From positions 2,144,001 through 2,208,000 of the forward strand of contig OY969767.1 in assembly GCA_963702895.1 (NCBI GenBank): a stretch of DNA of 64,000 nt. The letters run 5' to 3'. The position numbers were made by a program, and so were the translations under genes. The stretch comes from an uncultured Elusimicrobia bacterium. Lineage in GTDB: Bacteria > Elusimicrobiota > Elusimicrobia > 2-01-FULL-59-12. Positions 1 to 64,000 of this stretch are shown one piece after another. Within the stretch, counting starts at the first letter, position 1, and every line of letters begins with the position of its first letter. The notes under the pieces are model-generated. The model had not been told where the DNA came from. It saw nothing but the letters and a program-made list of their open reading frames with translations, and made no database searches.

Positions 1-936
1 AATCCCCCAAAAACCGAACAGTTTGGCTCCAGCCATCAGGGAGAAGATGATGAGGACGGGATGCAGACGGACGGCTTTGCGCATCACCAGCGGCTGAATG
101 AACCAATCTTCGATAAAACGAACGGTCCCGCACACGGCGAGGACTTTGAGCACTCCCAGGAACGTTCCCCACTGAAACAAGGCAACCCCGCTGCCCAGGA
201 TAGCGCCGACGACCGGCCCTAAATACGGAACGATGTTCACAAATCCTACGAGCATCGCAATCTGGACAGCATAATCGAGCTCGATCACCCAGAACCCGGC
301 AAGGGCGATCGACCCCACCAAGAGAGCTTCTAGGCAGACGCCGCGGACATACTTCCCCAGTGAATTATCAATCTCCACCAGAAGCCCAAGAACCATTTCC
401 ACATAAGCGGACGGGACCCACTTCAGGACCAGGTCGCGAAAGCGGGGTCCCTCCTGGATCAAAAAGAAGCCGATAAAGGGAACAAGAAAAACAATTTCAA
501 GAATAGGAAAGATCCCCATCGCGAACGATGGCATGCGGCCCAAAATCTGACCCGGCCATTGTCTGCCATGAAGAGCCACATAGTCCACCAGCGTGCGATC
601 GAGCTTGGTGTTGGCCTGCCAATGCGCGAAGGCCTCGCTGCCTTTCTGGACATAGAGCGGCATATTGCGCGTAGCCTTTTCCGCTTCAAGGCCCGCCACC
701 GTCGCGAGTTTGTAGGCAAAAAGCGCGAAAAGTGTCATCAGCGTCACATACAGCACGATGACCACAGGCTGGCGCCGCAGACCCCGCACTTCAAAAAAAC
801 GAACGAGCGGGTTTAAGAGATAGGCGAGCACCGCGGCCAGAATAAAGGGCAACAAGATTGCTTGCACGCGGTAAAGAAGGTAGCCCAGGAAGGCAAAGGT
901 GATGGCGGGCAACGCTGTTCGTCCGGACCAACTCAA
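1..936 (-). CDS. AI-2E family transporter (3' end runs off the left edge)
   Basis: Manual translation from TTG at 936 (TTGA overlap with upstream stop) gives LLPFILAAVLAYLLNPLV...VRLHPVLIIFSLMAGAKLFGFWGI, typical AI-2E/PerM motifs; not in the ORF track because truncated. Confidence 0.85.
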   Translation of the reverse strand, partial: MSWSGRTALPAITFAFLGYLLYRVQAILLPFILAAVLAYLLNPLVRFFEVRGLRRQPVVIVLYVTLMTLFALFAYKLATVAGLEAEKATRNMPLYVQKGSEAFAHWQANTKLDRTLVDYVALHGRQWPGQILGRMPSFAMGIFPILEIVFLVPFIGFFLIQEGPRFRDLVLKWVPSAYVEMVLGLLVEIDNSLGKYVRGVCLEALLVGSIALAGFWVIELDYAVQIAMLVGFVNIVPYLGPVVGAILGSGVALFQWGTFLGVLKVLAVCGTVRFIEDWFIQPLVMRKAVRLHPVLIIFSLMAGAKLFGFWGI

Positions 937-1451
937 AGCGCTTCCTTCACCTTCACGGTGGAGACAATCGAGATCGGCGTGGTGTTCGTCATCGCCCGGA
1001 GGCGCGCGACCAAGAGCATCCCGAGATGCATCATAATGGCCGCGCCGACATGCGGCACGTGTTTGATCAGCTTTTCAAGCTCTGTTTTATAGAGCAGATG
1101 AACCTTCACGGGTTCCATCGCGGCGGCGGTGGCGCTGCGCGCGCACTCATCCAAGAGGGACATTTCGCCAAAATAGTCCCCCGGCTCAAGGACCGCAAGC
1201 ACAAGGAGATCTCCGGTGGGTGATTTCCTGGAGAGCTCCACACGTCCGGATTCCAGAATATAGAGCGCGCGGCCGATATCCCCCTCATGAAAGAGTATTT
1301 CACCTGGAGCGTACGTCCGGACCACCAGCGCCTGGAAGAGATGGCCAAATTCTCGGCGTGAAATGCCGTCGAAGAGAGAGACCCGCTGCAGGAACTTCCT
1401 TTTCCGGTTAAATTCGGGGTCGAGCCACGCGTCGCGTAACCACCTGATCAT
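933..1451 (-). CDS. Cyclic nucleotide-binding domain protein (no HTH)
   Basis: ILFHEGD...LYILESGRV...GDYFGEMSLL...RSATA cNMP-binding motif. Confidence 0.85.
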   Translation of the reverse strand: MIRWLRDAWLDPEFNRKRKFLQRVSLFDGISRREFGHLFQALVVRTYAPGEILFHEGDIGRALYILESGRVELSRKSPTGDLLVLAVLEPGDYFGEMSLLDECARSATAAAMEPVKVHLLYKTELEKLIKHVPHVGAAIMMHLGMLLVARLRAMTNTTPISIVSTVKVKEAL

Positions 1452-1540
1452 GGTTCGAGCTCCAGAAATCCGGCGCTCGTCCGCCTGGCCGTGTGGCGGA
1501 CGACACTGCTCACCATGACCCTGAGCGCTAACGAGGGTAC
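1449..1540. repeat. GGTTCGAC...CTCACCATG-type palindromic repeat interrupted by a double CGCC-N8-GGCG hairpin
   Basis: catggttcg[agctcc-agaaatcc-ggcgct-cg-tccgcc-tggccgtgt-ggcgga-cg]acactgctcaccatg. Confidence 0.6.
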
Positions 1541-1560
1541 CGAGTTAGCCGGGAATCTTC

Positions 1561-1653
1561 TGTTGACGTCACCCCGGAGGTCCGTTATCCGGGGTCCATC
1601 ATCGACGGCAAAGAATTGATGGATCCCCCCCTTACGACCGGGGGGGATGACGG
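1561..1653. repeat. REP-like GTCA...TGAC double palindrome
   Basis: Near-identical reverse complement at 28215-28307; related copies at 26720-26836, 30463-30578, 38332-38570. Confidence 0.85.
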
Positions 1654-1709
1654 TACAAAAAAGTCCCGACGTCTCAGTCGATAAAGAACGTTCAACAGAA
1701 CTTTTCCGG

Positions 1710-3964
<2,255 letters not shown>

Positions 3965-4220
3965 TCAGCCTAAATCACTCCGCCTTTACACCCTCCCCGT
4001 TGACTTTCCTATCATGGACAAGTTGCGCTGATTTCACTTCATCGTCATTGGTCTGTAACACGCGTCCGCTATGCTTCATACCAGAAGCAAAAGTTGGATG
4101 CGGGATCACACATTGGACATGGACGGCATCCAAGTCATATAATCTCTCGCTAAATAATAGTTTGAATGACTGGGCATAGATAGCATGCAAGAAATCTAAA
4201 AATACAAAAAGGAGATATTC

Positions 4221-4451
4221 ATGAAAAGATTCCTTCGAGTCCTGGCCGTGTTGTCACTGATTGTCACAATGGGTGGTGTTGGCATTAGCTCCGCGGATAC
4301 CTGTGATGAATTACAAGCGGCGGTTCAGGAGACAGAGACTGAGTATTGGGCCTGTATGGCGATATGGGGTTCATGGAGCGCTTGCATTAACCAAGATTAT
4401 GCGAGGATAATGGCCAAGCAAGCATATAATAATAGTCCGTGCATGTATTGA
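4221..4451 (+). CDS. Small secreted 4-Cys protein of unknown function
   Basis: AAGGAG RBS, MKRFLRVLAVLSLIV...ISSA signal peptide, downstream hairpin, AT-rich context. Confidence 0.7.
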   Translation: MKRFLRVLAVLSLIVTMGGVGISSADTCDELQAAVQETETEYWACMAIWGSWSACINQDYARIMAKQAYNNSPCMY

Positions 4452-4478
4452 AGAGTTAACCTGGTAAACGGTTGGCTT

Positions 4479-4516
4479 AGCCCCTCGGGTTTGCCTAAGG
4501 CATCCTCGAGGGGCTG
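4479..4516 (+). terminator. Stem-loop downstream of the small Cys protein
   Basis: agcccctcggg...ctcgaggggct inverted repeat followed by ggtttgt. Confidence 0.4.
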
Positions 4517-4720
4517 GTTTGTGCGAGAGTTTGATGGCCGTGCCGTAAGCTGGAGAAGGACCTCGTGTGGTGATTCCAACGTAGCTTTATTTATACGGGA
4601 GCGATTTTGGCCAGCGTCAAGGCGCGACGAGCGAGTCCGCCACCGATTCAATGGCGGATAAGCTCAGCACCTGTAAATCACAAGAACCCTCCTTCGAAGA
4701 AATTGTAAAATCCTTCAGCT

Positions 4721-4933
4721 ATGGCTTCGAAGGCGAATCCGTTTCAGATGGATAGAACTGCCTTTTCTGTGGCATCGCTTGAGAACCCATCGGACGAACC
4801 CTCGTACTGGTTCTCACGGTCACCTTTGGAACGCCTGGCCGTCGTGGAATTTCTACGACAATTAAACTATGGACCTTCATCTACCTCCCGACTTCAAAGA
4901 ATTTTTGAGATTGTTCAACGCCCACCGCGTTGA
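4721..4933 (+). CDS. Small conserved protein paired with a nucleotidyltransferase (TA-like partner)
   Basis: YWFSRSPLERLAVVEFLRQ...RLQR motif; overlaps the downstream NTase gene. Confidence 0.6.
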   Translation: MASKANPFQMDRTAFSVASLENPSDEPSYWFSRSPLERLAVVEFLRQLNYGPSSTSRLQRIFEIVQRPPR

Positions 4934-5318
4934 CTATCTGCTCATTGGCGGTTATGCGGTCGCTTATCATGGGTATCCGCGAGCGACGGCGGATATGGAT
5001 ATTTGGATCGCTGTAAATTCTCGAAACGCGCAGCAGGTCGTTAGTGCCCTAAAGGAATTTGGATTTCATCCTCCGGAATTGTCCGCCGACACCTTCTTAA
5101 AAGAGGGCCAGGTGATTCGAATGGGCGTTCCACCCGTTCGCATCGAATTGCTGACAAGCATTTCAGGCGTTCGTTTCCAGGAATGTTTCGCCGCCAAAAC
5201 CCTGGCCAACGTAGAGGGGATAGACATTCCGATTATTAATCTCGCCCATTTAAAAGCCAACAAAAAGAAAGCCGCTCGACATAAAGACCTGAACGACCTG
5301 GAAAATCTTCCTCCCTGA
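4869..5318 (+). CDS. Nucleotidyltransferase-fold protein (DUF6036/MNT-like)
   Basis: YLLIGGYAVAYHGYPRATADMDIW, KKKAARHKDLND. Confidence 0.85.
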   Translation: MDLHLPPDFKEFLRLFNAHRVDYLLIGGYAVAYHGYPRATADMDIWIAVNSRNAQQVVSALKEFGFHPPELSADTFLKEGQVIRMGVPPVRIELLTSISGVRFQECFAAKTLANVEGIDIPIINLAHLKANKKKAARHKDLNDLENLPP

Positions 5319-5464
5319 CTTTAGAACTTACAGAGTAGCTCGTGGGGTGATTCCCATCAAATAACTCGACGAAATATGGGGGGGTTTGGGGACGATGCTT
5401 CCTTTCTTCCTCTCAAGACCGTTGTGAGAGAAACTCCCTCCCCCTCCCCGCCCAAACTCATTGC

Positions 5465-6754
5465 TTGTTGTTCAGGGTACCTTCCGCGGAATTTTCCTAT
5501 ACTTTCTCCCACGTCCATGTTCCGAATCCGAGAAACATACGGGGCAGTCTCTTGAACGATCCCTTTGACATCCTGGTCATCGGCGGCGGGATCGTGGGTG
5601 TTGCCACAGCGCGCGCGATCCTGCAGCGCAAGCCCAAAATCCGTCTTGCCCTCCTCGAGAAAGAGCCGCGCCTGGCCGAGCACACGAGCGGCCGCAACAG
5701 TGGCGTCCTCCATGCCGGATACAACCAAAAGCCCGCGACCCTGAAGGCGCGGCTTTGCGTGACGGGCAACCGCCTGATGCAGGACTTCTGTCGAACCCAC
5801 CACCTGCCCCTCCTGAACAACGGCATCCTCGTGGTCGCGCGAAAACCCGAAGAGATCGAGACGCTCCAAGAGCTTCATGCGCGCGGCGTCGCAAACGCTG
5901 TCCCGGGACTGGAGCTCATCGACCGGAAGGAACTCGAACACCGGGAGCCCCGTGTCACGGGACTTCGGGCGCTCTGGGCGCCGAGCGGCGCGTCCATTGA
6001 CGCGCCGGCCGTCGTGCGGCGTCTGGCCGAAGACGTACGGGCCCGCGGCGGGGTGATCTTCCTTAAGGAAGAGGCCCGTGACATCGCGCGAACTTCGAGC
6101 GGATTCATCGTTGAGACCACCACGGGGACCTTCGCCAGCACCTTCATCGTGAACTGCGCCGGCTTGCAGGCGGACAGGATCGCGCACAAGATGGGGGCGG
6201 GCCGGGACTTTATGATCGTACCGTTCCGGGGCGAATACTACCTCCTCAAGGACGCTCTGAAAAGCCCCGTGGACGCCATGATTTACCCTGTGCCGGACCT
6301 GCGATTTCCCTTCCTCGGCATCCATTGGACCAAGACGGTCCATGGCGAATTCAAGGTGGGGCCCAACGCGATCCTTGCATTTGGCAGGGAGTCTTATCGA
6401 TTCAGCGATATCCGCCCGCTGGACTGTCTGGAATGGTTCAGGCGGCCGGCCTTTTGGAGAATGCTCGGCCAGCCGGAGTTCCGGCGCCTCTTGCGCGAGC
6501 AGGCGGGAACATCGCTGAGCCCGCGGCGCTTTCTCGAAAAGGCGGCCGCTTTTGTCGAGGGCGTCACCTGGCGTGATTTTCAGCGCGGGCCCGCCGGGAT
6601 TCGCGCGCAGCTCGTGGACCGCCAAGGCCGCATGGTCGATGACCTCCTCATCGAAGAGCAAAACAGCGCTCTCCACGTGTTGAACGCCGTCTCTCCCGGC
6701 CTCACCTGCTCGCTCGCGTTTGCGGAGTACTTAGCTGAAAAAGTGGCCGTCTAA
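5465..6754 (+). CDS. lhgO: L-2-hydroxyglutarate oxidase-like FAD oxidoreductase (start uncertain, possibly TTG ~5552)
   Basis: IGGGIVG, HTSGRNSGVLHAG, PFRGEYY, IYPVPD..FPFLGIH, GIRAQ, NAVSPGLT. Confidence 0.85.
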   Translation: MLFRVPSAEFSYTFSHVHVPNPRNIRGSLLNDPFDILVIGGGIVGVATARAILQRKPKIRLALLEKEPRLAEHTSGRNSGVLHAGYNQKPATLKARLCVTGNRLMQDFCRTHHLPLLNNGILVVARKPEEIETLQELHARGVANAVPGLELIDRKELEHREPRVTGLRALWAPSGASIDAPAVVRRLAEDVRARGGVIFLKEEARDIARTSSGFIVETTTGTFASTFIVNCAGLQADRIAHKMGAGRDFMIVPFRGEYYLLKDALKSPVDAMIYPVPDLRFPFLGIHWTKTVHGEFKVGPNAILAFGRESYRFSDIRPLDCLEWFRRPAFWRMLGQPEFRRLLREQAGTSLSPRRFLEKAAAFVEGVTWRDFQRGPAGIRAQLVDRQGRMVDDLLIEEQNSALHVLNAVSPGLTCSLAFAEYLAEKVAV

Positions 6755-8073
6755 GTACGAATAGAAGAGGCGTGCCACGCCGCCGTTGTCCTGAGCAAAA
6801 TCTGAAGATCCTCTTCATGATGGTCCGAACTGACGCTGAAGCGGAGGCGGCATTGGCCGGCGCGCACGGTCGGTGGCCTAATCGCCGGAGCATACATCCC
6901 ATGTTCCTTCAGGTGTGCCGCAAAGCGGAGCGCCCTCTCCGGACTCCCGAGAAGAATCGGGACAATCTGGCTTTTTGAAGAAAGCGTGTCCCAGCCCTGT
7001 TCGCGCAGGCCATCGCGGAGTTTCTTTGAAAGCTCATACAGCTTGCGCCGCGGCGCCGGGTCCTCCTGCGCGATGATCAAAGCGGTCCGAGCGGCCGCGG
7101 CGCAGACGGGCGAGAGCCCGGTGGTGTAGATGAACGATCGCGCTTTGTTGACGAGGAGCTCAATCGTGCTCTTGGAAGCAGCCACAAAGCCCCCCTGGCT
7201 GCCGAGCGCCTTGGAGAGAGTGCCGACGACGATGACCGTATCGGAGTGTCGGAGTATCGGGGTAACGGGGTGTCGGGGTATCGGGGTAACGGCGTGGATG
7301 TTACTCCGGTACTCCGGTACTCCGGTACTCCGATACTCCGATACACCTATGCGCCGGTTCGCTGGCTCGTGCATTTGACATGTCGCCGGTTCTCCGGTTC
7401 GCCGGTGCGCCGGTTCGAACAGTAGACCCCTCCCGTCCTCGCCCCACACGGCAATCGCGTGCGCTTCATCGATGAGCGAGATGGCGTTGTATGTTTTGGC
7501 CACGGTTAGAAGCTCATTCAACGGCGCGAAGTCCCCGTCCATCGAAAAGAGGCTTTCGGTGACCAGAAGCCGGCGCCGGTAGGATGCCGCGCGCATGAGC
7601 GCCGCCTCCGCGGATGCTGGATCGGCGTGCTTATAGACGAAGAGGCGGGCCCCGGAGAGCAGCGCGGCGTCGATGAGGGAGGCGTGGCAAAGCCGGTCCA
7701 TGACGATGGCGTCTCCCGGACCCACGAGGGAGCTCACCACGCCGACGTTCGCCTGGTAGCCCGTGGGAAAGAGGAGCGCCGCTTCCGTGCCGAGATAAGC
7801 AGCGAGCTCATTTTCGAGGTCCTGATGCAGAAGGGTCGTGCCGCTGATGAGGCGCGAGGAGGTCGCGCCGACTCCCCAATGATCGAGCGCCGCCTTGGCC
7901 GCTTCCACCACTCGAGGATGGCGGGCGAGTCCCAGGTAATTGTTGGAGGAGAAATTGACGTAAGTTTTGCCGTCGATCGTGACGCGGCTGCCTTCCGCCC
8001 GGCTCACGGGATGAAGCTCTCGCCTTAAAGATTGTTCATCGAGCGTGGCAAGTTCTTGCTCAAAGGTTGTCAT
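6751..8073 (-). CDS. bioF: 8-amino-7-oxononanoate synthase, with ~55-aa in-frame repeat insertion
   Basis: NFSSNNYLGL, GYQAN, DRLCHASLID, ESLFSMDGD, DEAH, GTLSKALG, AIRPPTV; ATGA overlap at 8070-8073. Confidence 0.93.
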   Translation of the reverse strand: MTTFEQELATLDEQSLRRELHPVSRAEGSRVTIDGKTYVNFSSNNYLGLARHPRVVEAAKAALDHWGVGATSSRLISGTTLLHQDLENELAAYLGTEAALLFPTGYQANVGVVSSLVGPGDAIVMDRLCHASLIDAALLSGARLFVYKHADPASAEAALMRAASYRRRLLVTESLFSMDGDFAPLNELLTVAKTYNAISLIDEAHAIAVWGEDGRGLLFEPAHRRTGEPATCQMHEPANRRIGVSEYRSTGVPEYRSNIHAVTPIPRHPVTPILRHSDTVIVVGTLSKALGSQGGFVAASKSTIELLVNKARSFIYTTGLSPVCAAAARTALIIAQEDPAPRRKLYELSKKLRDGLREQGWDTLSSKSQIVPILLGSPERALRFAAHLKEHGMYAPAIRPPTVRAGQCRLRFSVSSDHHEEDLQILLRTTAAWHASSIRT

Positions 8074-9272
8074 GGGCGCGAGACCACGAGCGCCCCGATC
8101 GGTCCCCCGAAACCAAAGGAGAGAGAAAGAGCGTGTTGAAAGGCGGCCGCGTGGCCATGCCGAGGCGTGTAATCGAGCGGGCAATCGGGGTCCGGATCTT
8201 CCAACGTCGCGGTGGGCGGGACAAATTGCTCCTGGAGTGCAAGGACCGTGAAGATGAGCTCGACCGCGCCCGAAGCGCCCAGCAAGTGGCCGGTGCTCGC
8301 CTTGGTTGCGGAGATCATCAGCTTGGAAGCATGCGGTCCAAAGGACTTCGTTAGCGCCTGGGTCTCAATCCAGTCGTTATGGCGGGTCGCGGTGCCGTGG
8401 GCGTTCACGTGCAGAATATCCCGGGGCAAGAGCTCCGCGGCTTGAACAGCCTGCTCAATCACGCCGGAGATTTTCCCCCCCTGCGAGTTGAAGGCGAAAG
8501 CGCTGTGACTGTCCGATCCCAGAGCTCGACCGGAAAGGACAGCCTGGGGACGCGCGCCCCGGTTCCGGGCATGCTGTTCCGATTCCAGAACGAGGATTCC
8601 CGCGCCTTCTCCAAAGGTGAAGCCGGACCGGCGCCGGTCAAAGGGGCGGGTCACGCCATCGGAGCTCATGACCCCCATTTGATGGAAGCCCGCTTCGACG
8701 AGCGGGTGCGGATAAGGTTCGACAGAGCCGGCCAGCACAAGATCACAGAGCCCCTGTTCAATCCAGGAGGCGGCAATGGCGACCGAATAAACACCAGTCG
8801 CGCAGGCAGCGATCACATTGCGGCTTTCGCCCCGCAGGCCAAACCTTTGGCGAACAAAATCATTGATCACGTCCGGCGACTCGGGGATGTCTCCTCGAAA
8901 GAGCGGCTTGGAGGCGCTCACAGTCGAGCCAAAGCGATCTGGGTCAAGGCATGAAGACAGCCCTGGGGACTGTCCCTCGGACGAAAGAAGTCCTGCCTCT
9001 CGAAGCGCTTCGAGACTCGCCTGTTCCGAAAGCCCTGTGGCGCGGAGCAACCCATTCACGCCCCTTCTCCCGACCAGCGTGTCGGGAGAAGGTTGGGATG
9101 AGGGCACATTGGACTTGTCCTCACCCGGTCGCCAGACCTCTGGCGACCGCCCTCTTCCATGCTTCGCACGGGAGAGGGAAGGTGCTTGAGTCAGGCTTTC
9201 CCAATTCGCCTGGACGCCTTCCCCCAGCGAGGTGGAGAGCCCCATCCCCGTGATGAGGAAACGCGGCTTCAC
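8070..9272 (-). CDS. Beta-ketoacyl-ACP synthase II-like protein, with in-frame repeat insertion
   Basis: Cys-His-His triad AACATG, NAHGTAT, TGHLLGASG; SFGFGG. Confidence 0.85.
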   Translation of the reverse strand: MKPRFLITGMGLSTSLGEGVQANWESLTQAPSLSRAKHGRGRSPEVWRPGEDKSNVPSSQPSPDTLVGRRGVNGLLRATGLSEQASLEALREAGLLSSEGQSPGLSSCLDPDRFGSTVSASKPLFRGDIPESPDVINDFVRQRFGLRGESRNVIAACATGVYSVAIAASWIEQGLCDLVLAGSVEPYPHPLVEAGFHQMGVMSSDGVTRPFDRRRSGFTFGEGAGILVLESEQHARNRGARPQAVLSGRALGSDSHSAFAFNSQGGKISGVIEQAVQAAELLPRDILHVNAHGTATRHNDWIETQALTKSFGPHASKLMISATKASTGHLLGASGAVELIFTVLALQEQFVPPTATLEDPDPDCPLDYTPRHGHAAAFQHALSLSFGFGGPIGALVVSRP

Positions 9273-10019
9273 CTACACCACCCGGGAATCGACGTTGAAG
9301 ACCTGCCCCGAAACGCTGGGATTTTGTGCGAGCTCCAGGACCACGCGGCAAAGGTCTTCGATCCGGGTGCTTTCTCCCAGGACATGCTCTTCGATCACCT
9401 GTTGCTTATGTTCCTTGGGAAGGGCCGCGGACATATCGGTCTCATGATAGCCGGGGAGAACGGCGTTCACCGTGATGTGGAAACGCCCCAGCTCTCGGGC
9501 GGCCGCCTTGGTGAGCGCGATGAGCCCCGCCTTGGAGGCCGCGTAGTTCGCGTTTCCAAACCCGGGCTTAAGCGCCATGAGGGAGGCGATATTGATAATG
9601 TGGCCCGCGTGCTCCTTGGACATGAGGCGCGCCGCCTCGCGCAGGCACCAGAAGGCGCCGGAGAGATTGACCTCGATCACATCGTTCCACTCGGCGTTCG
9701 TCATTTTGAGGATCGTGCGGTCCCTCGTGAGACCGGCGTTATTCACCAGGACATCCAGGCGCTTCCACCGCACGACCATGGCGTCCACCATCTGGCGGAC
9801 CTTGATGGAGTCGCGAACGTCGCAAATGAAAACTTCCGCTTCCTTGTTCCCCATCTCGAAGATTTCCTGGACGACGGCCTCCGCCTTGGCCTTCTCCTTA
9901 TGACAATGGACTCCCACAGCGTAGCCCGCTTTGGCGAAGGCGAGTGCCAGCGCCCGGCCGATGCCACGGGAAGCTCCTGTGATCAGGGCCGTCCGACGTG
10001 CGACGTCCGACGTCTTCAT
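9273..10019 (-). CDS. fabG: 3-oxoacyl-ACP reductase (FabG-like SDR)
   Basis: TGASRGIG, VNNAG, NYAASKAG. Confidence 0.8.
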   Translation of the reverse strand: MKTSDVARRTALITGASRGIGRALALAFAKAGYAVGVHCHKEKAKAEAVVQEIFEMGNKEAEVFICDVRDSIKVRQMVDAMVVRWKRLDVLVNNAGLTRDRTILKMTNAEWNDVIEVNLSGAFWCLREAARLMSKEHAGHIINIASLMALKPGFGNANYAASKAGLIALTKAAARELGRFHITVNAVLPGYHETDMSAALPKEHKQQVIEEHVLGESTRIEDLCRVVLELAQNPSVSGQVFNVDSRVV

Positions 10020-11047
10020 TTCAATTGGACCTCCGGCACTTGACTCGCGGCCTCGGACCTCGGACGTCGGACGGAGTCGCTTTCTATCTCAAACCCCATA
10101 TCTCTGATCATTTGAAGGTCCTCCTCTGCTGATTGTCCTTTGGTGGTCAGGTAATCACCGATAAAGATCGAATTGGCCACGTAGAGCCCCAGGCTTTGGA
10201 GCGATCGCAAATGCAGCTCGCGGCCGCCGGAAATGCGCAGAGACGCTTGAGGACTCAGGAAGCGGTACAGGCACAGAACATTCAGGCAGCGCGTGGGCGA
10301 GAGCTCATAGCGATCCGCGAGCGGCGTTCCGGGGATGGGCATCAAGAAATTCACCGGCAAAGATTCCACCTTCATGTCCCGCAGGGCGTACCCCAGGTCG
10401 ATGATGTCCTCCTGAGACTGTCCCATGCCGATGAGCGCGCCGCTGCAGGCGGACAGACCCGCCTGCTGGGCTTTTTCCACCGTCTTCATGCGGTCTTCGT
10501 AGGTATGCGTCGCGCAGATCTCGCCGTAGTGTCGCTTACTCGTATTGAGATTGTGGTTCATGGCAAAGACACCGGCAGCTTGGAGCTTTTCGGCTTGACC
10601 CTCCGACAACAGCCCCAGACAGGCGCAGATTTCAAGCTGAGGAAACTTGATGCGGACCGCGCGGACGTTCGTCACGAACTGGTCGAGCTCCTGGTCCGTG
10701 GGGCCGCGTCCCGAAGCGACCATGCAGAAACGTCCTGCGTGGGCAGCGATCGCTCGCTCGGCCATTTTCAGGGTTTCTTCAACAGACTTCATCGGGTACT
10801 TTTCGATCGGGGCGCTTGAGACTTTGGACTGGGAGCAGTAGTGGCAGTCTTCGGAGCATAGGCCGCTTTTCGCATTAAAGAGGTAGTTCAGGCGCACCCG
10901 GTTGCCGAAATAATGCCGCCGCACCTCATAGGCCGCCGCCACGAGCCGTATCGTTTCGGACGCCGGCGCTTCTAAGACCGCGCGGCATTCTTCGCGGTTG
11001 AGGACTTCGCCTTCGAGCGTCTTCGCGGAAAGCAGATTCCAATTCAT
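10016..11047 (-). CDS. bioB: Biotin synthase (radical SAM)
   Basis: CSEDCHYCSQS, NHNLNTS, CSG..GMG, SLPVNFL.PI.GTPL, GGRE, DYLTT. Confidence 0.95.
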   Translation of the reverse strand: MNWNLLSAKTLEGEVLNREECRAVLEAPASETIRLVAAAYEVRRHYFGNRVRLNYLFNAKSGLCSEDCHYCSQSKVSSAPIEKYPMKSVEETLKMAERAIAAHAGRFCMVASGRGPTDQELDQFVTNVRAVRIKFPQLEICACLGLLSEGQAEKLQAAGVFAMNHNLNTSKRHYGEICATHTYEDRMKTVEKAQQAGLSACSGALIGMGQSQEDIIDLGYALRDMKVESLPVNFLMPIPGTPLADRYELSPTRCLNVLCLYRFLSPQASLRISGGRELHLRSLQSLGLYVANSIFIGDYLTTKGQSAEEDLQMIRDMGFEIESDSVRRPRSEAASQVPEVQLK

Positions 11048-11078
11048 GAGAGTTGCCCTTTCTTGGATGGCCTGATTT

Positions 11079-11110
11079 GGTTAACCCATTATAGGTCTTC
11101 TCGGTTGACA
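11079..11110. promoter_or_regulatory. Putative BirA-type operator overlapping the bioB -10
   Basis: Minus strand TGTCAACC-N16-GGTTAACC with TATAAT in the spacer, ~30 bp upstream of bioB. Confidence 0.6.
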
Positions 11111-11179
11111 GCACCAACCTGGGGATGTCCCCAAGACATAATGTCACTGAATGGCTAGAACCCTGATACACTGTCATGT

Positions 11180-11701
11180 ATGAAGAGCAAGATGGGAAGA
11201 CCCCGCCTGACGAAATCCGCCAGTCCCAAACCGACATTGAATTCCGCCCTCGATCAGGACTACCCGGCGCGCCTAGCAGAATTGGAAGCGGAGCTCCGGC
11301 TCCATGCAGCACGCCAACACACAGAACAACCGCTCAAAGCCATCGGGGACTTGGAGGAGGCGGTGATTGATCGGGAAAAAGTCCTTCAATTCGTACTCGG
11401 GCCCTCAGTCTATGCCGCTGGACATGCCGACGTGATCTATGCCGGTTCCAACCACGCCCGCGGTGTGCGTCATATCCGGTTTTATGCAGCCGGAAAGACG
11501 GTTCTCGACATCGAAGGCGATTTCGAGAATCAGCAGTTCGGGACCAACTTCCGCTTCCAGAACATGGACCTCTACCTCCCAGGGGAATGGGAAAGGGATT
11601 TCCGGGTGCTCACAGACCAGCTGCGCCAGCATACCGCCCGGCGGAGACAGGCCTTCAGGAAGCGGCGCGACGCTGAGCACGCCCGCCTCCGCCGCCGATA
11701 A
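11180..11701 (+). CDS. Hypothetical protein
   Basis: 173-aa ORF; TGnTACACT extended -10 seven nt upstream of ATG. Confidence 0.6.
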   Translation: MKSKMGRPRLTKSASPKPTLNSALDQDYPARLAELEAELRLHAARQHTEQPLKAIGDLEEAVIDREKVLQFVLGPSVYAAGHADVIYAGSNHARGVRHIRFYAAGKTVLDIEGDFENQQFGTNFRFQNMDLYLPGEWERDFRVLTDQLRQHTARRRQAFRKRRDAEHARLRRR

Positions 11702-11790
11702 ATTCGCATGGCTGTTGGTGCTTGTGTTGAACACAGGCGACAAACCAGGACCCGACCACCACAACATTCATAAGCTATACTCAAATCGAT

Positions 11791-13320
11791 ATGATTTGCC
11801 TGCATTCACGCGCAAGCTTTCATGTTGCATCGAAGCGTCTTTACATATTCATAGGCGTATTGATCGTCTTTGCAATTGCTCTGCATGTGCGTTTTTCTTG
11901 GGCCATTCCGGACCCTATTTTTACACCAGACAGCGCCGCCTATCTACATCCCGTTTTTAGCTTGATGTCGGGTGGCGCATGGGACATGCCTTTTCACAGA
12001 ACCATGGGATATCCCGCCTTTTTATTCGTTCTCCTACGAACCTTTTCACATTTTCTCATTGTATTGATTATTCAACATGCCCTTTGGTTAGCGATGGCCG
12101 CTATCACAGCACTCATCTATTACCGGCATTTCCATGCGAAACTTCTACACGCAAGCATCGTTTTCTTTCTCGTGGCCATTCTGCCGCGTGGTGTTGTTTA
12201 CTCTCACACGATCTTGACAGAAGTTCTTTTCACGTTTGTAGCGATCCTCGCTGTCGAGAGGTTTTTGTCGGCAACCAGACATCCAGCACTTGATCGGTGG
12301 ATCACGGCCGGCACCCTGCTCGGCATTGCGGTTCTCATTCGGCCGACCGGGCGCGCGTGGGTCGCGGGTCTCTTTTTCTGCTTATTGATTTATCTGAAAG
12401 GTCGTCGTCCATACTTGCGGGGCGGCTTCGCATGTCTGACGACCTTCCTGCTGACCCTGACCCCTGTATGTCTCTATCACTATCATACGCATGGGTTTTT
12501 TGGCACTGAAAAGACGGCGGGCGCCTACCTGTTCATTAATGCGGCGCAATTTCTGAACATCGCCAATGTCAAAGATAAGTCTGTGAAAAGCATTCTGGAT
12601 CCATTTTATTCCACTCCAGAAGATCTGGCTCGCTTAAGGGAAACACGCTGGGTCTATGCGGATCCGGCTGGGCCAATGAACACGCTCACCGGTGCTTTAC
12701 CCCGCGGAACGGATGTCGATCAAGTATTTCTCACGCTTTCGCTGCAAGCGATGACCGATCATCCATTGAGATTTATTCTCCAACAAGCCAGACTCTTTTT
12801 CAAGTTTCAACGAACCTCCTCACAAAGGCCTGCCTATCTTTTTCCGAAAGAAGTTCCTTTTTTTCGAGGCATGGAAATCTTCGGAAACGCAACACGCGCC
12901 TTTCCTGAAGCACGACGTTTTGTATTTTTTCAACCTGCCTTCGCTCGGCCCTATGAAGCCCGGATGCTTCGTCACCCATCCTATCCGCATCAGCCGGGGC
13001 CTTTTCCTCTTAACTTCGTCTGGCCGTATGTTTGGGCGGTGGGTGCCTTGCCAAGCCTGGCTGTGTTACTCTCTTTGTTTCTCTGGAAGGACAGGAACCT
13101 AAGATTTCCGATGGTCATGCTCTGGTCGGTCATCGTAGCCCATATTCTCATCACGAATCTTGCGACTGGACCAGACATTCAGATTCGCTATGGAATTCCT
13201 ATCGAGCCCCTCTACCTTGTGCTTGCCATGGCAGGCGTCACCCAGGCATGCCAATCCATACACTGGAAAGAAAGACTGCTACGCCTTCGAGGGAAAGCGG
13301 TGCAATGCCTCCAAGCATAA
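11791..13320 (+). CDS. Multi-TM GT-C fold glycosyltransferase (ArnT/PMT-like)
   Basis: TPDSAAY, RTMGYPAF, ILTEVLF, LIRP motifs; many TM helices. Confidence 0.7.
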   Translation: MICLHSRASFHVASKRLYIFIGVLIVFAIALHVRFSWAIPDPIFTPDSAAYLHPVFSLMSGGAWDMPFHRTMGYPAFLFVLLRTFSHFLIVLIIQHALWLAMAAITALIYYRHFHAKLLHASIVFFLVAILPRGVVYSHTILTEVLFTFVAILAVERFLSATRHPALDRWITAGTLLGIAVLIRPTGRAWVAGLFFCLLIYLKGRRPYLRGGFACLTTFLLTLTPVCLYHYHTHGFFGTEKTAGAYLFINAAQFLNIANVKDKSVKSILDPFYSTPEDLARLRETRWVYADPAGPMNTLTGALPRGTDVDQVFLTLSLQAMTDHPLRFILQQARLFFKFQRTSSQRPAYLFPKEVPFFRGMEIFGNATRAFPEARRFVFFQPAFARPYEARMLRHPSYPHQPGPFPLNFVWPYVWAVGALPSLAVLLSLFLWKDRNLRFPMVMLWSVIVAHILITNLATGPDIQIRYGIPIEPLYLVLAMAGVTQACQSIHWKERLLRLRGKAVQCLQA

Positions 13321-13464
13321 GGCCATGAGCGGCAGGCAACTGAAAAAGGGAGGAGAAACTTGGCGACGGCAGGGGCTTCTCATAGAGGCCGGCATCAGAA
13401 CGAGCACGCTTACAACGTTTCTCGGCCAGTTTCTGTTCGAGCAAACTTCAAAAAGGAGACGGTC

Positions 13465-14427
13465 ATGCACACTCTCGATATCATCATTCCTGTTTACAAT
13501 GAAGCTCCTGTTCTCAAAGAGCTGGCTCGACAATTGGACGCCGTCTTTCACCCCGATGCGCTCAAGAAAGTGGGCCTTAAGTCCGTCCGTTACCTTTTCG
13601 TCGATGACGGTAGTGCTGATGAAACAGCATCCATCCTGGCTGACAAGATTCATCAAGGCTGGCACGCGAGCTTAATCTGCCTCTCCCGAAATTTTGGTCA
13701 CCAGGCTGCTCTTGTCGCGGGACTCGATCATGCGACAGCCGATTTCGTCGGCATCATTGATGCCGATCTGCAAGACCCCCCGGAAACCCTACTTGAAATG
13801 CTTGACAGTATGAAAAACGGATACGACGTGGTCTATGGGCAACGTCGTTCGCGGCAGGAACCCTTTTATCTGCGCGTCCTTTATGCGGCGTTCTACCGGC
13901 TTTGCAGCTTTCTCTCCGAAGTCCATTTCCCGGTCGATGTCGGCGACTTCTGCGTCATGCGCCAAGAAGTCGTCATGGCGCTCCACAAACTGCCTGAAAA
14001 GTTGCGTTTTATCCGGGGGCTTCGTAGTTGGGTGGGCTTTCGGCAACATTGTGTACCCTACGACCGTCCCGCACGACACTTAGGGACCAGTAAATACACA
14101 CTTCACAAACTCTATGCCCTGGCGACGGACGGGATTGCTTCGCTCAGCGTTCGGCCCCTTCGTGTGACGCAGCTTCTATTATTTCTATCGATTCTCGGCA
14201 CTTTGGCATTCGTGGGCACCGCTGTCTATCTCTATGTGCGCCAAAGCATGAGCACTCCTTATATGGTGTGGTTTCTGGCCACTCAAGGATTAATCGCCTT
14301 TACGGCTTCGCTTCAACTCTTAAGCTTCTACATTCTAGGAGGCTATATTGGCCGTATGTACTTGGAAGTCAAGGCTCGCCCCACGTATGTCGTGATGCGC
14401 ACCATCGGAATTCCTTCCGACAAATAA
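13465..14427 (+). CDS. GT2 polyprenol-phosphate glycosyltransferase (GtrB/ArnC-like)
   Basis: IIIPVYNE, VDDGS.D, LSRNFGHQAAL.AG, IDADLQDPP, two C-terminal TMs; AAGGAG RBS. Confidence 0.92.
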   Translation: MHTLDIIIPVYNEAPVLKELARQLDAVFHPDALKKVGLKSVRYLFVDDGSADETASILADKIHQGWHASLICLSRNFGHQAALVAGLDHATADFVGIIDADLQDPPETLLEMLDSMKNGYDVVYGQRRSRQEPFYLRVLYAAFYRLCSFLSEVHFPVDVGDFCVMRQEVVMALHKLPEKLRFIRGLRSWVGFRQHCVPYDRPARHLGTSKYTLHKLYALATDGIASLSVRPLRVTQLLLFLSILGTLAFVGTAVYLYVRQSMSTPYMVWFLATQGLIAFTASLQLLSFYILGGYIGRMYLEVKARPTYVVMRTIGIPSDK

Positions 14428-14428
14428 T

Positions 14429-15223
14429 GTGACTTACGAAAAGATCTCCTCTCCCCTCGGTTCTGATTTTCCCCAGGAGTGGTACGCCCATTCGGAGCAT
14501 CATTTCTGGTTCTCGTGGCGCAAGCGCGTTTTGGATCGGATGATGCGAGATTTCGCCTTGCCCCGAAAGGACCCCTTGAACGTTTTTGAAATAGGCTGTG
14601 GCGCAGGGATTCTCCGAAAGCAGATCGAAGACTTGACTGCATGGACCATCGATGGGGCAGAACTCAATGACATCGCGCTCAAAATGGCATGCCCCAGCCG
14701 CGGCCGGACGATGCTCTATAACATCCACGAGCGACTTCCTTCCTTAAAAGAGCGCTATGAGGTCGTGGTGCTCTTTGATGTTCTCGAGCACATTGAAAAT
14801 CAGAGCGAGTTTTTGAAATCGGCGCTATGGCATTTAAAACCACGCGGCTGGGTGATCGTCAACGTTCCCGCGCTGCAATGTTTATACTCGCATTACGACA
14901 AATTGGTGGGGCATTACCGGCGCTATGAAAAGGCGCCGTTAGGCGATTTGCTGGCCGGCGTAGGACTTGAAGTCGTCGATCTCCGGTATTGGGGATTTTC
15001 TCTTTTGCCGATCGCGGCACTGAGGAAGCTCATCATGAAACAGGCCAAGACACCGCAAAACGCTATCGAGCGCGGATTCGATGTCTCCCCACCCATCAAT
15101 ATTCTCCTTAAAACGGCCATGGTCGCCGAAACAGCTATTCTCGACCATCCGCCGTACGGGATATCCCTCATGGCGCTAGCCCGGAATCTTCCGTTGCCGT
15201 CACCCCGGCGTCCGCCGGGATGA
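14429..15223 (+). CDS. Class I SAM-dependent methyltransferase
   Basis: HFWF..R, EIGCGAG, FDVLEHI, GHYRRY. Confidence 0.88.
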   Translation: MTYEKISSPLGSDFPQEWYAHSEHHFWFSWRKRVLDRMMRDFALPRKDPLNVFEIGCGAGILRKQIEDLTAWTIDGAELNDIALKMACPSRGRTMLYNIHERLPSLKERYEVVVLFDVLEHIENQSEFLKSALWHLKPRGWVIVNVPALQCLYSHYDKLVGHYRRYEKAPLGDLLAGVGLEVVDLRYWGFSLLPIAALRKLIMKQAKTPQNAIERGFDVSPPINILLKTAMVAETAILDHPPYGISLMALARNLPLPSPRRPPG

Positions 15224-15319
15224 CGGCACAAAAAAGCATACTGGCCTCGGACCACAACATCGAACCAACAGAAGTCTAGGTTAATCAATGATGAGTCTTG
15301 TAGGTTGACAGAGAAAGAA

Positions 15320-15376
15320 GATAGATGGATGGATGGATGGATAGATGGATGGATGGATGGATGGATGGATGGATGG
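15320..15376. repeat. (GGAT/AGAT)n tetranucleotide microsatellite
   Basis: About 14 tandem units; partial reverse complement at 15437-15461. Confidence 0.9.
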
Positions 15377-15459
15377 AAAAGCGACTGATGGGGTAATTTG
15401 CCCGGGAGTACCAACCAATACCAGCCAATGAACTTACTATCTATCCTTCCATCTATCTA

Positions 15460-16437
15460 TCAATCTTTTGCTGGCCGATAACCGATCTGGCGGTAGAGGT
15501 CCGGGGAAGCTTTGAGGTAGCGGTCCTGGGCGGTTTCCTCAAGCCACAGGCGAAGAATTTCCGGATGGGCCTGCATGCGCGTGTCGCCCCATTTCTCATG
15601 CTTGAATTGCGCGAGGCTGTCCCAGTCGCAGCTGATATAGCAGATGGCTTTGATGCCGTGGGCCTGGACAAACTTCAGGTAGGGTTTGAACCAGAGGTTC
15701 CAGGAATTGGCGTGGCGGGTCTGAAATTTAATAGGACAGCTTTCCGCGATCATGAGCGGCTTATGGCGCGCTTTCGCAAATTGGACGACGGGCATCATGA
15801 AGGACTGCGGCTGGTCAAAGTAGGTGGTACCAACCCAATCCACATAATCGTCTCCCGGATACCAGTCTTCGAGGGGCCTGGAGATCTTGCTGGCGTAGGA
15901 ATGCCAGACATAGGCCACATTCCGGACACCCGCTTTGCGAAGCCGATCCACCATGCGGCGATAGGCGCGCACATAATCCTCCGGCGGGTAGTGATTATGG
16001 GGACCGTCGAACTCATAACCGATCCTCAGGAAGATGGGCTGGCGTCTTGCCCGCATCCACTCCCCAAGCCGGTCCATGCGGTCGTCCAGTTTTCCTTCGG
16101 CCATGTCCGCGCACTGGTCCACGAGGTACAGGCCGATTTGAAGGGCAACCTCCGGATAATCCTGTGAGAGTTTTTGAAGGTGCTGGGTCCCGTCGCCCTG
16201 GTTGAAAGGCTCCGTCAGCCCCTCCAGTCGCCGCAAGGACGTATAAGACGTGAAGCCGGCGGGAAGCACCTTCGCCGCGTCCAGGTAAGAGGCGATGGCC
16301 TCCTGGTCCTGTCCCACAATCAGCAGAACCTTTCCATCGGGAGGCTCAAAGAGCGCTCGCTTGGCATACGCGTTTTTGGAGACGATTCCGACCATGATCA
16401 AACTCACCAGTCCTCGCGCAACAATCTTCGGCGCCAC
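15460..16437 (-). CDS. Secreted GH26-like glycoside hydrolase
   Basis: Signal peptide, FLRIGYEFD, WYPGDDYVDWVG, KPLMIAES. Confidence 0.8.
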   Translation of the reverse strand: MAPKIVARGLVSLIMVGIVSKNAYAKRALFEPPDGKVLLIVGQDQEAIASYLDAAKVLPAGFTSYTSLRRLEGLTEPFNQGDGTQHLQKLSQDYPEVALQIGLYLVDQCADMAEGKLDDRMDRLGEWMRARRQPIFLRIGYEFDGPHNHYPPEDYVRAYRRMVDRLRKAGVRNVAYVWHSYASKISRPLEDWYPGDDYVDWVGTTYFDQPQSFMMPVVQFAKARHKPLMIAESCPIKFQTRHANSWNLWFKPYLKFVQAHGIKAICYISCDWDSLAQFKHEKWGDTRMQAHPEILRLWLEETAQDRYLKASPDLYRQIGYRPAKD

Positions 16438-16747
16438 ACCAGCATTATAGTTGGAGCCGGCCGCTTATTCTTTGTGAATCGGCGCCCCGGAACAGCGGCA
16501 ACCCAAAACGGCGGCAGACCAGAACAACGGCAAGCCGGAGCGGCAGAGTGCTGGCATTCTACGAAAGCGAATCCGCGGCGGAGGGGCCTGAGGCAAGCGT
16601 ACCTGCCCTTGGCTGTCACAACAGTGAGCTGACCGTGCCTGAGCTGACCTTGACTGTCACAACGGCGCATCAGGCCTGCGCATTGTGACAGACACCTCAT
16701 GACGGACACCTCATGACGTTCGTTATCCAAGTGGTACAATTCTTGCC

Positions 16748-17497
16748 GTGAAATGCCATCTGCTCACCTGCGTCTCCCAGATGAAGGCGGCCGATGACCG
16801 GCAGATGGTGCGGCTGAGCCAAAATGCGAGCCCGAGCATCGAGAGATTCGTTCTCATCTCTAAGAGATTTCCCTTTATTGTCCTGCTCGGCTTAATCGGG
16901 CTGGCACAGATCGGAAGCGCCGCCACCTTTGAACTTGTGCCCCGGGTGGGCTACCGGTTCAACGGCAGTCGGGATCTTGCCTACCCCTATGATCACATGG
17001 ACATCACCAACGACGGCGCAATCGGCTTGTCCCTGGGGTATTTGACCCAAGACAATGGAGAAATCGAGCTCTCCTGGACACGCTCCGACACCGAGGTCAT
17101 CGGGGATCGCTCAGACGGATCGCCGGCTGAACACCTGGATGTCCGACTCGAACAGTACCACATCAACTTTATCCATATGCTTGATCCCGAGCCAACCCAG
17201 CGCTTCATATTGATCGGCCTGGGGGCCACGCGGTTCAACCCCACAGGCGACCGGGAATCGGCGCTTCGTTTCTCCTTTGCAATCGGGTGCGGAATGAAAT
17301 GGCTCTGGACCGACAACCTCGGCTTCCGTGTGGACGGACAAATGTCACCCTCTTTCACACCCAACGGCAGCACCTTCTTTTGCCAGGAAGACGGGGGTGG
17401 CGGGTGCTACACCACCGAATCCAACAGTTACTTCCACCGGACGTTTCCTTTCATTAACAGTTTCCAATTCACGGCGGGACTCCTCTTGCGCGTTTGA
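16748..17497 (+). CDS. Outer membrane beta-barrel protein
   Basis: Amphipathic strands and C-terminal FQFTAGLLLRV; start uncertain. Confidence 0.7.
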   Translation: MKCHLLTCVSQMKAADDRQMVRLSQNASPSIERFVLISKRFPFIVLLGLIGLAQIGSAATFELVPRVGYRFNGSRDLAYPYDHMDITNDGAIGLSLGYLTQDNGEIELSWTRSDTEVIGDRSDGSPAEHLDVRLEQYHINFIHMLDPEPTQRFILIGLGATRFNPTGDRESALRFSFAIGCGMKWLWTDNLGFRVDGQMSPSFTPNGSTFFCQEDGGGGCYTTESNSYFHRTFPFINSFQFTAGLLLRV

Positions 17498-17537
17498 CAC
17501 GGTTTTTCCGTATGTCATAATTTCAAGGGGTTTTCCG

Positions 17538-18083
17538 ATGCGAATTTCAGTTCCTCTCACAACGGCTTACCACCTCATCAATCATGGGGCTTGTCCGGTC
17601 ATCACCACCGGAGACGGCAAGCGTCGCGACGCCGCGCCCATCAATTGGACGATGCCGGTCTGCGATGATCCGTTTCTGGTCGCAATCGCAGTCGAAGACG
17701 GTATTTTTACGGATGAGCTCATCAAGGCGAACGGCGAGTTCGCGGTCAACGTCGTAGGCGAAGAGATGGCTGCCGAGGTGCTCGCGCTCGGGAAATGCTC
17801 CGGACGCAAGAAGGACAAATTCGAGGCCCTCCACATCGAACCGGCGGCTTGTCATACGATCAAGCCGCCGCGCCTCGCCCAGGCCAAGGCCCACGTGGAA
17901 TGCCAGGTGATCGAAAAACACCCTCTCCCTGGGGTTAATCTCTACATCGGAAAGGCCACCCATGCGGAGATCGAAGAGGACTGCTGGGACGGCCGGCAAG
18001 TCATTTTAGAGAAACTGCGCACGCTGCACCATATCGGTGGCGGGGTTTTCGCAGTGACGGATAAGGCGAAGAAGTACTCCTAA
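17538..18083 (+). CDS. Flavin reductase family protein
   Basis: LINHG..VIT, GEFAVNV, CSGR..DKF, HVEC, TLHHIGGG.F. Confidence 0.88.
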   Translation: MRISVPLTTAYHLINHGACPVITTGDGKRRDAAPINWTMPVCDDPFLVAIAVEDGIFTDELIKANGEFAVNVVGEEMAAEVLALGKCSGRKKDKFEALHIEPAACHTIKPPRLAQAKAHVECQVIEKHPLPGVNLYIGKATHAEIEEDCWDGRQVILEKLRTLHHIGGGVFAVTDKAKKYS

Positions 18084-18123
18084 CGTCGAAAAGAGAGTTA
18101 AGGGGCGAAGGGAGAAGCGGCAA

Positions 18124-18351
18124 TTACGGCAAAGCAGGCTTGCCGCAGGCTAACTCATAGGCGATGCGAGCGGCGTCAGCCCGGTCAGAAAAATGGATGT
18201 CTGCCTCTCGAAGCGCTTGCATGAGAAGCGCGTGCAGATCGGCCCGCAAGAGCGCTATATCTTCGGAGAGGGCGGGCGTTAAGCTCCCAGCGCGTTCGTC
18301 AATCTCCACGCACCGTAAATAGGCTCTGGCAATTTCTTCCAACTTCACCAT
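18124..18351 (-). CDS. Hypothetical protein
   Basis: AAGGAG RBS; 75-aa ORF downstream of argS. Confidence 0.6.
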   Translation of the reverse strand: MVKLEEIARAYLRCVEIDERAGSLTPALSEDIALLRADLHALLMQALREADIHFSDRADAARIAYELACGKPALP

Positions 18352-18394
18352 AACTCCTTTGCGATATAGACAGCTAGACGGGTGAAGAGAGGTG

Positions 18395-20185
18395 TTACAT
18401 CGACTCCGGGGCGCTGACGCCCAAAAGGGCTAGACCCAGCTTCAGGATGGAGCGCGCCGCGGCGAGCAGCGCCAGGCGGGCCTGCGTGAGCCGGGGATCG
18501 TCCCCCAAGACCCGGTGGTGATCGTAAAAGAAATGGAATTGTTTGGACACCTGCATCAGGTAATTCGCCAAAGGATGCGGTGAGTCTTCCTGGGCGCAGA
18601 CGAGCAGCGCCTGCGGGAAGAGCGCTAGCCGTTTCATCAACTCCCGCTCTTCCTTTTCTTTCAATAACGTCAGAATAGCCAGAACGTCGGAATAGACAGA
18701 CGTCGGAATAAACGGAAGGCGGAAGGAACGCAGATCGGATCCGCCTTCTGTCGTTTCTGGCTTCTGTCTATTCTGCCTTCTGTCTATTCCGCCTTCTGTC
18801 TTTTCCGCCGTCTGTCTATTCTGCTGTCCGTCTACTCCGCCGCCCGTTTTTTCCGCCGCCTGCCTGAAGATCGAACAAATCCTCGCGTGAGCATACTGGA
18901 GGTAATAGACCGGGTTTTCGACCGTGTGCTTCTTGGCGAGCTCGAGGTCAAAATCGAGGGCGCTGTTCGGGCCCCGCATGGCGAAGAAAAACCGGCAGGC
19001 GTCTTTTCCTACTTCATCCAAGACGTCTCGCAGCGTAACAAATTCCCCCGCGCGCTTGGACATCATGACCGGCACGCCGTTTCGGGTGAGCGCCACCATC
19101 TGATTGAGGATCACATGAAGCTTGGAGGCGTCATAGCCCAGGGCCTGGACCGAGCCTTTGACGCGCGGCACGTAGCCGTGGTGATCGGCGCCCCATACAT
19201 CGATGAGCAGGTCATAGCCCCGCTCGTACTTGTCAGCGTGATAGGCGATGTCCGTCGCGAAATACGTCCAGCGCCCGTCGCGCTTCCTTAAAACCCGATC
19301 TTTGTCTTTGGTTTCCTCATCGCCTGTGGCCACAAACCACAAGGCGCCATCTTCTTCTTTCACGTGTCCGCGATCCGCGAGCACCTGGAGATGTTTTTCG
19401 ACAAGCCCCTTTTGGACGAGACTGGACTCGCTAAACCACGAATCAAAATGGACCCCAAAGGCCTCCAGGTCCTCTTTGAGCTTCTCCGTCATTGTCCTGA
19501 CCGCAAACAGAACGGCCTTCTCCAAGACCCGATCTCGAGCCGGCGCCTGAGCCACAAATTCCTTCGCGAGGTCCTTGACGTAATCCCCGCGGTAGCCGTT
19601 TTCAGGGAAAGGAACGGACTTGCCTTCAAGTTCCGCACAGCGGGCGAGGAGCGACTCCCCCAACATCTGGACTTGGTTGCCGGCATCGTTGATGTAGTAC
19701 TCCCGCGTGACCCCGTAGCCCAGGTGAGACAAGATGAGCGCCAGGGAATCCCCGAGGGCCGCTCCTCGGCCGTGGCCCACATGGAGCGGCCCGGTCGGGT
19801 TGGCGGAGACAAATTCAATGAGGATTTTTTGCCCCGCGGCGGCGCCGACGCGGCCGTAGCGCTGGTCCTCCTTGAGCAAGAGGGCCATCTCCTGCTGAAG
19901 AGCGGCGAGCGTCCAGCGAAAATTGATAAAGCCAGCCCCCGCGACGCTCACGCCTTCGATCATCGGCAGGGCCTTCTCAAAGAGCCCCTTGAGCTCTTCC
20001 GCCAGAGCACGCGGGGACTTCTTGAGCGGCTTGGCCAGAAGAAGCGGCAGGTTACAGGCGACATCGGCGTCAATGCCGGCCGGCGGCTCCTCGAGCGTGT
20101 AGGCCGGAAGCGCCGTCAAACCTTGGCTTCTGGCCCAGGGCTCCAGTTTCGCGTCTAACGCTTGGCGCAAGGCATCGAGCATCAT
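18395..20185 (-). CDS. argS: Arginine--tRNA ligase, with in-frame repeat insertion
   Basis: EFVSANPTGPLHVGHGRGA, WGADHHGY, MSKRAG, NPVYYLQYAHARICSI, GVSAPESM; ATGA overlap with rsfS. Confidence 0.96.
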   Translation of the reverse strand: MMLDALRQALDAKLEPWARSQGLTALPAYTLEEPPAGIDADVACNLPLLLAKPLKKSPRALAEELKGLFEKALPMIEGVSVAGAGFINFRWTLAALQQEMALLLKEDQRYGRVGAAAGQKILIEFVSANPTGPLHVGHGRGAALGDSLALILSHLGYGVTREYYINDAGNQVQMLGESLLARCAELEGKSVPFPENGYRGDYVKDLAKEFVAQAPARDRVLEKAVLFAVRTMTEKLKEDLEAFGVHFDSWFSESSLVQKGLVEKHLQVLADRGHVKEEDGALWFVATGDEETKDKDRVLRKRDGRWTYFATDIAYHADKYERGYDLLIDVWGADHHGYVPRVKGSVQALGYDASKLHVILNQMVALTRNGVPVMMSKRAGEFVTLRDVLDEVGKDACRFFFAMRGPNSALDFDLELAKKHTVENPVYYLQYAHARICSIFRQAAEKTGGGVDGQQNRQTAEKTEGGIDRRQNRQKPETTEGGSDLRSFRLPFIPTSVYSDVLAILTLLKEKEERELMKRLALFPQALLVCAQEDSPHPLANYLMQVSKQFHFFYDHHRVLGDDPRLTQARLALLAAARSILKLGLALLGVSAPESM

Positions 20186-20538
20186 CGGCGTCTCCAGGTG
20201 ATGGGCTTGGCTTTTCCCCACAGTTTTTCCAGACGATAAAAGTGCCTCGCGTCCGGCAAAAGGAGATGGACAATGAAGCCGCCGTAATCGAGCACGATCC
20301 AGCGGCCCGCGGCGTGCCCTTCCTGATGGACCGGATCAAGGCCTTTGCGCTTTAAGGCGTCCAGGATGCTTGAGCGTATGGCCTTCATCTGGACCGTGCT
20401 CTCGGCGCCCGCCACCACGACATAGTCCGCCACATCGCTTTCTTTGCGAATGTCGAGGACGATCACATCCTGCGCCTTTTTCTCAAGCGCAGCTTCCGCG
20501 GCGTCTTTGGCCGCTTTCCGAAAATCAATACGCTTCAT
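20182..20538 (-). CDS. rsfS: Ribosome silencing factor
   Basis: EKKAQDV.VLD, WIVLDYG...VH, R.FY.LEKLW. Confidence 0.93.
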   Translation of the reverse strand: MKRIDFRKAAKDAAEAALEKKAQDVIVLDIRKESDVADYVVVAGAESTVQMKAIRSSILDALKRKGLDPVHQEGHAAGRWIVLDYGGFIVHLLLPDARHFYRLEKLWGKAKPITWRRR

Positions 20539-20550
20539 GAAACACCCACG

Positions 20551-21771
20551 TCACCATTTCCATTTCTTTTCCTGATGCCGAAAGTCGTTGCCAAGGATGA
20601 CATCCACATCCACGTGCAGCGAAGGCATGGGACGGCTCACGATTTCCGCGGCGACGTTTTCCTTCATCGCGTCGGCAACCGCCTGGGCGGGACGAAGGTC
20701 TCCCGAGCGGTCCACAATGAGGGTTTGGGACTGCCGGGTGGAGAAGTTTCCGATTTTAACAACATCAAAGCCGCTTTGACGAAGCAGGACCATCACATCC
20801 TTGGCCGCTTGGGGCCGGTCCGACGCGTTCCACACCTGAATGGTCGCCCTTCCCCGCCAGGACGCTCCCCCGGTGCCCGGCTCGGACACGCTCATCGATT
20901 CCATCGGAGACTGCATGATGGAGACGATGCGCTGCGTCGCATCGGGATCCATCTTCAGGAGCTGGCCCTTCGGCACGCCGGGCACTGACATCAAGCGAAT
21001 ATTCTTTCGGCTCACGCGCCGGCTCTCCAAAAGGAGCATCGCCATGTCCCAAGGCTGAAGATTGGTGTGAAAGCCCTTCATCACCTCCCCGGCATGCCGG
21101 GGCAACCGCCAGAGGACAGCCGGCCTCTTTAAGCGCTTGATCACCTCACGTAAAAAAATCTGTTGCCTGCGAATGCGGCCTTGGTCGGCGCTCTTCCCTC
21201 GGAAGCGCACGAATTCGAGCGCCTGCTTGCCGTTCATGAGGTACGTTCCTGTGTCAAAGTGAATGTGGAGGTTGCCCCAGTTGTCATCGTAGTGCATGGG
21301 TTCGGTCACTTTCATCGGGACCCCTCCGATGGCGTCGATCAAGGAGCGAAATCCGCCGTAGTCAATCGTGAAGTAGTAAGGAATCTCAAACCCCCGAGCG
21401 TTGCCCGAGGACAAGAGCGTCTCCACCACTTCCTTAACGGAAAGCGACGCAATCGCAAAATTCTTTCCGGAATGGCGGAACTCGTAGGTAAACACCTCGT
21501 TGATTCGCCGGACGGAAGGCATCTGCGGGATCGAGACCATGGTGTCACGCGGAACCGAGAGCACATCCAAAAACCTTGATTTCGGGTCGTAGGAAATGAC
21601 GATGAGCGTATCAGAATGTCTGGCGTAATCCTCGTAATCGCTGCCGATGAGGACCCCCCGGATGGGTTGTTCTTCGATCAGGGCCCGGCCCACAGGACTC
21701 TGCCAGGCCAGGACCGCGGTGATCAGGCACAGAAGGGTGCAGACGTACAGAAGGACGCGGTCGAGCTTCAT
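20551..21771 (-). CDS. LCP (LytR/CpsA/Psr) family protein with LytR_C domain
   Basis: SDTLIV, LSVPRDT, AL.FVRFR, D.GRI.RQQ, V.VILGND. Confidence 0.9.
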   Translation of the reverse strand: MKLDRVLLYVCTLLCLITAVLAWQSPVGRALIEEQPIRGVLIGSDYEDYARHSDTLIVISYDPKSRFLDVLSVPRDTMVSIPQMPSVRRINEVFTYEFRHSGKNFAIASLSVKEVVETLLSSGNARGFEIPYYFTIDYGGFRSLIDAIGGVPMKVTEPMHYDDNWGNLHIHFDTGTYLMNGKQALEFVRFRGKSADQGRIRRQQIFLREVIKRLKRPAVLWRLPRHAGEVMKGFHTNLQPWDMAMLLLESRRVSRKNIRLMSVPGVPKGQLLKMDPDATQRIVSIMQSPMESMSVSEPGTGGASWRGRATIQVWNASDRPQAAKDVMVLLRQSGFDVVKIGNFSTRQSQTLIVDRSGDLRPAQAVADAMKENVAAEIVSRPMPSLHVDVDVILGNDFRHQEKKWKW

Positions 21772-22334
21772 TCGGGGCGTCGATACAAATGATGTTTCCG
21801 AATATAGCGTTCGACGGCCTCCGGCACCCGGTAGCGGATCGATCGGTGCCTGCGGACCCTGGAACGAATCTCGGAGCTGGCGTAGGAAGGAAGTCGCCCA
21901 GCCGGTATCAAGCGGCAGACGGCCTTGATCCGTTCGGGATGACGCCAGTTTCGGAGGGACCTCATGGCATCGGCGCCCAAGAGCAAGTAGAGGGAGGCCT
22001 TGGGATAACGCGCCTGAAAGTGTTCGGCCGTCTCATACGTATAGACCACCCGCCCGGCGCGAACTTCCCAGTCACTGAGGCCAAAGGCAGGATTTCCCCG
22101 AAGAGAAAGCCGCAGCATCGCCAGGCGATGAGCGGGGGAGGTGAGGAGTGCCTTTTTGTGCGGAGGCCGCCCGGAGGGCACAAAAATGACTCGGTCCAGA
22201 CGATAAGCCTCACGGGCGGCCTCCGCGATGATCAGGTGGCCGTTGTGGACGGGGTTAAAGGTGCCGCCAAAAAGCGCCAAGCGTATTTTGGATTTTGGAA
22301 TTTTGATTTTGGATTGTTGGCGCAGAGGGTTCAA
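21768..22334 (-). CDS. nadD: Nicotinate-nucleotide adenylyltransferase (start lies within a heptamer repeat, uncertain)
   Basis: LFGGTFNPVHNGH, PPHK, LLGAD, SSEIR. Confidence 0.92.
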   Translation of the reverse strand: MNPLRQQSKIKIPKSKIRLALFGGTFNPVHNGHLIIAEAAREAYRLDRVIFVPSGRPPHKKALLTSPAHRLAMLRLSLRGNPAFGLSDWEVRAGRVVYTYETAEHFQARYPKASLYLLLGADAMRSLRNWRHPERIKAVCRLIPAGRLPSYASSEIRSRVRRHRSIRYRVPEAVERYIRKHHLYRRPE

Positions 22335-22436
22335 AATCCAAAATCCAAATTCCGAATTCTGAATTCCCGAATCCGAAATCCAAAATTCCAGACTTCATAT
22401 TCAAAATCCAAAATCCAAAATCCAAAATCCAAAATC
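22285..22436. repeat. (AAAATCC)n / (GGATTTT)n fold-back heptamer array
   Basis: Tandem aaaatcc units opposite ggatttt units between proA and nadD. Confidence 0.9.
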
Positions 22437-22440
22437 GACA

Positions 22441-23706
22441 TCATTCGCGGATTTGGCCCGTTCCGTGGACCACGTATTTCGTGGTCGTGAGTTCGCGGGC
22501 GCCCATCGTGCCGCGGGCGTGGAATTTACGCGTGGAAATGCCGATTTCCGCGCCAAGGCCGAAGACACCTCCGTCATGCATACGGGTCGAAGCGTTATGA
22601 AGGACGGCCGCCGAATCCACCTCCGCCAAAAAACGTCGGGCATGGGCCTCGTTCTGCGTGACAATGGCGTCCGTATGACCGGAGCCGTACCGATGAATAT
22701 GCTCGATGGCTTTTTCCAGAGAGTCCACCACGCGAAGGGAGACCGTCAAATCGAGATATTCGGCGGCCCAATCTTCCTCGGTCGCGGGTCGAGCGTGGGA
22801 GATCCATTTTTGTGTTTCTTCATCGCCGCGAATTTCAACCTTGGCCTCCGTATAGGCTTTGCCGATCACAGGAAGGAACGAAGACGCCACTTTGGAATGG
22901 ACGAGCAAGGTTTCCATGGCATTGCAAACACCAGGACGCTGGACTTTGGCGTTCATGGCGATTTTTTCTGCCATCGCCAAATCGGCCTCGTCGTCCACGT
23001 ACACATGGCAGACCCCTTTGCCGTGGCCCAAAACGGGGACTGTCGCGTTTTTCACGACGTGCTGGATCATCTCTTCGGAGCCTCGCGCGATCACAAGATC
23101 CACGAGTTGCGGCAGGCGAATGAGCTCCATGATGCTTTCCCGGTTGGTATCTTCCAAAAGCTGGACGGCGCCTTCCGGAGCGCCCGCCGACTGCAAGGCC
23201 TTATGGATTTGAGCGATCAGGCCACGGTTGGAATTGATCGCTTCCGAGCCCCCGCGCAAGATCACGGCATTGCCGGATTTCAGGCACAGGGCCGCGGCGT
23301 CGACCGTGACATTCGGACGGGACTCGAAAATCATCGCGACCACCCCGAGGGGCACGCGCACTTTCTCAATTCGCAGGCCGTTGGGACGTGTCCAGGACTG
23401 AAGCACCTCCCCGACCGGATCCGGCTGGTCGGCAATTTCCCGAACGCCCTGGGCCATGGCGTGGAGGCCCTTCTCGCTGATCTGCAAGCGGTCGATCAGG
23501 GTTTCCCCCAGGCCGGACTCCCGGGCTGCCTCGACATCGATCTCATTCCGGAAGAGGACGTCCTGGCCACCGGACTCCAGCGCCTGCGCGATGGCCAAAA
23601 GGATCTTGTTTTTTTCGGCACAAGACAGAAGAGCCAGGCGGCGGCTGGCCGCTTTGGCGAGATAAGCTTGACGCGCGACTTGTTCCGTGGTCGATGAAAC
23701 AACCAT
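22441..23706 (-). CDS. proA: Gamma-glutamyl phosphate reductase
   Basis: RVPLGV..IFESRPNVT, PGVCNAMETLLVH, GSGHTDAI, GAEIGIST.KFHARG.MG. Confidence 0.96.
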   Translation of the reverse strand: MVVSSTTEQVARQAYLAKAASRRLALLSCAEKNKILLAIAQALESGGQDVLFRNEIDVEAARESGLGETLIDRLQISEKGLHAMAQGVREIADQPDPVGEVLQSWTRPNGLRIEKVRVPLGVVAMIFESRPNVTVDAAALCLKSGNAVILRGGSEAINSNRGLIAQIHKALQSAGAPEGAVQLLEDTNRESIMELIRLPQLVDLVIARGSEEMIQHVVKNATVPVLGHGKGVCHVYVDDEADLAMAEKIAMNAKVQRPGVCNAMETLLVHSKVASSFLPVIGKAYTEAKVEIRGDEETQKWISHARPATEEDWAAEYLDLTVSLRVVDSLEKAIEHIHRYGSGHTDAIVTQNEAHARRFLAEVDSAAVLHNASTRMHDGGVFGLGAEIGISTRKFHARGTMGARELTTTKYVVHGTGQIRE

Positions 23707-23748
23707 TGGAAATGTATTTTACTATAATGGCTCCATCAAGGAGGTCGT

Positions 23749-24795
23749 ATGAAAAACACCATGGTCTCGCTCAGTCTTGCATTCCCCATCCTTTTGGCGC
23801 TGTCGCAGGTGGCCCGCGCGGAAGAAGCCGCAAAGGCACCAACTCCGATCGCGAAAATCGGTACCACCATTTTGACCGAAGAAGATTTACGCAAAGATAT
23901 GGGCATGAGCCTCTATGAGGCCGAAAATCAGCTTTATCAGATCAAGAAGAACTGGGTCGACCAAAAAGCGAAGGTGCTCCTGATGACCCAAGCCGCCAAG
24001 GACGCGAAACTCTCACTTCAGGAATGGACCAAAAAAGAAATTGATGAGAAAGTGACCCCGCCCACCCAGCAAGAGATTGATCAATGGGCGCCGCGCTTTG
24101 GTGTGCAAGGCAGCACCAAACAGCCAACGGAAGCGGACTATACCGCGATGAAGGAAAAAGCCAAGCAATACCTGCAGCAGCAACGGCGCTCCGCAAAAGA
24201 AACGGAGGTCTATCAGCGGCTGGTGGCCCAAAGCGGTGCTGTCGAGCTCTTATTTGCCAAGCCGGACGCTCCCCATATTGACGTTTCGTATACCGCCGAT
24301 GATCCCGTACGCGGCCCCAAATCAGCCCCGATCACCATCATCGAATTTACGGATTTCCAGTGCCCCTATTGCAAGCGCTCGCAGGACACGCTCAAAAAAG
24401 TCCTGGAAGTCTATGGCGACCAGGTCAAAATCGTTGAAAAGCAGTTTCCCCTGTCCTTCCACAACAGGGCCAAGCCCGCTGCTGAAGCGGTGCTCTGCGC
24501 CAAAGAACAAGGAAAGTTCTGGGAGATGCACAGCAAGGTGTTCCCAAGTCAATCCCTGGAAGACGCTGATTTTACGCGCTTCGCCACCGAGATCGGCCTC
24601 AACATGAAAAAGTTCAACAAGTGCTACACCGAGCACCGGATGGCGCCTCGCATCGACGCGGACATGGCCGAAGGACAGCGCGTCGGCGTCCGGGGCACGC
24701 CGCATTTCTTCATCAATGGCAGACCGATCAATGGCGCTCAGCCTTTTGAGGCGTTCAAGGCCATTATTGATGAAGAGCTAAGTAAGAAGAAGTAA
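23749..24795 (+). CDS. DsbA family thioredoxin-fold protein with N-terminal helical domain
   Basis: Signal peptide, EFTDFQCPYC, GVRGTP.FFING; AAGGAGG RBS. Confidence 0.9.
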   Translation: MKNTMVSLSLAFPILLALSQVARAEEAAKAPTPIAKIGTTILTEEDLRKDMGMSLYEAENQLYQIKKNWVDQKAKVLLMTQAAKDAKLSLQEWTKKEIDEKVTPPTQQEIDQWAPRFGVQGSTKQPTEADYTAMKEKAKQYLQQQRRSAKETEVYQRLVAQSGAVELLFAKPDAPHIDVSYTADDPVRGPKSAPITIIEFTDFQCPYCKRSQDTLKKVLEVYGDQVKIVEKQFPLSFHNRAKPAAEAVLCAKEQGKFWEMHSKVFPSQSLEDADFTRFATEIGLNMKKFNKCYTEHRMAPRIDADMAEGQRVGVRGTPHFFINGRPINGAQPFEAFKAIIDEELSKKK

Positions 24796-24809
24796 GAAAC
24801 GAGACAGGC

Positions 24810-25382
24810 CTAATAAAGACGGCGGGCTCCGGCGTAGTGAAGCTGGTAGTAGGGGTCCGATAAGCGTGTGATGGAGACGCGCTTGCGATCGCCAGGGGCG
24901 TGAATGAATTTATTACTTCCCGCATAGACACCGACGTGTGATATTCCTTTCTTGTAGGTATTCTTAAAAAATACGAGGTCGCCTTCCTTGAGTTCAGCGA
25001 GGCGTACAGGCTTTCCCGAATTGTAGAGGTCACGGCTGGCTCGAGGCACTTTCTTGAGTTGTAAATCCGACCACACGCGCACCACGAGCCCCGAACAATC
25101 CAATCCTTTCGTTTTCGACGTGCCCCCATACCGATAAGGCGCACCATAATACTGGATGGCCTGTTGGGCGATCTGTGTCCCCGTCGGGTTGGTCTTTGTC
25201 GCCGGCCGTCTCACCGTTTGTTTTGGGCGCGATGACTTTCGCGGGACCGCAACGGTCTTTTGGGTGTGGTTTTTCTGGGCGCTGAACCATGGCCGGCGCG
25301 AAGCTCTCGCGGCGTACAAGGGAGATGAAAATCCTGTCTCAAGAAGAAGGAAAAAGCTTAAGAGGACGGCGATTTTTCTCAT
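24810..25382 (-). CDS. NlpC/P60 (C40) cell-wall peptidase
   Basis: PYRYGG...GLDCSG, GDLVFF, SHVGVY, FIHA; TTGACT-N17-TACATT promoter upstream. Confidence 0.92.
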   Translation of the reverse strand: MRKIAVLLSFFLLLETGFSSPLYAARASRRPWFSAQKNHTQKTVAVPRKSSRPKQTVRRPATKTNPTGTQIAQQAIQYYGAPYRYGGTSKTKGLDCSGLVVRVWSDLQLKKVPRASRDLYNSGKPVRLAELKEGDLVFFKNTYKKGISHVGVYAGSNKFIHAPGDRKRVSITRLSDPYYQLHYAGARRLY

Positions 25383-25438
25383 GGGTGCACTAATGTAACG
25401 CCTGAAACTGCAAAAGTCAATCAAAAATACGCCACTTC

Positions 25439-28135
25439 TTATGCTTCGGGCCTCAAGACCAGATCACCAAAAGAACCGGAAACACCTTTGGGGACGTCCA
25501 CCAGGAGGGTCGCGCCTTCTGTGATCTTCCCGCTGACCATGAGTTTGGCCAGCGGATCCAGCACCCGCTTCTGGAGAACACGTTTGAGCGGGCGCGCGCC
25601 GTAAGCTGGATCATACCCTTCTTTCATCAGCGCCGTGCGCGCGCCTGGCGTGAGCTTGAGATGAATATTCTTTTCCGCGAGACGCTTGGCCAGCTGCGCC
25701 AGCTGCAGATCGATGATCCGGGAGAGCTCTTTCTCATCCAGCCGCTGAAAGATCACGGTTTCATCGATCCGGTTCAGAAATTCCGGCCGGAAATGCGCCC
25801 GCAAGGCTTCCTGAATGCGGGGTTTGACGGTTTCAAGATCGGCGACGTCCTGGATCCAGTTAGACCCGATATTGGAGGTCATGATGATGATCGTGTTGCG
25901 AAAGTCGACGGTCCTCCCCTGGCCGTCGGTGAGCCGCCCGTCATCAAGAATTTGGAGGAACAGGTTAAAGACCTCCGGCGCGGCCTTTTCAATTTCGTCA
26001 AAGAGAATCACCGAGTAGGGCCTTCTCCGCACCGCCTCGGTCAGCTGTCCCCCTTCTTCAAATCCCACATAACCCGGAGGCGCTCCGACGAGACGCGCCA
26101 CAGCATGCTTTTCCATATACTCGGACATGTCGATGCGCACCATGGCGCGCTCATCATCAAACAAATAGGAGGCGAGCGCCTTGGCGAGTTCTGTTTTGCC
26201 GACGCCGGTCGGCCCCAGGAAAATAAAGCTGCCGATCGGCCGGTGGGGGTCGGAGAGCCCGGAACGGGAGCGACGGATGGCGTTGGCCACCGCCCCAATC
26301 GCTTCCTCCTGACCGATCACGCGCTCATGCAGGCGTTCTTCGATCTTGAGAAGTTTCTGCATCTCGGTTTCCATCATTCGCGAGACCGGCACACCGGTCC
26401 ACTTCGACACGACTTGGGCGATGTCCTCCTCGTCCACTTCTTCCCGCAGCATGCGCTTGTTCTTCTGCAAATCGCCGAGTTTTTTGTTGAGCCCCTCCAG
26501 CGATTTTTGAAGCTCTGGTATCTTGCCGTACCGAATTTCCGAAGCAGCCCCCAGATCGCCGGAACGTTCCGCGCGCCGTTCTTCCTCGCGCAGGGATTCC
26601 ACCTGCTCTTTGGTTTTACGAAGGGCCGAGATGACCTCCCGCTCTTTTTCCCAGTGGGAGCGCAGGGACGTCGATTGTTCCTTCAAATCGGCGAGTTCTT
26701 TCTCCAGCTTGCGTAATTTGTCATTCCCCCCGGCCACCCTCGTGCCGTCATCCCCGGCAGCCTCTAGCCGGGGATCCATGGATCCCCCCCTTACAGCCGG
26801 GGGGGATGACGTAGGGTAGACCGCGGGGGATGACGGCAGAGAAGCTTCTTTTTTGAGGGCCTGCCGTTCGATCTCAAGCTGGCGGATACGACGTTCCACC
26901 GTGTCGAGCTCCACAGGCAGGGAATCGATCTCCATACGAAGGCGGCTGGCCGCCTCATCAATCAGGTCAATCGCTTTGTCCGGCAGGAAGCGGTCGGCGA
27001 TGTACCGGTTGGAAAGGACGGAAGCCGCGATTATCGCGCTGTCTTTGATGCGGACGCCGTGGTGGACTTCATAACGTTCTTTGAGGCCGCGTAAAATCGC
27101 GATCGTGTCTTCGACGCTCGGCTGGCCCACGTGGACCGGCTGGAAGCGTCTTTCGAGGGCCGCGTCCTTCTCGATATGTTGGCGATACTCATCGAGCGTC
27201 GTGGCCCCGACACAACGGAGTTCGCCGCGTGAGAGCATCGGCTTCAGAAGATTGGCCGCATCCATCGCGCCTTCGGTCGCACCCGCGCCGACGAGCGTAT
27301 GGAGCTCGTCAATAAAGAGAATAATCGCGCCCTGGGCCGAAACGATCTCTTTCAGAACGGCTTTCAAGCGCTCTTCAAACTCACCTCGGTACTTGGCTCC
27401 GGCGATGAGCGCGCCAAGATCGAGACCAATCACTTTTTTGTTCTTGAGCGTCTCCGGCACGTCCCCGGCCACGATGCGCTGGGCAAGCCCTTCCACGATG
27501 GCCGTTTTGCCCACGCCCGGCTCGCCAATCAAAACAGGATTGTTTTTGGTGCGACGCGCCAGGACCTGCACCACGCGCCGGATCTCCTCATCCCGGCCGA
27601 TCACGGGATCGAGCTTATTCTGGCGGGCCATGGCCGTGAGGTCCCGGCCGTAGCGCTCCAAAGCCTGGTATTTCGATTCAGGATCGGGATCGCTGACCCT
27701 CTGCGAGCCTCGGATCCCGGCAAGCGCCTCGAGCACCCCTTGCGACGTGACACCGGCGTCTTGGAGGATCTTCGCAGCTTCCGATGGGACTTTGAGAAGA
27801 GCCAGCAACAAATGTTCGGTCGAAATATAGTCGTCCTGGAGGGCCTTGGCGGCTTCTTCAGCAGCTCCCAAGACCTCATGCATGTCGCGCCCCATATAGA
27901 GCTGCCCCCCGGATACCGCGGGTTTTCGGGCAATCGCCTGTTCCGCCTGTCGGCGAATCGAAGGCAGGGCCGCCTGGCTCTTTTGGAGAACAGCCGCAAC
28001 GACCCCCTCGGGCTGATCCAAGAGTGCGACCAACAGGTGTTCCGGATCCATTGCCTGTTGACCTTTTGATTGGACGAGGCTCTGAGCGCCCTGAAGCGCT
28101 TCCTGAGCCTTGGTGGTGAGTTTATTGATGTTCAT
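25439..28135 (-). CDS. clpB: ATP-dependent chaperone ClpB, with in-frame REP insertion in the M-domain
   Basis: Two AAA+ modules ([16 protein letters not shown]), coiled-coil M-domain, GARPLKR. Confidence 0.97.
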
Positions 28136-28214
28136 AGAAGCTATAACAGAACTTTAGCCGGAATTGTTCCGTTCCCGTGAGATGTTCATCTGAGTTGGCC
28201 GCCCTTTTGAGTGC

Positions 28215-28307
28215 CGTCATCCCCCCCGGTCGTCAGGGGGGGATCCATCAAATCTAGAGCAACCATGATGGACCCCGGATAACGGATCTCCGGGGTGACG
28301 TCAACAA
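28215..28307. repeat. REP-like GTCA...TGAC double palindrome
   Basis: Reverse complement of 1561-1653. Confidence 0.85.
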
Positions 28308-28318
28308 CAGATTTCCAG

Positions 28319-30439
28319 TTAGCTTTTCGGTTCCACCCATTTGCCGTGCGCTTGAATAAGCTGGATCAGACGATGGTCTGCTTCTTCGGTGGGAATTCCT
28401 TTTTCCACGCACTCTTTGCCGACATACAGATTGATTTTGCCGGGGGCACCCCCGACATAGCCGAAATCCGCGTCCGCCATTTCCCCGGGACCATTCACAA
28501 TGCACCCCATAATGGCGATTTTCACGCCTTTTAAATGGCCGGTCTGCTTTTTGATTCTCTCGGTGGTGCTTTGCAAATCGAAAAGCGTGCGGCCGCAGGA
28601 AGGGCAAGAGACAAACTCTGCCTTGGTGATGCGCACGCCCGCTCCCTGAAGAATGTTGTAGAGGAGCTCTAATTCCTTCCTTGGAGCGATCCCTTGGCCG
28701 GTCTGGACGCTGTCGCCGATGCCATCGGCCAAGAGCGCCCCAAAGGCGATCGAGGCCTCGATCCTTTGGTCCTCAAAAAACTCCCGGCCTGGATAGCGCA
28801 AGTGCAAAGGATAAGAGGGCCGCGCCGATTTTTTCCTGAGAAGAGCGACCGCGAGGCGCACATTGGCGATGAGCTGATGCAGCGTGGGCAACTGGAAGGA
28901 AAGGAGGAGGTCTTGGACCCCTGCCGCTTCCGCATGTTCAATGCCACGCATGAGGTTGCGGGCGGGTTCGAGATACCCCTGGCGGCAGGGACCGGACTCG
29001 AGCATCACCGGGACCCGGGCCGCCACGGAAGCGCGTAAAAATTCCCGAAACTGCCCCTTCCGCTCCGAATCCGAGATCGTAGGGGGAGCGGCGAAAGAAG
29101 CCAGGTGGACGCTGGAAATGCCGACCTTCGCGAGTTCTAAATCGGAGAATCGCCCAAAGAACGCGACGCGGGAAGTCTCAGGGCCAAGGACTTTTCGGCA
29201 GTGGAGAAAGCGCTCAAGATCGGAGGCGCTGGCGATCTCCCAATCGAGGACCTCGGGCACCGTATCGCGACCGGACTTGAGCTCCGCTTCCAGGAACTCG
29301 AGGATCATCTGCGCGGCGTCCTCACCAGAAGCCGCTTGCTTGAGCCAGGGACGAAAGTCGTTGACCACGCGGACAGGGTGGTCCGCCCCGATCTTGAACG
29401 GTCCGATCGACAGCTCGCGCGTCGGGCGCCGCGCGTACTGATAGAAGTTGTCGACATGACGGAGTCCCGCGTCTCGCGTCTCGCGTCCCGCGTCCGATTC
29501 AAGCGCAGGACTCGGGACTCGGGACTCGGGACGTTGTTCTAGACAGGCTTTGACGATCTGCTGCGCCACCGGCATCTCGAACTCCGGATCCTCGGTGAGA
29601 GAGACGCGCACGGTATCGCCGAGGCCGTCGTGGAGCAGACTCCCGATGCCGATGGCGGACTTGATGCGGCCGTCTTCTCCGTAGCCGGCTTCGGTCACCC
29701 CGAGGTGGAGCGGATAATCCATGGCTTCCTCATCCATCCGCGCCACGAGGAGCCGGTAAGCTTCAATCATCACCTTGGCATTGGACGCTTTCATCGAGAG
29801 GATGAGGTCGAAATAGCTGTTTTTCTGGCAAATCCGCACAAACTCAAGGGCCGCCTCGACCATCCCGAGAGGGGTGTCCCCATACCGGTTCATGATCCGG
29901 TCTGAAAGGGAACCGTGGTTGCAGCCAATGCGCATGGACCGGCCCAGCTTCTTGCACTTGAGGACCAGGGGCGTGAAACGTTCTTCGATGCGGGTGAGCT
30001 CCTCCGCATAGTCGTCATCCGAGTACTCGAGTGTTTTAAAGGCTTTTGAATCAGCATAGTTGCCTGGGTTGACCCTGATTTTTTCCACGTGCTGGGCCGC
30101 TTCCATCGCGCAATCAGGATTAAAGTGGATATCGGCCACCAGAGGAATTTTGGAAAAGCCTTTGGCGTTCAAGGATTTGCGAATCTCCTTCAGGGCACGG
30201 GCATCCGCCATTTTGGGGGCTGTGATGCGAACAATTTCGCACCCCGCCTCAATCATGCGGATAGACTGAGCAACGGTGGCGTCCACGTCCGTCGTCGGGG
30301 TGGTCGTCATCGATTGAAGACGGATAGGATTTTCCCCGCCCACACCGACCTGCCCGACTTGAACAACGCGGGTCTTCCTTCGGTGATAGAGGAAAAGATT
30401 GCGGCTATATGATCGCGTTATAGGAAGTGTTGTGGTCAT
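28319..30439 (-). CDS. ispG: HMBPP synthase, long three-domain form, with short repeat insertion
   Basis: IRLQSMTTT, PLVADIHF, RIGCNHGSLS, YPLHLGVTEAG, SCPSCGRT, IMGCIVNGPGEMADAD. Confidence 0.95.
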   Translation of the reverse strand: MTTTLPITRSYSRNLFLYHRRKTRVVQVGQVGVGGENPIRLQSMTTTPTTDVDATVAQSIRMIEAGCEIVRITAPKMADARALKEIRKSLNAKGFSKIPLVADIHFNPDCAMEAAQHVEKIRVNPGNYADSKAFKTLEYSDDDYAEELTRIEERFTPLVLKCKKLGRSMRIGCNHGSLSDRIMNRYGDTPLGMVEAALEFVRICQKNSYFDLILSMKASNAKVMIEAYRLLVARMDEEAMDYPLHLGVTEAGYGEDGRIKSAIGIGSLLHDGLGDTVRVSLTEDPEFEMPVAQQIVKACLEQRPESRVPSPALESDAGRETRDAGLRHVDNFYQYARRPTRELSIGPFKIGADHPVRVVNDFRPWLKQAASGEDAAQMILEFLEAELKSGRDTVPEVLDWEIASASDLERFLHCRKVLGPETSRVAFFGRFSDLELAKVGISSVHLASFAAPPTISDSERKGQFREFLRASVAARVPVMLESGPCRQGYLEPARNLMRGIEHAEAAGVQDLLLSFQLPTLHQLIANVRLAVALLRKKSARPSYPLHLRYPGREFFEDQRIEASIAFGALLADGIGDSVQTGQGIAPRKELELLYNILQGAGVRITKAEFVSCPSCGRTLFDLQSTTERIKKQTGHLKGVKIAIMGCIVNGPGEMADADFGYVGGAPGKINLYVGKECVEKGIPTEEADHRLIQLIQAHGKWVEPKS

Positions 30440-30462
30440 CAATTGATTCGCCTGTACTAAGA

Positions 30463-30578
30463 CGTCACCCCGGTGAAAACCGGCCCTCCACACATCCGGC
30501 GGGCCGTCCGCCCTGCCGTGTGGCGGACGGGGTCTATCCTATTTTCTTGATGGATCCCGGCTTTCGCCGGGATGACAA
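30463..30578. repeat. REP-like palindrome with nested double hairpin
   Basis: gtcaccccggtgaaaac[cg...cg]gggtcta...tggatcccggctttcgccgggatgac. Confidence 0.8.
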
Positions 30579-30658
30579 CACAAGAAAGGAACGGTTTCTC
30601 AGTCGATCTACAGGATTATCAGGTCAAAAGCCGAATCGATCCTTCGACGGTAATTATA

Positions 30659-31978
30659 TCAAAGCCTCGTCCAGTGAAGCGTCCAACGATCCTTTTTAGG
30701 CCCGTCGGCCCAGACCACCGCCGCTTGGCCGGGCGCCAGGGGAATGACTTGCGGACGGGAAGGTTTCGAAAGGCGGTCCACGAGAAGCCTCCCCTTCGGA
30801 CCAAAGATCCGATGACCCTTTTGATCAATTTTCTGAGCGTAGAGGCCAACGGTCGCCCTACGATTATCCACCCAAGCCGCCCACACGCTCCGGTCTTGAT
30901 CAAGGGCTAAAGCGATCTTGCCTTGGTCTCCGGCCGCGGGCGCGATCGCGATTTCCCCGCCACCCCAGGCCGGCGTTCCATCCCCCTTGAGGTGATGGAG
31001 CTGGGCTTGATAGTGCTTCTCGTCACGATAGTCTTCCCAAGCGATCCAGGTGCCGCCTTCGGCGTCGCCGGCGAGCACGGGGTTCCATTGGTTCGACGCG
31101 TTGGGCGGGCCAGAAGCCAACTTCCCATTCTCCCACTGAAGAACGCCCTTGGGCCCAACCTTCTGGAGAAAGGTTTGCATGACTTGTCGCTGGGGCGCAG
31201 TCCAAGTCAGAACGGCTTCGCCCGTTCCGAGCGGGACCATCATCGGAAATTCTGATGTCCCGACGGGCGCGAAGACTTTGACACCCTCCAAGCCCCAAAG
31301 AAGGTTCCCTTCAAAATCAATCCGCTGAACGCGCATTTCGGAAGCCTGGTTCACTTCATCCCGCCAAGCGATGATCAGGCCCGACATGTTGTCGAAAATG
31401 ACACGGGGGTTGGTTTGGTGCGACGCGCGCAAGCTGATCCGGAGGCCGCCGCTCGCCCAGACGGGATCTCCCTTGACCGAGAGTCGCTGCGCTTTCAACA
31501 CAGAGCGGCCAGAAGGATGTTTTTCCCCCCAAACGACCAGAGTCCCGCCCTGAGCATCATTGGTCGCGTCCGGCTGTGAAACAGTCATGCTGGATAAGTG
31601 GAGAGCTTTCGGAGTTTTCTTGAGCCCATCCGGGCCAAAGCGCTGAAAATGAATACCATCGGGCTCATCCCAAAAAAGCAAAAGCCCCCCGCGGCCATCC
31701 GCCAGGCCGCTCCAGTCCTTGGGGGAAAGAAGGTGCTCAGCGGCCAGGATCCCGGACGGCGAGCCCCAGGCAGGTTGTCCGCCTGACGAAAGATGTTGGG
31801 CGTAAAGGGAAGTTCCCCGGCCCACCTTGTCTTCGGCCCACACCAGATAAAAACCTCCGGCATCATCTTCAAACCCTCGGAATGAGATGATCTTCCCTTG
31901 AACATGGATCGGTGGCGGCGGGGCGGACCAAAGAGGCGGCACAAGGCTGACGAGAATCAAAACCAGAAACTTGGTCAT
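30659..31978 (-). CDS. Secreted repeat (probable beta-propeller) protein
   Basis: Signal peptide; repeated DGxGG..(L/V)xW.(D/E)...YAQ....G...W units. Confidence 0.7.
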   Translation of the reverse strand: MTKFLVLILVSLVPPLWSAPPPPIHVQGKIISFRGFEDDAGGFYLVWAEDKVGRGTSLYAQHLSSGGQPAWGSPSGILAAEHLLSPKDWSGLADGRGGLLLFWDEPDGIHFQRFGPDGLKKTPKALHLSSMTVSQPDATNDAQGGTLVVWGEKHPSGRSVLKAQRLSVKGDPVWASGGLRISLRASHQTNPRVIFDNMSGLIIAWRDEVNQASEMRVQRIDFEGNLLWGLEGVKVFAPVGTSEFPMMVPLGTGEAVLTWTAPQRQVMQTFLQKVGPKGVLQWENGKLASGPPNASNQWNPVLAGDAEGGTWIAWEDYRDEKHYQAQLHHLKGDGTPAWGGGEIAIAPAAGDQGKIALALDQDRSVWAAWVDNRRATVGLYAQKIDQKGHRIFGPKGRLLVDRLSKPSRPQVIPLAPGQAAVVWADGPKKDRWTLHWTRL

Positions 31979-32019
31979 AAGGGCTGTTTCCATTTTATAA
32001 TCTACAGGCACCCCGCACT

Positions 32020-32493
32020 ATGCCAAATCAATCGTTCATCACCCGCAAGGGCTACGACAAGCTTCAGAAAGACCTTGAGGGGCTCAAGAAGAAGCGTCCT
32101 CTCATCGCGAAGACGATTCAGGAAGCGCGCGAAAAGGGCGATCTCAAGGAGAACGCGGAGTACCATGCCGCCAAAGAAGAGGCGGCCCATAATCAGCGCC
32201 GCATTCATGAGATTGAAGTGAAGCTCAGCGGGGCGCGGATCCTGGAGGACCAGGGCGAGATCCCTTCGGACAAAGCCTACATCGGGGCGACCGTCGCGGT
32301 GAAAGACGATGCCGGTGAAGAGATGCTCTTTACCCTGGTCGATACCGCGGAGTCTGATCCGTCCAGCGGAATGATTTCCATTTCTTCGCCGATTGGCCAG
32401 GCTTTGCTCGGCCAGCCCGAGGGAGTCAAGGTGAAAGTTCCCGTCGGCAAAGCCGGCTACTTCCTTCACATCCTCAAGATTACACGCGACTAA
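32020..32493 (+). CDS. greA: Transcription elongation factor GreA
   Basis: AREKGDLKENAEYHAAKEE, ISISSPIGQALLG. Confidence 0.95.
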   Translation: MPNQSFITRKGYDKLQKDLEGLKKKRPLIAKTIQEAREKGDLKENAEYHAAKEEAAHNQRRIHEIEVKLSGARILEDQGEIPSDKAYIGATVAVKDDAGEEMLFTLVDTAESDPSSGMISISSPIGQALLGQPEGVKVKVPVGKAGYFLHILKITRD

Positions 32494-32514
32494 CCGAATC
32501 CACAGCGGCGGCAG

Positions 32515-32610
32515 ACTACAGTAACGGGGTATCGGGGTATCGGTGTAATGGCTGTGACTCCGTTACTCCGTTACTCCGGTACTCCGATACCCCGGTACTC
32601 CGATACGGGA
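32515..32610. repeat. Octamer (TATCGGAG / CTCCGATA) fold-back repeat
   Basis: Same family as the inserts in bioF and the leaders of array genes. Confidence 0.85.
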
Positions 32611-32678
32611 CTATACCAGTGCCAACGCTCCGGAGTGCCGACGTTCTATCTCAGGGGTGACGACCTAACGAATGACGG

Positions 32679-33074
32679 CTAGCGGGCGCCCGTGCGGTAA
32701 AGATCAATGCGGTCCTGGGCGACTTTGGCGTGTTGGCCCTCGGGGTACTTCTCGAGATAGGCCTGGTAGCCTTCAATCAAGATTTCCCTCGACACGCCGG
32801 GCGTATCCTGGAGGCATTGCAGGTAAGAAAAATAAGATTTTTCCGCGAGGGGATGCTGGGGATAGTTCTGGGCAACCCGAAGAAAATAGGTCGTCGCCTC
32901 CTGAAGATTCTGCATGAGGTAATAGCCTTGGCCGATATAATACGTGGCCCGCATCACGCCTTTTTCCTTCCGGTGCCGGTCCAGATAAGACAAAACCTTC
33001 CCGTTCTGGAGGACATCGTTGAAATAAATCATGCCTCCCATGAGGAGCGCGAAAAAAAGTGCAATGCTTTTCAC
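32679..33074 (-). CDS. TPR/BamD-like small exported protein
   Basis: ATYYIGQGYY...YPQHPLA, YQAYLEKYPEG helical repeats. Confidence 0.7.
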   Translation of the reverse strand: MKSIALFFALLMGGMIYFNDVLQNGKVLSYLDRHRKEKGVMRATYYIGQGYYLMQNLQEATTYFLRVAQNYPQHPLAEKSYFSYLQCLQDTPGVSREILIEGYQAYLEKYPEGQHAKVAQDRIDLYRTGAR

Positions 33075-34288
33075 GTGGTTTGTACTTTAGCAAACTTCGA
33101 AAAGTAAATACAGACGACCAGAAGCCCCAACATACACGCCATGCCCAAGAGCGCCCAGGGGACGCCCCAGAGCCAGGCGAGCCACCCCCCTAAGAGGTTC
33201 CCGACAGGCATCAACCCCCCAAAGGCGAAAACAAAAAGACCCATCGCGCTTCCCCGCATATGCTCCAGGACTGTGCTTTGAATCAGGCCGTTGACCACCG
33301 AGGCAAAGCTCACCATGGAAAACCCGGCAAGGAACAGAAACACCATACATAGGAGCGTGTCCCTTGAAAACGAGAATCCCATGAGAGAGACGATGAAAAG
33401 CAGCACGCCTTTGATCGCGAAGCGCTCCTTGCCAGGGAACTCCCCGAGGTAGGCCACCAAAAAGCCGCCGGCCACAGCCCCGACTCCGAAAGAAGCCATC
33501 AGCGCCCCGAGACCCGAAGGATCAAGGTGTAACACCTGGCGCGCGAAAGCGGGAAGAAGGGTGACCATCGGCACGCCGAAGATACTCGTTAAGCCGAGGA
33601 TCACAAGCAGCCAGAACAAATGCTTTTGGGCCTTCATGTAGGAGAGGGCCTCCCGGAAGTGCAGAAGGAACCCTCGTTCAGGCATCTCAGGGCTTCGGCG
33701 GTTGATCGGGACATGAATGCTCGCCAAGGCTACCAGGACCGCTAGAAAGCTGAGCGCGTTCACGTAAAAACAGCCGGCTGTACCAAAATATTTCAGCCCC
33801 AGGGCCCCCACGACAGGGCCGATGGTGCGGGCAAGGTTGAATTGGGCGGAATTTAAGGCAATCGCGTTGGAGAGGTGTTCACGTTCGGCGACGTTCGCCA
33901 TGACGGCCTGGTAAACCGGCCAGGCGACCGACTGCGCGACCCCGCCCAGAAAGGCGAGCAAAATGATGTGCCACACTTTTATGAGGTGGAACTGCGTCAA
34001 GGCTCCCAACACCAGAGCCAGGACCAGCATCACCCACTGCGTGAGGACGAGCATTCGCTTGCGGTCCATGCGGTCCGCCACAACACCGCCAAAGAAAGAA
34101 AGAAAGGAAAGCGGGATGGTGTTGGCAAAAGCCTCGAGGCCCAGATAGAAAGGAGAATGGGTGAGGTCCAGGATCAGCCAGGAAAGCGCCAGCGCCTGCA
34201 TCCAACTGCCGATGTTCGAAAGGAAGGCGCCGGCGATGAAATACCGGAATTGCTTGTGGTGGAGCGCCGCGAAAAGTCGAGAACTCAT
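33071..34288 (-). CDS. MFS transporter
   Basis: LSNIGSWMQ, GGVVADRMDRKR, NAIALNSAQFNLAR.IGP; about 12 TMs. Confidence 0.92.
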   Translation of the reverse strand: MSSRLFAALHHKQFRYFIAGAFLSNIGSWMQALALSWLILDLTHSPFYLGLEAFANTIPLSFLSFFGGVVADRMDRKRMLVLTQWVMLVLALVLGALTQFHLIKVWHIILLAFLGGVAQSVAWPVYQAVMANVAEREHLSNAIALNSAQFNLARTIGPVVGALGLKYFGTAGCFYVNALSFLAVLVALASIHVPINRRSPEMPERGFLLHFREALSYMKAQKHLFWLLVILGLTSIFGVPMVTLLPAFARQVLHLDPSGLGALMASFGVGAVAGGFLVAYLGEFPGKERFAIKGVLLFIVSLMGFSFSRDTLLCMVFLFLAGFSMVSFASVVNGLIQSTVLEHMRGSAMGLFVFAFGGLMPVGNLLGGWLAWLWGVPWALLGMACMLGLLVVCIYFSKFAKVQTT

Positions 34289-34319
34289 CTCAAAACCGAG
34301 AAAGGAGTTCGATCCAGAT

Positions 34320-35012
34320 TTATTCGAACTTCTGAGCGGGATCGACCTTAATGCCGGGGCCCATGGTCGAGCAAAGCGTGACACTTTGCATGTAGTGGCC
34401 TTTGGCGGCCGCGGGCTTGGCGTGCAGGATGGCATGAAGGACGGCCTTGGCGTTGTCTGCGATTTTTTCAGGGGCAAAACTGGCTTTCCCCAGCGCCACG
34501 TGCGTGATGCCGGTCGCGTCGAGCTTAAACTCCACGCGGCCCGCCTTGAGTTCTTTCACCGTGCGGCTGATATCAAACGTCACGGTCCCGGCTTTGGGGT
34601 TGGGCATGAGGCCTTTGGGGCCAAGCACCTTCCCGAGCTTCGAGAGGTCCTTCATCGCGTCGGGCGTGGCAACCAAAACATCAAAATCGAGCCACCCTTT
34701 GGAAATTTTCTCGATCACGTCCGCGTCCCCGGCGAGGTCCGCCCCCGCCGCCTGGGCTTCTTTGAGTTTCTCGCCCTTGGCCACCACCACCACGCGCTTG
34801 GATTGGCCTGAACCATGCGGCAGCACCACTGTCCCGCGCACATTTTGGTCCGATTGCTTGGGGTCGACGCCCAGCTTCACATGGATTTCGATCGTTTCAT
34901 CAAATTTGGCCGTGGCCGTTTTCTTCACCACAGCGGCCGCCTCCGCGACGTCATAGAGCTTGGCGCGGTCGTAGAGTTTCTGTTTTTCGAGGGCAGCGAG
35001 TCTTTTACCCAT
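34320..35012 (-). CDS. rplA: 50S ribosomal protein L1
   Basis: [33 protein letters not shown]. Confidence 0.97.
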
Positions 35013-35023
35013 AAAGGTATCCC

Positions 35024-35452
35024 TTACCCGATCTCAATGCCCATGCTGCGGGCGGTCCCTTTGACCATGCGAACGGCGGCCTCAAGGCTATTGGCGTTCA
35101 AGTCCGGCATTTTCTGTTTGGCCACTTCTTCGGCCTGTTTCAGAGTGATCTTGGCGACCTTGTTGCGGTTCGGTTCCCCAGACCCTTTGGCCAGCCCTGC
35201 GGCTTTCTTCAGGAGCGCCGACACCGGCGGCATTTTGGTGATAAACGTGAACGAACGGTCCTCAAAGATGGTGATGACCGCCGGAATGATCATCCCCGGC
35301 TCGCTCGACTTGGTCTTCTCATTGAACTGTTTGCAGAAATCCATGATGTTCACACCGTGCTGGCCGAGCGCGGGGCCCACCGGCGGCGCGGGATTGGCGG
35401 CGCCCGCGGGAATTTGAAGCTTAATGACGGTTTTAACTTTTTTAGGCGGCAT
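35024..35452 (-). CDS. rplK: 50S ribosomal protein L11
   Basis: [28 protein letters not shown]. Confidence 0.97.
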
Positions 35453-36003
35453 TACAGTTTCTCCACTTGCAAGAAATCAAGCTCAACAGGAGTGGGCCGG
35501 CCGAAAATCGACACCATGACCTTGAGTTTCCCGCGTTCCTCGTTGACCTCTTCGACAATCCCAATGAAGTGCCGGAACGGGCCATCGATAATTCGCACGT
35601 TTTCTTCTTTGCCGAAGGTCACGGCGGGTCGTGGCTTATGTTGCGGCTGGGCGGTGGCCAGGTCCAAAAGGTTTTGGATCTCCGCCTCGGGAAGCGGGAT
35701 GGGCTTATTTCCCCCCAGAAAACCCGTCACGCCCGGCGTATTTCGAATGGTCCAGTAGGTCTCGTTGTCGACCATCATGTCCACCATGACGTAGCCCGGG
35801 AAAAACTTGCGCTTCTTGACCTGTTTCTTGTTGCGCTTGATCTCCATCACTTCTTCGGTGGGGATCAAAACCTTATGGATCTTCCCTTGGAGACCGAGGT
35901 TCTCGATGGTCTTTTCCAAAGAGGCCTTCACCCGGTCCTCATGGCCGGAATAGGTATGGATGACGTACCAACCGCGATCACTCATCGTTTGTACCTGACT
36001 CAA
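35452..36003 (-). CDS. nusG: Transcription termination/antitermination factor NusG
   Basis: [29 protein letters not shown]. Confidence 0.97.
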
Positions 36004-36008
36004 TTTCT

Positions 36009-36203
36009 TTATCCAATTCGAAACAAAATACCGGCCAGAAAAAGCAACACCCGGTCAATCACCGAGACAAAAGCGGCCATGATCAGCGTCAGAATGATCA
36101 CGATCACCGTCGAGCCGATCATCTGCTGACGGGAGAGCCAAGTCGAGAGCTTGAGCTCTTGGAAGGCATCCTGAAAAAACCGAATTAACTTGTTCATAAT
36201 CAC
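36009..36203 (-). CDS. secE: Preprotein translocase subunit SecE
   Basis: ELKLSTWLSR motif plus one TM; conserved position before nusG. Confidence 0.88.
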   Translation of the reverse strand: MIMNKLIRFFQDAFQELKLSTWLSRQQMIGSTVIVIILTLIMAAFVSVIDRVLLFLAGILFRIG

Positions 36204-36342
36204 AACTCAGAGATCTCAACTCAGAGCTCAGAGACCCCTCTGCGCTCCTCTTTCTGCTCTCTGCTTTCTGCTTTCTGCCCGCGCTTCCACAATTCCTATA
36301 ACGCGCAGGCACCGCAGGTCGTTAGCGGTGCTCTGCCGTAAA

Positions 36343-36417
36343 TGGCGGGGGAAGAGGGACTTGAACCCCCAGTCCAGGTTTTGGAGACCCGTGGTTTACC
36401 AATTAACCGATTCCCCC
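36343..36417 (-). tRNA. tRNA-Trp (CCA)
   Basis: GGGGGAATCGGTTAATTGGTAAACCACGGGTCTCCAAAACC...GGTTCAAGTCCC...TTCCCCCGCCA. Confidence 0.93.
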
Positions 36418-36828
36418 AAAACGCCCCAGCTCAGAACTCAGGACTCAGAGCTCAGAGAGTGCCTTCAAAACAATATTTCTGAGCTCTGAGTTGAGTCGTA
36501 CCAAAAAAAACGCCCCCTCTTCAGGGAGCGAGGGACATGGTACCAAATCAAAAATCAGAAAGCAAAGAGCAAAAAGGGGCCCAAAAGCTCCGGTAATTTT
36601 CTGCAGCGCTGCGTTTTGACGTAGGCCACACATAGGTCCCAATTTTTCACCGCTCGGTCGCCGCGGCGACCAGGTTTCTCGCCTGCTTCGGGTACCCTTG
36701 GCTTCCCTCGGAGGCGGTTCAGACTACCGTCTGATCAATTGTCGGCCTTTTGCGGCAGTTTTCGCCGCTCCGACCCTCTGTTCGGTTCTTTCCCTCCGTC
36801 GATGCCTTCGGTGTCGCCGTCCCGTCAA

Positions 36829-38148
36829 TCAACCGGTAGACGCGATCACCACAGACAGCCCCAACACGCCATAGCGCGCCTCTTCAAAAACCCGCCGGAA
36901 CGGGTAGTTTTCCGGAATCTTTAACCACAGATAGCGCGACTTCCGGCACACTGTCCCGGCCAAGCGGATCAGCCGGTGCCGCAGCGTCTGGATCGTGAAG
37001 CTCTGCCAGGCTTTCGGCAGAACCAAATGCTTGAAGGCTGCCGTGACCACCGACGCCAACATCGCGATCTGGAAATAGGCGGCATTGGCCATAAAATCCC
37101 GGCACGGCAGCTTGGATAATCCAAACCCACCCTCGCTCTTCATCTCCCGGTTCACGTTCTCCGACCCATCCTGCCGGTTACGGTGAAATTGCAGAACCAA
37201 TCCCGGTTCCCATGTGAACCGCGTCGCCACCGCATGGTATTCAAAGTGCTCCTTATCGAAAAGCTCGCCTTGCGGCTCCTGCTGCCAGCGCACCACGACC
37301 AACCGAAATGCGGCGATATCCTTGTCCGCCTCCCCAAAAGCATGCACCGTCTCGGCAATCTCAGATCCCTTATGGGGATAGACCGGCGAGTTGTACTTCT
37401 TCCAGGCCTTCTCCGGAATCGACCGAATCGCTTCCAAAACGGCATCATCCTTGCGCGCCGTGATGGTGAAGTCCACCCCGGCCCGATCCAATTCCCGAAC
37501 CACCTTCGCCTGATACCCCGCGCTGTCTGAGCGCGCCCTCATCCGCAAACCGGAAAACTGCCGCAAGACCCGCCGCAACAAACTCGCCAGGTTCGCCATC
37601 GGGCTCGCATTGCCTGCCCGAAACGCCCCGGCCAGCGGCATCTTCAGCTCCGCGCAACTGACCATCACCGGACAATACCCTTCCAGTCCATCGTAATTCA
37701 TCAAGACGCCTTCCTTCTGTGACTCCAAAAAATAAGCGTCGATATCGATCGTCACAATAGACAGCTCGCAGGCCCGGATCACCTTCGCCGCCGTCTTGAG
37801 CTGGACCCATCCCAACCCATGAATCGTCTTGCGCCCAAAACGCCGAAGAAATTCGCCCAACGTGTTCGCTGCCGGAAAATCCCCCAGCAAGCGCCGTATC
37901 CCCTCGTCCCCTTGCAGCAGCCCGATGTCTTCGAGCGCTTCCCCGCCCGCCTGGATCGATCCCATCAACCCCAAAATACTCTCGGCAGGATCGTATCCCC
38001 GCGCCCGCTCCTTCACCGGCAGCGCATTGAGCCGCTCCTCCAACCCCAGGCTCCGTGCCGTCCCCAACAACAACGGCAGCCCTGCAAAACTCGTCACCGC
38101 TTGATCCGTCGTCGAGACCTTGTATACGTCCAAGTTCTTCAGTAACAT
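36829..38148 (-). mobile_element. IS1380-family transposase (element ends not resolved)
   Basis: TSFAGL, IDID, FRAGN, RSDSAGY, ANAAYFQIAMLA, TLRHRLIRLAG; hairpin upstream of start at 38150-38197. Confidence 0.88.
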
Positions 38149-38331
38149 AAAAGCACCTCGCAGTTCAGATTCCACTCTGGCTTGCGAGGTATTTTATTGC
38201 CTCTGCGCGTCGCTGTAAAATCACGCGCTGCACCCTTTTTCAAAGCCTCCTGTGTTGACCCCTCATTTTTCACCCAATAAGTGAAACCCTTCGTCTTCGA
38301 TCCCGCCACCAACACCTACACCAAGGCCGTC

Positions 38332-38570
38332 GATGGATCCCCCGCTGACGGCCGCGGGGGATGACGTCAGGGGTGGCTTATCGGATTATTTGGGAAGGGG
38401 CAAACAAGGAGAGCCGGAGACAGGATCCTTCACACTGCTGTCATCCCGGCATGTCGTTAGCCGGGATCCATCATGTCTTTCAAGCCGATGATAGACCCCG
38501 TCCGCCACACGGCAGGGCGGACGGCCCGCCGGGTGTCTGGAGGGCCGGCTTACGACCGCCGGGGTGACGG
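38332..38570. repeat. Cluster of REP-like palindromes with nested double hairpin
   Basis: tggatccccc...gggggatgac; gtcatcccggc...gccgggatcca; nested cg-tccgcc...ggcgga-cg at 38499-38547. Confidence 0.8.
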
Positions 38571-38618
38571 CCTAACTGAATTTTTCCTGCGAATCCAGTT
38601 GTTTCTCCGCGTCAGTTC

Positions 38619-38780
38619 TTAAGAAGACGACTTCGTCTCTTTATGGACGGTATGCTTCCCGCAAGCGCGGCAGAATTTCTTGACTTCCACCTTATACTCT
38701 TTACGCTTGCCGCGCGAAAAGTGGTAGTTCTTGTTCTTACAGTCTGCGCAAGCCACGATAATCGATATTCTCTCAGCCAT
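38619..38780 (-). CDS. rpmG: 50S ribosomal protein L33 (Zn-binding C+ form)
   Basis: Manual translation MAERISIIVACADCKNKNYHFSRGKRKEYKVEVKKFCRACGKHTVHKETKSSS. Confidence 0.92.
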   Translation of the reverse strand: MAERISIIVACADCKNKNYHFSRGKRKEYKVEVKKFCRACGKHTVHKETKSSS

Positions 38781-38886
38781 AAATTCAGTTCCTAGTTCCT
38801 AGTTCCTGGTTCCTGGTTTTAAATGCCCAGTTCCCTGTCTTTGCACCATTCGCATTGAACTAGGAACCAGAAACTAGAAACTTATC

Positions 38887-40083
38887 TTAAGCAATGACTT
38901 CTGTAACGACTCCGGCGCCGACGGTGTGGCCGCCTTCACGAATCGCAAAGCGCACGCCCTTCTCCATCGCGATCGGCGTGATCAGCTCCGCGTCAAACTC
39001 AATGTTGTCCCCCGGCATCACCATCTCCACCCCGGGCTTCAAGGTGACGTTACCCGTGATGTCCGAGGTCCGAAAGTAAAACTGCGGCCGGTACCCTTTG
39101 AAAAAGGGCGTGTGACGCCCCCCTTCTTCCTTCGTCAGGATGTAGACGCTCGCCTTGAACTTCTTGTGCGGCGTGATCGACCCAGGCGCCGCCAGCACCT
39201 GCCCGCGCTCAATCTGGTCCTTCTCAATGCCCCGCAAGAGAATCCCCACGTTGTCCCCCGCGATGCACTCGTCCATCACCTTCCGAAACATCTCAATACC
39301 CGTGATCACGCTCTTCTTCGTGTCCTGAATCCCAATAATCTCCACGTTCTCGCCCACTTTGGCCTTGCCGCGCTCCACGCGCCCCGTCGCCACCGTCCCG
39401 CGGCCCGTGATCGAAAACACGTCCTCGACCGCCATCAAAAACGGCTTGTCCACCTCGCGCTTGGGCTCCGGGATGTTCGTGTCCAGGGCGTCAATGAGCT
39501 TCTTGATCGAGGCTTCCCCATACTCCCCTGCGTCGCCCGTCATGGCCTTGGTCGCGCTCCCCCGAATGACCGGTATCTTGTCCCCCGGAAACTCATACTT
39601 CGTGAGGAGCTCTCTGACTTCCATCTCCACCAAATCCAAGAGCTCCTTGTCTTCCACCAAATCACACTTGTTCATGTACACCACCAACGCCGGCACGTTC
39701 ACCTGCCGCGCCAAGAGCACATGCTCCCGCGTCTGCGGCATCGGCCCATCGGCCGCGCTCACCACCAGGACCGCCCCGTCCATCTGCGCGGCGCCTGTGA
39801 TCATGTTCTTGATGTAGTCGGCGTGGCCCGGGCAGTCGATGTGCGCGTAGTGGCGCTTCGCCGACTGGTACTCCACGTGGGAGACCGCCACCGTCAAAAT
39901 CTTCGAATCGTCCCGCACCACCCCGCCCTTGGCGATATCAGCATACGACTTGATCTCCGCCAGACCCTGCTTCGACAACACCTTCAAAATCGCCGTGGTG
40001 AGCGTCGTCTTCCCGTGGTCCACGTGCCCAATCGTCCCGACGTTCACGTGCGGCTTCGTGCGCTCAAATTTAGGTTTGGACAT
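38887..40083 (-). CDS. tuf: Elongation factor Tu
   Basis: [29 protein letters not shown]. Confidence 0.98.
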
Positions 40084-40182
40084 ACTTACTCTCCTTGTTC
40101 GATGTCAGTGGTTGCCTGCCCAGCGTCAGGCAGGCGTTTATCCTACACAATTTACAGCCCAATTTTTACTTCAACAAAAATC

Positions 40183-40290
40183 AGCTGGGGATCGGGATCG
40201 TCCGCCACACATCCGGCGGACGAGCGCCTGATGTCTGGCGCTCGAACCGACGACCTGTCGCCAGACACCTGGCGACTGCTCTACCAACTG
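40183..40290 (-). pseudogene. Disrupted partial duplicate of tRNA-Thr
   Basis: Matches the adjacent tRNA-Thr, but with a double hairpin in the T-loop, a hairpin replacing the anticodon arm, and no 5' acceptor strand. Confidence 0.75.
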
Positions 40291-40332
40291 TCCCGTCCTC
40301 TATACTCGTCCGCCAGACGTCTGGCGAAAATA

Positions 40333-40408
40333 TGGAGCTGGGGATCGGGATTGAACCGACGACCTCCTCCTTACCAAGGAGGTGCTCTACCAACTGAGCT
40401 ACCCCAGC
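40333..40408 (-). tRNA. tRNA-Thr (GGT)
   Basis: GCTGGGGTAGCTCAGTTGGTAGAGCACCTCCTTGGTAAGGAGGAGGTCGTCGGTTCAATCCCGATCCCCAGCTCCA. Confidence 0.95.
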
Positions 40409-40654
40409 AAAAACGGCAAAGCAGAAATCAGCCCCACCCGCTTGTTAAGCTCGCGAATGCGAGCGAGAATGATGGGGCAGTCCCGACGATTATGCACTCG
40501 CTTTGCGAGTGTTATGCAGAGGACGGGACAGAGAGCAGAAAGCAGAAATTTGGCATTGAGTCTCGTTTATAAAACAGCCGAGTCTTCGAGGCCGGCCCCA
40601 TCTCTGTACTCTGCATTCTGCTCTCTGCTCTCTGCTCTCTGCTCTGCCTCAAAG

Positions 40655-40865
40655 TGGAGCGGGTGATGGGAATCGTCCGCCACACACCTGGCGGACGAGC
40701 GCCCGTTGTGTGGCGCTCGAACCCGCTATGCGCTTAAGCGGGTGACCGGAATCGAACCGGCGTGTGCAGCTTGGAAGGCTGCCGTTCTACCATTGAACTA
40801 CACCCGCACCCGCTTAAGCGCATGCAGCTTGGAAGGCTGCCATTCTACCATTGAATTACTCCCGC
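40655..40865 (-). pseudogene. Split outer tRNA-Gly (TCC) carrying a T-loop insertion and a nested tRNA
   Basis: 5' half at 40865-40824; 3' half ending in CCA at 40727-40655 with insert at 40674-40719. Confidence 0.7.
40737..40807 (-). tRNA. tRNA-Gly (TCC), intact, no encoded CCA
   Basis: GCGGGTGTAGTTCAATGGTAGAACGGCAGCCTTCCAAGCTGCACACGCCGGTTCGATTCCGGTCACCCGCT. Confidence 0.88.
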
Positions 40866-41275
40866 TCAAGCGCGCCGAAGCAGCTTGCTCACCACCGAGA
40901 CTCTGGCGGGGCCACCATCGCCCCCGCTAAAAAACAGGAGAGCGAAGGTCGGTCCAGTGACGCACCATACGCACCCCTGAGGGGCTTGCGTATGGCCATC
41001 ATCCAGAGGAACAGGAACTGATGGTCGGACCGATGGTACCATTGAACTACACCCGCAAAATCGAATGAAACCTACCACGACGGCATGGCTTTGAAAACGA
41101 ATAGAAGAAGTTCCCTGCCGGCGGGTGAAACTATATCAAATCAGAAGGACGGCGCTCACGAGTCGAATGGGAGTATCGGGGTATCGGGGTCACGGCCAAC
41201 GGCGTGAATGGTCAATGGTCAATAGTGAATGGTTGAGAAAACTATTGACCATTCACTATTTACGACGTCTGCCGT

Positions 41276-43048
41276 TCACTTGATAACCACCACCTGCCCC
41301 GTCTTTTTGGCTCCACCTTCGGCCTTCAGTTGATACACGTAGACCCCGGAGGCCACCCGGTCGCCGCTCTCATTGGTCAGGTCCCAGGTGACGGAGTCGC
41401 TTGATCTGGGCAGCGTCTTTACGTGATGCCCCGAGACCGTGAAGATCTTGAGCTCGGTATCGACCGTGAACTGGTCAAAAGTGATCGACCTGGCGGCGTG
41501 CCGGTCGCTCCGCCAGGGGTTGGGATAGACCCGGACCTGATCGAGAGCGGAAGCATGGCTCTGGTCGACAGAGTAGCTGTTGGCAACGAGGGGATGAGGG
41601 TAAGTATAGGGGGTGTAATAGACGGTCCACACGCCTCCAATATACTTGTAGAGCCGACCGGCCTGAATGATGGCTGGATCGACCGTTGGTGTGGCGGGCG
41701 AGGCAACCCAATAGGCATCCCCACCCACCTGCTGTCCATTGGCATCCGCTCGCGGTAGATTGGTGCAGCTGAAGTCCGGAACTCCTGTGCCTCGTCCAAC
41801 CCCATGTTGCGTCGTGCCATTGAAGTTGTCGTTCAGATTGTAGAACTGTGTATTTTCCGTCAGGGGATTGGGTTCGCAGGCCGTGCTGCCAGACCGAATC
41901 TCCGCCTTCTTCTCCGTCCTGTTCCCGGTGTTATTCCAGAAGTACACGTTGTCCGCTTGGCCGGGATGCCCCGTCTGGCTGTCACATCCCTGCAGATTCA
42001 CGATTTCAATGCCCGGTGCGGATGTGCCTGTCCAGATATTGTTGAAGAAAAGTCCCCAGCCGCCACGCATATTCGCCCACCGATACCCTCGCCCGCCGGA
42101 TATCGTGTTCCCGTAGTACTCAACGATCATCGTGCCGGTCTGTCCTGGCGTTGGCGGATAGCTTTCCCAGTTCTGCATCCCGTGAATGTCCCACTCTGGA
42201 CACGTCCCGCTTCCTGCGGCATTCGTCATGTCCCACGAGTTGTATCGCATGACCACCCGAGCGGATTGTCCGATTTCCGTCCAGCCTGCATCAGGAATCG
42301 AGTACGTGGACGAATAGTGAATCGTGTTGTCCTCGAAGAACAGTTGATCCGCCGTGCCGTAAGCGCGCTCCGGGCCGAACTCGTCCCACTCGCTCCACAT
42401 CGTGTCATGGCCCATCACGGACAGGATGAAGCGGCAGCGGTCGAAGTCATTTTTGGCGATGACGCCGCGGACCTGGCCCTTAACCTTGATCGCAAACGTG
42501 CCGCTCCCCGGAACCGAACCATCGTTCTGAATGCGATTGTTCAGGATGATCAAGTGTTTGAGGATGGGTGCGGTGGTGGGTCCGTAGACGTAGATCGCCG
42601 CGGAGTTGGTCATCGTCGCCATGTTCAGGTCAAACGTGAACCCGCTGACCTTGAACAACTCATGGTTGGCGAGTGCCGTTGGGCTGGGGTGAATGTCAAT
42701 GATCGCGTCACCGCGCGTAATCGTGAGCTTGTCCCGCCCCGGCCCCTGGAGGTGAATTCCCCGAGTCAGTCTCAATGTGTTGATCCATGTAGCCGCTCCA
42801 CGTCCCTTGGGGACTATGACCGTATCTCCCGGACTGGCGGTCGCTACGGCTGCTGCGACATCTTCATAAGAGGGGCTGGTCGCGGTAATCGTGGCCGCCT
42901 GCGCTGCAGGGACAGCCAGGAGCAAGAGAAGGCTGTATCGGAGTAACGGAGTAACGGTGTATCGGGGTAACACCTCTAAGAGCGTAATGTGTTTACGTTG
43001 CCGTGACTCCGATACTCCGATACCCCGATACGCCGATACGAAGTTCAC
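41276..43048 (-). CDS. Secreted beta-helix protein with YPNP/FlgD-Ig (T9SS type A-like) C-terminal domain; array gene 7
   Basis: GTG start overlapping upstream stop, AQA signal cleavage, YYTPYTYPHPL motif, shared CTD. Confidence 0.8.
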   Translation of the reverse strand: MNFVSAYRGIGVSESRQRKHITLLEVLPRYTVTPLLRYSLLLLLAVPAAQAATITATSPSYEDVAAAVATASPGDTVIVPKGRGAATWINTLRLTRGIHLQGPGRDKLTITRGDAIIDIHPSPTALANHELFKVSGFTFDLNMATMTNSAAIYVYGPTTAPILKHLIILNNRIQNDGSVPGSGTFAIKVKGQVRGVIAKNDFDRCRFILSVMGHDTMWSEWDEFGPERAYGTADQLFFEDNTIHYSSTYSIPDAGWTEIGQSARVVMRYNSWDMTNAAGSGTCPEWDIHGMQNWESYPPTPGQTGTMIVEYYGNTISGGRGYRWANMRGGWGLFFNNIWTGTSAPGIEIVNLQGCDSQTGHPGQADNVYFWNNTGNRTEKKAEIRSGSTACEPNPLTENTQFYNLNDNFNGTTQHGVGRGTGVPDFSCTNLPRADANGQQVGGDAYWVASPATPTVDPAIIQAGRLYKYIGGVWTVYYTPYTYPHPLVANSYSVDQSHASALDQVRVYPNPWRSDRHAARSITFDQFTVDTELKIFTVSGHHVKTLPRSSDSVTWDLTNESGDRVASGVYVYQLKAEGGAKKTGQVVVIK

Positions 43049-45057
43049 TTGATCACCACCACTTTCCCCGTCTTTTTGGCTCCGCCGTCCGCCTTCAGGT
43101 GATACACGTAGACCCCGGAGGCCACCCGGTCGCCGCTTTCGTTCGTCAGGTCCCAACTCACGGAGCTGCTTGATCTCGGCAGCGTCTTCACGTGATGCCC
43201 CGAGACCGTGAAGATCTTGATCTCGGTATCGACCGTGAGCTGGTCAAAGGTGATCGACCTCGCCGCGTGCCGGTCGCTCCGCCAGGGGTTGGGATAGACC
43301 CGGACAGGCGGAGGGTCGGAGGTTCTGGCGGCATAGTCCGGGCCTGGCCCGCAGAGTGTTGGGTAACGGACACAGTCAGTCCGGATCGGGTGCGGGTAGG
43401 TGAAGGGCGTGTAATATGCCATCCAGGTGTCGGGCGCGGCGCATTTGTAGAAAGTCCCCGCAATCGGGCGGGCTGGATTGACGCCCACCATGCCGGTCAT
43501 GTCCGAGCAGGATTGATCCGTTGCCCAGTAGCCAACACCGGGCGTGCAGGTTGCCGGGCGCGCGGCCAGCGTGCCGCACCCAACACCTCCACCGGCCGTT
43601 CCGGTGCCGTCAAAGGACCCCGCTTTTTGCGAAAAGAAATCTTTGTTTTCGGCAATCGGCGATCCCGCTCCCATGTTCAGCCAATTGATATCACCATCCC
43701 TCACCGTGAATCGAGGTGCGACGCCGGCCCAATTGGGCTCGATGGATCCACTCCGATAGGGAGGGACCATGGGAGTCGTGTATTGTGATTTCTTCCAGCA
43801 ATTCCCATAAGGATCGCCTGTGAATTTCTGGCAGTAAATGTCACTCGTTTCGCCGACTGATCCATACAGATGATTGGGCTGCCAGGGAGATGCTGCGTCA
43901 CTGCAGCAATTTTCACTACCTAACTCCAACGGTATTAACACGACCCCGTCGGATCTGGTGTTCCAATTGCCCCAGTAATAGGACTCGGTCGCATGCTGGA
44001 CATAGTTTGAATTGACAGGCCAGAGCCTGTCTGCACACTCTTCTCTCACAGACGTGCCCGACTTGCCTGTTGTTGTCGTCAACAGGCTATTCATAAAGAC
44101 CAAGACCATGCCGCCCCGTTGATCGATCAGATTGTTCAGATATCCGGGAGTTGTCCTGTTCCATTTATTTCCATAGATTTCAATGACCATCATGGACGCA
44201 TTGCCGCAGGTTGAACTCCCAATGCATCCGGCACCGCCCGGCTGATTGCCATGAATGTCGTAAACGTATCCAAAATTGCCATTAAAGGTGTTATAGCGTG
44301 AGGCATACCTTCCACCCTGCCCCCCACTATTCATCATTCCATTGGTGGATGTGTTATAAACGTTATCCTCGAAATACAGATTATTCCCATCACCGAACGC
44401 GCGAGAAGCTCCAAACGCATCCCATTGGACATGGTCGTTCCCGTAAGCCGATGTACTGCCGCCGTTAATCACATTATTATCAACGACACCGTAAAACGTC
44501 CCACTCACGTAGATCGTCCGCGACCCTTTTGCTGTGATTTGGCAGTGGTCGATCCGGACGAACACGGGGATTGCTGTGTTTTGAAAGAGGGTAACAACTC
44601 CAACATTCGAAGCTGCGGGAGCGTCTAAAGTGAAGCCCGATATTCGAAACCGATCGGAACTGTCCGGGACGCTGGGCGCAAACGTGATCAGCGGCGCGAT
44701 CGTTCCTGTAATCTTTGTCGCCAACGCGGATGCACCTCGGAGAACGATGCCTTTGGTGATGGTGAGCGTTTTGTTCCAGGTCGCCGCGCAGGCGGGAACT
44801 TGGACGGTGTCCTGAGACTGGGCCGCGCTCACGGCCGCCTGCACGTCCGCCTGCGAACAGCTGGTGGCATTGATCGTGGCCGCTTGCGCCGCCGGAGCAG
44901 CCAGCAGCAAGAGAAGGCTGTATCGGAGTAACGGGGTAACGGGGTATCGGAGTAACGGAGTAACGGTGTATCGGGGTAACACCTCTAAGAGCGTAATGTG
45001 TTTACGTCGCCGTGACTCCGGTACTCCGATACTCCGATACCCCGTTACGAAAATCAT
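43045..45057 (-). CDS. Secreted beta-helix protein with shared CTD; array gene 6
   Basis: SCSQADVQAAV module, GCGTLAARPATCTPGVGYWATDQSC motif, CTD. Confidence 0.82.
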   Translation of the reverse strand: MIFVTGYRSIGVPESRRRKHITLLEVLPRYTVTPLLRYPVTPLLRYSLLLLLAAPAAQAATINATSCSQADVQAAVSAAQSQDTVQVPACAATWNKTLTITKGIVLRGASALATKITGTIAPLITFAPSVPDSSDRFRISGFTLDAPAASNVGVVTLFQNTAIPVFVRIDHCQITAKGSRTIYVSGTFYGVVDNNVINGGSTSAYGNDHVQWDAFGASRAFGDGNNLYFEDNVYNTSTNGMMNSGGQGGRYASRYNTFNGNFGYVYDIHGNQPGGAGCIGSSTCGNASMMVIEIYGNKWNRTTPGYLNNLIDQRGGMVLVFMNSLLTTTTGKSGTSVREECADRLWPVNSNYVQHATESYYWGNWNTRSDGVVLIPLELGSENCCSDAASPWQPNHLYGSVGETSDIYCQKFTGDPYGNCWKKSQYTTPMVPPYRSGSIEPNWAGVAPRFTVRDGDINWLNMGAGSPIAENKDFFSQKAGSFDGTGTAGGGVGCGTLAARPATCTPGVGYWATDQSCSDMTGMVGVNPARPIAGTFYKCAAPDTWMAYYTPFTYPHPIRTDCVRYPTLCGPGPDYAARTSDPPPVRVYPNPWRSDRHAARSITFDQLTVDTEIKIFTVSGHHVKTLPRSSSSVSWDLTNESGDRVASGVYVYHLKADGGAKKTGKVVVIK

Positions 45058-48000
45058 TTGATCACCACCACTTTCCCCGTCATTTTGGCTCCGCCTTCGG
45101 CCTTCAGGTGATAGACGTAGATCCCGGAGGCCACCCGGTCCCCGCTCTCATTGGTCAGGTCCCAGGTGACCTGGCTGCTTGAGGTAGGCAGCGTCTTCAC
45201 GTGGTGCCCCGAGACCGTGAAGATCTTGATCTCGGTGTTGACTGTGAGACTGTCAAACGTGACGGACCTCGTACTGTGACGGTCGCTGCGCCAAGGGTTG
45301 GGATAAACCCGCACGCTGTCCAAATTCGCCGAAACCAGCCTCACCCAGGCACTCGCCCAGGCGCTGGTGCCGTACGCATTGGTCGCCTGCACGCGCAGCG
45401 TGTAGTCTCCCGGAGCAAGATTGAGCGCTCCCAATTGGAAGCGCGGCGCGGTCGTCGCCATAGGGGCTCCGTGGACGATTCCCTGAGCAGCAACTTGACC
45501 CGCCATGGATTGGAAGATAGGCGCTCCCCCCGCGCGCGGGACGAGCTCCCACTGAAATCCGGTCGCTCTGGCAACCTCAGGGATGGCGATCTCACCGCTG
45601 ATCCGAAAGTAACGGCCTTCGACCCCGCGAAGGTCCGGCACGGCCGGCGGCGTGTTGCCGCCACCAGGCGGAGGGGGTGGCAGACCCGTTCTAAGCGGGT
45701 GGGGATAAGGATAAGGCGTATAGGAGGTTGACCAGGTGTTGGGCGCGGTGCATTGGTAGAGCGTGCCGGAAATCGGACTTGCCGGACTGGCACCGACCCT
45801 GCCGGTGAGATCCGTGCAGGATTGGTCCGTGGCCCAATAACCAACACCGGGCGTGCAGGTCGCCGGGCGCGCGGCCAGCGTGCCGCACCCCATCCCCACA
45901 GTCCCATTGAAACCCGCCTGATGATTCCAATAATCAACATTTTCCGTAATGGTGTAAGGCGATCCGACCGCGGCATCGGCGCAGTAGTCCGAGCCTTTGG
46001 TCATGGGGCGGAGAATTCCCCCACCGTAGTTCGCCCATACATACGAATTTTGAACATGCTGGGAGTACGCCGGGGAAGCGGGGCTTTGACAAGAATCACA
46101 TGAATACTGTGCATAGTACGGCTTGGCATAAGAAGAATCACTGGAGTTGTAAAACATTAACTGCCAACTACCCCTATGCGCCATCCAGGTGGAAAAATCC
46201 GGGCTATTGACGATCTTATTCCCGTAGTACTCGGATTTGATCGTGGACCATTGCTCACAAGAATCCTGATTAGGGTTGCAAGAACCGGCCACCGAAGGGC
46301 TGCAATTGGAATTCCCGCATCCGCTGGGGCAGGTATAGCCCGGGCTTGTCGCCATGCTCTGCAATCCGTGATTGACCCACAGGCCCGAAAGGCCGGCGGC
46401 ATTGGCCAAATCCGTGGTGTTGTACCGATAGACATAACCCGGCGCGCCCTGCCCGCTGTCGGTCAGTCCGCCCTCCATGGCCCGGGTAAAACTGATGGTG
46501 TTGTCCTCGATGAAGAAATTCGTCCCGGTCCCATACTCCCTCGGAACCAGCGCCCAGGAGACCGCGTCTCTCCCCATCGTTCTGAGAGAGTACACGACAT
46601 TGATGAAATGATTCAAATAGGCCACGCCATAAACCGGCCCATTAATACTCACACCTGTGTGATCGGAATTTCGGAACGTGTTGTGATGGATTTTGATATT
46701 GGAAATGACTTTCGAGGAACTCCCGTTTTCGATATAGAGCAGGCCCCGGTGTTTCGATAGCGAATGGCCATCCAAGGTAAAACCCGTGATTTCGAATTCC
46801 TCATCATTGTTTTGGGCCGTCTCATCCGGAACATAAGCGATCTGGCCATGGTCGGAGGGTCCGTTCAGGGTAATCGTGGTGGGCCCCCCGATGCCACCCT
46901 GCAACTTGATGCCTTGGGTGAGGCAAAGCAATGTATTCCTTCCACCACAGCTCGTCTCGTTGGACCATGTGCATGAACCGGCCGGGACGCTGATCGTGTC
47001 CCCTCGTTCCGCACGGCTCACAGCGGCCTGGACATCCGCCTGCGAACAGCTGGCGGCGGTGATCGGGGGCCGAACAAATTCATGGGCTCCTATGTCCGGC
47101 GCAGAACCATAGAGCACCTGCCGGCCGCCGGAATCCCGATAGAGCCAAATGGGTGCGCCATCTTCCCACGACAGGGGCGCCGCGAGCGTCACGCGGTTCG
47201 TGGCGTAATCGATCGAGCGGATCTGCGCCACATTCGTCACACGGCCAACAGCGATCCAGTCGGGGAATAACGTGACGCCTTGGGCCATCGCGGCACCCCA
47301 GGTGCCATCCTGAAAGTATTGGGCGTCACGGACCACGAGCGTCACGGAGTTGGAACCCGCGCCGTTGGCTTGGGTGAGGAACGTTCCGCTATCAATAGCC
47401 GGTGAATTGGTCCGAAGCTGAAGATCCGGAAGGGTCAAGCTGGAGGGTTGGGTCAGATCTGGGCTGACAAAGAGCGGATCGCCGTTGGGGGTCAGCCAGT
47501 TCGAAACGACCGTATTCCCGACGGAGTCCTGGATATCGAGTCCACCATAAAGAACGGCCCGGGCGTTGCCATACACGATGTTGTTCTTGATCACATTCCC
47601 TGTGTTCAAGCTCGGATAATAGAAATGGATTCCCATCTGCGGTTCCGGGCAGGTGGAATGCGTGCAGGTGTGGTAATACGGGTAACCATACCCGTTTTTG
47701 TAAACGGTATTGCTGAAAATCCGGTTATTGAGACCGCCGATCGAACCATGCCCGGTCGGCCCGTACTTCGGCATCAGCCCGTTGTTCATGCTGCCGTAAA
47801 AAGCGTTGTACCGGACAATGTTCCTGGAGGACGCCAGCGCCAAACTGTCCGCCCCGTCATTGTTCGGATTGGGCCCTGCGAAACCCAGTCTGTTGTTCTC
47901 CACCAAGTTATAGAGTCCGTCTCTGCCAAAACTATCGGTGATCTGCCAAACCCGGTGGCTGTACGACCCGTTGTAGGCGGGGTTGTCGTATTGGGTGGCG

Positions 48001-48938
48001 GGCCATGTCACGCTGCAGGCGCCATTGTCCGCCGGGTACCACGGCTCGTTATGCGCGACGTTGTTTTTGATGACTTGCCGGGTGCCATAGGTGTCCATGA
48101 CGGCATGCCCGGCATAGGCCATGTAATTGTCTTCGATGGTGATGTGGTGGTTGGCCCCTGTGGTGCAGTTGACACCAGCGCCGCCGCCACAGCTTCCGTT
48201 GGGATAGCCCACACGCACCGCGTCGCCGCCTTCGGAAATGGATGTTCCATTACATCCGCCGCCGGCCGCTAACTTATAGAAGGTATTGTGATGCACCCAA
48301 AGGTCGCTGACATAGCACCGGAAGTCCGTTCCGCCAATGCAGGCCTCCGCCATCGTAAAGTTCCCGCCGCGGAAGGGAGAGGTGACATTGCGAAAAGTGC
48401 ATCTGGCGACTTCAACATGATGAGCGCCGTTGCGAATTAAGTAGTCGGAAAAGTCGGTGAAAAGGAGGCCGTCGATTCGGATATAGCTCTGATTAATCTG
48501 CAACCCCCACATGCGCGTCCCGTAAGTCCCTTTGAGTTCGGGGGTTTCGCCGGGAGCGTTTTTGAAGGTGATCCAGGCGCTCGATGTCCCCGAACGAGCG
48601 GGGAGCAGCGCAGTTGCGTATAGGGTGGAGAAGGAATACGTACCTCCTTTCAAATAAACCCAATCGCCTGCGCTGGCATTGGAATTGGCGGTCCCCAACG
48701 AACAATAGTTGCTCGCGGGATCGCTGGCGCTCTGGCAGCTCGCCCAAGAGGATGTCCCCGTTGGGCTCACCCAGTAGGTGGCCGCCTGAACGGCCAACGG
48801 CGAAAATAGAAAATAGACAATAGCAGCAACATACAGACGCGGCGACGCGGTGACGCGGTGACTCGGTGATGTAGCTGTTTCTCCGTATCGGACGCTCCCC
48901 GTGTCTGCGTGTCCCCGTGTCCCCGTGTCGCTTCTCAT
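45054..48938 (-). CDS. Secreted protein with two beta-helix modules, Ig/FN3-like domain and CTD; array gene 5
   Basis: ATYWVSP.G...PDIGAHEF module plus SCSQADVQAAV module, CTD. Confidence 0.82.
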   Translation of the reverse strand: MRSDTGTRGHADTGSVRYGETATSPSHRVTASPRLYVAAIVYFLFSPLAVQAATYWVSPTGTSSWASCQSASDPASNYCSLGTANSNASAGDWVYLKGGTYSFSTLYATALLPARSGTSSAWITFKNAPGETPELKGTYGTRMWGLQINQSYIRIDGLLFTDFSDYLIRNGAHHVEVARCTFRNVTSPFRGGNFTMAEACIGGTDFRCYVSDLWVHHNTFYKLAAGGGCNGTSISEGGDAVRVGYPNGSCGGGAGVNCTTGANHHITIEDNYMAYAGHAVMDTYGTRQVIKNNVAHNEPWYPADNGACSVTWPATQYDNPAYNGSYSHRVWQITDSFGRDGLYNLVENNRLGFAGPNPNNDGADSLALASSRNIVRYNAFYGSMNNGLMPKYGPTGHGSIGGLNNRIFSNTVYKNGYGYPYYHTCTHSTCPEPQMGIHFYYPSLNTGNVIKNNIVYGNARAVLYGGLDIQDSVGNTVVSNWLTPNGDPLFVSPDLTQPSSLTLPDLQLRTNSPAIDSGTFLTQANGAGSNSVTLVVRDAQYFQDGTWGAAMAQGVTLFPDWIAVGRVTNVAQIRSIDYATNRVTLAAPLSWEDGAPIWLYRDSGGRQVLYGSAPDIGAHEFVRPPITAASCSQADVQAAVSRAERGDTISVPAGSCTWSNETSCGGRNTLLCLTQGIKLQGGIGGPTTITLNGPSDHGQIAYVPDETAQNNDEEFEITGFTLDGHSLSKHRGLLYIENGSSSKVISNIKIHHNTFRNSDHTGVSINGPVYGVAYLNHFINVVYSLRTMGRDAVSWALVPREYGTGTNFFIEDNTISFTRAMEGGLTDSGQGAPGYVYRYNTTDLANAAGLSGLWVNHGLQSMATSPGYTCPSGCGNSNCSPSVAGSCNPNQDSCEQWSTIKSEYYGNKIVNSPDFSTWMAHRGSWQLMFYNSSDSSYAKPYYAQYSCDSCQSPASPAYSQHVQNSYVWANYGGGILRPMTKGSDYCADAAVGSPYTITENVDYWNHQAGFNGTVGMGCGTLAARPATCTPGVGYWATDQSCTDLTGRVGASPASPISGTLYQCTAPNTWSTSYTPYPYPHPLRTGLPPPPPGGGNTPPAVPDLRGVEGRYFRISGEIAIPEVARATGFQWELVPRAGGAPIFQSMAGQVAAQGIVHGAPMATTAPRFQLGALNLAPGDYTLRVQATNAYGTSAWASAWVRLVSANLDSVRVYPNPWRSDRHSTRSVTFDSLTVNTEIKIFTVSGHHVKTLPTSSSQVTWDLTNESGDRVASGIYVYHLKAEGGAKMTGKVVVIK

Positions 48939-51900
48939 TTAATCACCACCACTTGCCCCGTCTTTTTGGCTCCGCCTTCCGCCTTCAGGTGATAGACGTA
49001 GATCCCCGACGCCACCCGGTCCCCGCTTTCATTCGTCAGGTCCCAGATGACGGAGCTGCTTGAGCTCGGCAGCGTCTTCACATGATGCCCCGAGACCGTG
49101 AAAATCTTGATCTCGGTATCGACGGTGAGGCTGTCAAAAGTGACCGACCTCGCCGCGTGCCGGTCGCTCCGCCAGGGGTTGGGATAGACGCGGACAGCGG
49201 AAAGGTCCGCTGGCACCAGGGTCACGTTGGCGCTCGCGGGGATCGAAACGCGACCGGCAGTATCGGTCGCGGTGACGGTAATCTGATAGTTCCCGGGGAC
49301 CAGACCATAGGGCGCAAGGTTTGCCACTCCGCTGCTTGTGCTGAAATTGGCCGTCGGTGCTCGGGCGATTGTCCCCGCGGACGTTCCGGGCGCCGGCAGC
49401 GCGCCTGCCGGGAGCGGGGTGACCGACCAGCTGAAGCTGCGAATCTCATGCCCCGGAGCGCTCGCGGTGATCTGAGCGTTCACGGGCAGAACCGTCCTCC
49501 CCCCTAAATCCAACGAGACATAGATTAAGGGCGCCTCACAAACCAGGGGCTTTCCGCCTGGGCCCAAAGTGTTGAAAGCAATGGAGAACGGCGTTGTGGT
49601 CGAATGATTGTAATAGGCGTCAATGCACTTGACGTAGTAGGTGTAGACCCTATTACTCGCTAGCCCTGTAAGGGTTGTCGAGTGAGACGTGCCTCCCGAT
49701 GTTCCAAAAATCGTTGTATAACGATGAAAATCAAGGGCTGGATAGGCATCATATTTGCATGCCGCGGGCTCGTCGGTCACCACTGAAATCGTGGCGTAAG
49801 CATCCCCGATACACGTCGCGGTCCCTGATACAACCACGGGCGGTGTCACATCTTCGGGAGGCCCCAAGACCCCCGGAGCAGAAGGCGGCAGCGGTGTGGC
49901 AGGGTAAGGACAATTGGCCCCCTGGATAAACCCGCCTCGAACGCTGCCGCTGAAATCAATCCGTGTTTCATCCAGGGTGGCCAATTCCAACATTAAGGTA
50001 TTAAACCACCAACTGAGTTTTCTCTGGGGCGTGGAGGGATAGGACGGAAATCCAGCTCTCACGCTTTCGGTGATCCACGTCGTTTGAGCGGCAAGATCTC
50101 CGCCGAAGTATCCTGGGGCGAGTTTCTCGCTGGTAAAGGTCCTGGGGTCCCGATTCGTCCTGTGCCATCCGATAAAACCATACTTCGCGCACCGAGAAAA
50201 TTCATGAAACAAAGCCACAAAGGATTCGCCCTCGGTTCGAAAGGGCCCTTTCACAAAAGGACTTGAAAATTGATCGTTTTGTATTAAACCGTGAATTCCA
50301 AAAGCCACGAGGGCGGACACATCGGCGCAATGATTGAAATCATCGTATTCGATCGTTTGGTCTCTCAGACCAGAGGCATTAATCCCCGCGCCATAAGAGG
50401 GGGTCAGGCTTCTGGCATATTCAGAACTGTCACCCGCAAAATCACAGGAACTGTCATAGTCCGTTGGAGAAAGGAAGGATGAATCATAGCCAATCGTTCT
50501 CCTCCTATAAGTTGCGCCAACATCTCGGAGCGATCGGGTCAGTCTGATAAAGACCTCATGGACGCGGCGGCCGTCTCCCGTGATAGCCTTGTACCGCAAT
50601 AAAGGGGCCACAGCGAGTTCGGCCATCCAGCTGGAACACCAGGCATCCGTCCCTCCTTCCGAATGTTGTCCGGAGGAGTGGACAAAACAATTCTGCGGTG
50701 GGAAATTTTGCAAATTGATCGCTGTTAATTCCGCTTGATTGGTCGTGGTGATGTGCCGATACGCCGTGTTAAACATCTCCATGGCGGCTGTTCTGTATTC
50801 CGGCCTTTCGGTGAGCTCAAACCCATAAACCAGCCCTTCCATGCTGGTCGCCAGAAGCCGCTCGGTCCATAATCTATCGACTCCCCTCAAATGGCCCTGC
50901 CTGTAGGGCGTGACAAAATAAGGGTCCTCATACCACATTTGGGCCATATTCGACCCTGCTTCAAAAGCCGTCTCGTCCCCCGTCAACGCGTAATACTCGG
51001 CCACTCCCCTTAAATGGGAGTATTTGCTGTCTTGGGACGGCTTCCCTGTGAAATATCCCTTCCACACCCCCGTGGTGCCAATATGTTCTGCGAAATAGGA
51101 GCAGGCCCGCAGGGCATGACGGTAATAGCGAACATCGTCCAAATGAGAGTAGCCTGCGAGATAGGTGTCACACATATCGTAGAGCCAGCCCTCGTAGTTC
51201 GAAGCATCGTAGACGCTCCCAGGGTCTGGATTCATTTTATAGCCATCGCCATAGATCGAAGAATTTAGGAAGAGATCGAATTCATCAGAAATAAATCGGA
51301 GACCGGCGAGGTTGGATTTGCTGAGTAATTGTTGCCTGGACATTTGAGGCCCGAATATCCCCGAGGAGGCAAGATACCCTTCCGGATAGGTGGCCAGGAC
51401 TTTCGGCTCGCGGCCGGTCCATAAGGTCTTCTCTCTGACATTATTTTCCACAAAAGAATACGCAGTCCCATCAAAGGCGATGCTCCGGTCCACCACCTCG
51501 GCTTTTTCATCAGAAACAAAAGAGGTCTCACGAAATGGGGCCATCGTTGAACTGGTCGTTCCACCCGAATTCGGATTAATCACGACCATGACGGTGACAC
51601 TGTCCGAGCGCATTTGCGCCGCGGGGAATTGCAGCAAGAGCGACTTGATGCTGGTTCTATTCCCCGAAGCGTTAAAGTGATAGAGAATGGCTTTGGAGGA
51701 AACGTTCGTGATGGGGTCCCCGGAGGGATGCGCTTTGATTTTAACCTTGGCGGCGTCAAACAGGAGCCCTTCCTTGACTGGCAAACCAAACGATACGGTC
51801 GTCGCATCGCTTTGTAATTTCGTAAGACCGATTAAGACTTCTGTTTCGAAAGCGTAGACTGGGCTGCACAACAAAAAGCTTGCCGCGACGATGAGATGCC

Positions 51901-51952
51901 GAGCAACGGAGGGGTGCTTCGCTAAAAGAGGTCTGTTCATGGAATGGTTCAT
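48935..51952 (-). CDS. Secreted (alpha/alpha)-toroid putative glycan-active protein with FN3/Ig-like domains and CTD; array gene 4 (start uncertain, up to 51985)
   Basis: VSFGLPV.EG.L N-terminal barrel-like motif, EYYALTGD helical repeats, CTD. Confidence 0.72.
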   Translation of the reverse strand: MNHSMNRPLLAKHPSVARHLIVAASFLLCSPVYAFETEVLIGLTKLQSDATTVSFGLPVKEGLLFDAAKVKIKAHPSGDPITNVSSKAILYHFNASGNRTSIKSLLLQFPAAQMRSDSVTVMVVINPNSGGTTSSTMAPFRETSFVSDEKAEVVDRSIAFDGTAYSFVENNVREKTLWTGREPKVLATYPEGYLASSGIFGPQMSRQQLLSKSNLAGLRFISDEFDLFLNSSIYGDGYKMNPDPGSVYDASNYEGWLYDMCDTYLAGYSHLDDVRYYRHALRACSYFAEHIGTTGVWKGYFTGKPSQDSKYSHLRGVAEYYALTGDETAFEAGSNMAQMWYEDPYFVTPYRQGHLRGVDRLWTERLLATSMEGLVYGFELTERPEYRTAAMEMFNTAYRHITTTNQAELTAINLQNFPPQNCFVHSSGQHSEGGTDAWCSSWMAELAVAPLLRYKAITGDGRRVHEVFIRLTRSLRDVGATYRRRTIGYDSSFLSPTDYDSSCDFAGDSSEYARSLTPSYGAGINASGLRDQTIEYDDFNHCADVSALVAFGIHGLIQNDQFSSPFVKGPFRTEGESFVALFHEFSRCAKYGFIGWHRTNRDPRTFTSEKLAPGYFGGDLAAQTTWITESVRAGFPSYPSTPQRKLSWWFNTLMLELATLDETRIDFSGSVRGGFIQGANCPYPATPLPPSAPGVLGPPEDVTPPVVVSGTATCIGDAYATISVVTDEPAACKYDAYPALDFHRYTTIFGTSGGTSHSTTLTGLASNRVYTYYVKCIDAYYNHSTTTPFSIAFNTLGPGGKPLVCEAPLIYVSLDLGGRTVLPVNAQITASAPGHEIRSFSWSVTPLPAGALPAPGTSAGTIARAPTANFSTSSGVANLAPYGLVPGNYQITVTATDTAGRVSIPASANVTLVPADLSAVRVYPNPWRSDRHAARSVTFDSLTVDTEIKIFTVSGHHVKTLPSSSSSVIWDLTNESGDRVASGIYVYHLKAEGGAKKTGQVVVIK

Positions 51953-52019
51953 CCTTTCGAGAATTATTCTGTTAGTCTCATGCAACTACTAACGACCAGG
52001 GCACGTCCCCCTGGTCGTC

Positions 52020-55000
52020 TCACCGGATCACCACCACTTGCCCCGTCTTTTTGGCTCCGCCGTCCGCCTTCAGGTGATAGACGTAAATCCCCGAGGCCAC
52101 CCGGTCGCCGCTTTCATTGGTCAGGTCCCAGGTGACCGAGCTGCTTGAGGTGGGCAGCGTCTTCACGTGGTGCCCCGAGACTGTAAAGATCTTGATCTCG
52201 GTATCGATCGTGAGACTGTCAAAAGTGACCGACCTCGCCGCGTGCCGGTCGCTCCGCCAAGGGTTGGGATAGACCCGGACCTGATCGAGATTGGCTGACA
52301 CCAGCGTTACCTGCGCCGAAGCCGGCGAAGAGGCGCTGCCGGAGGCGTCATGGGCCGTGACGGTCACGAGGTATGTTCCCAGGTCAAGGTTCTGCGCGGC
52401 GAGGCTTGCGACCGTAGAAGCCGTGGTGAAAGAGGCGCTTGGAGCATGTCCCGCACTTAGCGTCCCGTGTCTCGCGTCTTGCGTCTCGCGTCCGACGTCA
52501 ACCGCTGTCGGTGCTGGACTCGGGACCCGGAACCCGGGACTCGAGACTTGTGACGCGGGACTCGAGACTCGAGACTCGGGACTCGAGACTTGCGACGCGG
52601 GACTCGAGACTCGGGACGCGGGACCCACCATCGACGTAAACGTCCAACTGAAATACGCCGGCGCCACAGACCCGCCGTAGCCGGCGCGCACTTCGGCGTT
52701 CACCGGCAGATAAGCCGGCAGGTTCAAGGTCGGGGTGGCCAGGCCGCCGGGAGGTGGAGGGGGTGGAGGAGGAGGCGGGGGTGGTGGCACGACGATCGGA
52801 CAGCTGCCGGAGGGGCAATACTCATAGGCTCCGATGTCCCAGGCGGTACCTTGAGGCCGCGACACACCCTCCTTGTCGGTGGCGAACTCGCTTTGCACGC
52901 TTCCCGCATCGATCACCGGTGAGCCGGCCAGAGGCTTATACGATCCATCCAAACGAGGATCGACGTTCAGGCCATGGGCATCGAACCCCAGCGCGCGCCA
53001 CTCGGACCAGGTCTTGTCGGCATCTCGGTAGCGAACGAGTGCGCTCGCACCCTCATGATGGTTGTAGTCCAGCGATACAACGTTAACCCCTCCGGATAAA
53101 TCGATGCTATACCGCCCATTTTTGGAGAGGATATTATTCTGCAACTTTGAAATCGTGATGGTTCGGCCGCCTGACGCGGACGCCCTGAAACCGGTTCGCG
53201 TGTTGGAAACAATCGTGTTGTTGAGTATTTGTAGGTTTGAGATCGTGGCCCCCGCCGCCGTCGCGAAGACCTGGATGCCTTGCTGGGCATTGCCATGGAT
53301 CAGATTGTTGTAGACGAGAATGTTATTGAGCGTTTTGCCGTTCCCTGCTCCGTCGCCGTCCGCGTTAATCATGATGCCGTGCCCGCCGTCACCCACATCG
53401 CGAGGTTGGAGGCTGTAGAGCTCGTTCCCGTAGACTTGCACATCGCTTGCCGCCACAACGATCCCTGCCAGGACGCCCCCCGTAGCCCCCGCATAGACGA
53501 TGTTGTTGCGAACAATCGCTCCAAAGTTTCCCGGTTTGATGTCAATGTCCCCTTCCCCTGCCGTGCCCGCATTGATGACCGTATTGCCTTCTACCACAGT
53601 CCCCGTGATGGTGTCCGCCAGATAGTTGTAATGCCCCATGTAGATACCTTCCAGCGGGGTATTGCTGATCACGTTATCGCGGACCGTAATGTTGTAACAG
53701 CCGTCTTCGGCGTAGCCAAACCAGATCCCGTGATTGTTGACCGGGGTGTCCACAATGTTGTTCTCCACCAGCACATCGTAGATGTTGCGAGTCGGATTCG
53801 CGGTACCAAGCGCGACACCGCCCCACGACGGCCTGATGAGCTGGAACCCCCGTATAGTTATGAAGGCGTTGTCGTTGTGGACAGAGATCGTGCCGCCCCC
53901 CCCGCCTGCATGGGTCAGCGTGGCTCGATTGCCCGGTACCGTCTCCGTCTGCCACACCGCCGTGCCGCTGATCGCGGTGTTGTACTTTGATTGCCCGTCA
54001 AGTCGAAGGGGGCGCTCGGCGTTAGCGCTGGTGCCGACCGGGATGGTGAGGTACTGATCGTCGTTCCACGTGGCGCGGCTTGAGAAGTAGAGGGTGACCG
54101 GCCCAACTTGTAAGGCGCTCTTGATCAGTGTCCAATTGATGTCGCCGCGCCGCTTCCAAGGATTGGCGGCGGAACCGTCCCCCGAAGTAGTGCGGGCATA
54201 ATCAATAAAGTATTCGGTGCCCTCTGTAGCGGTAGATCCGAAAGTCGTAGCGCTCGCCGCGGCCGACAGCGCCGAGACATTCCCGGCCGCATCGTAAGCG
54301 GTCACGCGGTAGCTGTAGGACGTCGAAGGCACAAGGCCCGTGCTTATATAGGAAGTCCCACTGGTGACGCTCGAGATCCAGACCCCATTGCGATAAATAC
54401 CGTAGCCTGCCACCCCGACCGCATCAGTCGAGGCGGTCCAAGAAAGATTGATCGCTGTCGAAGAAACGGCCACCGCCGCGAGGCCCGTCGGCACCGAAGG
54501 GGGGGTCGTGTCCGGCGGAGGGGGTGCTCCACTTGTTGCGGCGACGTAGAGGGTTTTGCTCGCGTAAAGCGGGTAAACCCTCACGCCGAGCGCTCCGCCG
54601 CCCACAGAGCAAGTGTAAGGACTTGCGTTGTCGACCGTGGTCGGGATGCCATCCTCGTAACAAACGACAAAACGAACAAGCTCCGTGTCCGAGGGCGTTA
54701 CAGTAACAAGCCCGCCCGACTGAGAATAGGTCGCGCTCAAGGTGTAGCCGCCCGCCTTGTAGGGATACGCCCCGATGTCGGGTGTGGCATCGTGACCGAA
54801 GTACACCGCCTCCCCGTTGGCCCATGTGAAGGACGGCGTAACGGTGATGGCGTTTCCTGAGATACTCACCACGGTCACGACGTCGGTGCCGACCGTGATC
54901 GTATCGCCCACCACCACATTGCCGCCATATTGCGTGATGGTCGTATCATCATCAGAAAAGTAGCTGGCGTCACCCACCATGAACGTCGTGCCCGTATTGT

Positions 55001-56369
55001 TGGCGGACGTGACCGTCGTGAGCGGACCACCTGCATTTCGTGCGGGTGAGCCAGACTGAAGCGTAAAATCTCGAGTTGCCGCATTGGTCACTAATGGATT
55101 CGTATTCCGGAGAGAATGCGCTTCGGCGTTGATTGTACTCGCGTAATTGATCGATCCGCCTATATCGTAAAAAATATTGTAGTCATGCACGGCGGGAGTA
55201 TCATCATAGACACCGACTGGATTCGTCCCTGGCCACCACGCTTGGTGCCAGATATTGTTCAAGACCCCTCGGCCAGCCGCGACGTTACTACCACGGTCAT
55301 AAGTGACATAATGCGAGGCATATGCGATGGTTTCGTGATAAATTTTGAGGAAAGCCTGTCCGTCCGCAAGCCCAAAACACTGCCCGCCTGCGTTGCCATT
55401 ACTGGACCAGACGTTTCGCCGGAATATCGTATAGGCGTCCAAGCTGGCTGAATTGGTTTCGATATTGGTACAGTGATGTTCACTTCCGGACTCATCGGCG
55501 TAGAAATTCCCCTCATACAGTGAGTGGCCCAAGCCAATAGAATCCTGACCGGATTGAATGAAATCGGTATGAGATGAAGGAGCCGCATTCACATTATGGC
55601 TATAGTTGTTCAGTAGCCTATTTCTTTGCCCAAAGAGATAGATGAAGTCAACCTCGGGGGTGTCGGATTCGTTATAGGCAATGACGTTGCTGTTGCCACG
55701 AACCTGAAAATCTTTGAATGCGGAATGCTTAATCACATTGCCGATAAAGAGACAGTTGTTGGATTGGTATAGCCTAGCTCCGTTGTCCGTTCTTATGGAA
55801 TCTCCTTCAAAGTTCTGTATGGTGTTATTCCATATCTCAACATAATCAGCATTTTGCAGGTAGATCCCATCGTTTCTGGTATTTCCGCCTTCGACGATAA
55901 AACCTATCACTCGAATCCAATCGCCAGTAATGACCCATCCGAAATTCGTCACAGACCCATCAGCCACGAAGGTGATGTAGTTTCCGGCAGACCCCGAGCT
56001 ACTGGCCGTGACTACCTCTGCGTAAGTGCCCGCCTGCACCCGGATCACATCTCCCGCCGCGACGTGATCGGCCGCCCAGTCGATGGTCCGCCACGCCCCG
56101 CCCGAGGTGTTCGTCAATCCGGTGTTGGTGTTGTTCCCATCGGCGCGGACATAATAGGTGGCCGCTTGCGCCGCCGGAGCAGCCAGCATCAAGAGAAGGA
56201 CGTATCGGAGTAACGGGGTAACGGTGTATCGGAGTAACGGCACGACGGCAGCGAGCAGCACAAAGCGAACAGCGCACAGAGCACAGCGTGCGGCATCACG
56301 TTCTCCGCTGTTCGCTCTTCTCTGTTCGCTCTGCGCTGCCGTTGTGTTGATGCGCTGATAACGACTCAC
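52020..56369 (-). CDS. Secreted protein: beta-helix, FN3, beta-helix, Pro linker, Ig-like domain, CTD; array gene 3
   Basis: ATYYVRADGNN, DTTPPSVPTGL FN3, RPQGTAWDIGAYEY, CTD. Confidence 0.82.
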   Translation of the reverse strand: MSRYQRINTTAAQSEQRRANSGERDAARCALCAVRFVLLAAVVPLLRYTVTPLLRYVLLLMLAAPAAQAATYYVRADGNNTNTGLTNTSGGAWRTIDWAADHVAAGDVIRVQAGTYAEVVTASSSGSAGNYITFVADGSVTNFGWVITGDWIRVIGFIVEGGNTRNDGIYLQNADYVEIWNNTIQNFEGDSIRTDNGARLYQSNNCLFIGNVIKHSAFKDFQVRGNSNVIAYNESDTPEVDFIYLFGQRNRLLNNYSHNVNAAPSSHTDFIQSGQDSIGLGHSLYEGNFYADESGSEHHCTNIETNSASLDAYTIFRRNVWSSNGNAGGQCFGLADGQAFLKIYHETIAYASHYVTYDRGSNVAAGRGVLNNIWHQAWWPGTNPVGVYDDTPAVHDYNIFYDIGGSINYASTINAEAHSLRNTNPLVTNAATRDFTLQSGSPARNAGGPLTTVTSANNTGTTFMVGDASYFSDDDTTITQYGGNVVVGDTITVGTDVVTVVSISGNAITVTPSFTWANGEAVYFGHDATPDIGAYPYKAGGYTLSATYSQSGGLVTVTPSDTELVRFVVCYEDGIPTTVDNASPYTCSVGGGALGVRVYPLYASKTLYVAATSGAPPPPDTTPPSVPTGLAAVAVSSTAINLSWTASTDAVGVAGYGIYRNGVWISSVTSGTSYISTGLVPSTSYSYRVTAYDAAGNVSALSAAASATTFGSTATEGTEYFIDYARTTSGDGSAANPWKRRGDINWTLIKSALQVGPVTLYFSSRATWNDDQYLTIPVGTSANAERPLRLDGQSKYNTAISGTAVWQTETVPGNRATLTHAGGGGGTISVHNDNAFITIRGFQLIRPSWGGVALGTANPTRNIYDVLVENNIVDTPVNNHGIWFGYAEDGCYNITVRDNVISNTPLEGIYMGHYNYLADTITGTVVEGNTVINAGTAGEGDIDIKPGNFGAIVRNNIVYAGATGGVLAGIVVAASDVQVYGNELYSLQPRDVGDGGHGIMINADGDGAGNGKTLNNILVYNNLIHGNAQQGIQVFATAAGATISNLQILNNTIVSNTRTGFRASASGGRTITISKLQNNILSKNGRYSIDLSGGVNVVSLDYNHHEGASALVRYRDADKTWSEWRALGFDAHGLNVDPRLDGSYKPLAGSPVIDAGSVQSEFATDKEGVSRPQGTAWDIGAYEYCPSGSCPIVVPPPPPPPPPPPPPGGLATPTLNLPAYLPVNAEVRAGYGGSVAPAYFSWTFTSMVGPASRVSSPASQVSSPESRVSSPASQVSSPGFRVPSPAPTAVDVGRETQDARHGTLSAGHAPSASFTTASTVASLAAQNLDLGTYLVTVTAHDASGSASSPASAQVTLVSANLDQVRVYPNPWRSDRHAARSVTFDSLTIDTEIKIFTVSGHHVKTLPTSSSSVTWDLTNESGDRVASGIYVYHLKADGGAKKTGQVVVIR

Positions 56370-59300
56370 TTAATCACCACCACTTTCCCCGTCTTTTTGG
56401 CTCCGCCTTCCGCCTTCAGGTGATAGACATAGATCCCCGAGGCCACCCGGTCGCCGCTCTCATTGGTCAGGTCCCAGGTGATGGAGCTGCTTGAGGTGGG
56501 CAGCGTCTTCACGTGATGCCCCGAGACCGTGAAGATCTTGATCTCGGTATCGACCGTGAGTTGGTCAAAGGTGACTGACCTTGTGCTGTGCCGGTCGCTG
56601 CGCCAGGGGTTGGGATAAACACGGACCTGATCGAGATTGGCCGAGACGAGCGTCACCTGCGCCGATGCCGGTGAAGAGGCGCTGCCAGAGGCGTCATGGG
56701 CCGTGACGGTCACAAGGTATGTTCCCAGGTCAAGGTTCTGCGCGGCGAGGCTTGCGACCGTTGAAGCCGTGGTGAAAGAGGCGCTTGGAGCATGTCCCGC
56801 ACTTAGCGTCCCGTGTCTCGCGTCTGGCGTCTCGCGTCCGACGTCAACCGCTGTCGGTGCTGGACTCGGGACCCGGGACCCGGGACTCGAGACTTGTGAC
56901 GCGGGACTCGAGACTCGGGACTCGGGACTCGAGACTTGCGACGCGGGACTCGAGACTCGGGACGCGGGACCCACCATCGACGTAAACGTCCAACTGAAAT
57001 ACGCCGGCGCCACAGACCCGCCGTAGCCGGCGCGCACTTCGGCGTTGACCGGCAGATAGTCAGGAAGATTGAGCGTCGGCCTGGACAGGCCGCTGGGTGG
57101 AGGAGGCGAAGACGGCGCCTGCGTCGTAGCGCTTGCCGCGACCGACAGCGCCGAGACATTCCCGGCCGCATCATAAGCCGTCACGCGGTAGCTGTAAGAC
57201 GTCGAAGACACAAGGCCCGTGCTTATATAGGAAGTCCCACTGGTGACGCTCGAGATCCAGACCCCATTGCGATAAATACCGTAGCCTGCCACCCCGACCG
57301 CATCAGTCGAGGCGGTCCAAGAAAGATTGATCGCTGTCGAAGAAACGGCCACCGCCGCGAGGCCCGTCGGCACCGATGGCGGGGTCGTGTCCGGAGGCGG
57401 GGTGCTGGTCGTGTATTCATAGGCTCCGACGTCAGGAGCACTGCCGTAAAGCACCCTCATGCCATCTGATTTCCTGTAGAGCCACACAGAATCGCCGTCA
57501 TTGCGGCTGATGCTGTTGGCCAGGGTCAGCGTATGGGTGAGATAGTCTATGGCTAAAATCTGCCCTGTATTGGCCGCCGATCCTACAGCGATCCAGTCCG
57601 CGTTCGTGCCTGCCCAGCCCGGCTGAAAATACCCGGCATCCTGGAGGATCAGCGTCGTTCCCGATCCGCCGTCCGAAGTGGCCACCGTCGTGAGGGCAGC
57701 TCCGGCATCAATGGCGGGGGAAGTCGCTTGGAGAGTGCCGTTCGAAGGATAGTTGGCGAGGAGAGGGTTCCTGTTCTTCAAGGTGTTATAGGTCGCTTCC
57801 ATGCTGATCGGACCCATCCACTCCCCAGTGTACCCGTCCGCATACGGGAGATTGCCGTTGGATTCCTGAGTTCCTGACCCCCCGGTGTAGATCGGCCAGC
57901 GATTCAGCGTGCTGATCGTGTTGTAGCAGAGGTTGTTCTTGGCACGGCTGTAAGGCGAGTTCGCGGGCATCATCATGCAGCTGAGGTCCGAGGAGGATGG
58001 CCCACCGGCCGAAATGGTGTTGCTGAAGAGATAGTACCGGCTCTGATTGGTGCATGGCACACAGATCCCCGGCGCGGCGAGATCTTGGACGTTGTGGGTG
58101 TAGTTGTATCGCATGATGATGTTCCGTTGCGCCCCATAACTCCCAGACTCCAGCCACGTAAAATGGGAGTTGCCGGTCGGATCGAGCGCGTTCCGAAAGA
58201 CATTGCCCTCGATCAGACTCTCAATGATCTCCGTCGGCCCATTGTGGATGCCATCCATGTGCGCGGGGGACTGAACGCCGGTTTCGTCCGCGTCCATGTC
58301 ATGCAGGACATTATTCCGGATGACGGAGTGGTTCCCACCCCAGTTGATGGCGTCATCGGTCGTATGCGAGATGTCGTTCCCTTCAATCAGCGTGTTGTCG
58401 CCATAGCTCGCAATCCCCCAGGCTGTCCCATTGGACTCCAGGAGATAGTACCACCCGCATCGTGTGATGACGTTGTTTCGGATGATGGCGTGATGCGAAC
58501 GGGAGCCGCTCGCCGGATTGAAGCGGACGCAGGTGTTGCGCTCCGCCGTGATGGAGTTATTCTCCACCGTGACACCGATGGCAGAATTCACGTCCACGCC
58601 GATGGATGACGTACTGCCGGTGTGGATCGTGAACCCCGAAATCGTGAGGTAGGGATGGGTGATGGAGAACCCCCGCACCGTGGGCCTCTGTCCCGTTGCC
58701 GCGGCGATGCTGATGCGAGCGCTGTTCGAGGTGCCGCCGCGCACTGAAGACACGCGCTCGTTGTAAGTCCCGTCATAAACCTCGCAGGTCTGCCCCGCTT
58801 GTGCCGCGTTCACGCAGGCCTGAATCGTCGTGAAGTGGCCGGAGCCATCGGGTTTAACCGTATAGGTGTCCGGTGGCGGGGACACCCCAGGCGTTGCGGC
58901 GACGTAGAGAGTTTTGCTCGCGTAAAGCGGGTAAACCCTCACCTCGAGCGCTCCGCCGCCCACAGGGCAAGCATAAGGACTGGTGTGATCGACCGTGGTC
59001 GGTATGCCGTCTTCATAGCACACCACAAAACGAACCAGCCCCGCGTCGGAAGGCGTGACGGTCACGACCCCGCCGGATTGAGAATAGGTCGCGCTCAGCG
59101 TGTACCCGCCCGCCTTGTAGGGATAGGCTCCAATGTCCGGAGTCGTTGTAGAACCATAGTAGACAGGTTCGCCGTTGGCCCAGGTAAACGGCGACGTGAC
59201 GGTGATGGCATCCCCGGCAACGCTGGCGATGGTGACGACATCGTTGCCAACCGTGATGGTGTCGCCGACAATGAGGTTCCCACCGTACTGGGAGAGGTTC

Positions 59301-61327
59301 GTGTTGTCACCCCGGAAGAACCCCCCTCCAGGGGTCGCTACGTTGAAGGTCGTCCCCGTTCCGCTGCCGCTCACCGTTGTAAGCGGTCCGGCCTTGCCGA
59401 TGGCCCCGGAACCAGCGCCCAGGGTGAAGTCATCCGTGGCGAAATTGACGAATCGCGGGTTGACGTTCGACTGTTCATGGGCTTGCATCGTCCACATCGA
59501 CGCAAAAGAAACAGGGCCATCGGGGTCATACGCAAGGTTGTAGTCGGACGTCAGCCCGCCCGTCACATAAAAGACTTCTAAGTTGGAGGTGGCACTGTCC
59601 CCCCAGCTTTGATATTCGAGATTGTTCAAGATGAAGCCGTCGGACGTCATCGGTCCGTACCAGCACACCCCGTATCGCGTCGTGGGGGAGTTGCGGGAAG
59701 CGCCAGCGGTCGTGTTGTTGTAATAGCGCGTGAAACTGACGGGTCCAACACTGGTTTGATTAATACCCACCGTTGCTTGGCTGACGTTATGCCAGACGTT
59801 GCGGCGGAAGATATTTTCCGTCATAGGGCCGCAGGCACCGGTGCAATTCCCTGGTTGGCCGTGACTGATCTGGGCCGTATGTTCATCCCCGGCGTTGCCG
59901 ACACCCACTTGGAAGTGGCCCTCAATCAAACTGTTGCTCCAGCCCCGATTGTTTGAGCCGGTCTGAAAAACATCGGAATGACCACCCGAGGCTTCACTGA
60001 AATCGTGCGTATAATTTCCAATCCATCGGTTATGGGAGCCCATGATCAAGAATCCATCAGGGTGGGAATTATAAACTTCGTTATAGGCGATGAAATTATT
60101 GTCACCCCAGGTGCCGACGGCCATGCCGGAACCGTTGCCGATGCCAAAATTCGCGAAGGTGTTGCCGATGATGAGGCTATTATTAATCACTCCGCTGCAG
60201 CCGTAGCCGCATCGGATGCCATTACCTAGCCCATTTCTGATGGTGTTGTTCCAAAACTCTAAATAGCTTACGGTACCGCATATCAAAACAACCCCACTTT
60301 GGAGACTGCACGAGCCTGCATCCGAATCCATGGAAAAGCCAATGACGCGAATGAAATTGTTGCCGGTAAAATCAAACCCGCAGACCGTGACGGCTCCGTC
60401 AGCCATGAACGTAACGGTGTTCGACACGGATGTCCCATTCACCCCCGGCGTAACGCGCTCTTCATACGTGCCAGGCTGAACGCGGACGACATCGCCCGCT
60501 CTGACGTGATCCGCCGCCCAGTCGATGCTACGCCACGCCCCGCCAGTTGTGTTCGACGTCCCGGGGTTGCCATTGTTCCCGTCGGTCCGGACATAGTAGG
60601 TCGCCGCCTGCGCCTTGGATAGGACTAAAATAAAGACTAAAATCAGACCTAATATAGTCTTGAAATAAGACCTCTTGTAGTCTATAATCGGTTCAGGAGG
60701 TCTCATGAGAATCATCCAATTCGCAAAAGACATTGTCCCAATCGGAGCCTTCAAGGCGCAGGCCGCGGCGTGGCTGAGTCGTCTTCGGGAAACCGGACAT
60801 TTGGTCGTCATCACACAGAATGGTAAACCGGCAGGGATTCTTCTTTCCCCGTCGGAGTTTGATCGGATCCAGGAGAAAGAGCGATTTTTAGAGTCTGTGG
60901 CCAAAGGCCTTGCAGACGCTGAAGCCAACCGGGTCATGAGCAGCTCAGAGCTCAAGCGACGACTTGGCGCGTGGCGGCAAGCGAAAAAGGCTTCGTGAGG
61001 GTTGTTTGGACGGAGCAGGCGCTGGAGCGGCTCCAGGAAATTGAAGATTTTATCTCTCAAGATTCTCCCGAACGAGCGGACCGTTTTATCACCCGCTTGA
61101 TCGAACGCGGCGATGCCGTCGCCTCTTTTCCCAGCACGGGACGCCAAGTCCCTGAGTTGGGATTGGGCTCGATCAGAGAAGTTCTCGAAGGCAACTACCG
61201 CCTTGTGTATCGCATCACTCCGGTGCGCATTGAAGTCCTGACTGTTTTCGAGGGCCACCGGCAGCTGCCGCTCAGCGACATCACGCCGCAAACGTAACCC
61301 GCTCATCACTTTACGGTTGTCTCGCAT
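56366..61327 (-). CDS. Secreted protein: two beta-helices, FN3, Ig-like domain, CTD; array gene 2 (start either 61327 or 60706)
   Basis: Open frame from the ATG abutting the upstream stop; signal peptide ILGLILVFILVLSKAQA near 60606-60655. Confidence 0.8.
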   Translation of the reverse strand: MRDNRKVMSGLRLRRDVAERQLPVALENSQDFNAHRSDAIHKAVVAFENFSDRAQSQLRDLASRAGKRGDGIAAFDQAGDKTVRSFGRILRDKIFNFLEPLQRLLRPNNPHEAFFACRHAPSRRLSSELLMTRLASASARPLATDSKNRSFSWIRSNSDGERRIPAGLPFCVMTTKCPVSRRRLSHAAACALKAPIGTMSFANWMILMRPPEPIIDYKRSYFKTILGLILVFILVLSKAQAATYYVRTDGNNGNPGTSNTTGGAWRSIDWAADHVRAGDVVRVQPGTYEERVTPGVNGTSVSNTVTFMADGAVTVCGFDFTGNNFIRVIGFSMDSDAGSCSLQSGVVLICGTVSYLEFWNNTIRNGLGNGIRCGYGCSGVINNSLIIGNTFANFGIGNGSGMAVGTWGDNNFIAYNEVYNSHPDGFLIMGSHNRWIGNYTHDFSEASGGHSDVFQTGSNNRGWSNSLIEGHFQVGVGNAGDEHTAQISHGQPGNCTGACGPMTENIFRRNVWHNVSQATVGINQTSVGPVSFTRYYNNTTAGASRNSPTTRYGVCWYGPMTSDGFILNNLEYQSWGDSATSNLEVFYVTGGLTSDYNLAYDPDGPVSFASMWTMQAHEQSNVNPRFVNFATDDFTLGAGSGAIGKAGPLTTVSGSGTGTTFNVATPGGGFFRGDNTNLSQYGGNLIVGDTITVGNDVVTIASVAGDAITVTSPFTWANGEPVYYGSTTTPDIGAYPYKAGGYTLSATYSQSGGVVTVTPSDAGLVRFVVCYEDGIPTTVDHTSPYACPVGGGALEVRVYPLYASKTLYVAATPGVSPPPDTYTVKPDGSGHFTTIQACVNAAQAGQTCEVYDGTYNERVSSVRGGTSNSARISIAAATGQRPTVRGFSITHPYLTISGFTIHTGSTSSIGVDVNSAIGVTVENNSITAERNTCVRFNPASGSRSHHAIIRNNVITRCGWYYLLESNGTAWGIASYGDNTLIEGNDISHTTDDAINWGGNHSVIRNNVLHDMDADETGVQSPAHMDGIHNGPTEIIESLIEGNVFRNALDPTGNSHFTWLESGSYGAQRNIIMRYNYTHNVQDLAAPGICVPCTNQSRYYLFSNTISAGGPSSSDLSCMMMPANSPYSRAKNNLCYNTISTLNRWPIYTGGSGTQESNGNLPYADGYTGEWMGPISMEATYNTLKNRNPLLANYPSNGTLQATSPAIDAGAALTTVATSDGGSGTTLILQDAGYFQPGWAGTNADWIAVGSAANTGQILAIDYLTHTLTLANSISRNDGDSVWLYRKSDGMRVLYGSAPDVGAYEYTTSTPPPDTTPPSVPTGLAAVAVSSTAINLSWTASTDAVGVAGYGIYRNGVWISSVTSGTSYISTGLVSSTSYSYRVTAYDAAGNVSALSVAASATTQAPSSPPPPSGLSRPTLNLPDYLPVNAEVRAGYGGSVAPAYFSWTFTSMVGPASRVSSPASQVSSPESRVSSPASQVSSPGSRVPSPAPTAVDVGRETPDARHGTLSAGHAPSASFTTASTVASLAAQNLDLGTYLVTVTAHDASGSASSPASAQVTLVSANLDQVRVYPNPWRSDRHSTRSVTFDQLTVDTEIKIFTVSGHHVKTLPTSSSSITWDLTNESGDRVASGIYVYHLKAEGGAKKTGKVVVIK
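60660..60688 (+). promoter_or_regulatory. Sigma70 promoter of the TA operon with AGAC-N8-GTCT operator-like palindromes
   Basis: TTGAAA-N17-TATAAT; agacctaatatagtct and agacctcttgtagtct; AGGAGG RBS. Confidence 0.75.
60705..60998 (+). CDS. Phd/YefM family antitoxin
   Basis: DIVPIGAFKAQA, LVVITQNGKPAGILLSP.EFD. Confidence 0.9.
   Translation: MRIIQFAKDIVPIGAFKAQAAAWLSRLRETGHLVVITQNGKPAGILLSPSEFDRIQEKERFLESVAKGLADAEANRVMSSSELKRRLGAWRQAKKAS
60995..61297 (+). CDS. RelE/ParE family toxin
   Basis: VVWTEQALERLQEI.DFI..DSP, FP..GRQVPE, REV..GNYRLVYR; GTGA overlap with antitoxin. Confidence 0.9.
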   Translation: MRVVWTEQALERLQEIEDFISQDSPERADRFITRLIERGDAVASFPSTGRQVPELGLGSIREVLEGNYRLVYRITPVRIEVLTVFEGHRQLPLSDITPQT

Positions 61328-64000
61328 TTATTTGATCACCACCACTTTCCCCGTCTTTTTGGCTCCGCCTTCCGCCTTCAGGTGATAGACGTAGATCCCC
61401 GAGGCCACCCGGTCGCCGCTTTCATTCGTCAGGTCCCAGATGACGGAGCTGCTTGAGCTCGGAAGCGTCTTCACGTGGTGCCCCGAGACCGTGAAGATCT
61501 TGATCTCGGTATCGATCGTGAGACTGTCAAAAGTGACCGACCTCGCCGCGTGCCGGTCGCTCCGCCAAGGGTTGGGATAGACCCGGACCTGATCGAGATT
61601 GGCTGACACCAGCGTTACCTGCGCCGAAGCCGGCGAAGAGGCGCTGCCGGAGGCGTCATGGGCCGTGACGGTCACGAGGTATGTTCCCAGGTCAAGGTTC
61701 TGCGCGGCGAGGCTTGCGACCGTAGAAGCCGTGGTGAAAGAGGCGCTTGGAGCATGTCCCGCACTTAGCGTCCCGTGTCTCGCGTCTTGCGTCTCGCGTC
61801 CGACGTCAACCGCTGTCGGTGCTGGACTCGGGACCCGGGACTCGGGACTCGAGACTTGTGACGCGGGACTCGAGACTCGGGACTCGGGACGGTTCACCTG
61901 AACAAACGTCCAACTGAAATACGCCGGCGCCACAGACCCGCCGTAGCCGGCGCGCACTTCGGCGTTCACCGGCAAATACGCGGGCAAATTCAGTGTCGGT
62001 GTGGAGAGGCTCCCGGGCGGGGGAGGTGACGGCGGAGGGGGTGGCGGCAGCACGATCGGACAGCTACCCGAGGGGCAATACTCATAGGCACCTGCCTCCG
62101 GGGCACTCCCATCGTAGGCCAGAGACACCCCTTGTCCGCTCGTCCAGCTCAGAGAACGATCCACGGTCAAGGTCTTGGAAGTATAGTCAACCGCCAACAC
62201 ACGCGCGCGCTGCGCACTTCCCAGCAATTGGATCAGATCTCCCTCCACGATGCCCCATCCATCCATAAAGTAATTCGCGTTTTCCACGACGAAGGAGGTG
62301 CCCGACCCGGATGCGGAAGTGACGCTCGTCAGCGCTCCGCCCGCATCGATACAAGGACTGGTGCTCTGGAGATGCAGGTCGGGGGTCGTGTGGTCGGCGG
62401 GATCGCCCAGCGTGAGGCTCGCGCTGACAAACTTCGGATCCCCTTGAACGTCGCCATTCCAGTTATGGGCGAAGATCTGCACAGCCATGATCCCTTTGCG
62501 ATCGGGCGTGTTGATGTTGTACTCGCCGAAGGGAATGCGGTGCCCATAGAGCAGATTGTTCTTGAGCACATTGTCTCGAATCACGAGGCTCCCGCTATAG
62601 ATGCCAAACCCGATGCCGGAACTCATGTGATCGGTGGGGTCATAGGGGTTGAAGCCGTTGTGGAAAAAAGTGTTGTTGTACACCGCATTGGAGAAAATGC
62701 TCTGCAGGTAACTCGAGGTGAGGCTCATGCTCAAGCCGGCGCTGATGTTGTGGTAGAAACGGTTGAACCGCACAATATTGTGGCTTGAATTGAGTGCCGC
62801 ACCGGAGGCTCCGTTGTTGTCGGAAGGATCGGCGGAATAGGCGATCTGATTATTTTCTAAGAGATTGCGGCCGCCGTTCTCACTGTAGCCGCCAAACGAG
62901 AGATTGCGATTGCCGTAGAGGACCGCCCCGCGGTCGGACGCCGCCGTCCCCATCGACCAGGGCTCATTATGGACATAGTTGCGGCGCAACACGTTGTACA
63001 TCCCGTAAACACCCACGACATGGTGTCCGCCGTGGAAGAAGGTGTTGTCCTCGATCAGGTTATAGCGAGTTGCATCGGTTCTCCCCTCTTCGCTGCCGAT
63101 GTCGAGCACACAGCCATGGTCATCGGCGTCATAGTAACCGTATTTGGAGAATCGGCAGTGATGGATCCAGTTATGCTGGGAGCTCAGCGAAATTCTGGAA
63201 CCGCTCCAGGCACCGGCGCTCGAGCCTTGATCAAAATTACAGTAGGCGATGATGTTGTGATTGGCCCCGTTTTGCAAAAACATGAAGCGGTAAAGAGAAT
63301 GAAAGTTGATGCCCTGGACGGTAATGTAGGACTTGCCGTTGAGAGAAATGCCGTCCATGATGCCCGCAATCGTGACGACATCGGTGCCAAAATTTCGGTA
63401 CGTGATTCTCTGGGTCGAGGTGCCCGAACGCGCCGGAACAATGGCGTTGCTGTAGGTCCCTGCCTTGATGTAGACCGTGTCGCCCGCCAGCAGGGTTTGA
63501 TTGGCTTTGGTGATGGTTTTCCACGGCTGGCTGAGCGTGCCGGGATTTGCATCGTTCCCGGTGGCCTGGTCGACATAGTAAACCCCGCCTTCCAAGGTCA
63601 GCGGATGAGGATAGGGATAGGGGGTGTAATAGGCCGTCCAGGTGTTGGGGGCCGTGCACTTATACAATGTTCCGGAGATTGGCTGGGCAGGATGAGTACC
63701 GATATTCGCGGATTCGACCACGGAGCAGTTCTGATGGGTTGCCCAGTAACCAACTCCGGTGGTGCAGGTCGCGGGAAGTTTGTCAAAGCTGCCGCATCCA
63801 ATCCCCGTTGAGCCGTCAAAGGAGGAGGCATAATTAAAGAATTCTGAATTTTCTTTTATGACATTGCAGCAATCGTTGACCACTTGGTACTGCGAAGTGT
63901 GGTCAGGAATAACATCCCAGTTTAATTTTGTTGTCAGGCGTGTGTTCGTGATGCTATCAAGCTGGCGAAATTGTCCTGTGCCGGTTCCGCTCAGTATTTT
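61328..64000 (-). CDS. Secreted multi-beta-helix protein with CTD; array gene 1 (5' end beyond window)
   Basis: Frame is open to position 64000; YYTPYPYPHPL, YYVDQATGND.NPGT..QPWKTI, CTD. Confidence 0.82.
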   Translation of the reverse strand, partial: KILSGTGTGQFRQLDSITNTRLTTKLNWDVIPDHTSQYQVVNDCCNVIKENSEFFNYASSFDGSTGIGCGSFDKLPATCTTGVGYWATHQNCSVVESANIGTHPAQPISGTLYKCTAPNTWTAYYTPYPYPHPLTLEGGVYYVDQATGNDANPGTLSQPWKTITKANQTLLAGDTVYIKAGTYSNAIVPARSGTSTQRITYRNFGTDVVTIAGIMDGISLNGKSYITVQGINFHSLYRFMFLQNGANHNIIAYCNFDQGSSAGAWSGSRISLSSQHNWIHHCRFSKYGYYDADDHGCVLDIGSEEGRTDATRYNLIEDNTFFHGGHHVVGVYGMYNVLRRNYVHNEPWSMGTAASDRGAVLYGNRNLSFGGYSENGGRNLLENNQIAYSADPSDNNGASGAALNSSHNIVRFNRFYHNISAGLSMSLTSSYLQSIFSNAVYNNTFFHNGFNPYDPTDHMSSGIGFGIYSGSLVIRDNVLKNNLLYGHRIPFGEYNINTPDRKGIMAVQIFAHNWNGDVQGDPKFVSASLTLGDPADHTTPDLHLQSTSPCIDAGGALTSVTSASGSGTSFVVENANYFMDGWGIVEGDLIQLLGSAQRARVLAVDYTSKTLTVDRSLSWTSGQGVSLAYDGSAPEAGAYEYCPSGSCPIVLPPPPPPSPPPPGSLSTPTLNLPAYLPVNAEVRAGYGGSVAPAYFSWTFVQVNRPESRVSSPASQVSSPESRVPSPAPTAVDVGRETQDARHGTLSAGHAPSASFTTASTVASLAAQNLDLGTYLVTVTAHDASGSASSPASAQVTLVSANLDQVRVYPNPWRSDRHAARSVTFDSLTIDTEIKIFTVSGHHVKTLPSSSSSVIWDLTNESGDRVASGIYVYHLKAEGGAKKTGKVVVIK

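Follow-up and report, generated by a model that had tools for sequence, protein, structure and literature searches.

The window, that is, the whole 64,000-nucleotide stretch of DNA analysed here, is part of a single 2.72-Mb contig; the genome is 98% complete. The gene order on the minus strand is tRNA-Gly(TCC), tRNA-Thr(GGT), tuf, and then tRNA-Trp, nusG, rplK and rplA, with a nested tRNA locus at the head of the cluster. This genome is labelled G000 and the other genomes of the family G001-G010; the helix formed between the leader and the trailer of a tRNA gene is called the stalk. The original prediction described an intact tRNA-Gly nested in a split tRNA-Gly, and all the parts that it named were found at their places on the minus strand. 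The features are:

41037-41056, minus strand: 5' piece of a tRNA gene (tRNA positions 1-20) with a T-rich leader, of the leader type found in the syntenic gene of G010.
40874-41036, minus strand: structured insert of approximately 160 nt, which would interrupt the ancestral gene in its D-loop.
40822-40873, minus strand: probably dead piece composed of an 8-nt stalk-like leader and a 5' half (positions 1-44) that begins at 40865.
40814-40823, minus strand: left arm of the stalk, 10 bp, with 2 nt shared with the end of the 5' half.
40808-40813, minus strand: 6-nt tandem duplication of the first six bases of the tRNA, which lengthens the apparent repeat to 17 bp.
40737-40807, minus strand: intact tRNA-Gly(TCC) without an encoded CCA (ARAGORN; Rfam, 72.1 bits).
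40728-40737, minus strand: right arm of the stalk, 10 bp, beginning with the discriminator base.
40655-40727, minus strand: probably dead 3' piece of an ancestral-type gene (T arm, acceptor strand and CCA), matching the orthologs of G004, G006, G008 and G010.
40674-40717, minus strand: double hairpin of 44 nt that splits the T-loop of the 3' piece between G57 and A58 and belongs to a genome-wide repeat family.
40333-40408, minus strand: intact tRNA-Thr(GGT) without a stalk, likewise part of the Gly-Thr-tuf cluster (ARAGORN, Rfam).
40183-40290, minus strand, in the region 40183-40330: apparently dead copy of tRNA-Thr(GGT) just before tuf, in which the anticodon arm has given way to a single hairpin and the T-loop is occupied by a double one.

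A promoter scan of the locus yielded a single weak match, at chance level. Elsewhere in the window, a DDE transposase gene (PF13701; 36829-38175) is located between tuf and tRNA-Trp. Inverted arrays of 7-nt tandem repeats, which represent two of several such families found genome-wide, occupy positions 40516-40647 and 41179-41288. A run of very large open reading frames extends over 45054-63883; four of them showed weak matches to C-terminal sorting domains and some contain beta-helix or fn3 domains.

The complete tRNA predicted at 40807-40737 was recovered by both ARAGORN and Rfam. The genome has 48 tRNA calls, and this was its sole intact tRNA-Gly(TCC); ARAGORN searches allowing introns at a low threshold returned 1307 calls, which were noise and were discarded. 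The GGA codon needs a tRNA-Gly(TCC) under the standard decoding rules, and GGA accounts for 18.7% of the glycine codons in open reading frames of at least 400 aa. The inner gene is likely the working Gly(TCC) copy. It does lack an encoded CCA, as had been pointed out; this is not a peculiarity of the gene, since CCA is encoded by only 11 of the 47 tRNA genes of the genome and is missing from the other 36. Two genes of the CCA-enzyme family were found in the genome (open frames of 457 and 466 aa). No match to RNase Z above the cut-off was obtained in the genome, a weak result since five of 14 control genomes miss RNase Z too.

The 17-nt arms of the inverted repeat (40823-40807 and 40744-40728) are 100% complementary, and they were the only two matches in the window when up to two mismatches were allowed (0.02 expected by chance). 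The 17 bp consist of the 7-bp acceptor stem of the inner tRNA plus a 10-bp stalk, so that the true extension is 10 bp. The 6-nt duplication was seen in only one of the 161 tRNAs scored. Owing to it the acceptor stem is offered twice, and both registers retain the cloverleaf, with folding energies of -47.7 and -40.9 kcal/mol as compared with -29.9 kcal/mol without the stalk. Of the proposal that the repeat would extend or compete with the acceptor stem, the extension was confirmed; competition was not, since the cloverleaf is intact in both registers and more stable than its stalk-less form.

The inner gene is identical to the allele of G004 and G008 as far as the T stem, which is then unlike that of the family. 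Its T arm was matched in two of 301 genomes of the class, its own included, and in the other genome the gene carrying it is unstalked. No exact match to the stalk leader joined to the start of the inner tRNA was found in metagenome contigs, and a genome scan for Gly(TCC) genes gave none with a stalk among the at least 113 genes listed.

Both outer pieces that had been described were present: a 5' piece at 40865-40822, and a 3' piece at 40727-40655 that contains the double hairpin and ends in CCA. They had been taken for the two parts of one split gene. This assignment failed, as the two pieces mispair, with A6 facing A67 and C50 facing A64 in the T stem. The 40865 piece belongs to a different Gly(TCC) allele, characterized by A6 and by a compensatory A10-U25 change in the D stem. 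The piece at 41056-41037 pairs better with the 3' piece than the 40865 piece does, and its T-rich leader is typical of unstalked genes; it is likely the 5' end of an ancestral unstalked tRNA-Gly(TCC). Syntenic orthologs were found in four genomes of the family (G004, G006, G008 and G010). All are plain, stalk-less genes whose T arm and 3' end match the 3' piece of the window. In G004 the Gly(TCC) gene is located at two contig ends.

The D-loop insert of approximately 160 nt had no second copy in the genome at an E value of 0.01; a related 93-nt piece was found in sequencing run X5. Insert starts of similar appearance were observed in tRNA pieces of G008 and at the tRNA-Leu(TAG) of this genome.

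ARAGORN, run with a relaxed threshold, recognised the outer pieces as Gly(TCC) for four of the five junctions tried when they were joined without the hairpin, and CCA is encoded by the outer 3' piece only, not by the inner gene. Both observations would suit the outer pieces being a genuine precursor that yields a second tRNA-Gly once stalked unit and double hairpin have been removed by splicing. Splicing had been proposed for this locus, and we regard it as extremely unlikely: the outer pieces mispair at A6.A67 and C50.A64, ARAGORN made no call if the hairpin was kept, no EndA gene was detected (PF01974, no match in the genome, with positive controls in four archaea), no Rfam intron family was present, and the same hairpin also occurs in tandem 3' stubs lacking any 5' partner. 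A search for group I or group II intron cores by Rfam was negative, and the inserts measure 44 to approximately 160 nt. An integrase island would place an integrase and cargo between the intact gene and the displaced piece; here the 3' piece follows the gene directly, and no integrase domain was found in the upstream open reading frames scanned (16 window proteins). No shared terminal repeat of the kind borne by MITEs was found, the arms differing among isoacceptors and genera. The locus is neither a split or intron-containing tRNA gene, nor a terminal-repeat element by shared sequence, nor an integrase island.

Misassembly or the collapse of strain variants could also be the source of the 6-nt duplication, if not of the whole nest. 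Each of 24 public sequencing runs contains 4-7% of the sampled words, and among contigs from four of these runs none spans the locus, the matches being tRNA-conserved or repeat pieces from other organisms; these runs gave no read support. The duplication is unique among the tRNAs scored, and tRNA-Gly(TCC) was not found in six of the ten family genomes (G001-G003, G005, G007 and G009, three of which are 90-95% complete), indicating that the locus assembles poorly. Against an artefact, the differences between the pieces demand separate histories, the same kinds of parts occur in independent assemblies as well as in a contig of run X3, where a tRNA-Gly is followed by a hairpin-bearing 3' piece, and the assembly is one 2.72-Mb contig. 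An assembly error is very unlikely.

Three reverse transcriptase genes, all with open frames of 507 aa, are located at G000:C1:230277, 463860 and 1962540. A retro-copy origin was considered on their account and rejected, as nothing connects them to tRNAs.

Stalks were scored in other tRNA genes as at least eight Watson-Crick pairs out of ten between the ten flanking positions on each side of the tRNA. By this measure 18 of 47 tRNAs were stalked in G000, 12 of 39 in G007, 10 of 36 in G005 and 13 of 39 in G004, that is, 35 of 114 for the three relatives, which were scored from 42 (G007), 41 (G005) and 44 (G004) Rfam matches with contig-end and unlisted genes left out. Controls with swapped flanks gave 1/2162 (G000), 1/1260 (G005) and 1/1482 (G004). 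Outside the family, 119 loci, for the most part from other phyla, contained 180 scored tRNAs and not one stalk; most of these tRNAs were related Gly(TCC) genes, which makes this a narrow control.

The set of stalked tRNAs was largely the same in different genera. Ala-CGC, Asn, Gln-CTG, Gly-GCC, Pro-CGG, Pro-GGG, Ser-GCT and Tyr were stalked across genera, as were Glu-CTC and Lys-TTT, each with one case at 7/10. Leu-CAG, Leu-GAG, Pro-TGG, Thr-TGT and Gly-TCC were stalked in G000 only, and Met, Val, Phe, His, Trp and Cys never. Asn(GTT) was stalked in 9/9 family genomes and in 0/13 others, and Pro(GGG) in 9/10 family genomes and 0/3 others.

Ungapped alignments of the orthologs revealed changes on both sides at 8 of 11 pairs for Asn and 9 of 11 for Pro. 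The covariation score was reached by none of 500 shuffles for either Asn or Pro-GGG, and sliding the partner strand lowered pairing from 92% and 86% to 25-49%; these figures come from nine or ten related genomes, which are not independent; relatedness inflates scores of this kind, and the shuffle ignores it while the slid control keeps it. To judge from the Asn and Pro orthologs, the leader-trailer stalk is maintained in the family by compensatory changes.

At position 11, which lies outside the region used to select stalks, a G.U pair was present in 28 of 68 stalks and in 4 of 102 unstalked genes, across many isoacceptors. Mismatches at positions 1-10 showed no G.U excess (12 G.U, 11 A.C), and since G.U is no commoner there than A.C, these positions do not tell RNA from single-stranded DNA. 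The Gly(TCC) stalk is paired at 10/10 positions once the duplication is skipped; C faces A at its position 11 and it has no stalked ortholog, so that only its length and its position link it to the conserved class.

Stalked genes were mostly without an encoded CCA (46/53). Arm sequences differ among isoacceptors and genera, and no further copy of the Gly(TCC) arms was present in the window. The right arm resembles positions 36-45 of the tRNA itself. In G000 an upstream piece lay near 14 of 17 stalked genes and near 5 of 30 others; in G004 stalks and upstream pieces were not linked, and 11 of 13 stalked genes had no end-piece of their own nearby. The leaders of the outermost pieces were mixed, 6/21 being A/T-rich and 6/21 like the stalk of the gene itself. 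The cleanest nest was seen at G000:C1:1666618-1666880, where a tRNA-Glu(TTC) lies in an inverted repeat of approximately 30 bp inside a split Glu gene; the halves of the outer gene are contiguous at the T stem, its own flanks pair and its CCA is kept.

The double-hairpin family comprises 33 copies in the genome and none in three shuffles. Twenty-five of the 33 copies have a tRNA no more than 1.5 kb away; sequence this close to a tRNA makes up 3.9% of the genome. A pattern for the hairpin in its T-loop context gave 23 matches in G000, 12 in G007, four in G001 and two in G005; a search of 37 further genomes gave no match. In G004 stalks are present, the double hairpin is absent and no GIY-YIG match lies beside a listed tRNA. 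The T-loop double hairpin is debris separate from the stalk.

Ten matches to GIY-YIG nucleases were found in the genome, six of them within 350 bp of a tRNA, and none in the 64-kb window. The tRNA-linked proteins are approximately 80 aa long, among them one of 79 aa encoded in the region G000:C1:1700931-1701170, and for membership in the Ssn group NCBIfam gave no more than sub-threshold matches. Among 82 loci of GIY-YIG relatives, a tRNA was called in 15; many of the 67 without a call are short contigs. Nine of the 17 tRNAs scored in these loci had an upstream piece of themselves and just two were stalked. The stalk is thus a trait of the family, whereas pieces and nuclease travel widely, and the GIY-YIG protein was rejected as the maker of stalks on the same count of two in 17. 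A phage vehicle was likewise rejected, as viral contigs yielded no hairpin match and two GIY-YIG loci.

Two tandem GIY-YIG genes follow a stalked tRNA-Asn (G000:C1:1812700-1814500), each reading into a tRNA 3' piece and a double hairpin. Two other small GIY-YIG genes, at G000:C1:554279 and 543339, lie far from tRNAs and are flanked by hairpins that look NTS/SRM-like by eye; these two are likely true Ssn homologs. A long tetranucleotide microsatellite was observed directly after tRNA-Ala(GGC), at G000:C1 approximately 1700700-1700830.

We read the locus, with a probability of roughly 0.65, as a stalked replacement gene, likely the working copy, lying among likely dead copies, with a stalk that likely guides excision by a predicted RNase III cut at the junction of stalk and acceptor stem. 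An insert in the D-loop would have interrupted the ancestral Gly(TCC) gene; stalked copies of at least two alleles would have entered when the locus underwent internal duplication or recombination; and the 3' end, no longer in use, would afterwards have acquired its double hairpin. By association, the candidate agent of these events is a small GIY-YIG nuclease that would act in trans. The rescue duplication put forward in the original prediction agrees with this history insofar as the inner copy appears to have taken the place of an older gene, the remains of which lie on either side, and departs from it in having been conceived as a one-off event, since stalk and debris are lineage-wide. Its view that a precursor of the nested locus would need unusual processing is supported.

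Within the Gly-Thr-tuf transcript the stalk would close the inner cloverleaf. E. coli RNase P is slowed by two or more leader pairs that extend the acceptor stem (PMC9433436), and because leader pairing hinders this enzyme, a 10-bp stalk would need another first step. An ideal substrate of RNase III is 22 bp long, and its distal box is approximately 11 bp away from the cleavage site (PMC3867540). The stalk (10-11 bp), the acceptor stem (7 bp) and the stacked T stem (5 bp) would together give approximately 22 bp: 10-11 bp lie on the stalk side of the predicted cut, and the acceptor stem plus the T stem, presumably stacked as a half-site, would have to supply the other 11 bp or so. If RNase III cut this helix centrally, G1 would be released, and the short 3' end that remained could then be trimmed and receive its CCA. 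Ten of the 12 genomes examined from the order encode RNase III, this genome in the region G000:C1:868696-869073, and the genome also encodes the RNase P protein RnpA; gene content does not single out RNase III, since it is near-universal and RnpA is present too. The choice of enzyme is the weakest link of the proposal, and taken alone we hold it tentatively, with the odds somewhat against it. That the conserved stalks point to an undescribed route of excising bacterial tRNAs from their precursors is likely.

The same history could be accompanied by a stalk that is a folding clamp only, blocking mispairing with the nearby pieces and then being unwound or nicked, while RNase P and exonucleases finish the tRNA without RNase III. 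RnpA is present, approximately two thirds of the tRNAs are unstalked, the stalk contributes 11 to 18 kcal/mol to the cloverleaf and in G000 stalks accompany upstream pieces, all of which would fit a clamp. G004 keeps its stalks although most of its stalked genes have no end-piece of their own nearby, and the sharp length of ten pairs plus a G.U suggests a ruler rather than mere stability. A clamp is possible, and for the maturation step nearly as likely as RNase III. A reading without any RNA function would treat the arms either as terminal repeats of a very small mobile cassette of DNA that brought a whole tRNA into a resident gene, or as a by-product of fold-back synthesis with the same outcome. 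It would account for the recurrence of nested layouts, cleanest at Glu(TTC), for the 6/10 GIY-YIG matches near tRNAs, and for a right arm that resembles positions 36-45, as if the left arm had been copied from there; the association of stalks with upstream pieces in G000 (14/17 against 5/30) fits it equally well. The arm sequence is, however, specific to the isoacceptor, with both sides changing together in orthologs, just two of 17 tRNAs are stalked in the loci of GIY-YIG relatives, and G004 has no hairpins yet kept its stalks. The covariation already weakens this reading, which is improbable.

The stalked replacement gene may be part of something larger. About a third of the tRNAs of the family would mature free of RNase P, with RNase III reading a 22-bp helix and freeing both ends at once; the stalked tRNA would be a portable module, functional at any place in a transcript and thus able to replace genes wrecked by a hairpin/GIY-YIG parasite, and the locus would have been caught switching from plain to stalked. 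We offer this as speculation that is rather more probably wrong than right.

In a review, bacterial tRNA genes were termed 'surprisingly uniform' (PMC4033280). A literature search, with subscription papers mostly outside its reach and supplements excluded, retrieved no paper describing bacterial tRNAs with long conserved stalks or with double hairpins in the T-loop. Since even two extra acceptor pairs slow RNase P of E. coli (PMC9433436), special handling of stalked precursors would be needed, and this family, in which compensatory change maintains 10-bp stalks on the same set of tRNAs, must process them by a route for which no description was found. The locus illustrates the in-place replacement of an essential single-copy tRNA gene amid repeats that target tRNAs, and why such sites fail assembly or are misannotated.

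Paired inverted short palindromes in many copies are known from REP/BIME elements with their RAYT (Y1) transposases. The double hairpins share with them the many paired palindromes outside coding genes (33 copies here), but sit in the T-loops of tRNA pieces, and the genome gave one weak, partial Y1 transposase match (23.3 bits, at the cut-off). Ssn GIY-YIG nucleases, which act on single-stranded DNA and are accompanied by NTS/SRM hairpins, likewise combine small single-domain GIY-YIG genes with many short hairpin repeats (PMC11893778); the main text of that paper does not contain the word tRNA, the double hairpin is unlike the NTS motif by eye and no such gene lies at the locus. SegB of phage T4 is also a GIY-YIG enzyme encoded among tRNA genes, and its site includes a T-arm motif, the seat of the hairpins described here (PMC2330249). 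It illustrates that a GIY-YIG enzyme is able to recognise such a motif, but it is a homing enzyme for phage double-stranded DNA, its abstract mentions neither hairpin inserts nor stalks, and the proteins found here have about 80 aa.

Archaeal split and intron-containing tRNAs similarly show tRNA halves with complementary flanks, but need BHB motifs and a splicing endonuclease (PMC4033280); here neither was detected, and the locus contains an intact gene. The RNase P anti-determinant, in which the leader pairs with the 3' RCCA, also extends the acceptor stem by leader-trailer pairs; it is described as approximately 2-3 bp that RNase P unwinds (PMC9433436), whereas the stalks found here have at least 10 bp and belong mostly to genes without CCA. 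The leader-trailer helices of pre-rRNA, cut by RNase III, are likewise formed by the flanks of a stable RNA, with structure rather than sequence kept (PMC3867540), and RNase III is present here as well. The tRNA stalk differs in that it has just 10-11 bp, continues the acceptor stem and is found on a fixed subset of isoacceptors, the cut being here a predicted one. By this analogy the stalk would function as the tRNA counterpart of the pre-rRNA leader-trailer stalk, reduced in length to a single helical turn.

Follow-up and report, generated by a model that had tools for sequence, protein, structure and literature searches.

The eta frame of phage P4 is a read-through frame that is kept open to carry transcription, and an internal signal-anchor preceded by a long cytoplasmic N-terminus can feasibly be cleaved. 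Long open reading frames in frame −1 are known to arise from codon usage (PMC3454372), and accepted overlapping genes are described as passing a synonymous-codon resampling test at p<1e-10 (PMC8850804). Operators of Phd/YefM toxin-antitoxin (TA) operons are expected to form paired palindromes over the promoter, as described for the YefM-YoeB type (PMC3920265), and deletion of superintegron TA cassettes is described as triggering post-segregational killing (bioRxiv 10.1101/2023.11.17.567518). With regard to protein export, the role of a signal peptide can be filled by arbitrary sequences, a result obtained in yeast (PMC4585086, citing Kaiser et al. 1987). The locus presented here, found in a single genome of an uncultured Elusimicrobia bacterium, brings these themes together: an ordinary TA operon whose operator DNA, read from the opposite strand, has probably been turned into a signal peptide, and through which functional antisense read-through is an evenly balanced proposition.

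The window, a stretch of 64,000 nucleotides, lies within a single-contig genome of 2.72 Mb; the arrangement comes from this one genome, and it was a very large scan that singled the locus out. A 43-kb array of twelve minus-strand genes codes for secreted beta-helix-type proteins, all of which carry a T9SS-type-A-like tail, and these tails are 80–93% identical. At nine of the 11 internal junctions the start codon overlaps the TGA of the previous gene and is followed by a repeat-built leader of 33–82 residues, another has its independent start behind a short gap, and the eleventh, between genes 6 and 7 in the exact middle of the array, holds the TA operon. The upstream gene (6th of 12; minus strand, 3' part at 61328..64000, continuing to window-equivalent 65134) is the only one of the 12 to end in TAA, and its conserved C-terminal tail bears a Shine-Dalgarno-like sequence. 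Downstream, the mature host protein (7th of 12; minus strand, 56366..60604) comprises beta-helix-like repeats, fn3 and a T9SS-type-A-like C-terminal sorting domain. The body of this gene is intact over 1413 codons with a dN/dS of 0.20–0.23 against its closest paralog, a paralog comparison that cannot date selection to the period after insertion, and its native leader has been lost up to the signal-peptidase site. The original prediction that the TA operon fills the slot held by repeat DNA in sister genes agrees with the arrangement at 9/11 junctions.

What occupies this slot of start codon and leader, in antisense orientation, is an intact and ordinary Phd/YefM-ParE operon with its own promoter. 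The antitoxin (60705–60998, plus strand, 97 aa) matches PF02604 at 55.8 bits as well as TIGR01552, and the toxin of the ParE/RelE superfamily (60995–61297, plus strand, 100 aa) matches PF05016 at 60.9 bits and TIGR02385 just past the cut-off. The toxin starts with GTG in a 4-nt overlap with the antitoxin stop, and its best PDB matches are of the ParE type. Upstream lie a sigma-70-type promoter (−35/−10 at 60660..60688, plus strand, 17-nt spacer, 11/12 consensus) and the Shine-Dalgarno sequence of the antitoxin (60695..60700, plus strand, −11.2 kcal/mol); in the 30-nt spacer from the toxin stop to the stop of the upstream gene (61298..61327) no terminator-like site was found. Comparison of the TA genes with their three closest homologs gave pN of 0.16–0.25 and pS of 0.71–0.86, indicating purifying selection, with pS saturated, which also implies that the homologs included no close relative. 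Judged from sequence, both genes appear functional, and at this level the operon is of the type II Phd/YefM-ParE kind.

Antitoxin matches at E<=1e-12 occurred in three of 400 other genomes of the phylum, and the three closest TA homologs (L008, L037, L117) are un-nested, with two to three antisense stops each; L037 and L117 are standalone. Among 32 tail-domain loci, own genome included, an antisense TA within 1.5 kb, judged by eye from the listed ORFs, was present only here and in G004. The latter is the closest family-level homolog and is antisense behind a tail-bearing gene, yet intergenic, with a PIN/RHH pair and a DUF4258/DUF2283 pair as neighbours and hairpin repeats between them. A search for the orthologous array, with or without the TA, recovered the host N-terminal domain in one of 40 other genomes, weakly, and the same arrangement was not found in a second genome among the genomes and homolog loci screened.

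On the minus strand a frame of 1653 codons runs open from 61327 to 56366, starting from an ATG directly after the upstream TAA, and 207 codons separate this ATG from the in-frame ATG at 60706. The stop-abutting ATG, the 207 stop-free codons and the TA genes in different frames on the other strand had all been predicted, with every coordinate right. Codons of the toxin are in register with those of the antisense frame, and those of the antitoxin are offset. Synonymous-codon resampling gave 2.3 expected antisense stops and none was observed. The probability of an open frame across both TA genes was 0.080 with genome codon use and 0.086 with homolog codon use, and addition of a random 30-nt spacer gave 0.076 for openness over 61327–60718. 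The antitoxin contains no tyrosine, which favours an open antisense frame. Openness by itself exceeds chance only weakly. The joint probability of an open frame with ATG as its first codon was 0.001, and with any start codon within the first two codons 0.0066.

Homologous operons were surveyed for the same property. From 161 loci examined we dropped 15 duplicates, 30 loci in which no pair was detectable, three that were truncated and five whose genes were short or odd, leaving 108. In 20 of these the toxin-aligned frame was open, and in 24 at least one frame was. Each of the 20 has a GC content of at least 0.61, and several belong to near-identical lineages; no open frame occurred in the 14 homologs at GC 0.52–0.60, and the operon studied here has a GC of 0.56. 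The original prediction had set against itself common antisense openness in homologous operons together with an independent promoter for ATG 60706; such openness is indeed common, at the high GC given, but no minus-strand promoter was found in 60300–61700, hence none for ATG 60706. In one homolog, at an unrelated locus (L118, GC 0.65), a GTG-started frame of 474 codons spans the entire TA into a PIN-domain gene; this PIN-toxin gene has its own upstream partner gene, and the read-back through the TA is most likely a chance look-alike, one in 108. A site-specific loss of conserved antisense stops gave no signal, stops being scattered in the homologs (commonest site 9/34). The second Phd-ParE pair of the genome is closed in all three antisense frames, with 9, 11 and 6 stops.

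The antisense leader itself (60707..61327, minus strand, 207 codons) is basic, with 36 K+R and 19 D+E, and lacks a hydrophobic segment (best 12-residue mean 1.4), so that no such stretch would misdirect the protein. Taken as a whole, its strand is not rich in C (176 C against 167 G) and presents no clear Rho-loading signature for that reason. Considered as a conserved domain, a 240-residue leader matched no Pfam family. Among 1522 candidates (proteins of 909–2893 aa), the sole match to a leader fused to a long protein was this genome's own.

The strongest signal at the locus comes from the TA promoter read on the other strand. Two imperfect palindromes, the putative operators (60645–60660 and 60668–60683), are conserved in motif and position in standalone homologs, and phased half-sites making two palindromes over −35/−10 are shared by homologous promoters. 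Read on the minus strand, the conserved pair encodes (I)DYKRS and KTILGL. Two further in-frame 12-nt units (60620..60643, minus strand), which encode ILVF and ILVL, resemble operator half-sites and are missing upstream of the closest homologs. Six exact half-sites stand in phase here, plus one at the Shine-Dalgarno sequence, and 76 homologs have five or fewer with the same exact pattern. Earlier, the whole n/h-region had been attributed to the operators; this holds for the n-region and ILGL, which stem from family-conserved operators, but ILVF-ILVL come from the two extra units.

The resulting signal-peptide-like segment (60605..60706, minus strand) has a basic n-region, a 12-residue h-region (60655–60620) with a Kyte-Doolittle mean of 3.61 and an A-Q-A motif common to the sisters. 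Identity to the sister proteins begins at the SKAQA that follows ILVL, and the cleavage site at A-Q-A was placed from the sister alignment. The segment would accordingly carry the features of a Sec/SPase I substrate: a basic n-region, a hydrophobic core and an A-X-A site aligned with the paralogs. Its core value is higher than that of any antisense frame in 88 homolog promoters (264 frames, best 3.1) and than those of the nine coupled sisters (1.95–2.55), and none of 20,000 dinucleotide shuffles reached 3.5. In a duplication-aware null an open frame with a core at 3.5 arose in about 5e-5 of trials; one with a sister-level core (2.0) arose in 0.4% when half-site duplications were simulated on 68 homolog promoters and in 2.4% when they were simulated on the operon's own promoter. 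The hydrophobicity of this signal peptide is clearly beyond chance. We are fairly confident that the signal peptide is selected and was built from the antisense of the TA operators together with two duplication-like 12-nt units.

Where translation of the host gene begins is more finely balanced. The ATG abutting the upstream stop (61325..61327, minus strand) has the strongest ribosome-binding site of 17 in-frame start codons (−15.7 kcal/mol), formed by a sequence carried by all sisters (−8.6 to −14.7); being inherited, it is not independent evidence. The Shine-Dalgarno duplexes of the internal ATGs are −5.9 (60733), −0.9 (60715) and −5.4 (60706), that of ATG 60706 being a weak ribosome-binding site. 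Opening energy was lowest for ATG 61327 (6.7) versus 8.9–11.4 for the internal ATGs, and as the start regions of the sisters span 6.9–14.4, structure leaves the internal ATGs possible. ATG 60706 lies within a predicted stem, and the region folds better than 200 of 200 shuffles (z −2.9) in a window chosen so as to include an inverted repeat described below. The palindrome at 60701–60710, considered as a special bidirectional start, is present and holds both the antitoxin ATG and the minus-strand ATG. It has no special standing as a start, since it occurs four times in the genome and a C precedes the ATG in 50 of 79 homologous ATG-started antitoxins; a C in this place always produces the same antisense ATG, which makes the palindrome trivial.

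Genome-wide comparison, based on a crude gene set, counted 13 zero-gap starts versus 147 4-nt overlaps versus 11–15 for gaps of 1–3 nt, which shows no enrichment of zero-gap starts here. Strong Shine-Dalgarno sequences (−10 or better) were a minority (9% of the crude gene set), so that weak ones are normal here, and the array gene with an independent start after a gap indicates that internal starts are possible in this setting. The signal segment lies within about 40 residues of the start for the internal ATGs and not for ATG 61327, counted from which it would be an internal signal-anchor. By our own estimate, about one-third of random insertions would still end up with a coupled in-frame start via the usual overlap geometry. 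Because of this estimate and the non-enriched zero gaps the start was weighed about threefold, and openness was weighed about thirteenfold; these weights, combined with a prior set at a few per cent and with the choice of the locus out of a large scan, bring read-through to roughly level terms.

An imperfect inverted repeat of 16 nt (15/16) has one arm exactly on the junction of TA and host gene (60602..60617) and the other within the antitoxin (60752..60767), with KAQAA codons in both genes. None of 1173 genomic coding stretches of equal length reached 15, a 12-nt core common to the sisters was matched at 11/12 in 23 of 1173, and given the common amino acids a 15/16 match arose in 217 of 3000 synonymous resamplings (7%). 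In the predicted fold of the array mRNA the repeat closes a stem round the internal ATGs and the signal codons. The simplest reading is that it is a microhomology or template-switch scar of the insertion. No flanking hairpin at the TA ends was found other than this junction repeat among the largest repeats listed for 54000–64000. Contigs of three public sequencing runs left 60510–61317 uncovered and had no joint across the TA, which makes them uninformative on presence, expression and inversion.

The best reading of these observations, to which we give an even chance, is that translation is coupled and passes through a leader of 207 residues that is disposable. Ribosomes ending the upstream gene would restart at the stop-abutting ATG via the Shine-Dalgarno sequence of the tail, the whole TA operon would be translated in antisense as a disposable cytoplasmic leader, and the hydrophobic segment would then serve as an internal signal-anchor that is cut after A-Q-A. 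The new signal peptide would be kept since the host protein must still be exported, and the sequence of the leader would be unimportant as long as its openness keeps the coupling. Rho is present in the genome, and an open leader would shield the six downstream genes from Rho-dependent polarity. Alternatively, translation may start internally at ATG 60706, 60715 or 60733, in which case the TA-wide open frame would be a by-product of codon usage and only the reuse of operators as a signal peptide would be real; we regard this as a serious possibility that nevertheless stays below an even chance. It would yield a signal peptide of 33–42 residues, inside the leader range of the sisters, and is in keeping with the database gene call of 1446 aa that begins at 60706, with a chance openness of 0.08, the 20 open homologs and the L118 look-alike, and with the normality of weak Shine-Dalgarno starts in this genome. 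However, it needs an extra coincidence, namely a first-codon ATG after a strong Shine-Dalgarno sequence (0.001–0.007 jointly), it relies on weakly served ATGs inside a long predicted stem, and it finds no minus-strand promoter.

Two other explanations appear improbable to different degrees. Recent insertion of the TA may have removed the leader and inactivated the host gene, leaving the frame, the ATG and the hydrophobic stretch as accidents of the junction. The T-rich antisense of an A-rich promoter is naturally hydrophobic, a duplicated unit repeats that hydrophobicity, and the dN/dS between paralogs cannot date selection after the insertion; this explanation is nonetheless unlikely, as 1413 codons are intact and, even with duplications allowed, a sister-level h-region with an open frame is rare (0.4–2.4%) and one this hydrophobic far rarer (5e-5). 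A very improbable case is an invertible switch, in which a 134-nt segment flips between the 16-nt arms and joins the TA promoter and the antitoxin's first 16 codons in frame to the host gene. Arms that match at 15/16 and are codon-aligned in both genes, one of them exactly at the junction, a match reached by none of the 1173 coding stretches, would suit such a switch, but the flipped state would combine a promoterless antitoxin and toxin with a host protein that has no signal peptide, 7% of synonymous resamplings give the same match, and a scar is the simpler explanation.

Coupled translation through the disposable leader could be joined by a further effect of position. A stabilising role in the array had been proposed, with a coupling of array expression to binding by the antitoxin as another possible role, and the position of the TA suits stabilisation: from the exact middle it would be taken out by 36 of the 66 tail-to-tail deletions, the maximum possible. 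Lying between tail repeats of such identity, the TA would penalise array deletions by post-segregational killing; we infer this penalty, and the other steps do not need it. A natural entanglement that combines these elements is possible, if somewhat short of an even chance. The addiction operon would form the translated front end of the host gene; its operators would be under selection for export on the other strand, and stops would be kept out of its coding sequence to let coupled ribosomes through. Losing the TA would behead the host gene, and deleting the middle of the array would free the toxin.

If this is true, a coupled operon has taken up an inserted selfish module and stayed unbroken, with regulatory DNA reused as a signal peptide of the other strand and a 600-nt operon tolerated as translated leader. 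One DNA stretch would then be promoter, operator and export signal, a small and testable case, and the locus would be the equivalent in nature of gene entanglement made synthetically. Should the internal start alone be in use, the reuse of the promoter as a signal peptide stands and the nesting is shadow-frame noise. Neither a nested TA of natural origin nor a signal peptide encoded by operators was found in the literature searched, which covered few of the subscription papers.

Compared with the YefM-YoeB-type hybrid operons described in PMC3920265, the TA is similar in gene order, 4-nt overlap, families and two palindromes over −35/−10. The putative operator motif, predicted from sequence, differs from the TGTACA core reported for that type, and, unlike in those operons, a reading frame on the opposite strand encloses the operators together with both genes. 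As in the TA cassettes described for the Vibrio cholerae superintegron (bioRxiv 10.1101/2023.11.17.567518), a self-promoted TA sits in a long repeat-rich array; here, however, the array consists of large coupled paralogs, and the TA overlaps a host gene and forms no cassette of its own. The olg1/olg2 genes of Pseudomonas aeruginosa (PMC8850804) likewise extend over several hundred nucleotides on both strands and were subjected to the same resampling test; their reported value is p<1e-10, backed by Ribo-seq and proteomics, compared with about 0.08 for the present frame. They are also presented as new proteins, whereas the present overlap would encode a disposable leader, and membership of this frame among selected overlapping genes is not established. 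The yeast case related in PMC4585086 from Kaiser et al. 1987 shares the property that export signals are degenerate and readily made de novo; there the source was random inserts, and here it is the antisense of repressor operators in a bacterial genome. The synthetic relE-in-ilvA entanglement (bioRxiv 10.1101/2023.02.27.530340) also places a RelE-superfamily toxin wholly within another frame and ties the mutational fates of the two, but as described it is engineered, comprises the toxin only and constrains the host sequence; the present case is natural, antisense and involves the whole operon, with the host part unconstrained. As in P4 eta, the leader proposed here would have the act of translation as its function, and would run across genes carried on the opposite strand. 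The setting differs from that of eta in being a chromosomal surface-protein array, known from one genome, in which the leader is fused to an exported protein.

The array that houses the host gene comprises 12 genes for mosaic secreted proteins spread over 43 kb (window 41276-64000, continuing to genome position 2228050), in which the leaders are made of translated short repeats and the tail of each preceding gene supplies the Shine-Dalgarno sequence of the next. It is followed by a tail-bearing gene in the opposite orientation (genome 2228366-2232109). At window 61330, where the public sequencing run X1 has a loose end, two of its contigs lead at low depth out of an array tail and into a leader of the sister type, and a 16-nt probe from that leader was absent from this genome. 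These two low-depth contigs weakly hint that array content varies between strains. The TAA-ATG junction (window 61325-61334) could have arisen from the overlap junction of the sister genes through a 4-nt duplication that moved the start by one frame, an origin that is speculative because the bases after the junction fit it inexactly.

Analysis of the Phd-ParE insertion identified a 16-nt inverted repeat (window 60602-60617 and 60752-60767; 15/16 match) that is codon-aligned in both host gene and antitoxin, with one arm falling exactly on the insertion junction. This repeat may represent a scar, an RNA stem or an invertible segment.

Among homologous loci, a frame of 474 codons (L118:2453-3877, minus strand), which reads through a complete homologous TA operon and then a further small gene before entering a PIN toxin, served as a chance control. 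The second Phd-ParE pair of the array-bearing genome G000 (L236:7570-8347; G000:C1:647602-648172) adjoins an IS-like ORF and its antisense frames are closed. Beside the 72%-identical Phd-ParE homologue, a gene pair (L117:2220-3341) looks by eye like an Xre/RES-type TA module; heptamer repeats occur upstream. At locus L233 of genome G004 (L233:15000-18300, contig C5), three small antisense pairs (RHH+PIN, Phd+ParE and DUF4258+DUF2283) are stacked in a cassette-like arrangement behind a gene for a tail-bearing secreted protein. Long hairpin repeats lie between the pairs, as does a duplicated 190-nt element, which itself folds as a ~116-nt hairpin. Approximately 3 kb downstream of the array end in the window, a 448-aa ORF (36829-38175, minus strand) looks by eye like an IS1380-type transposase.
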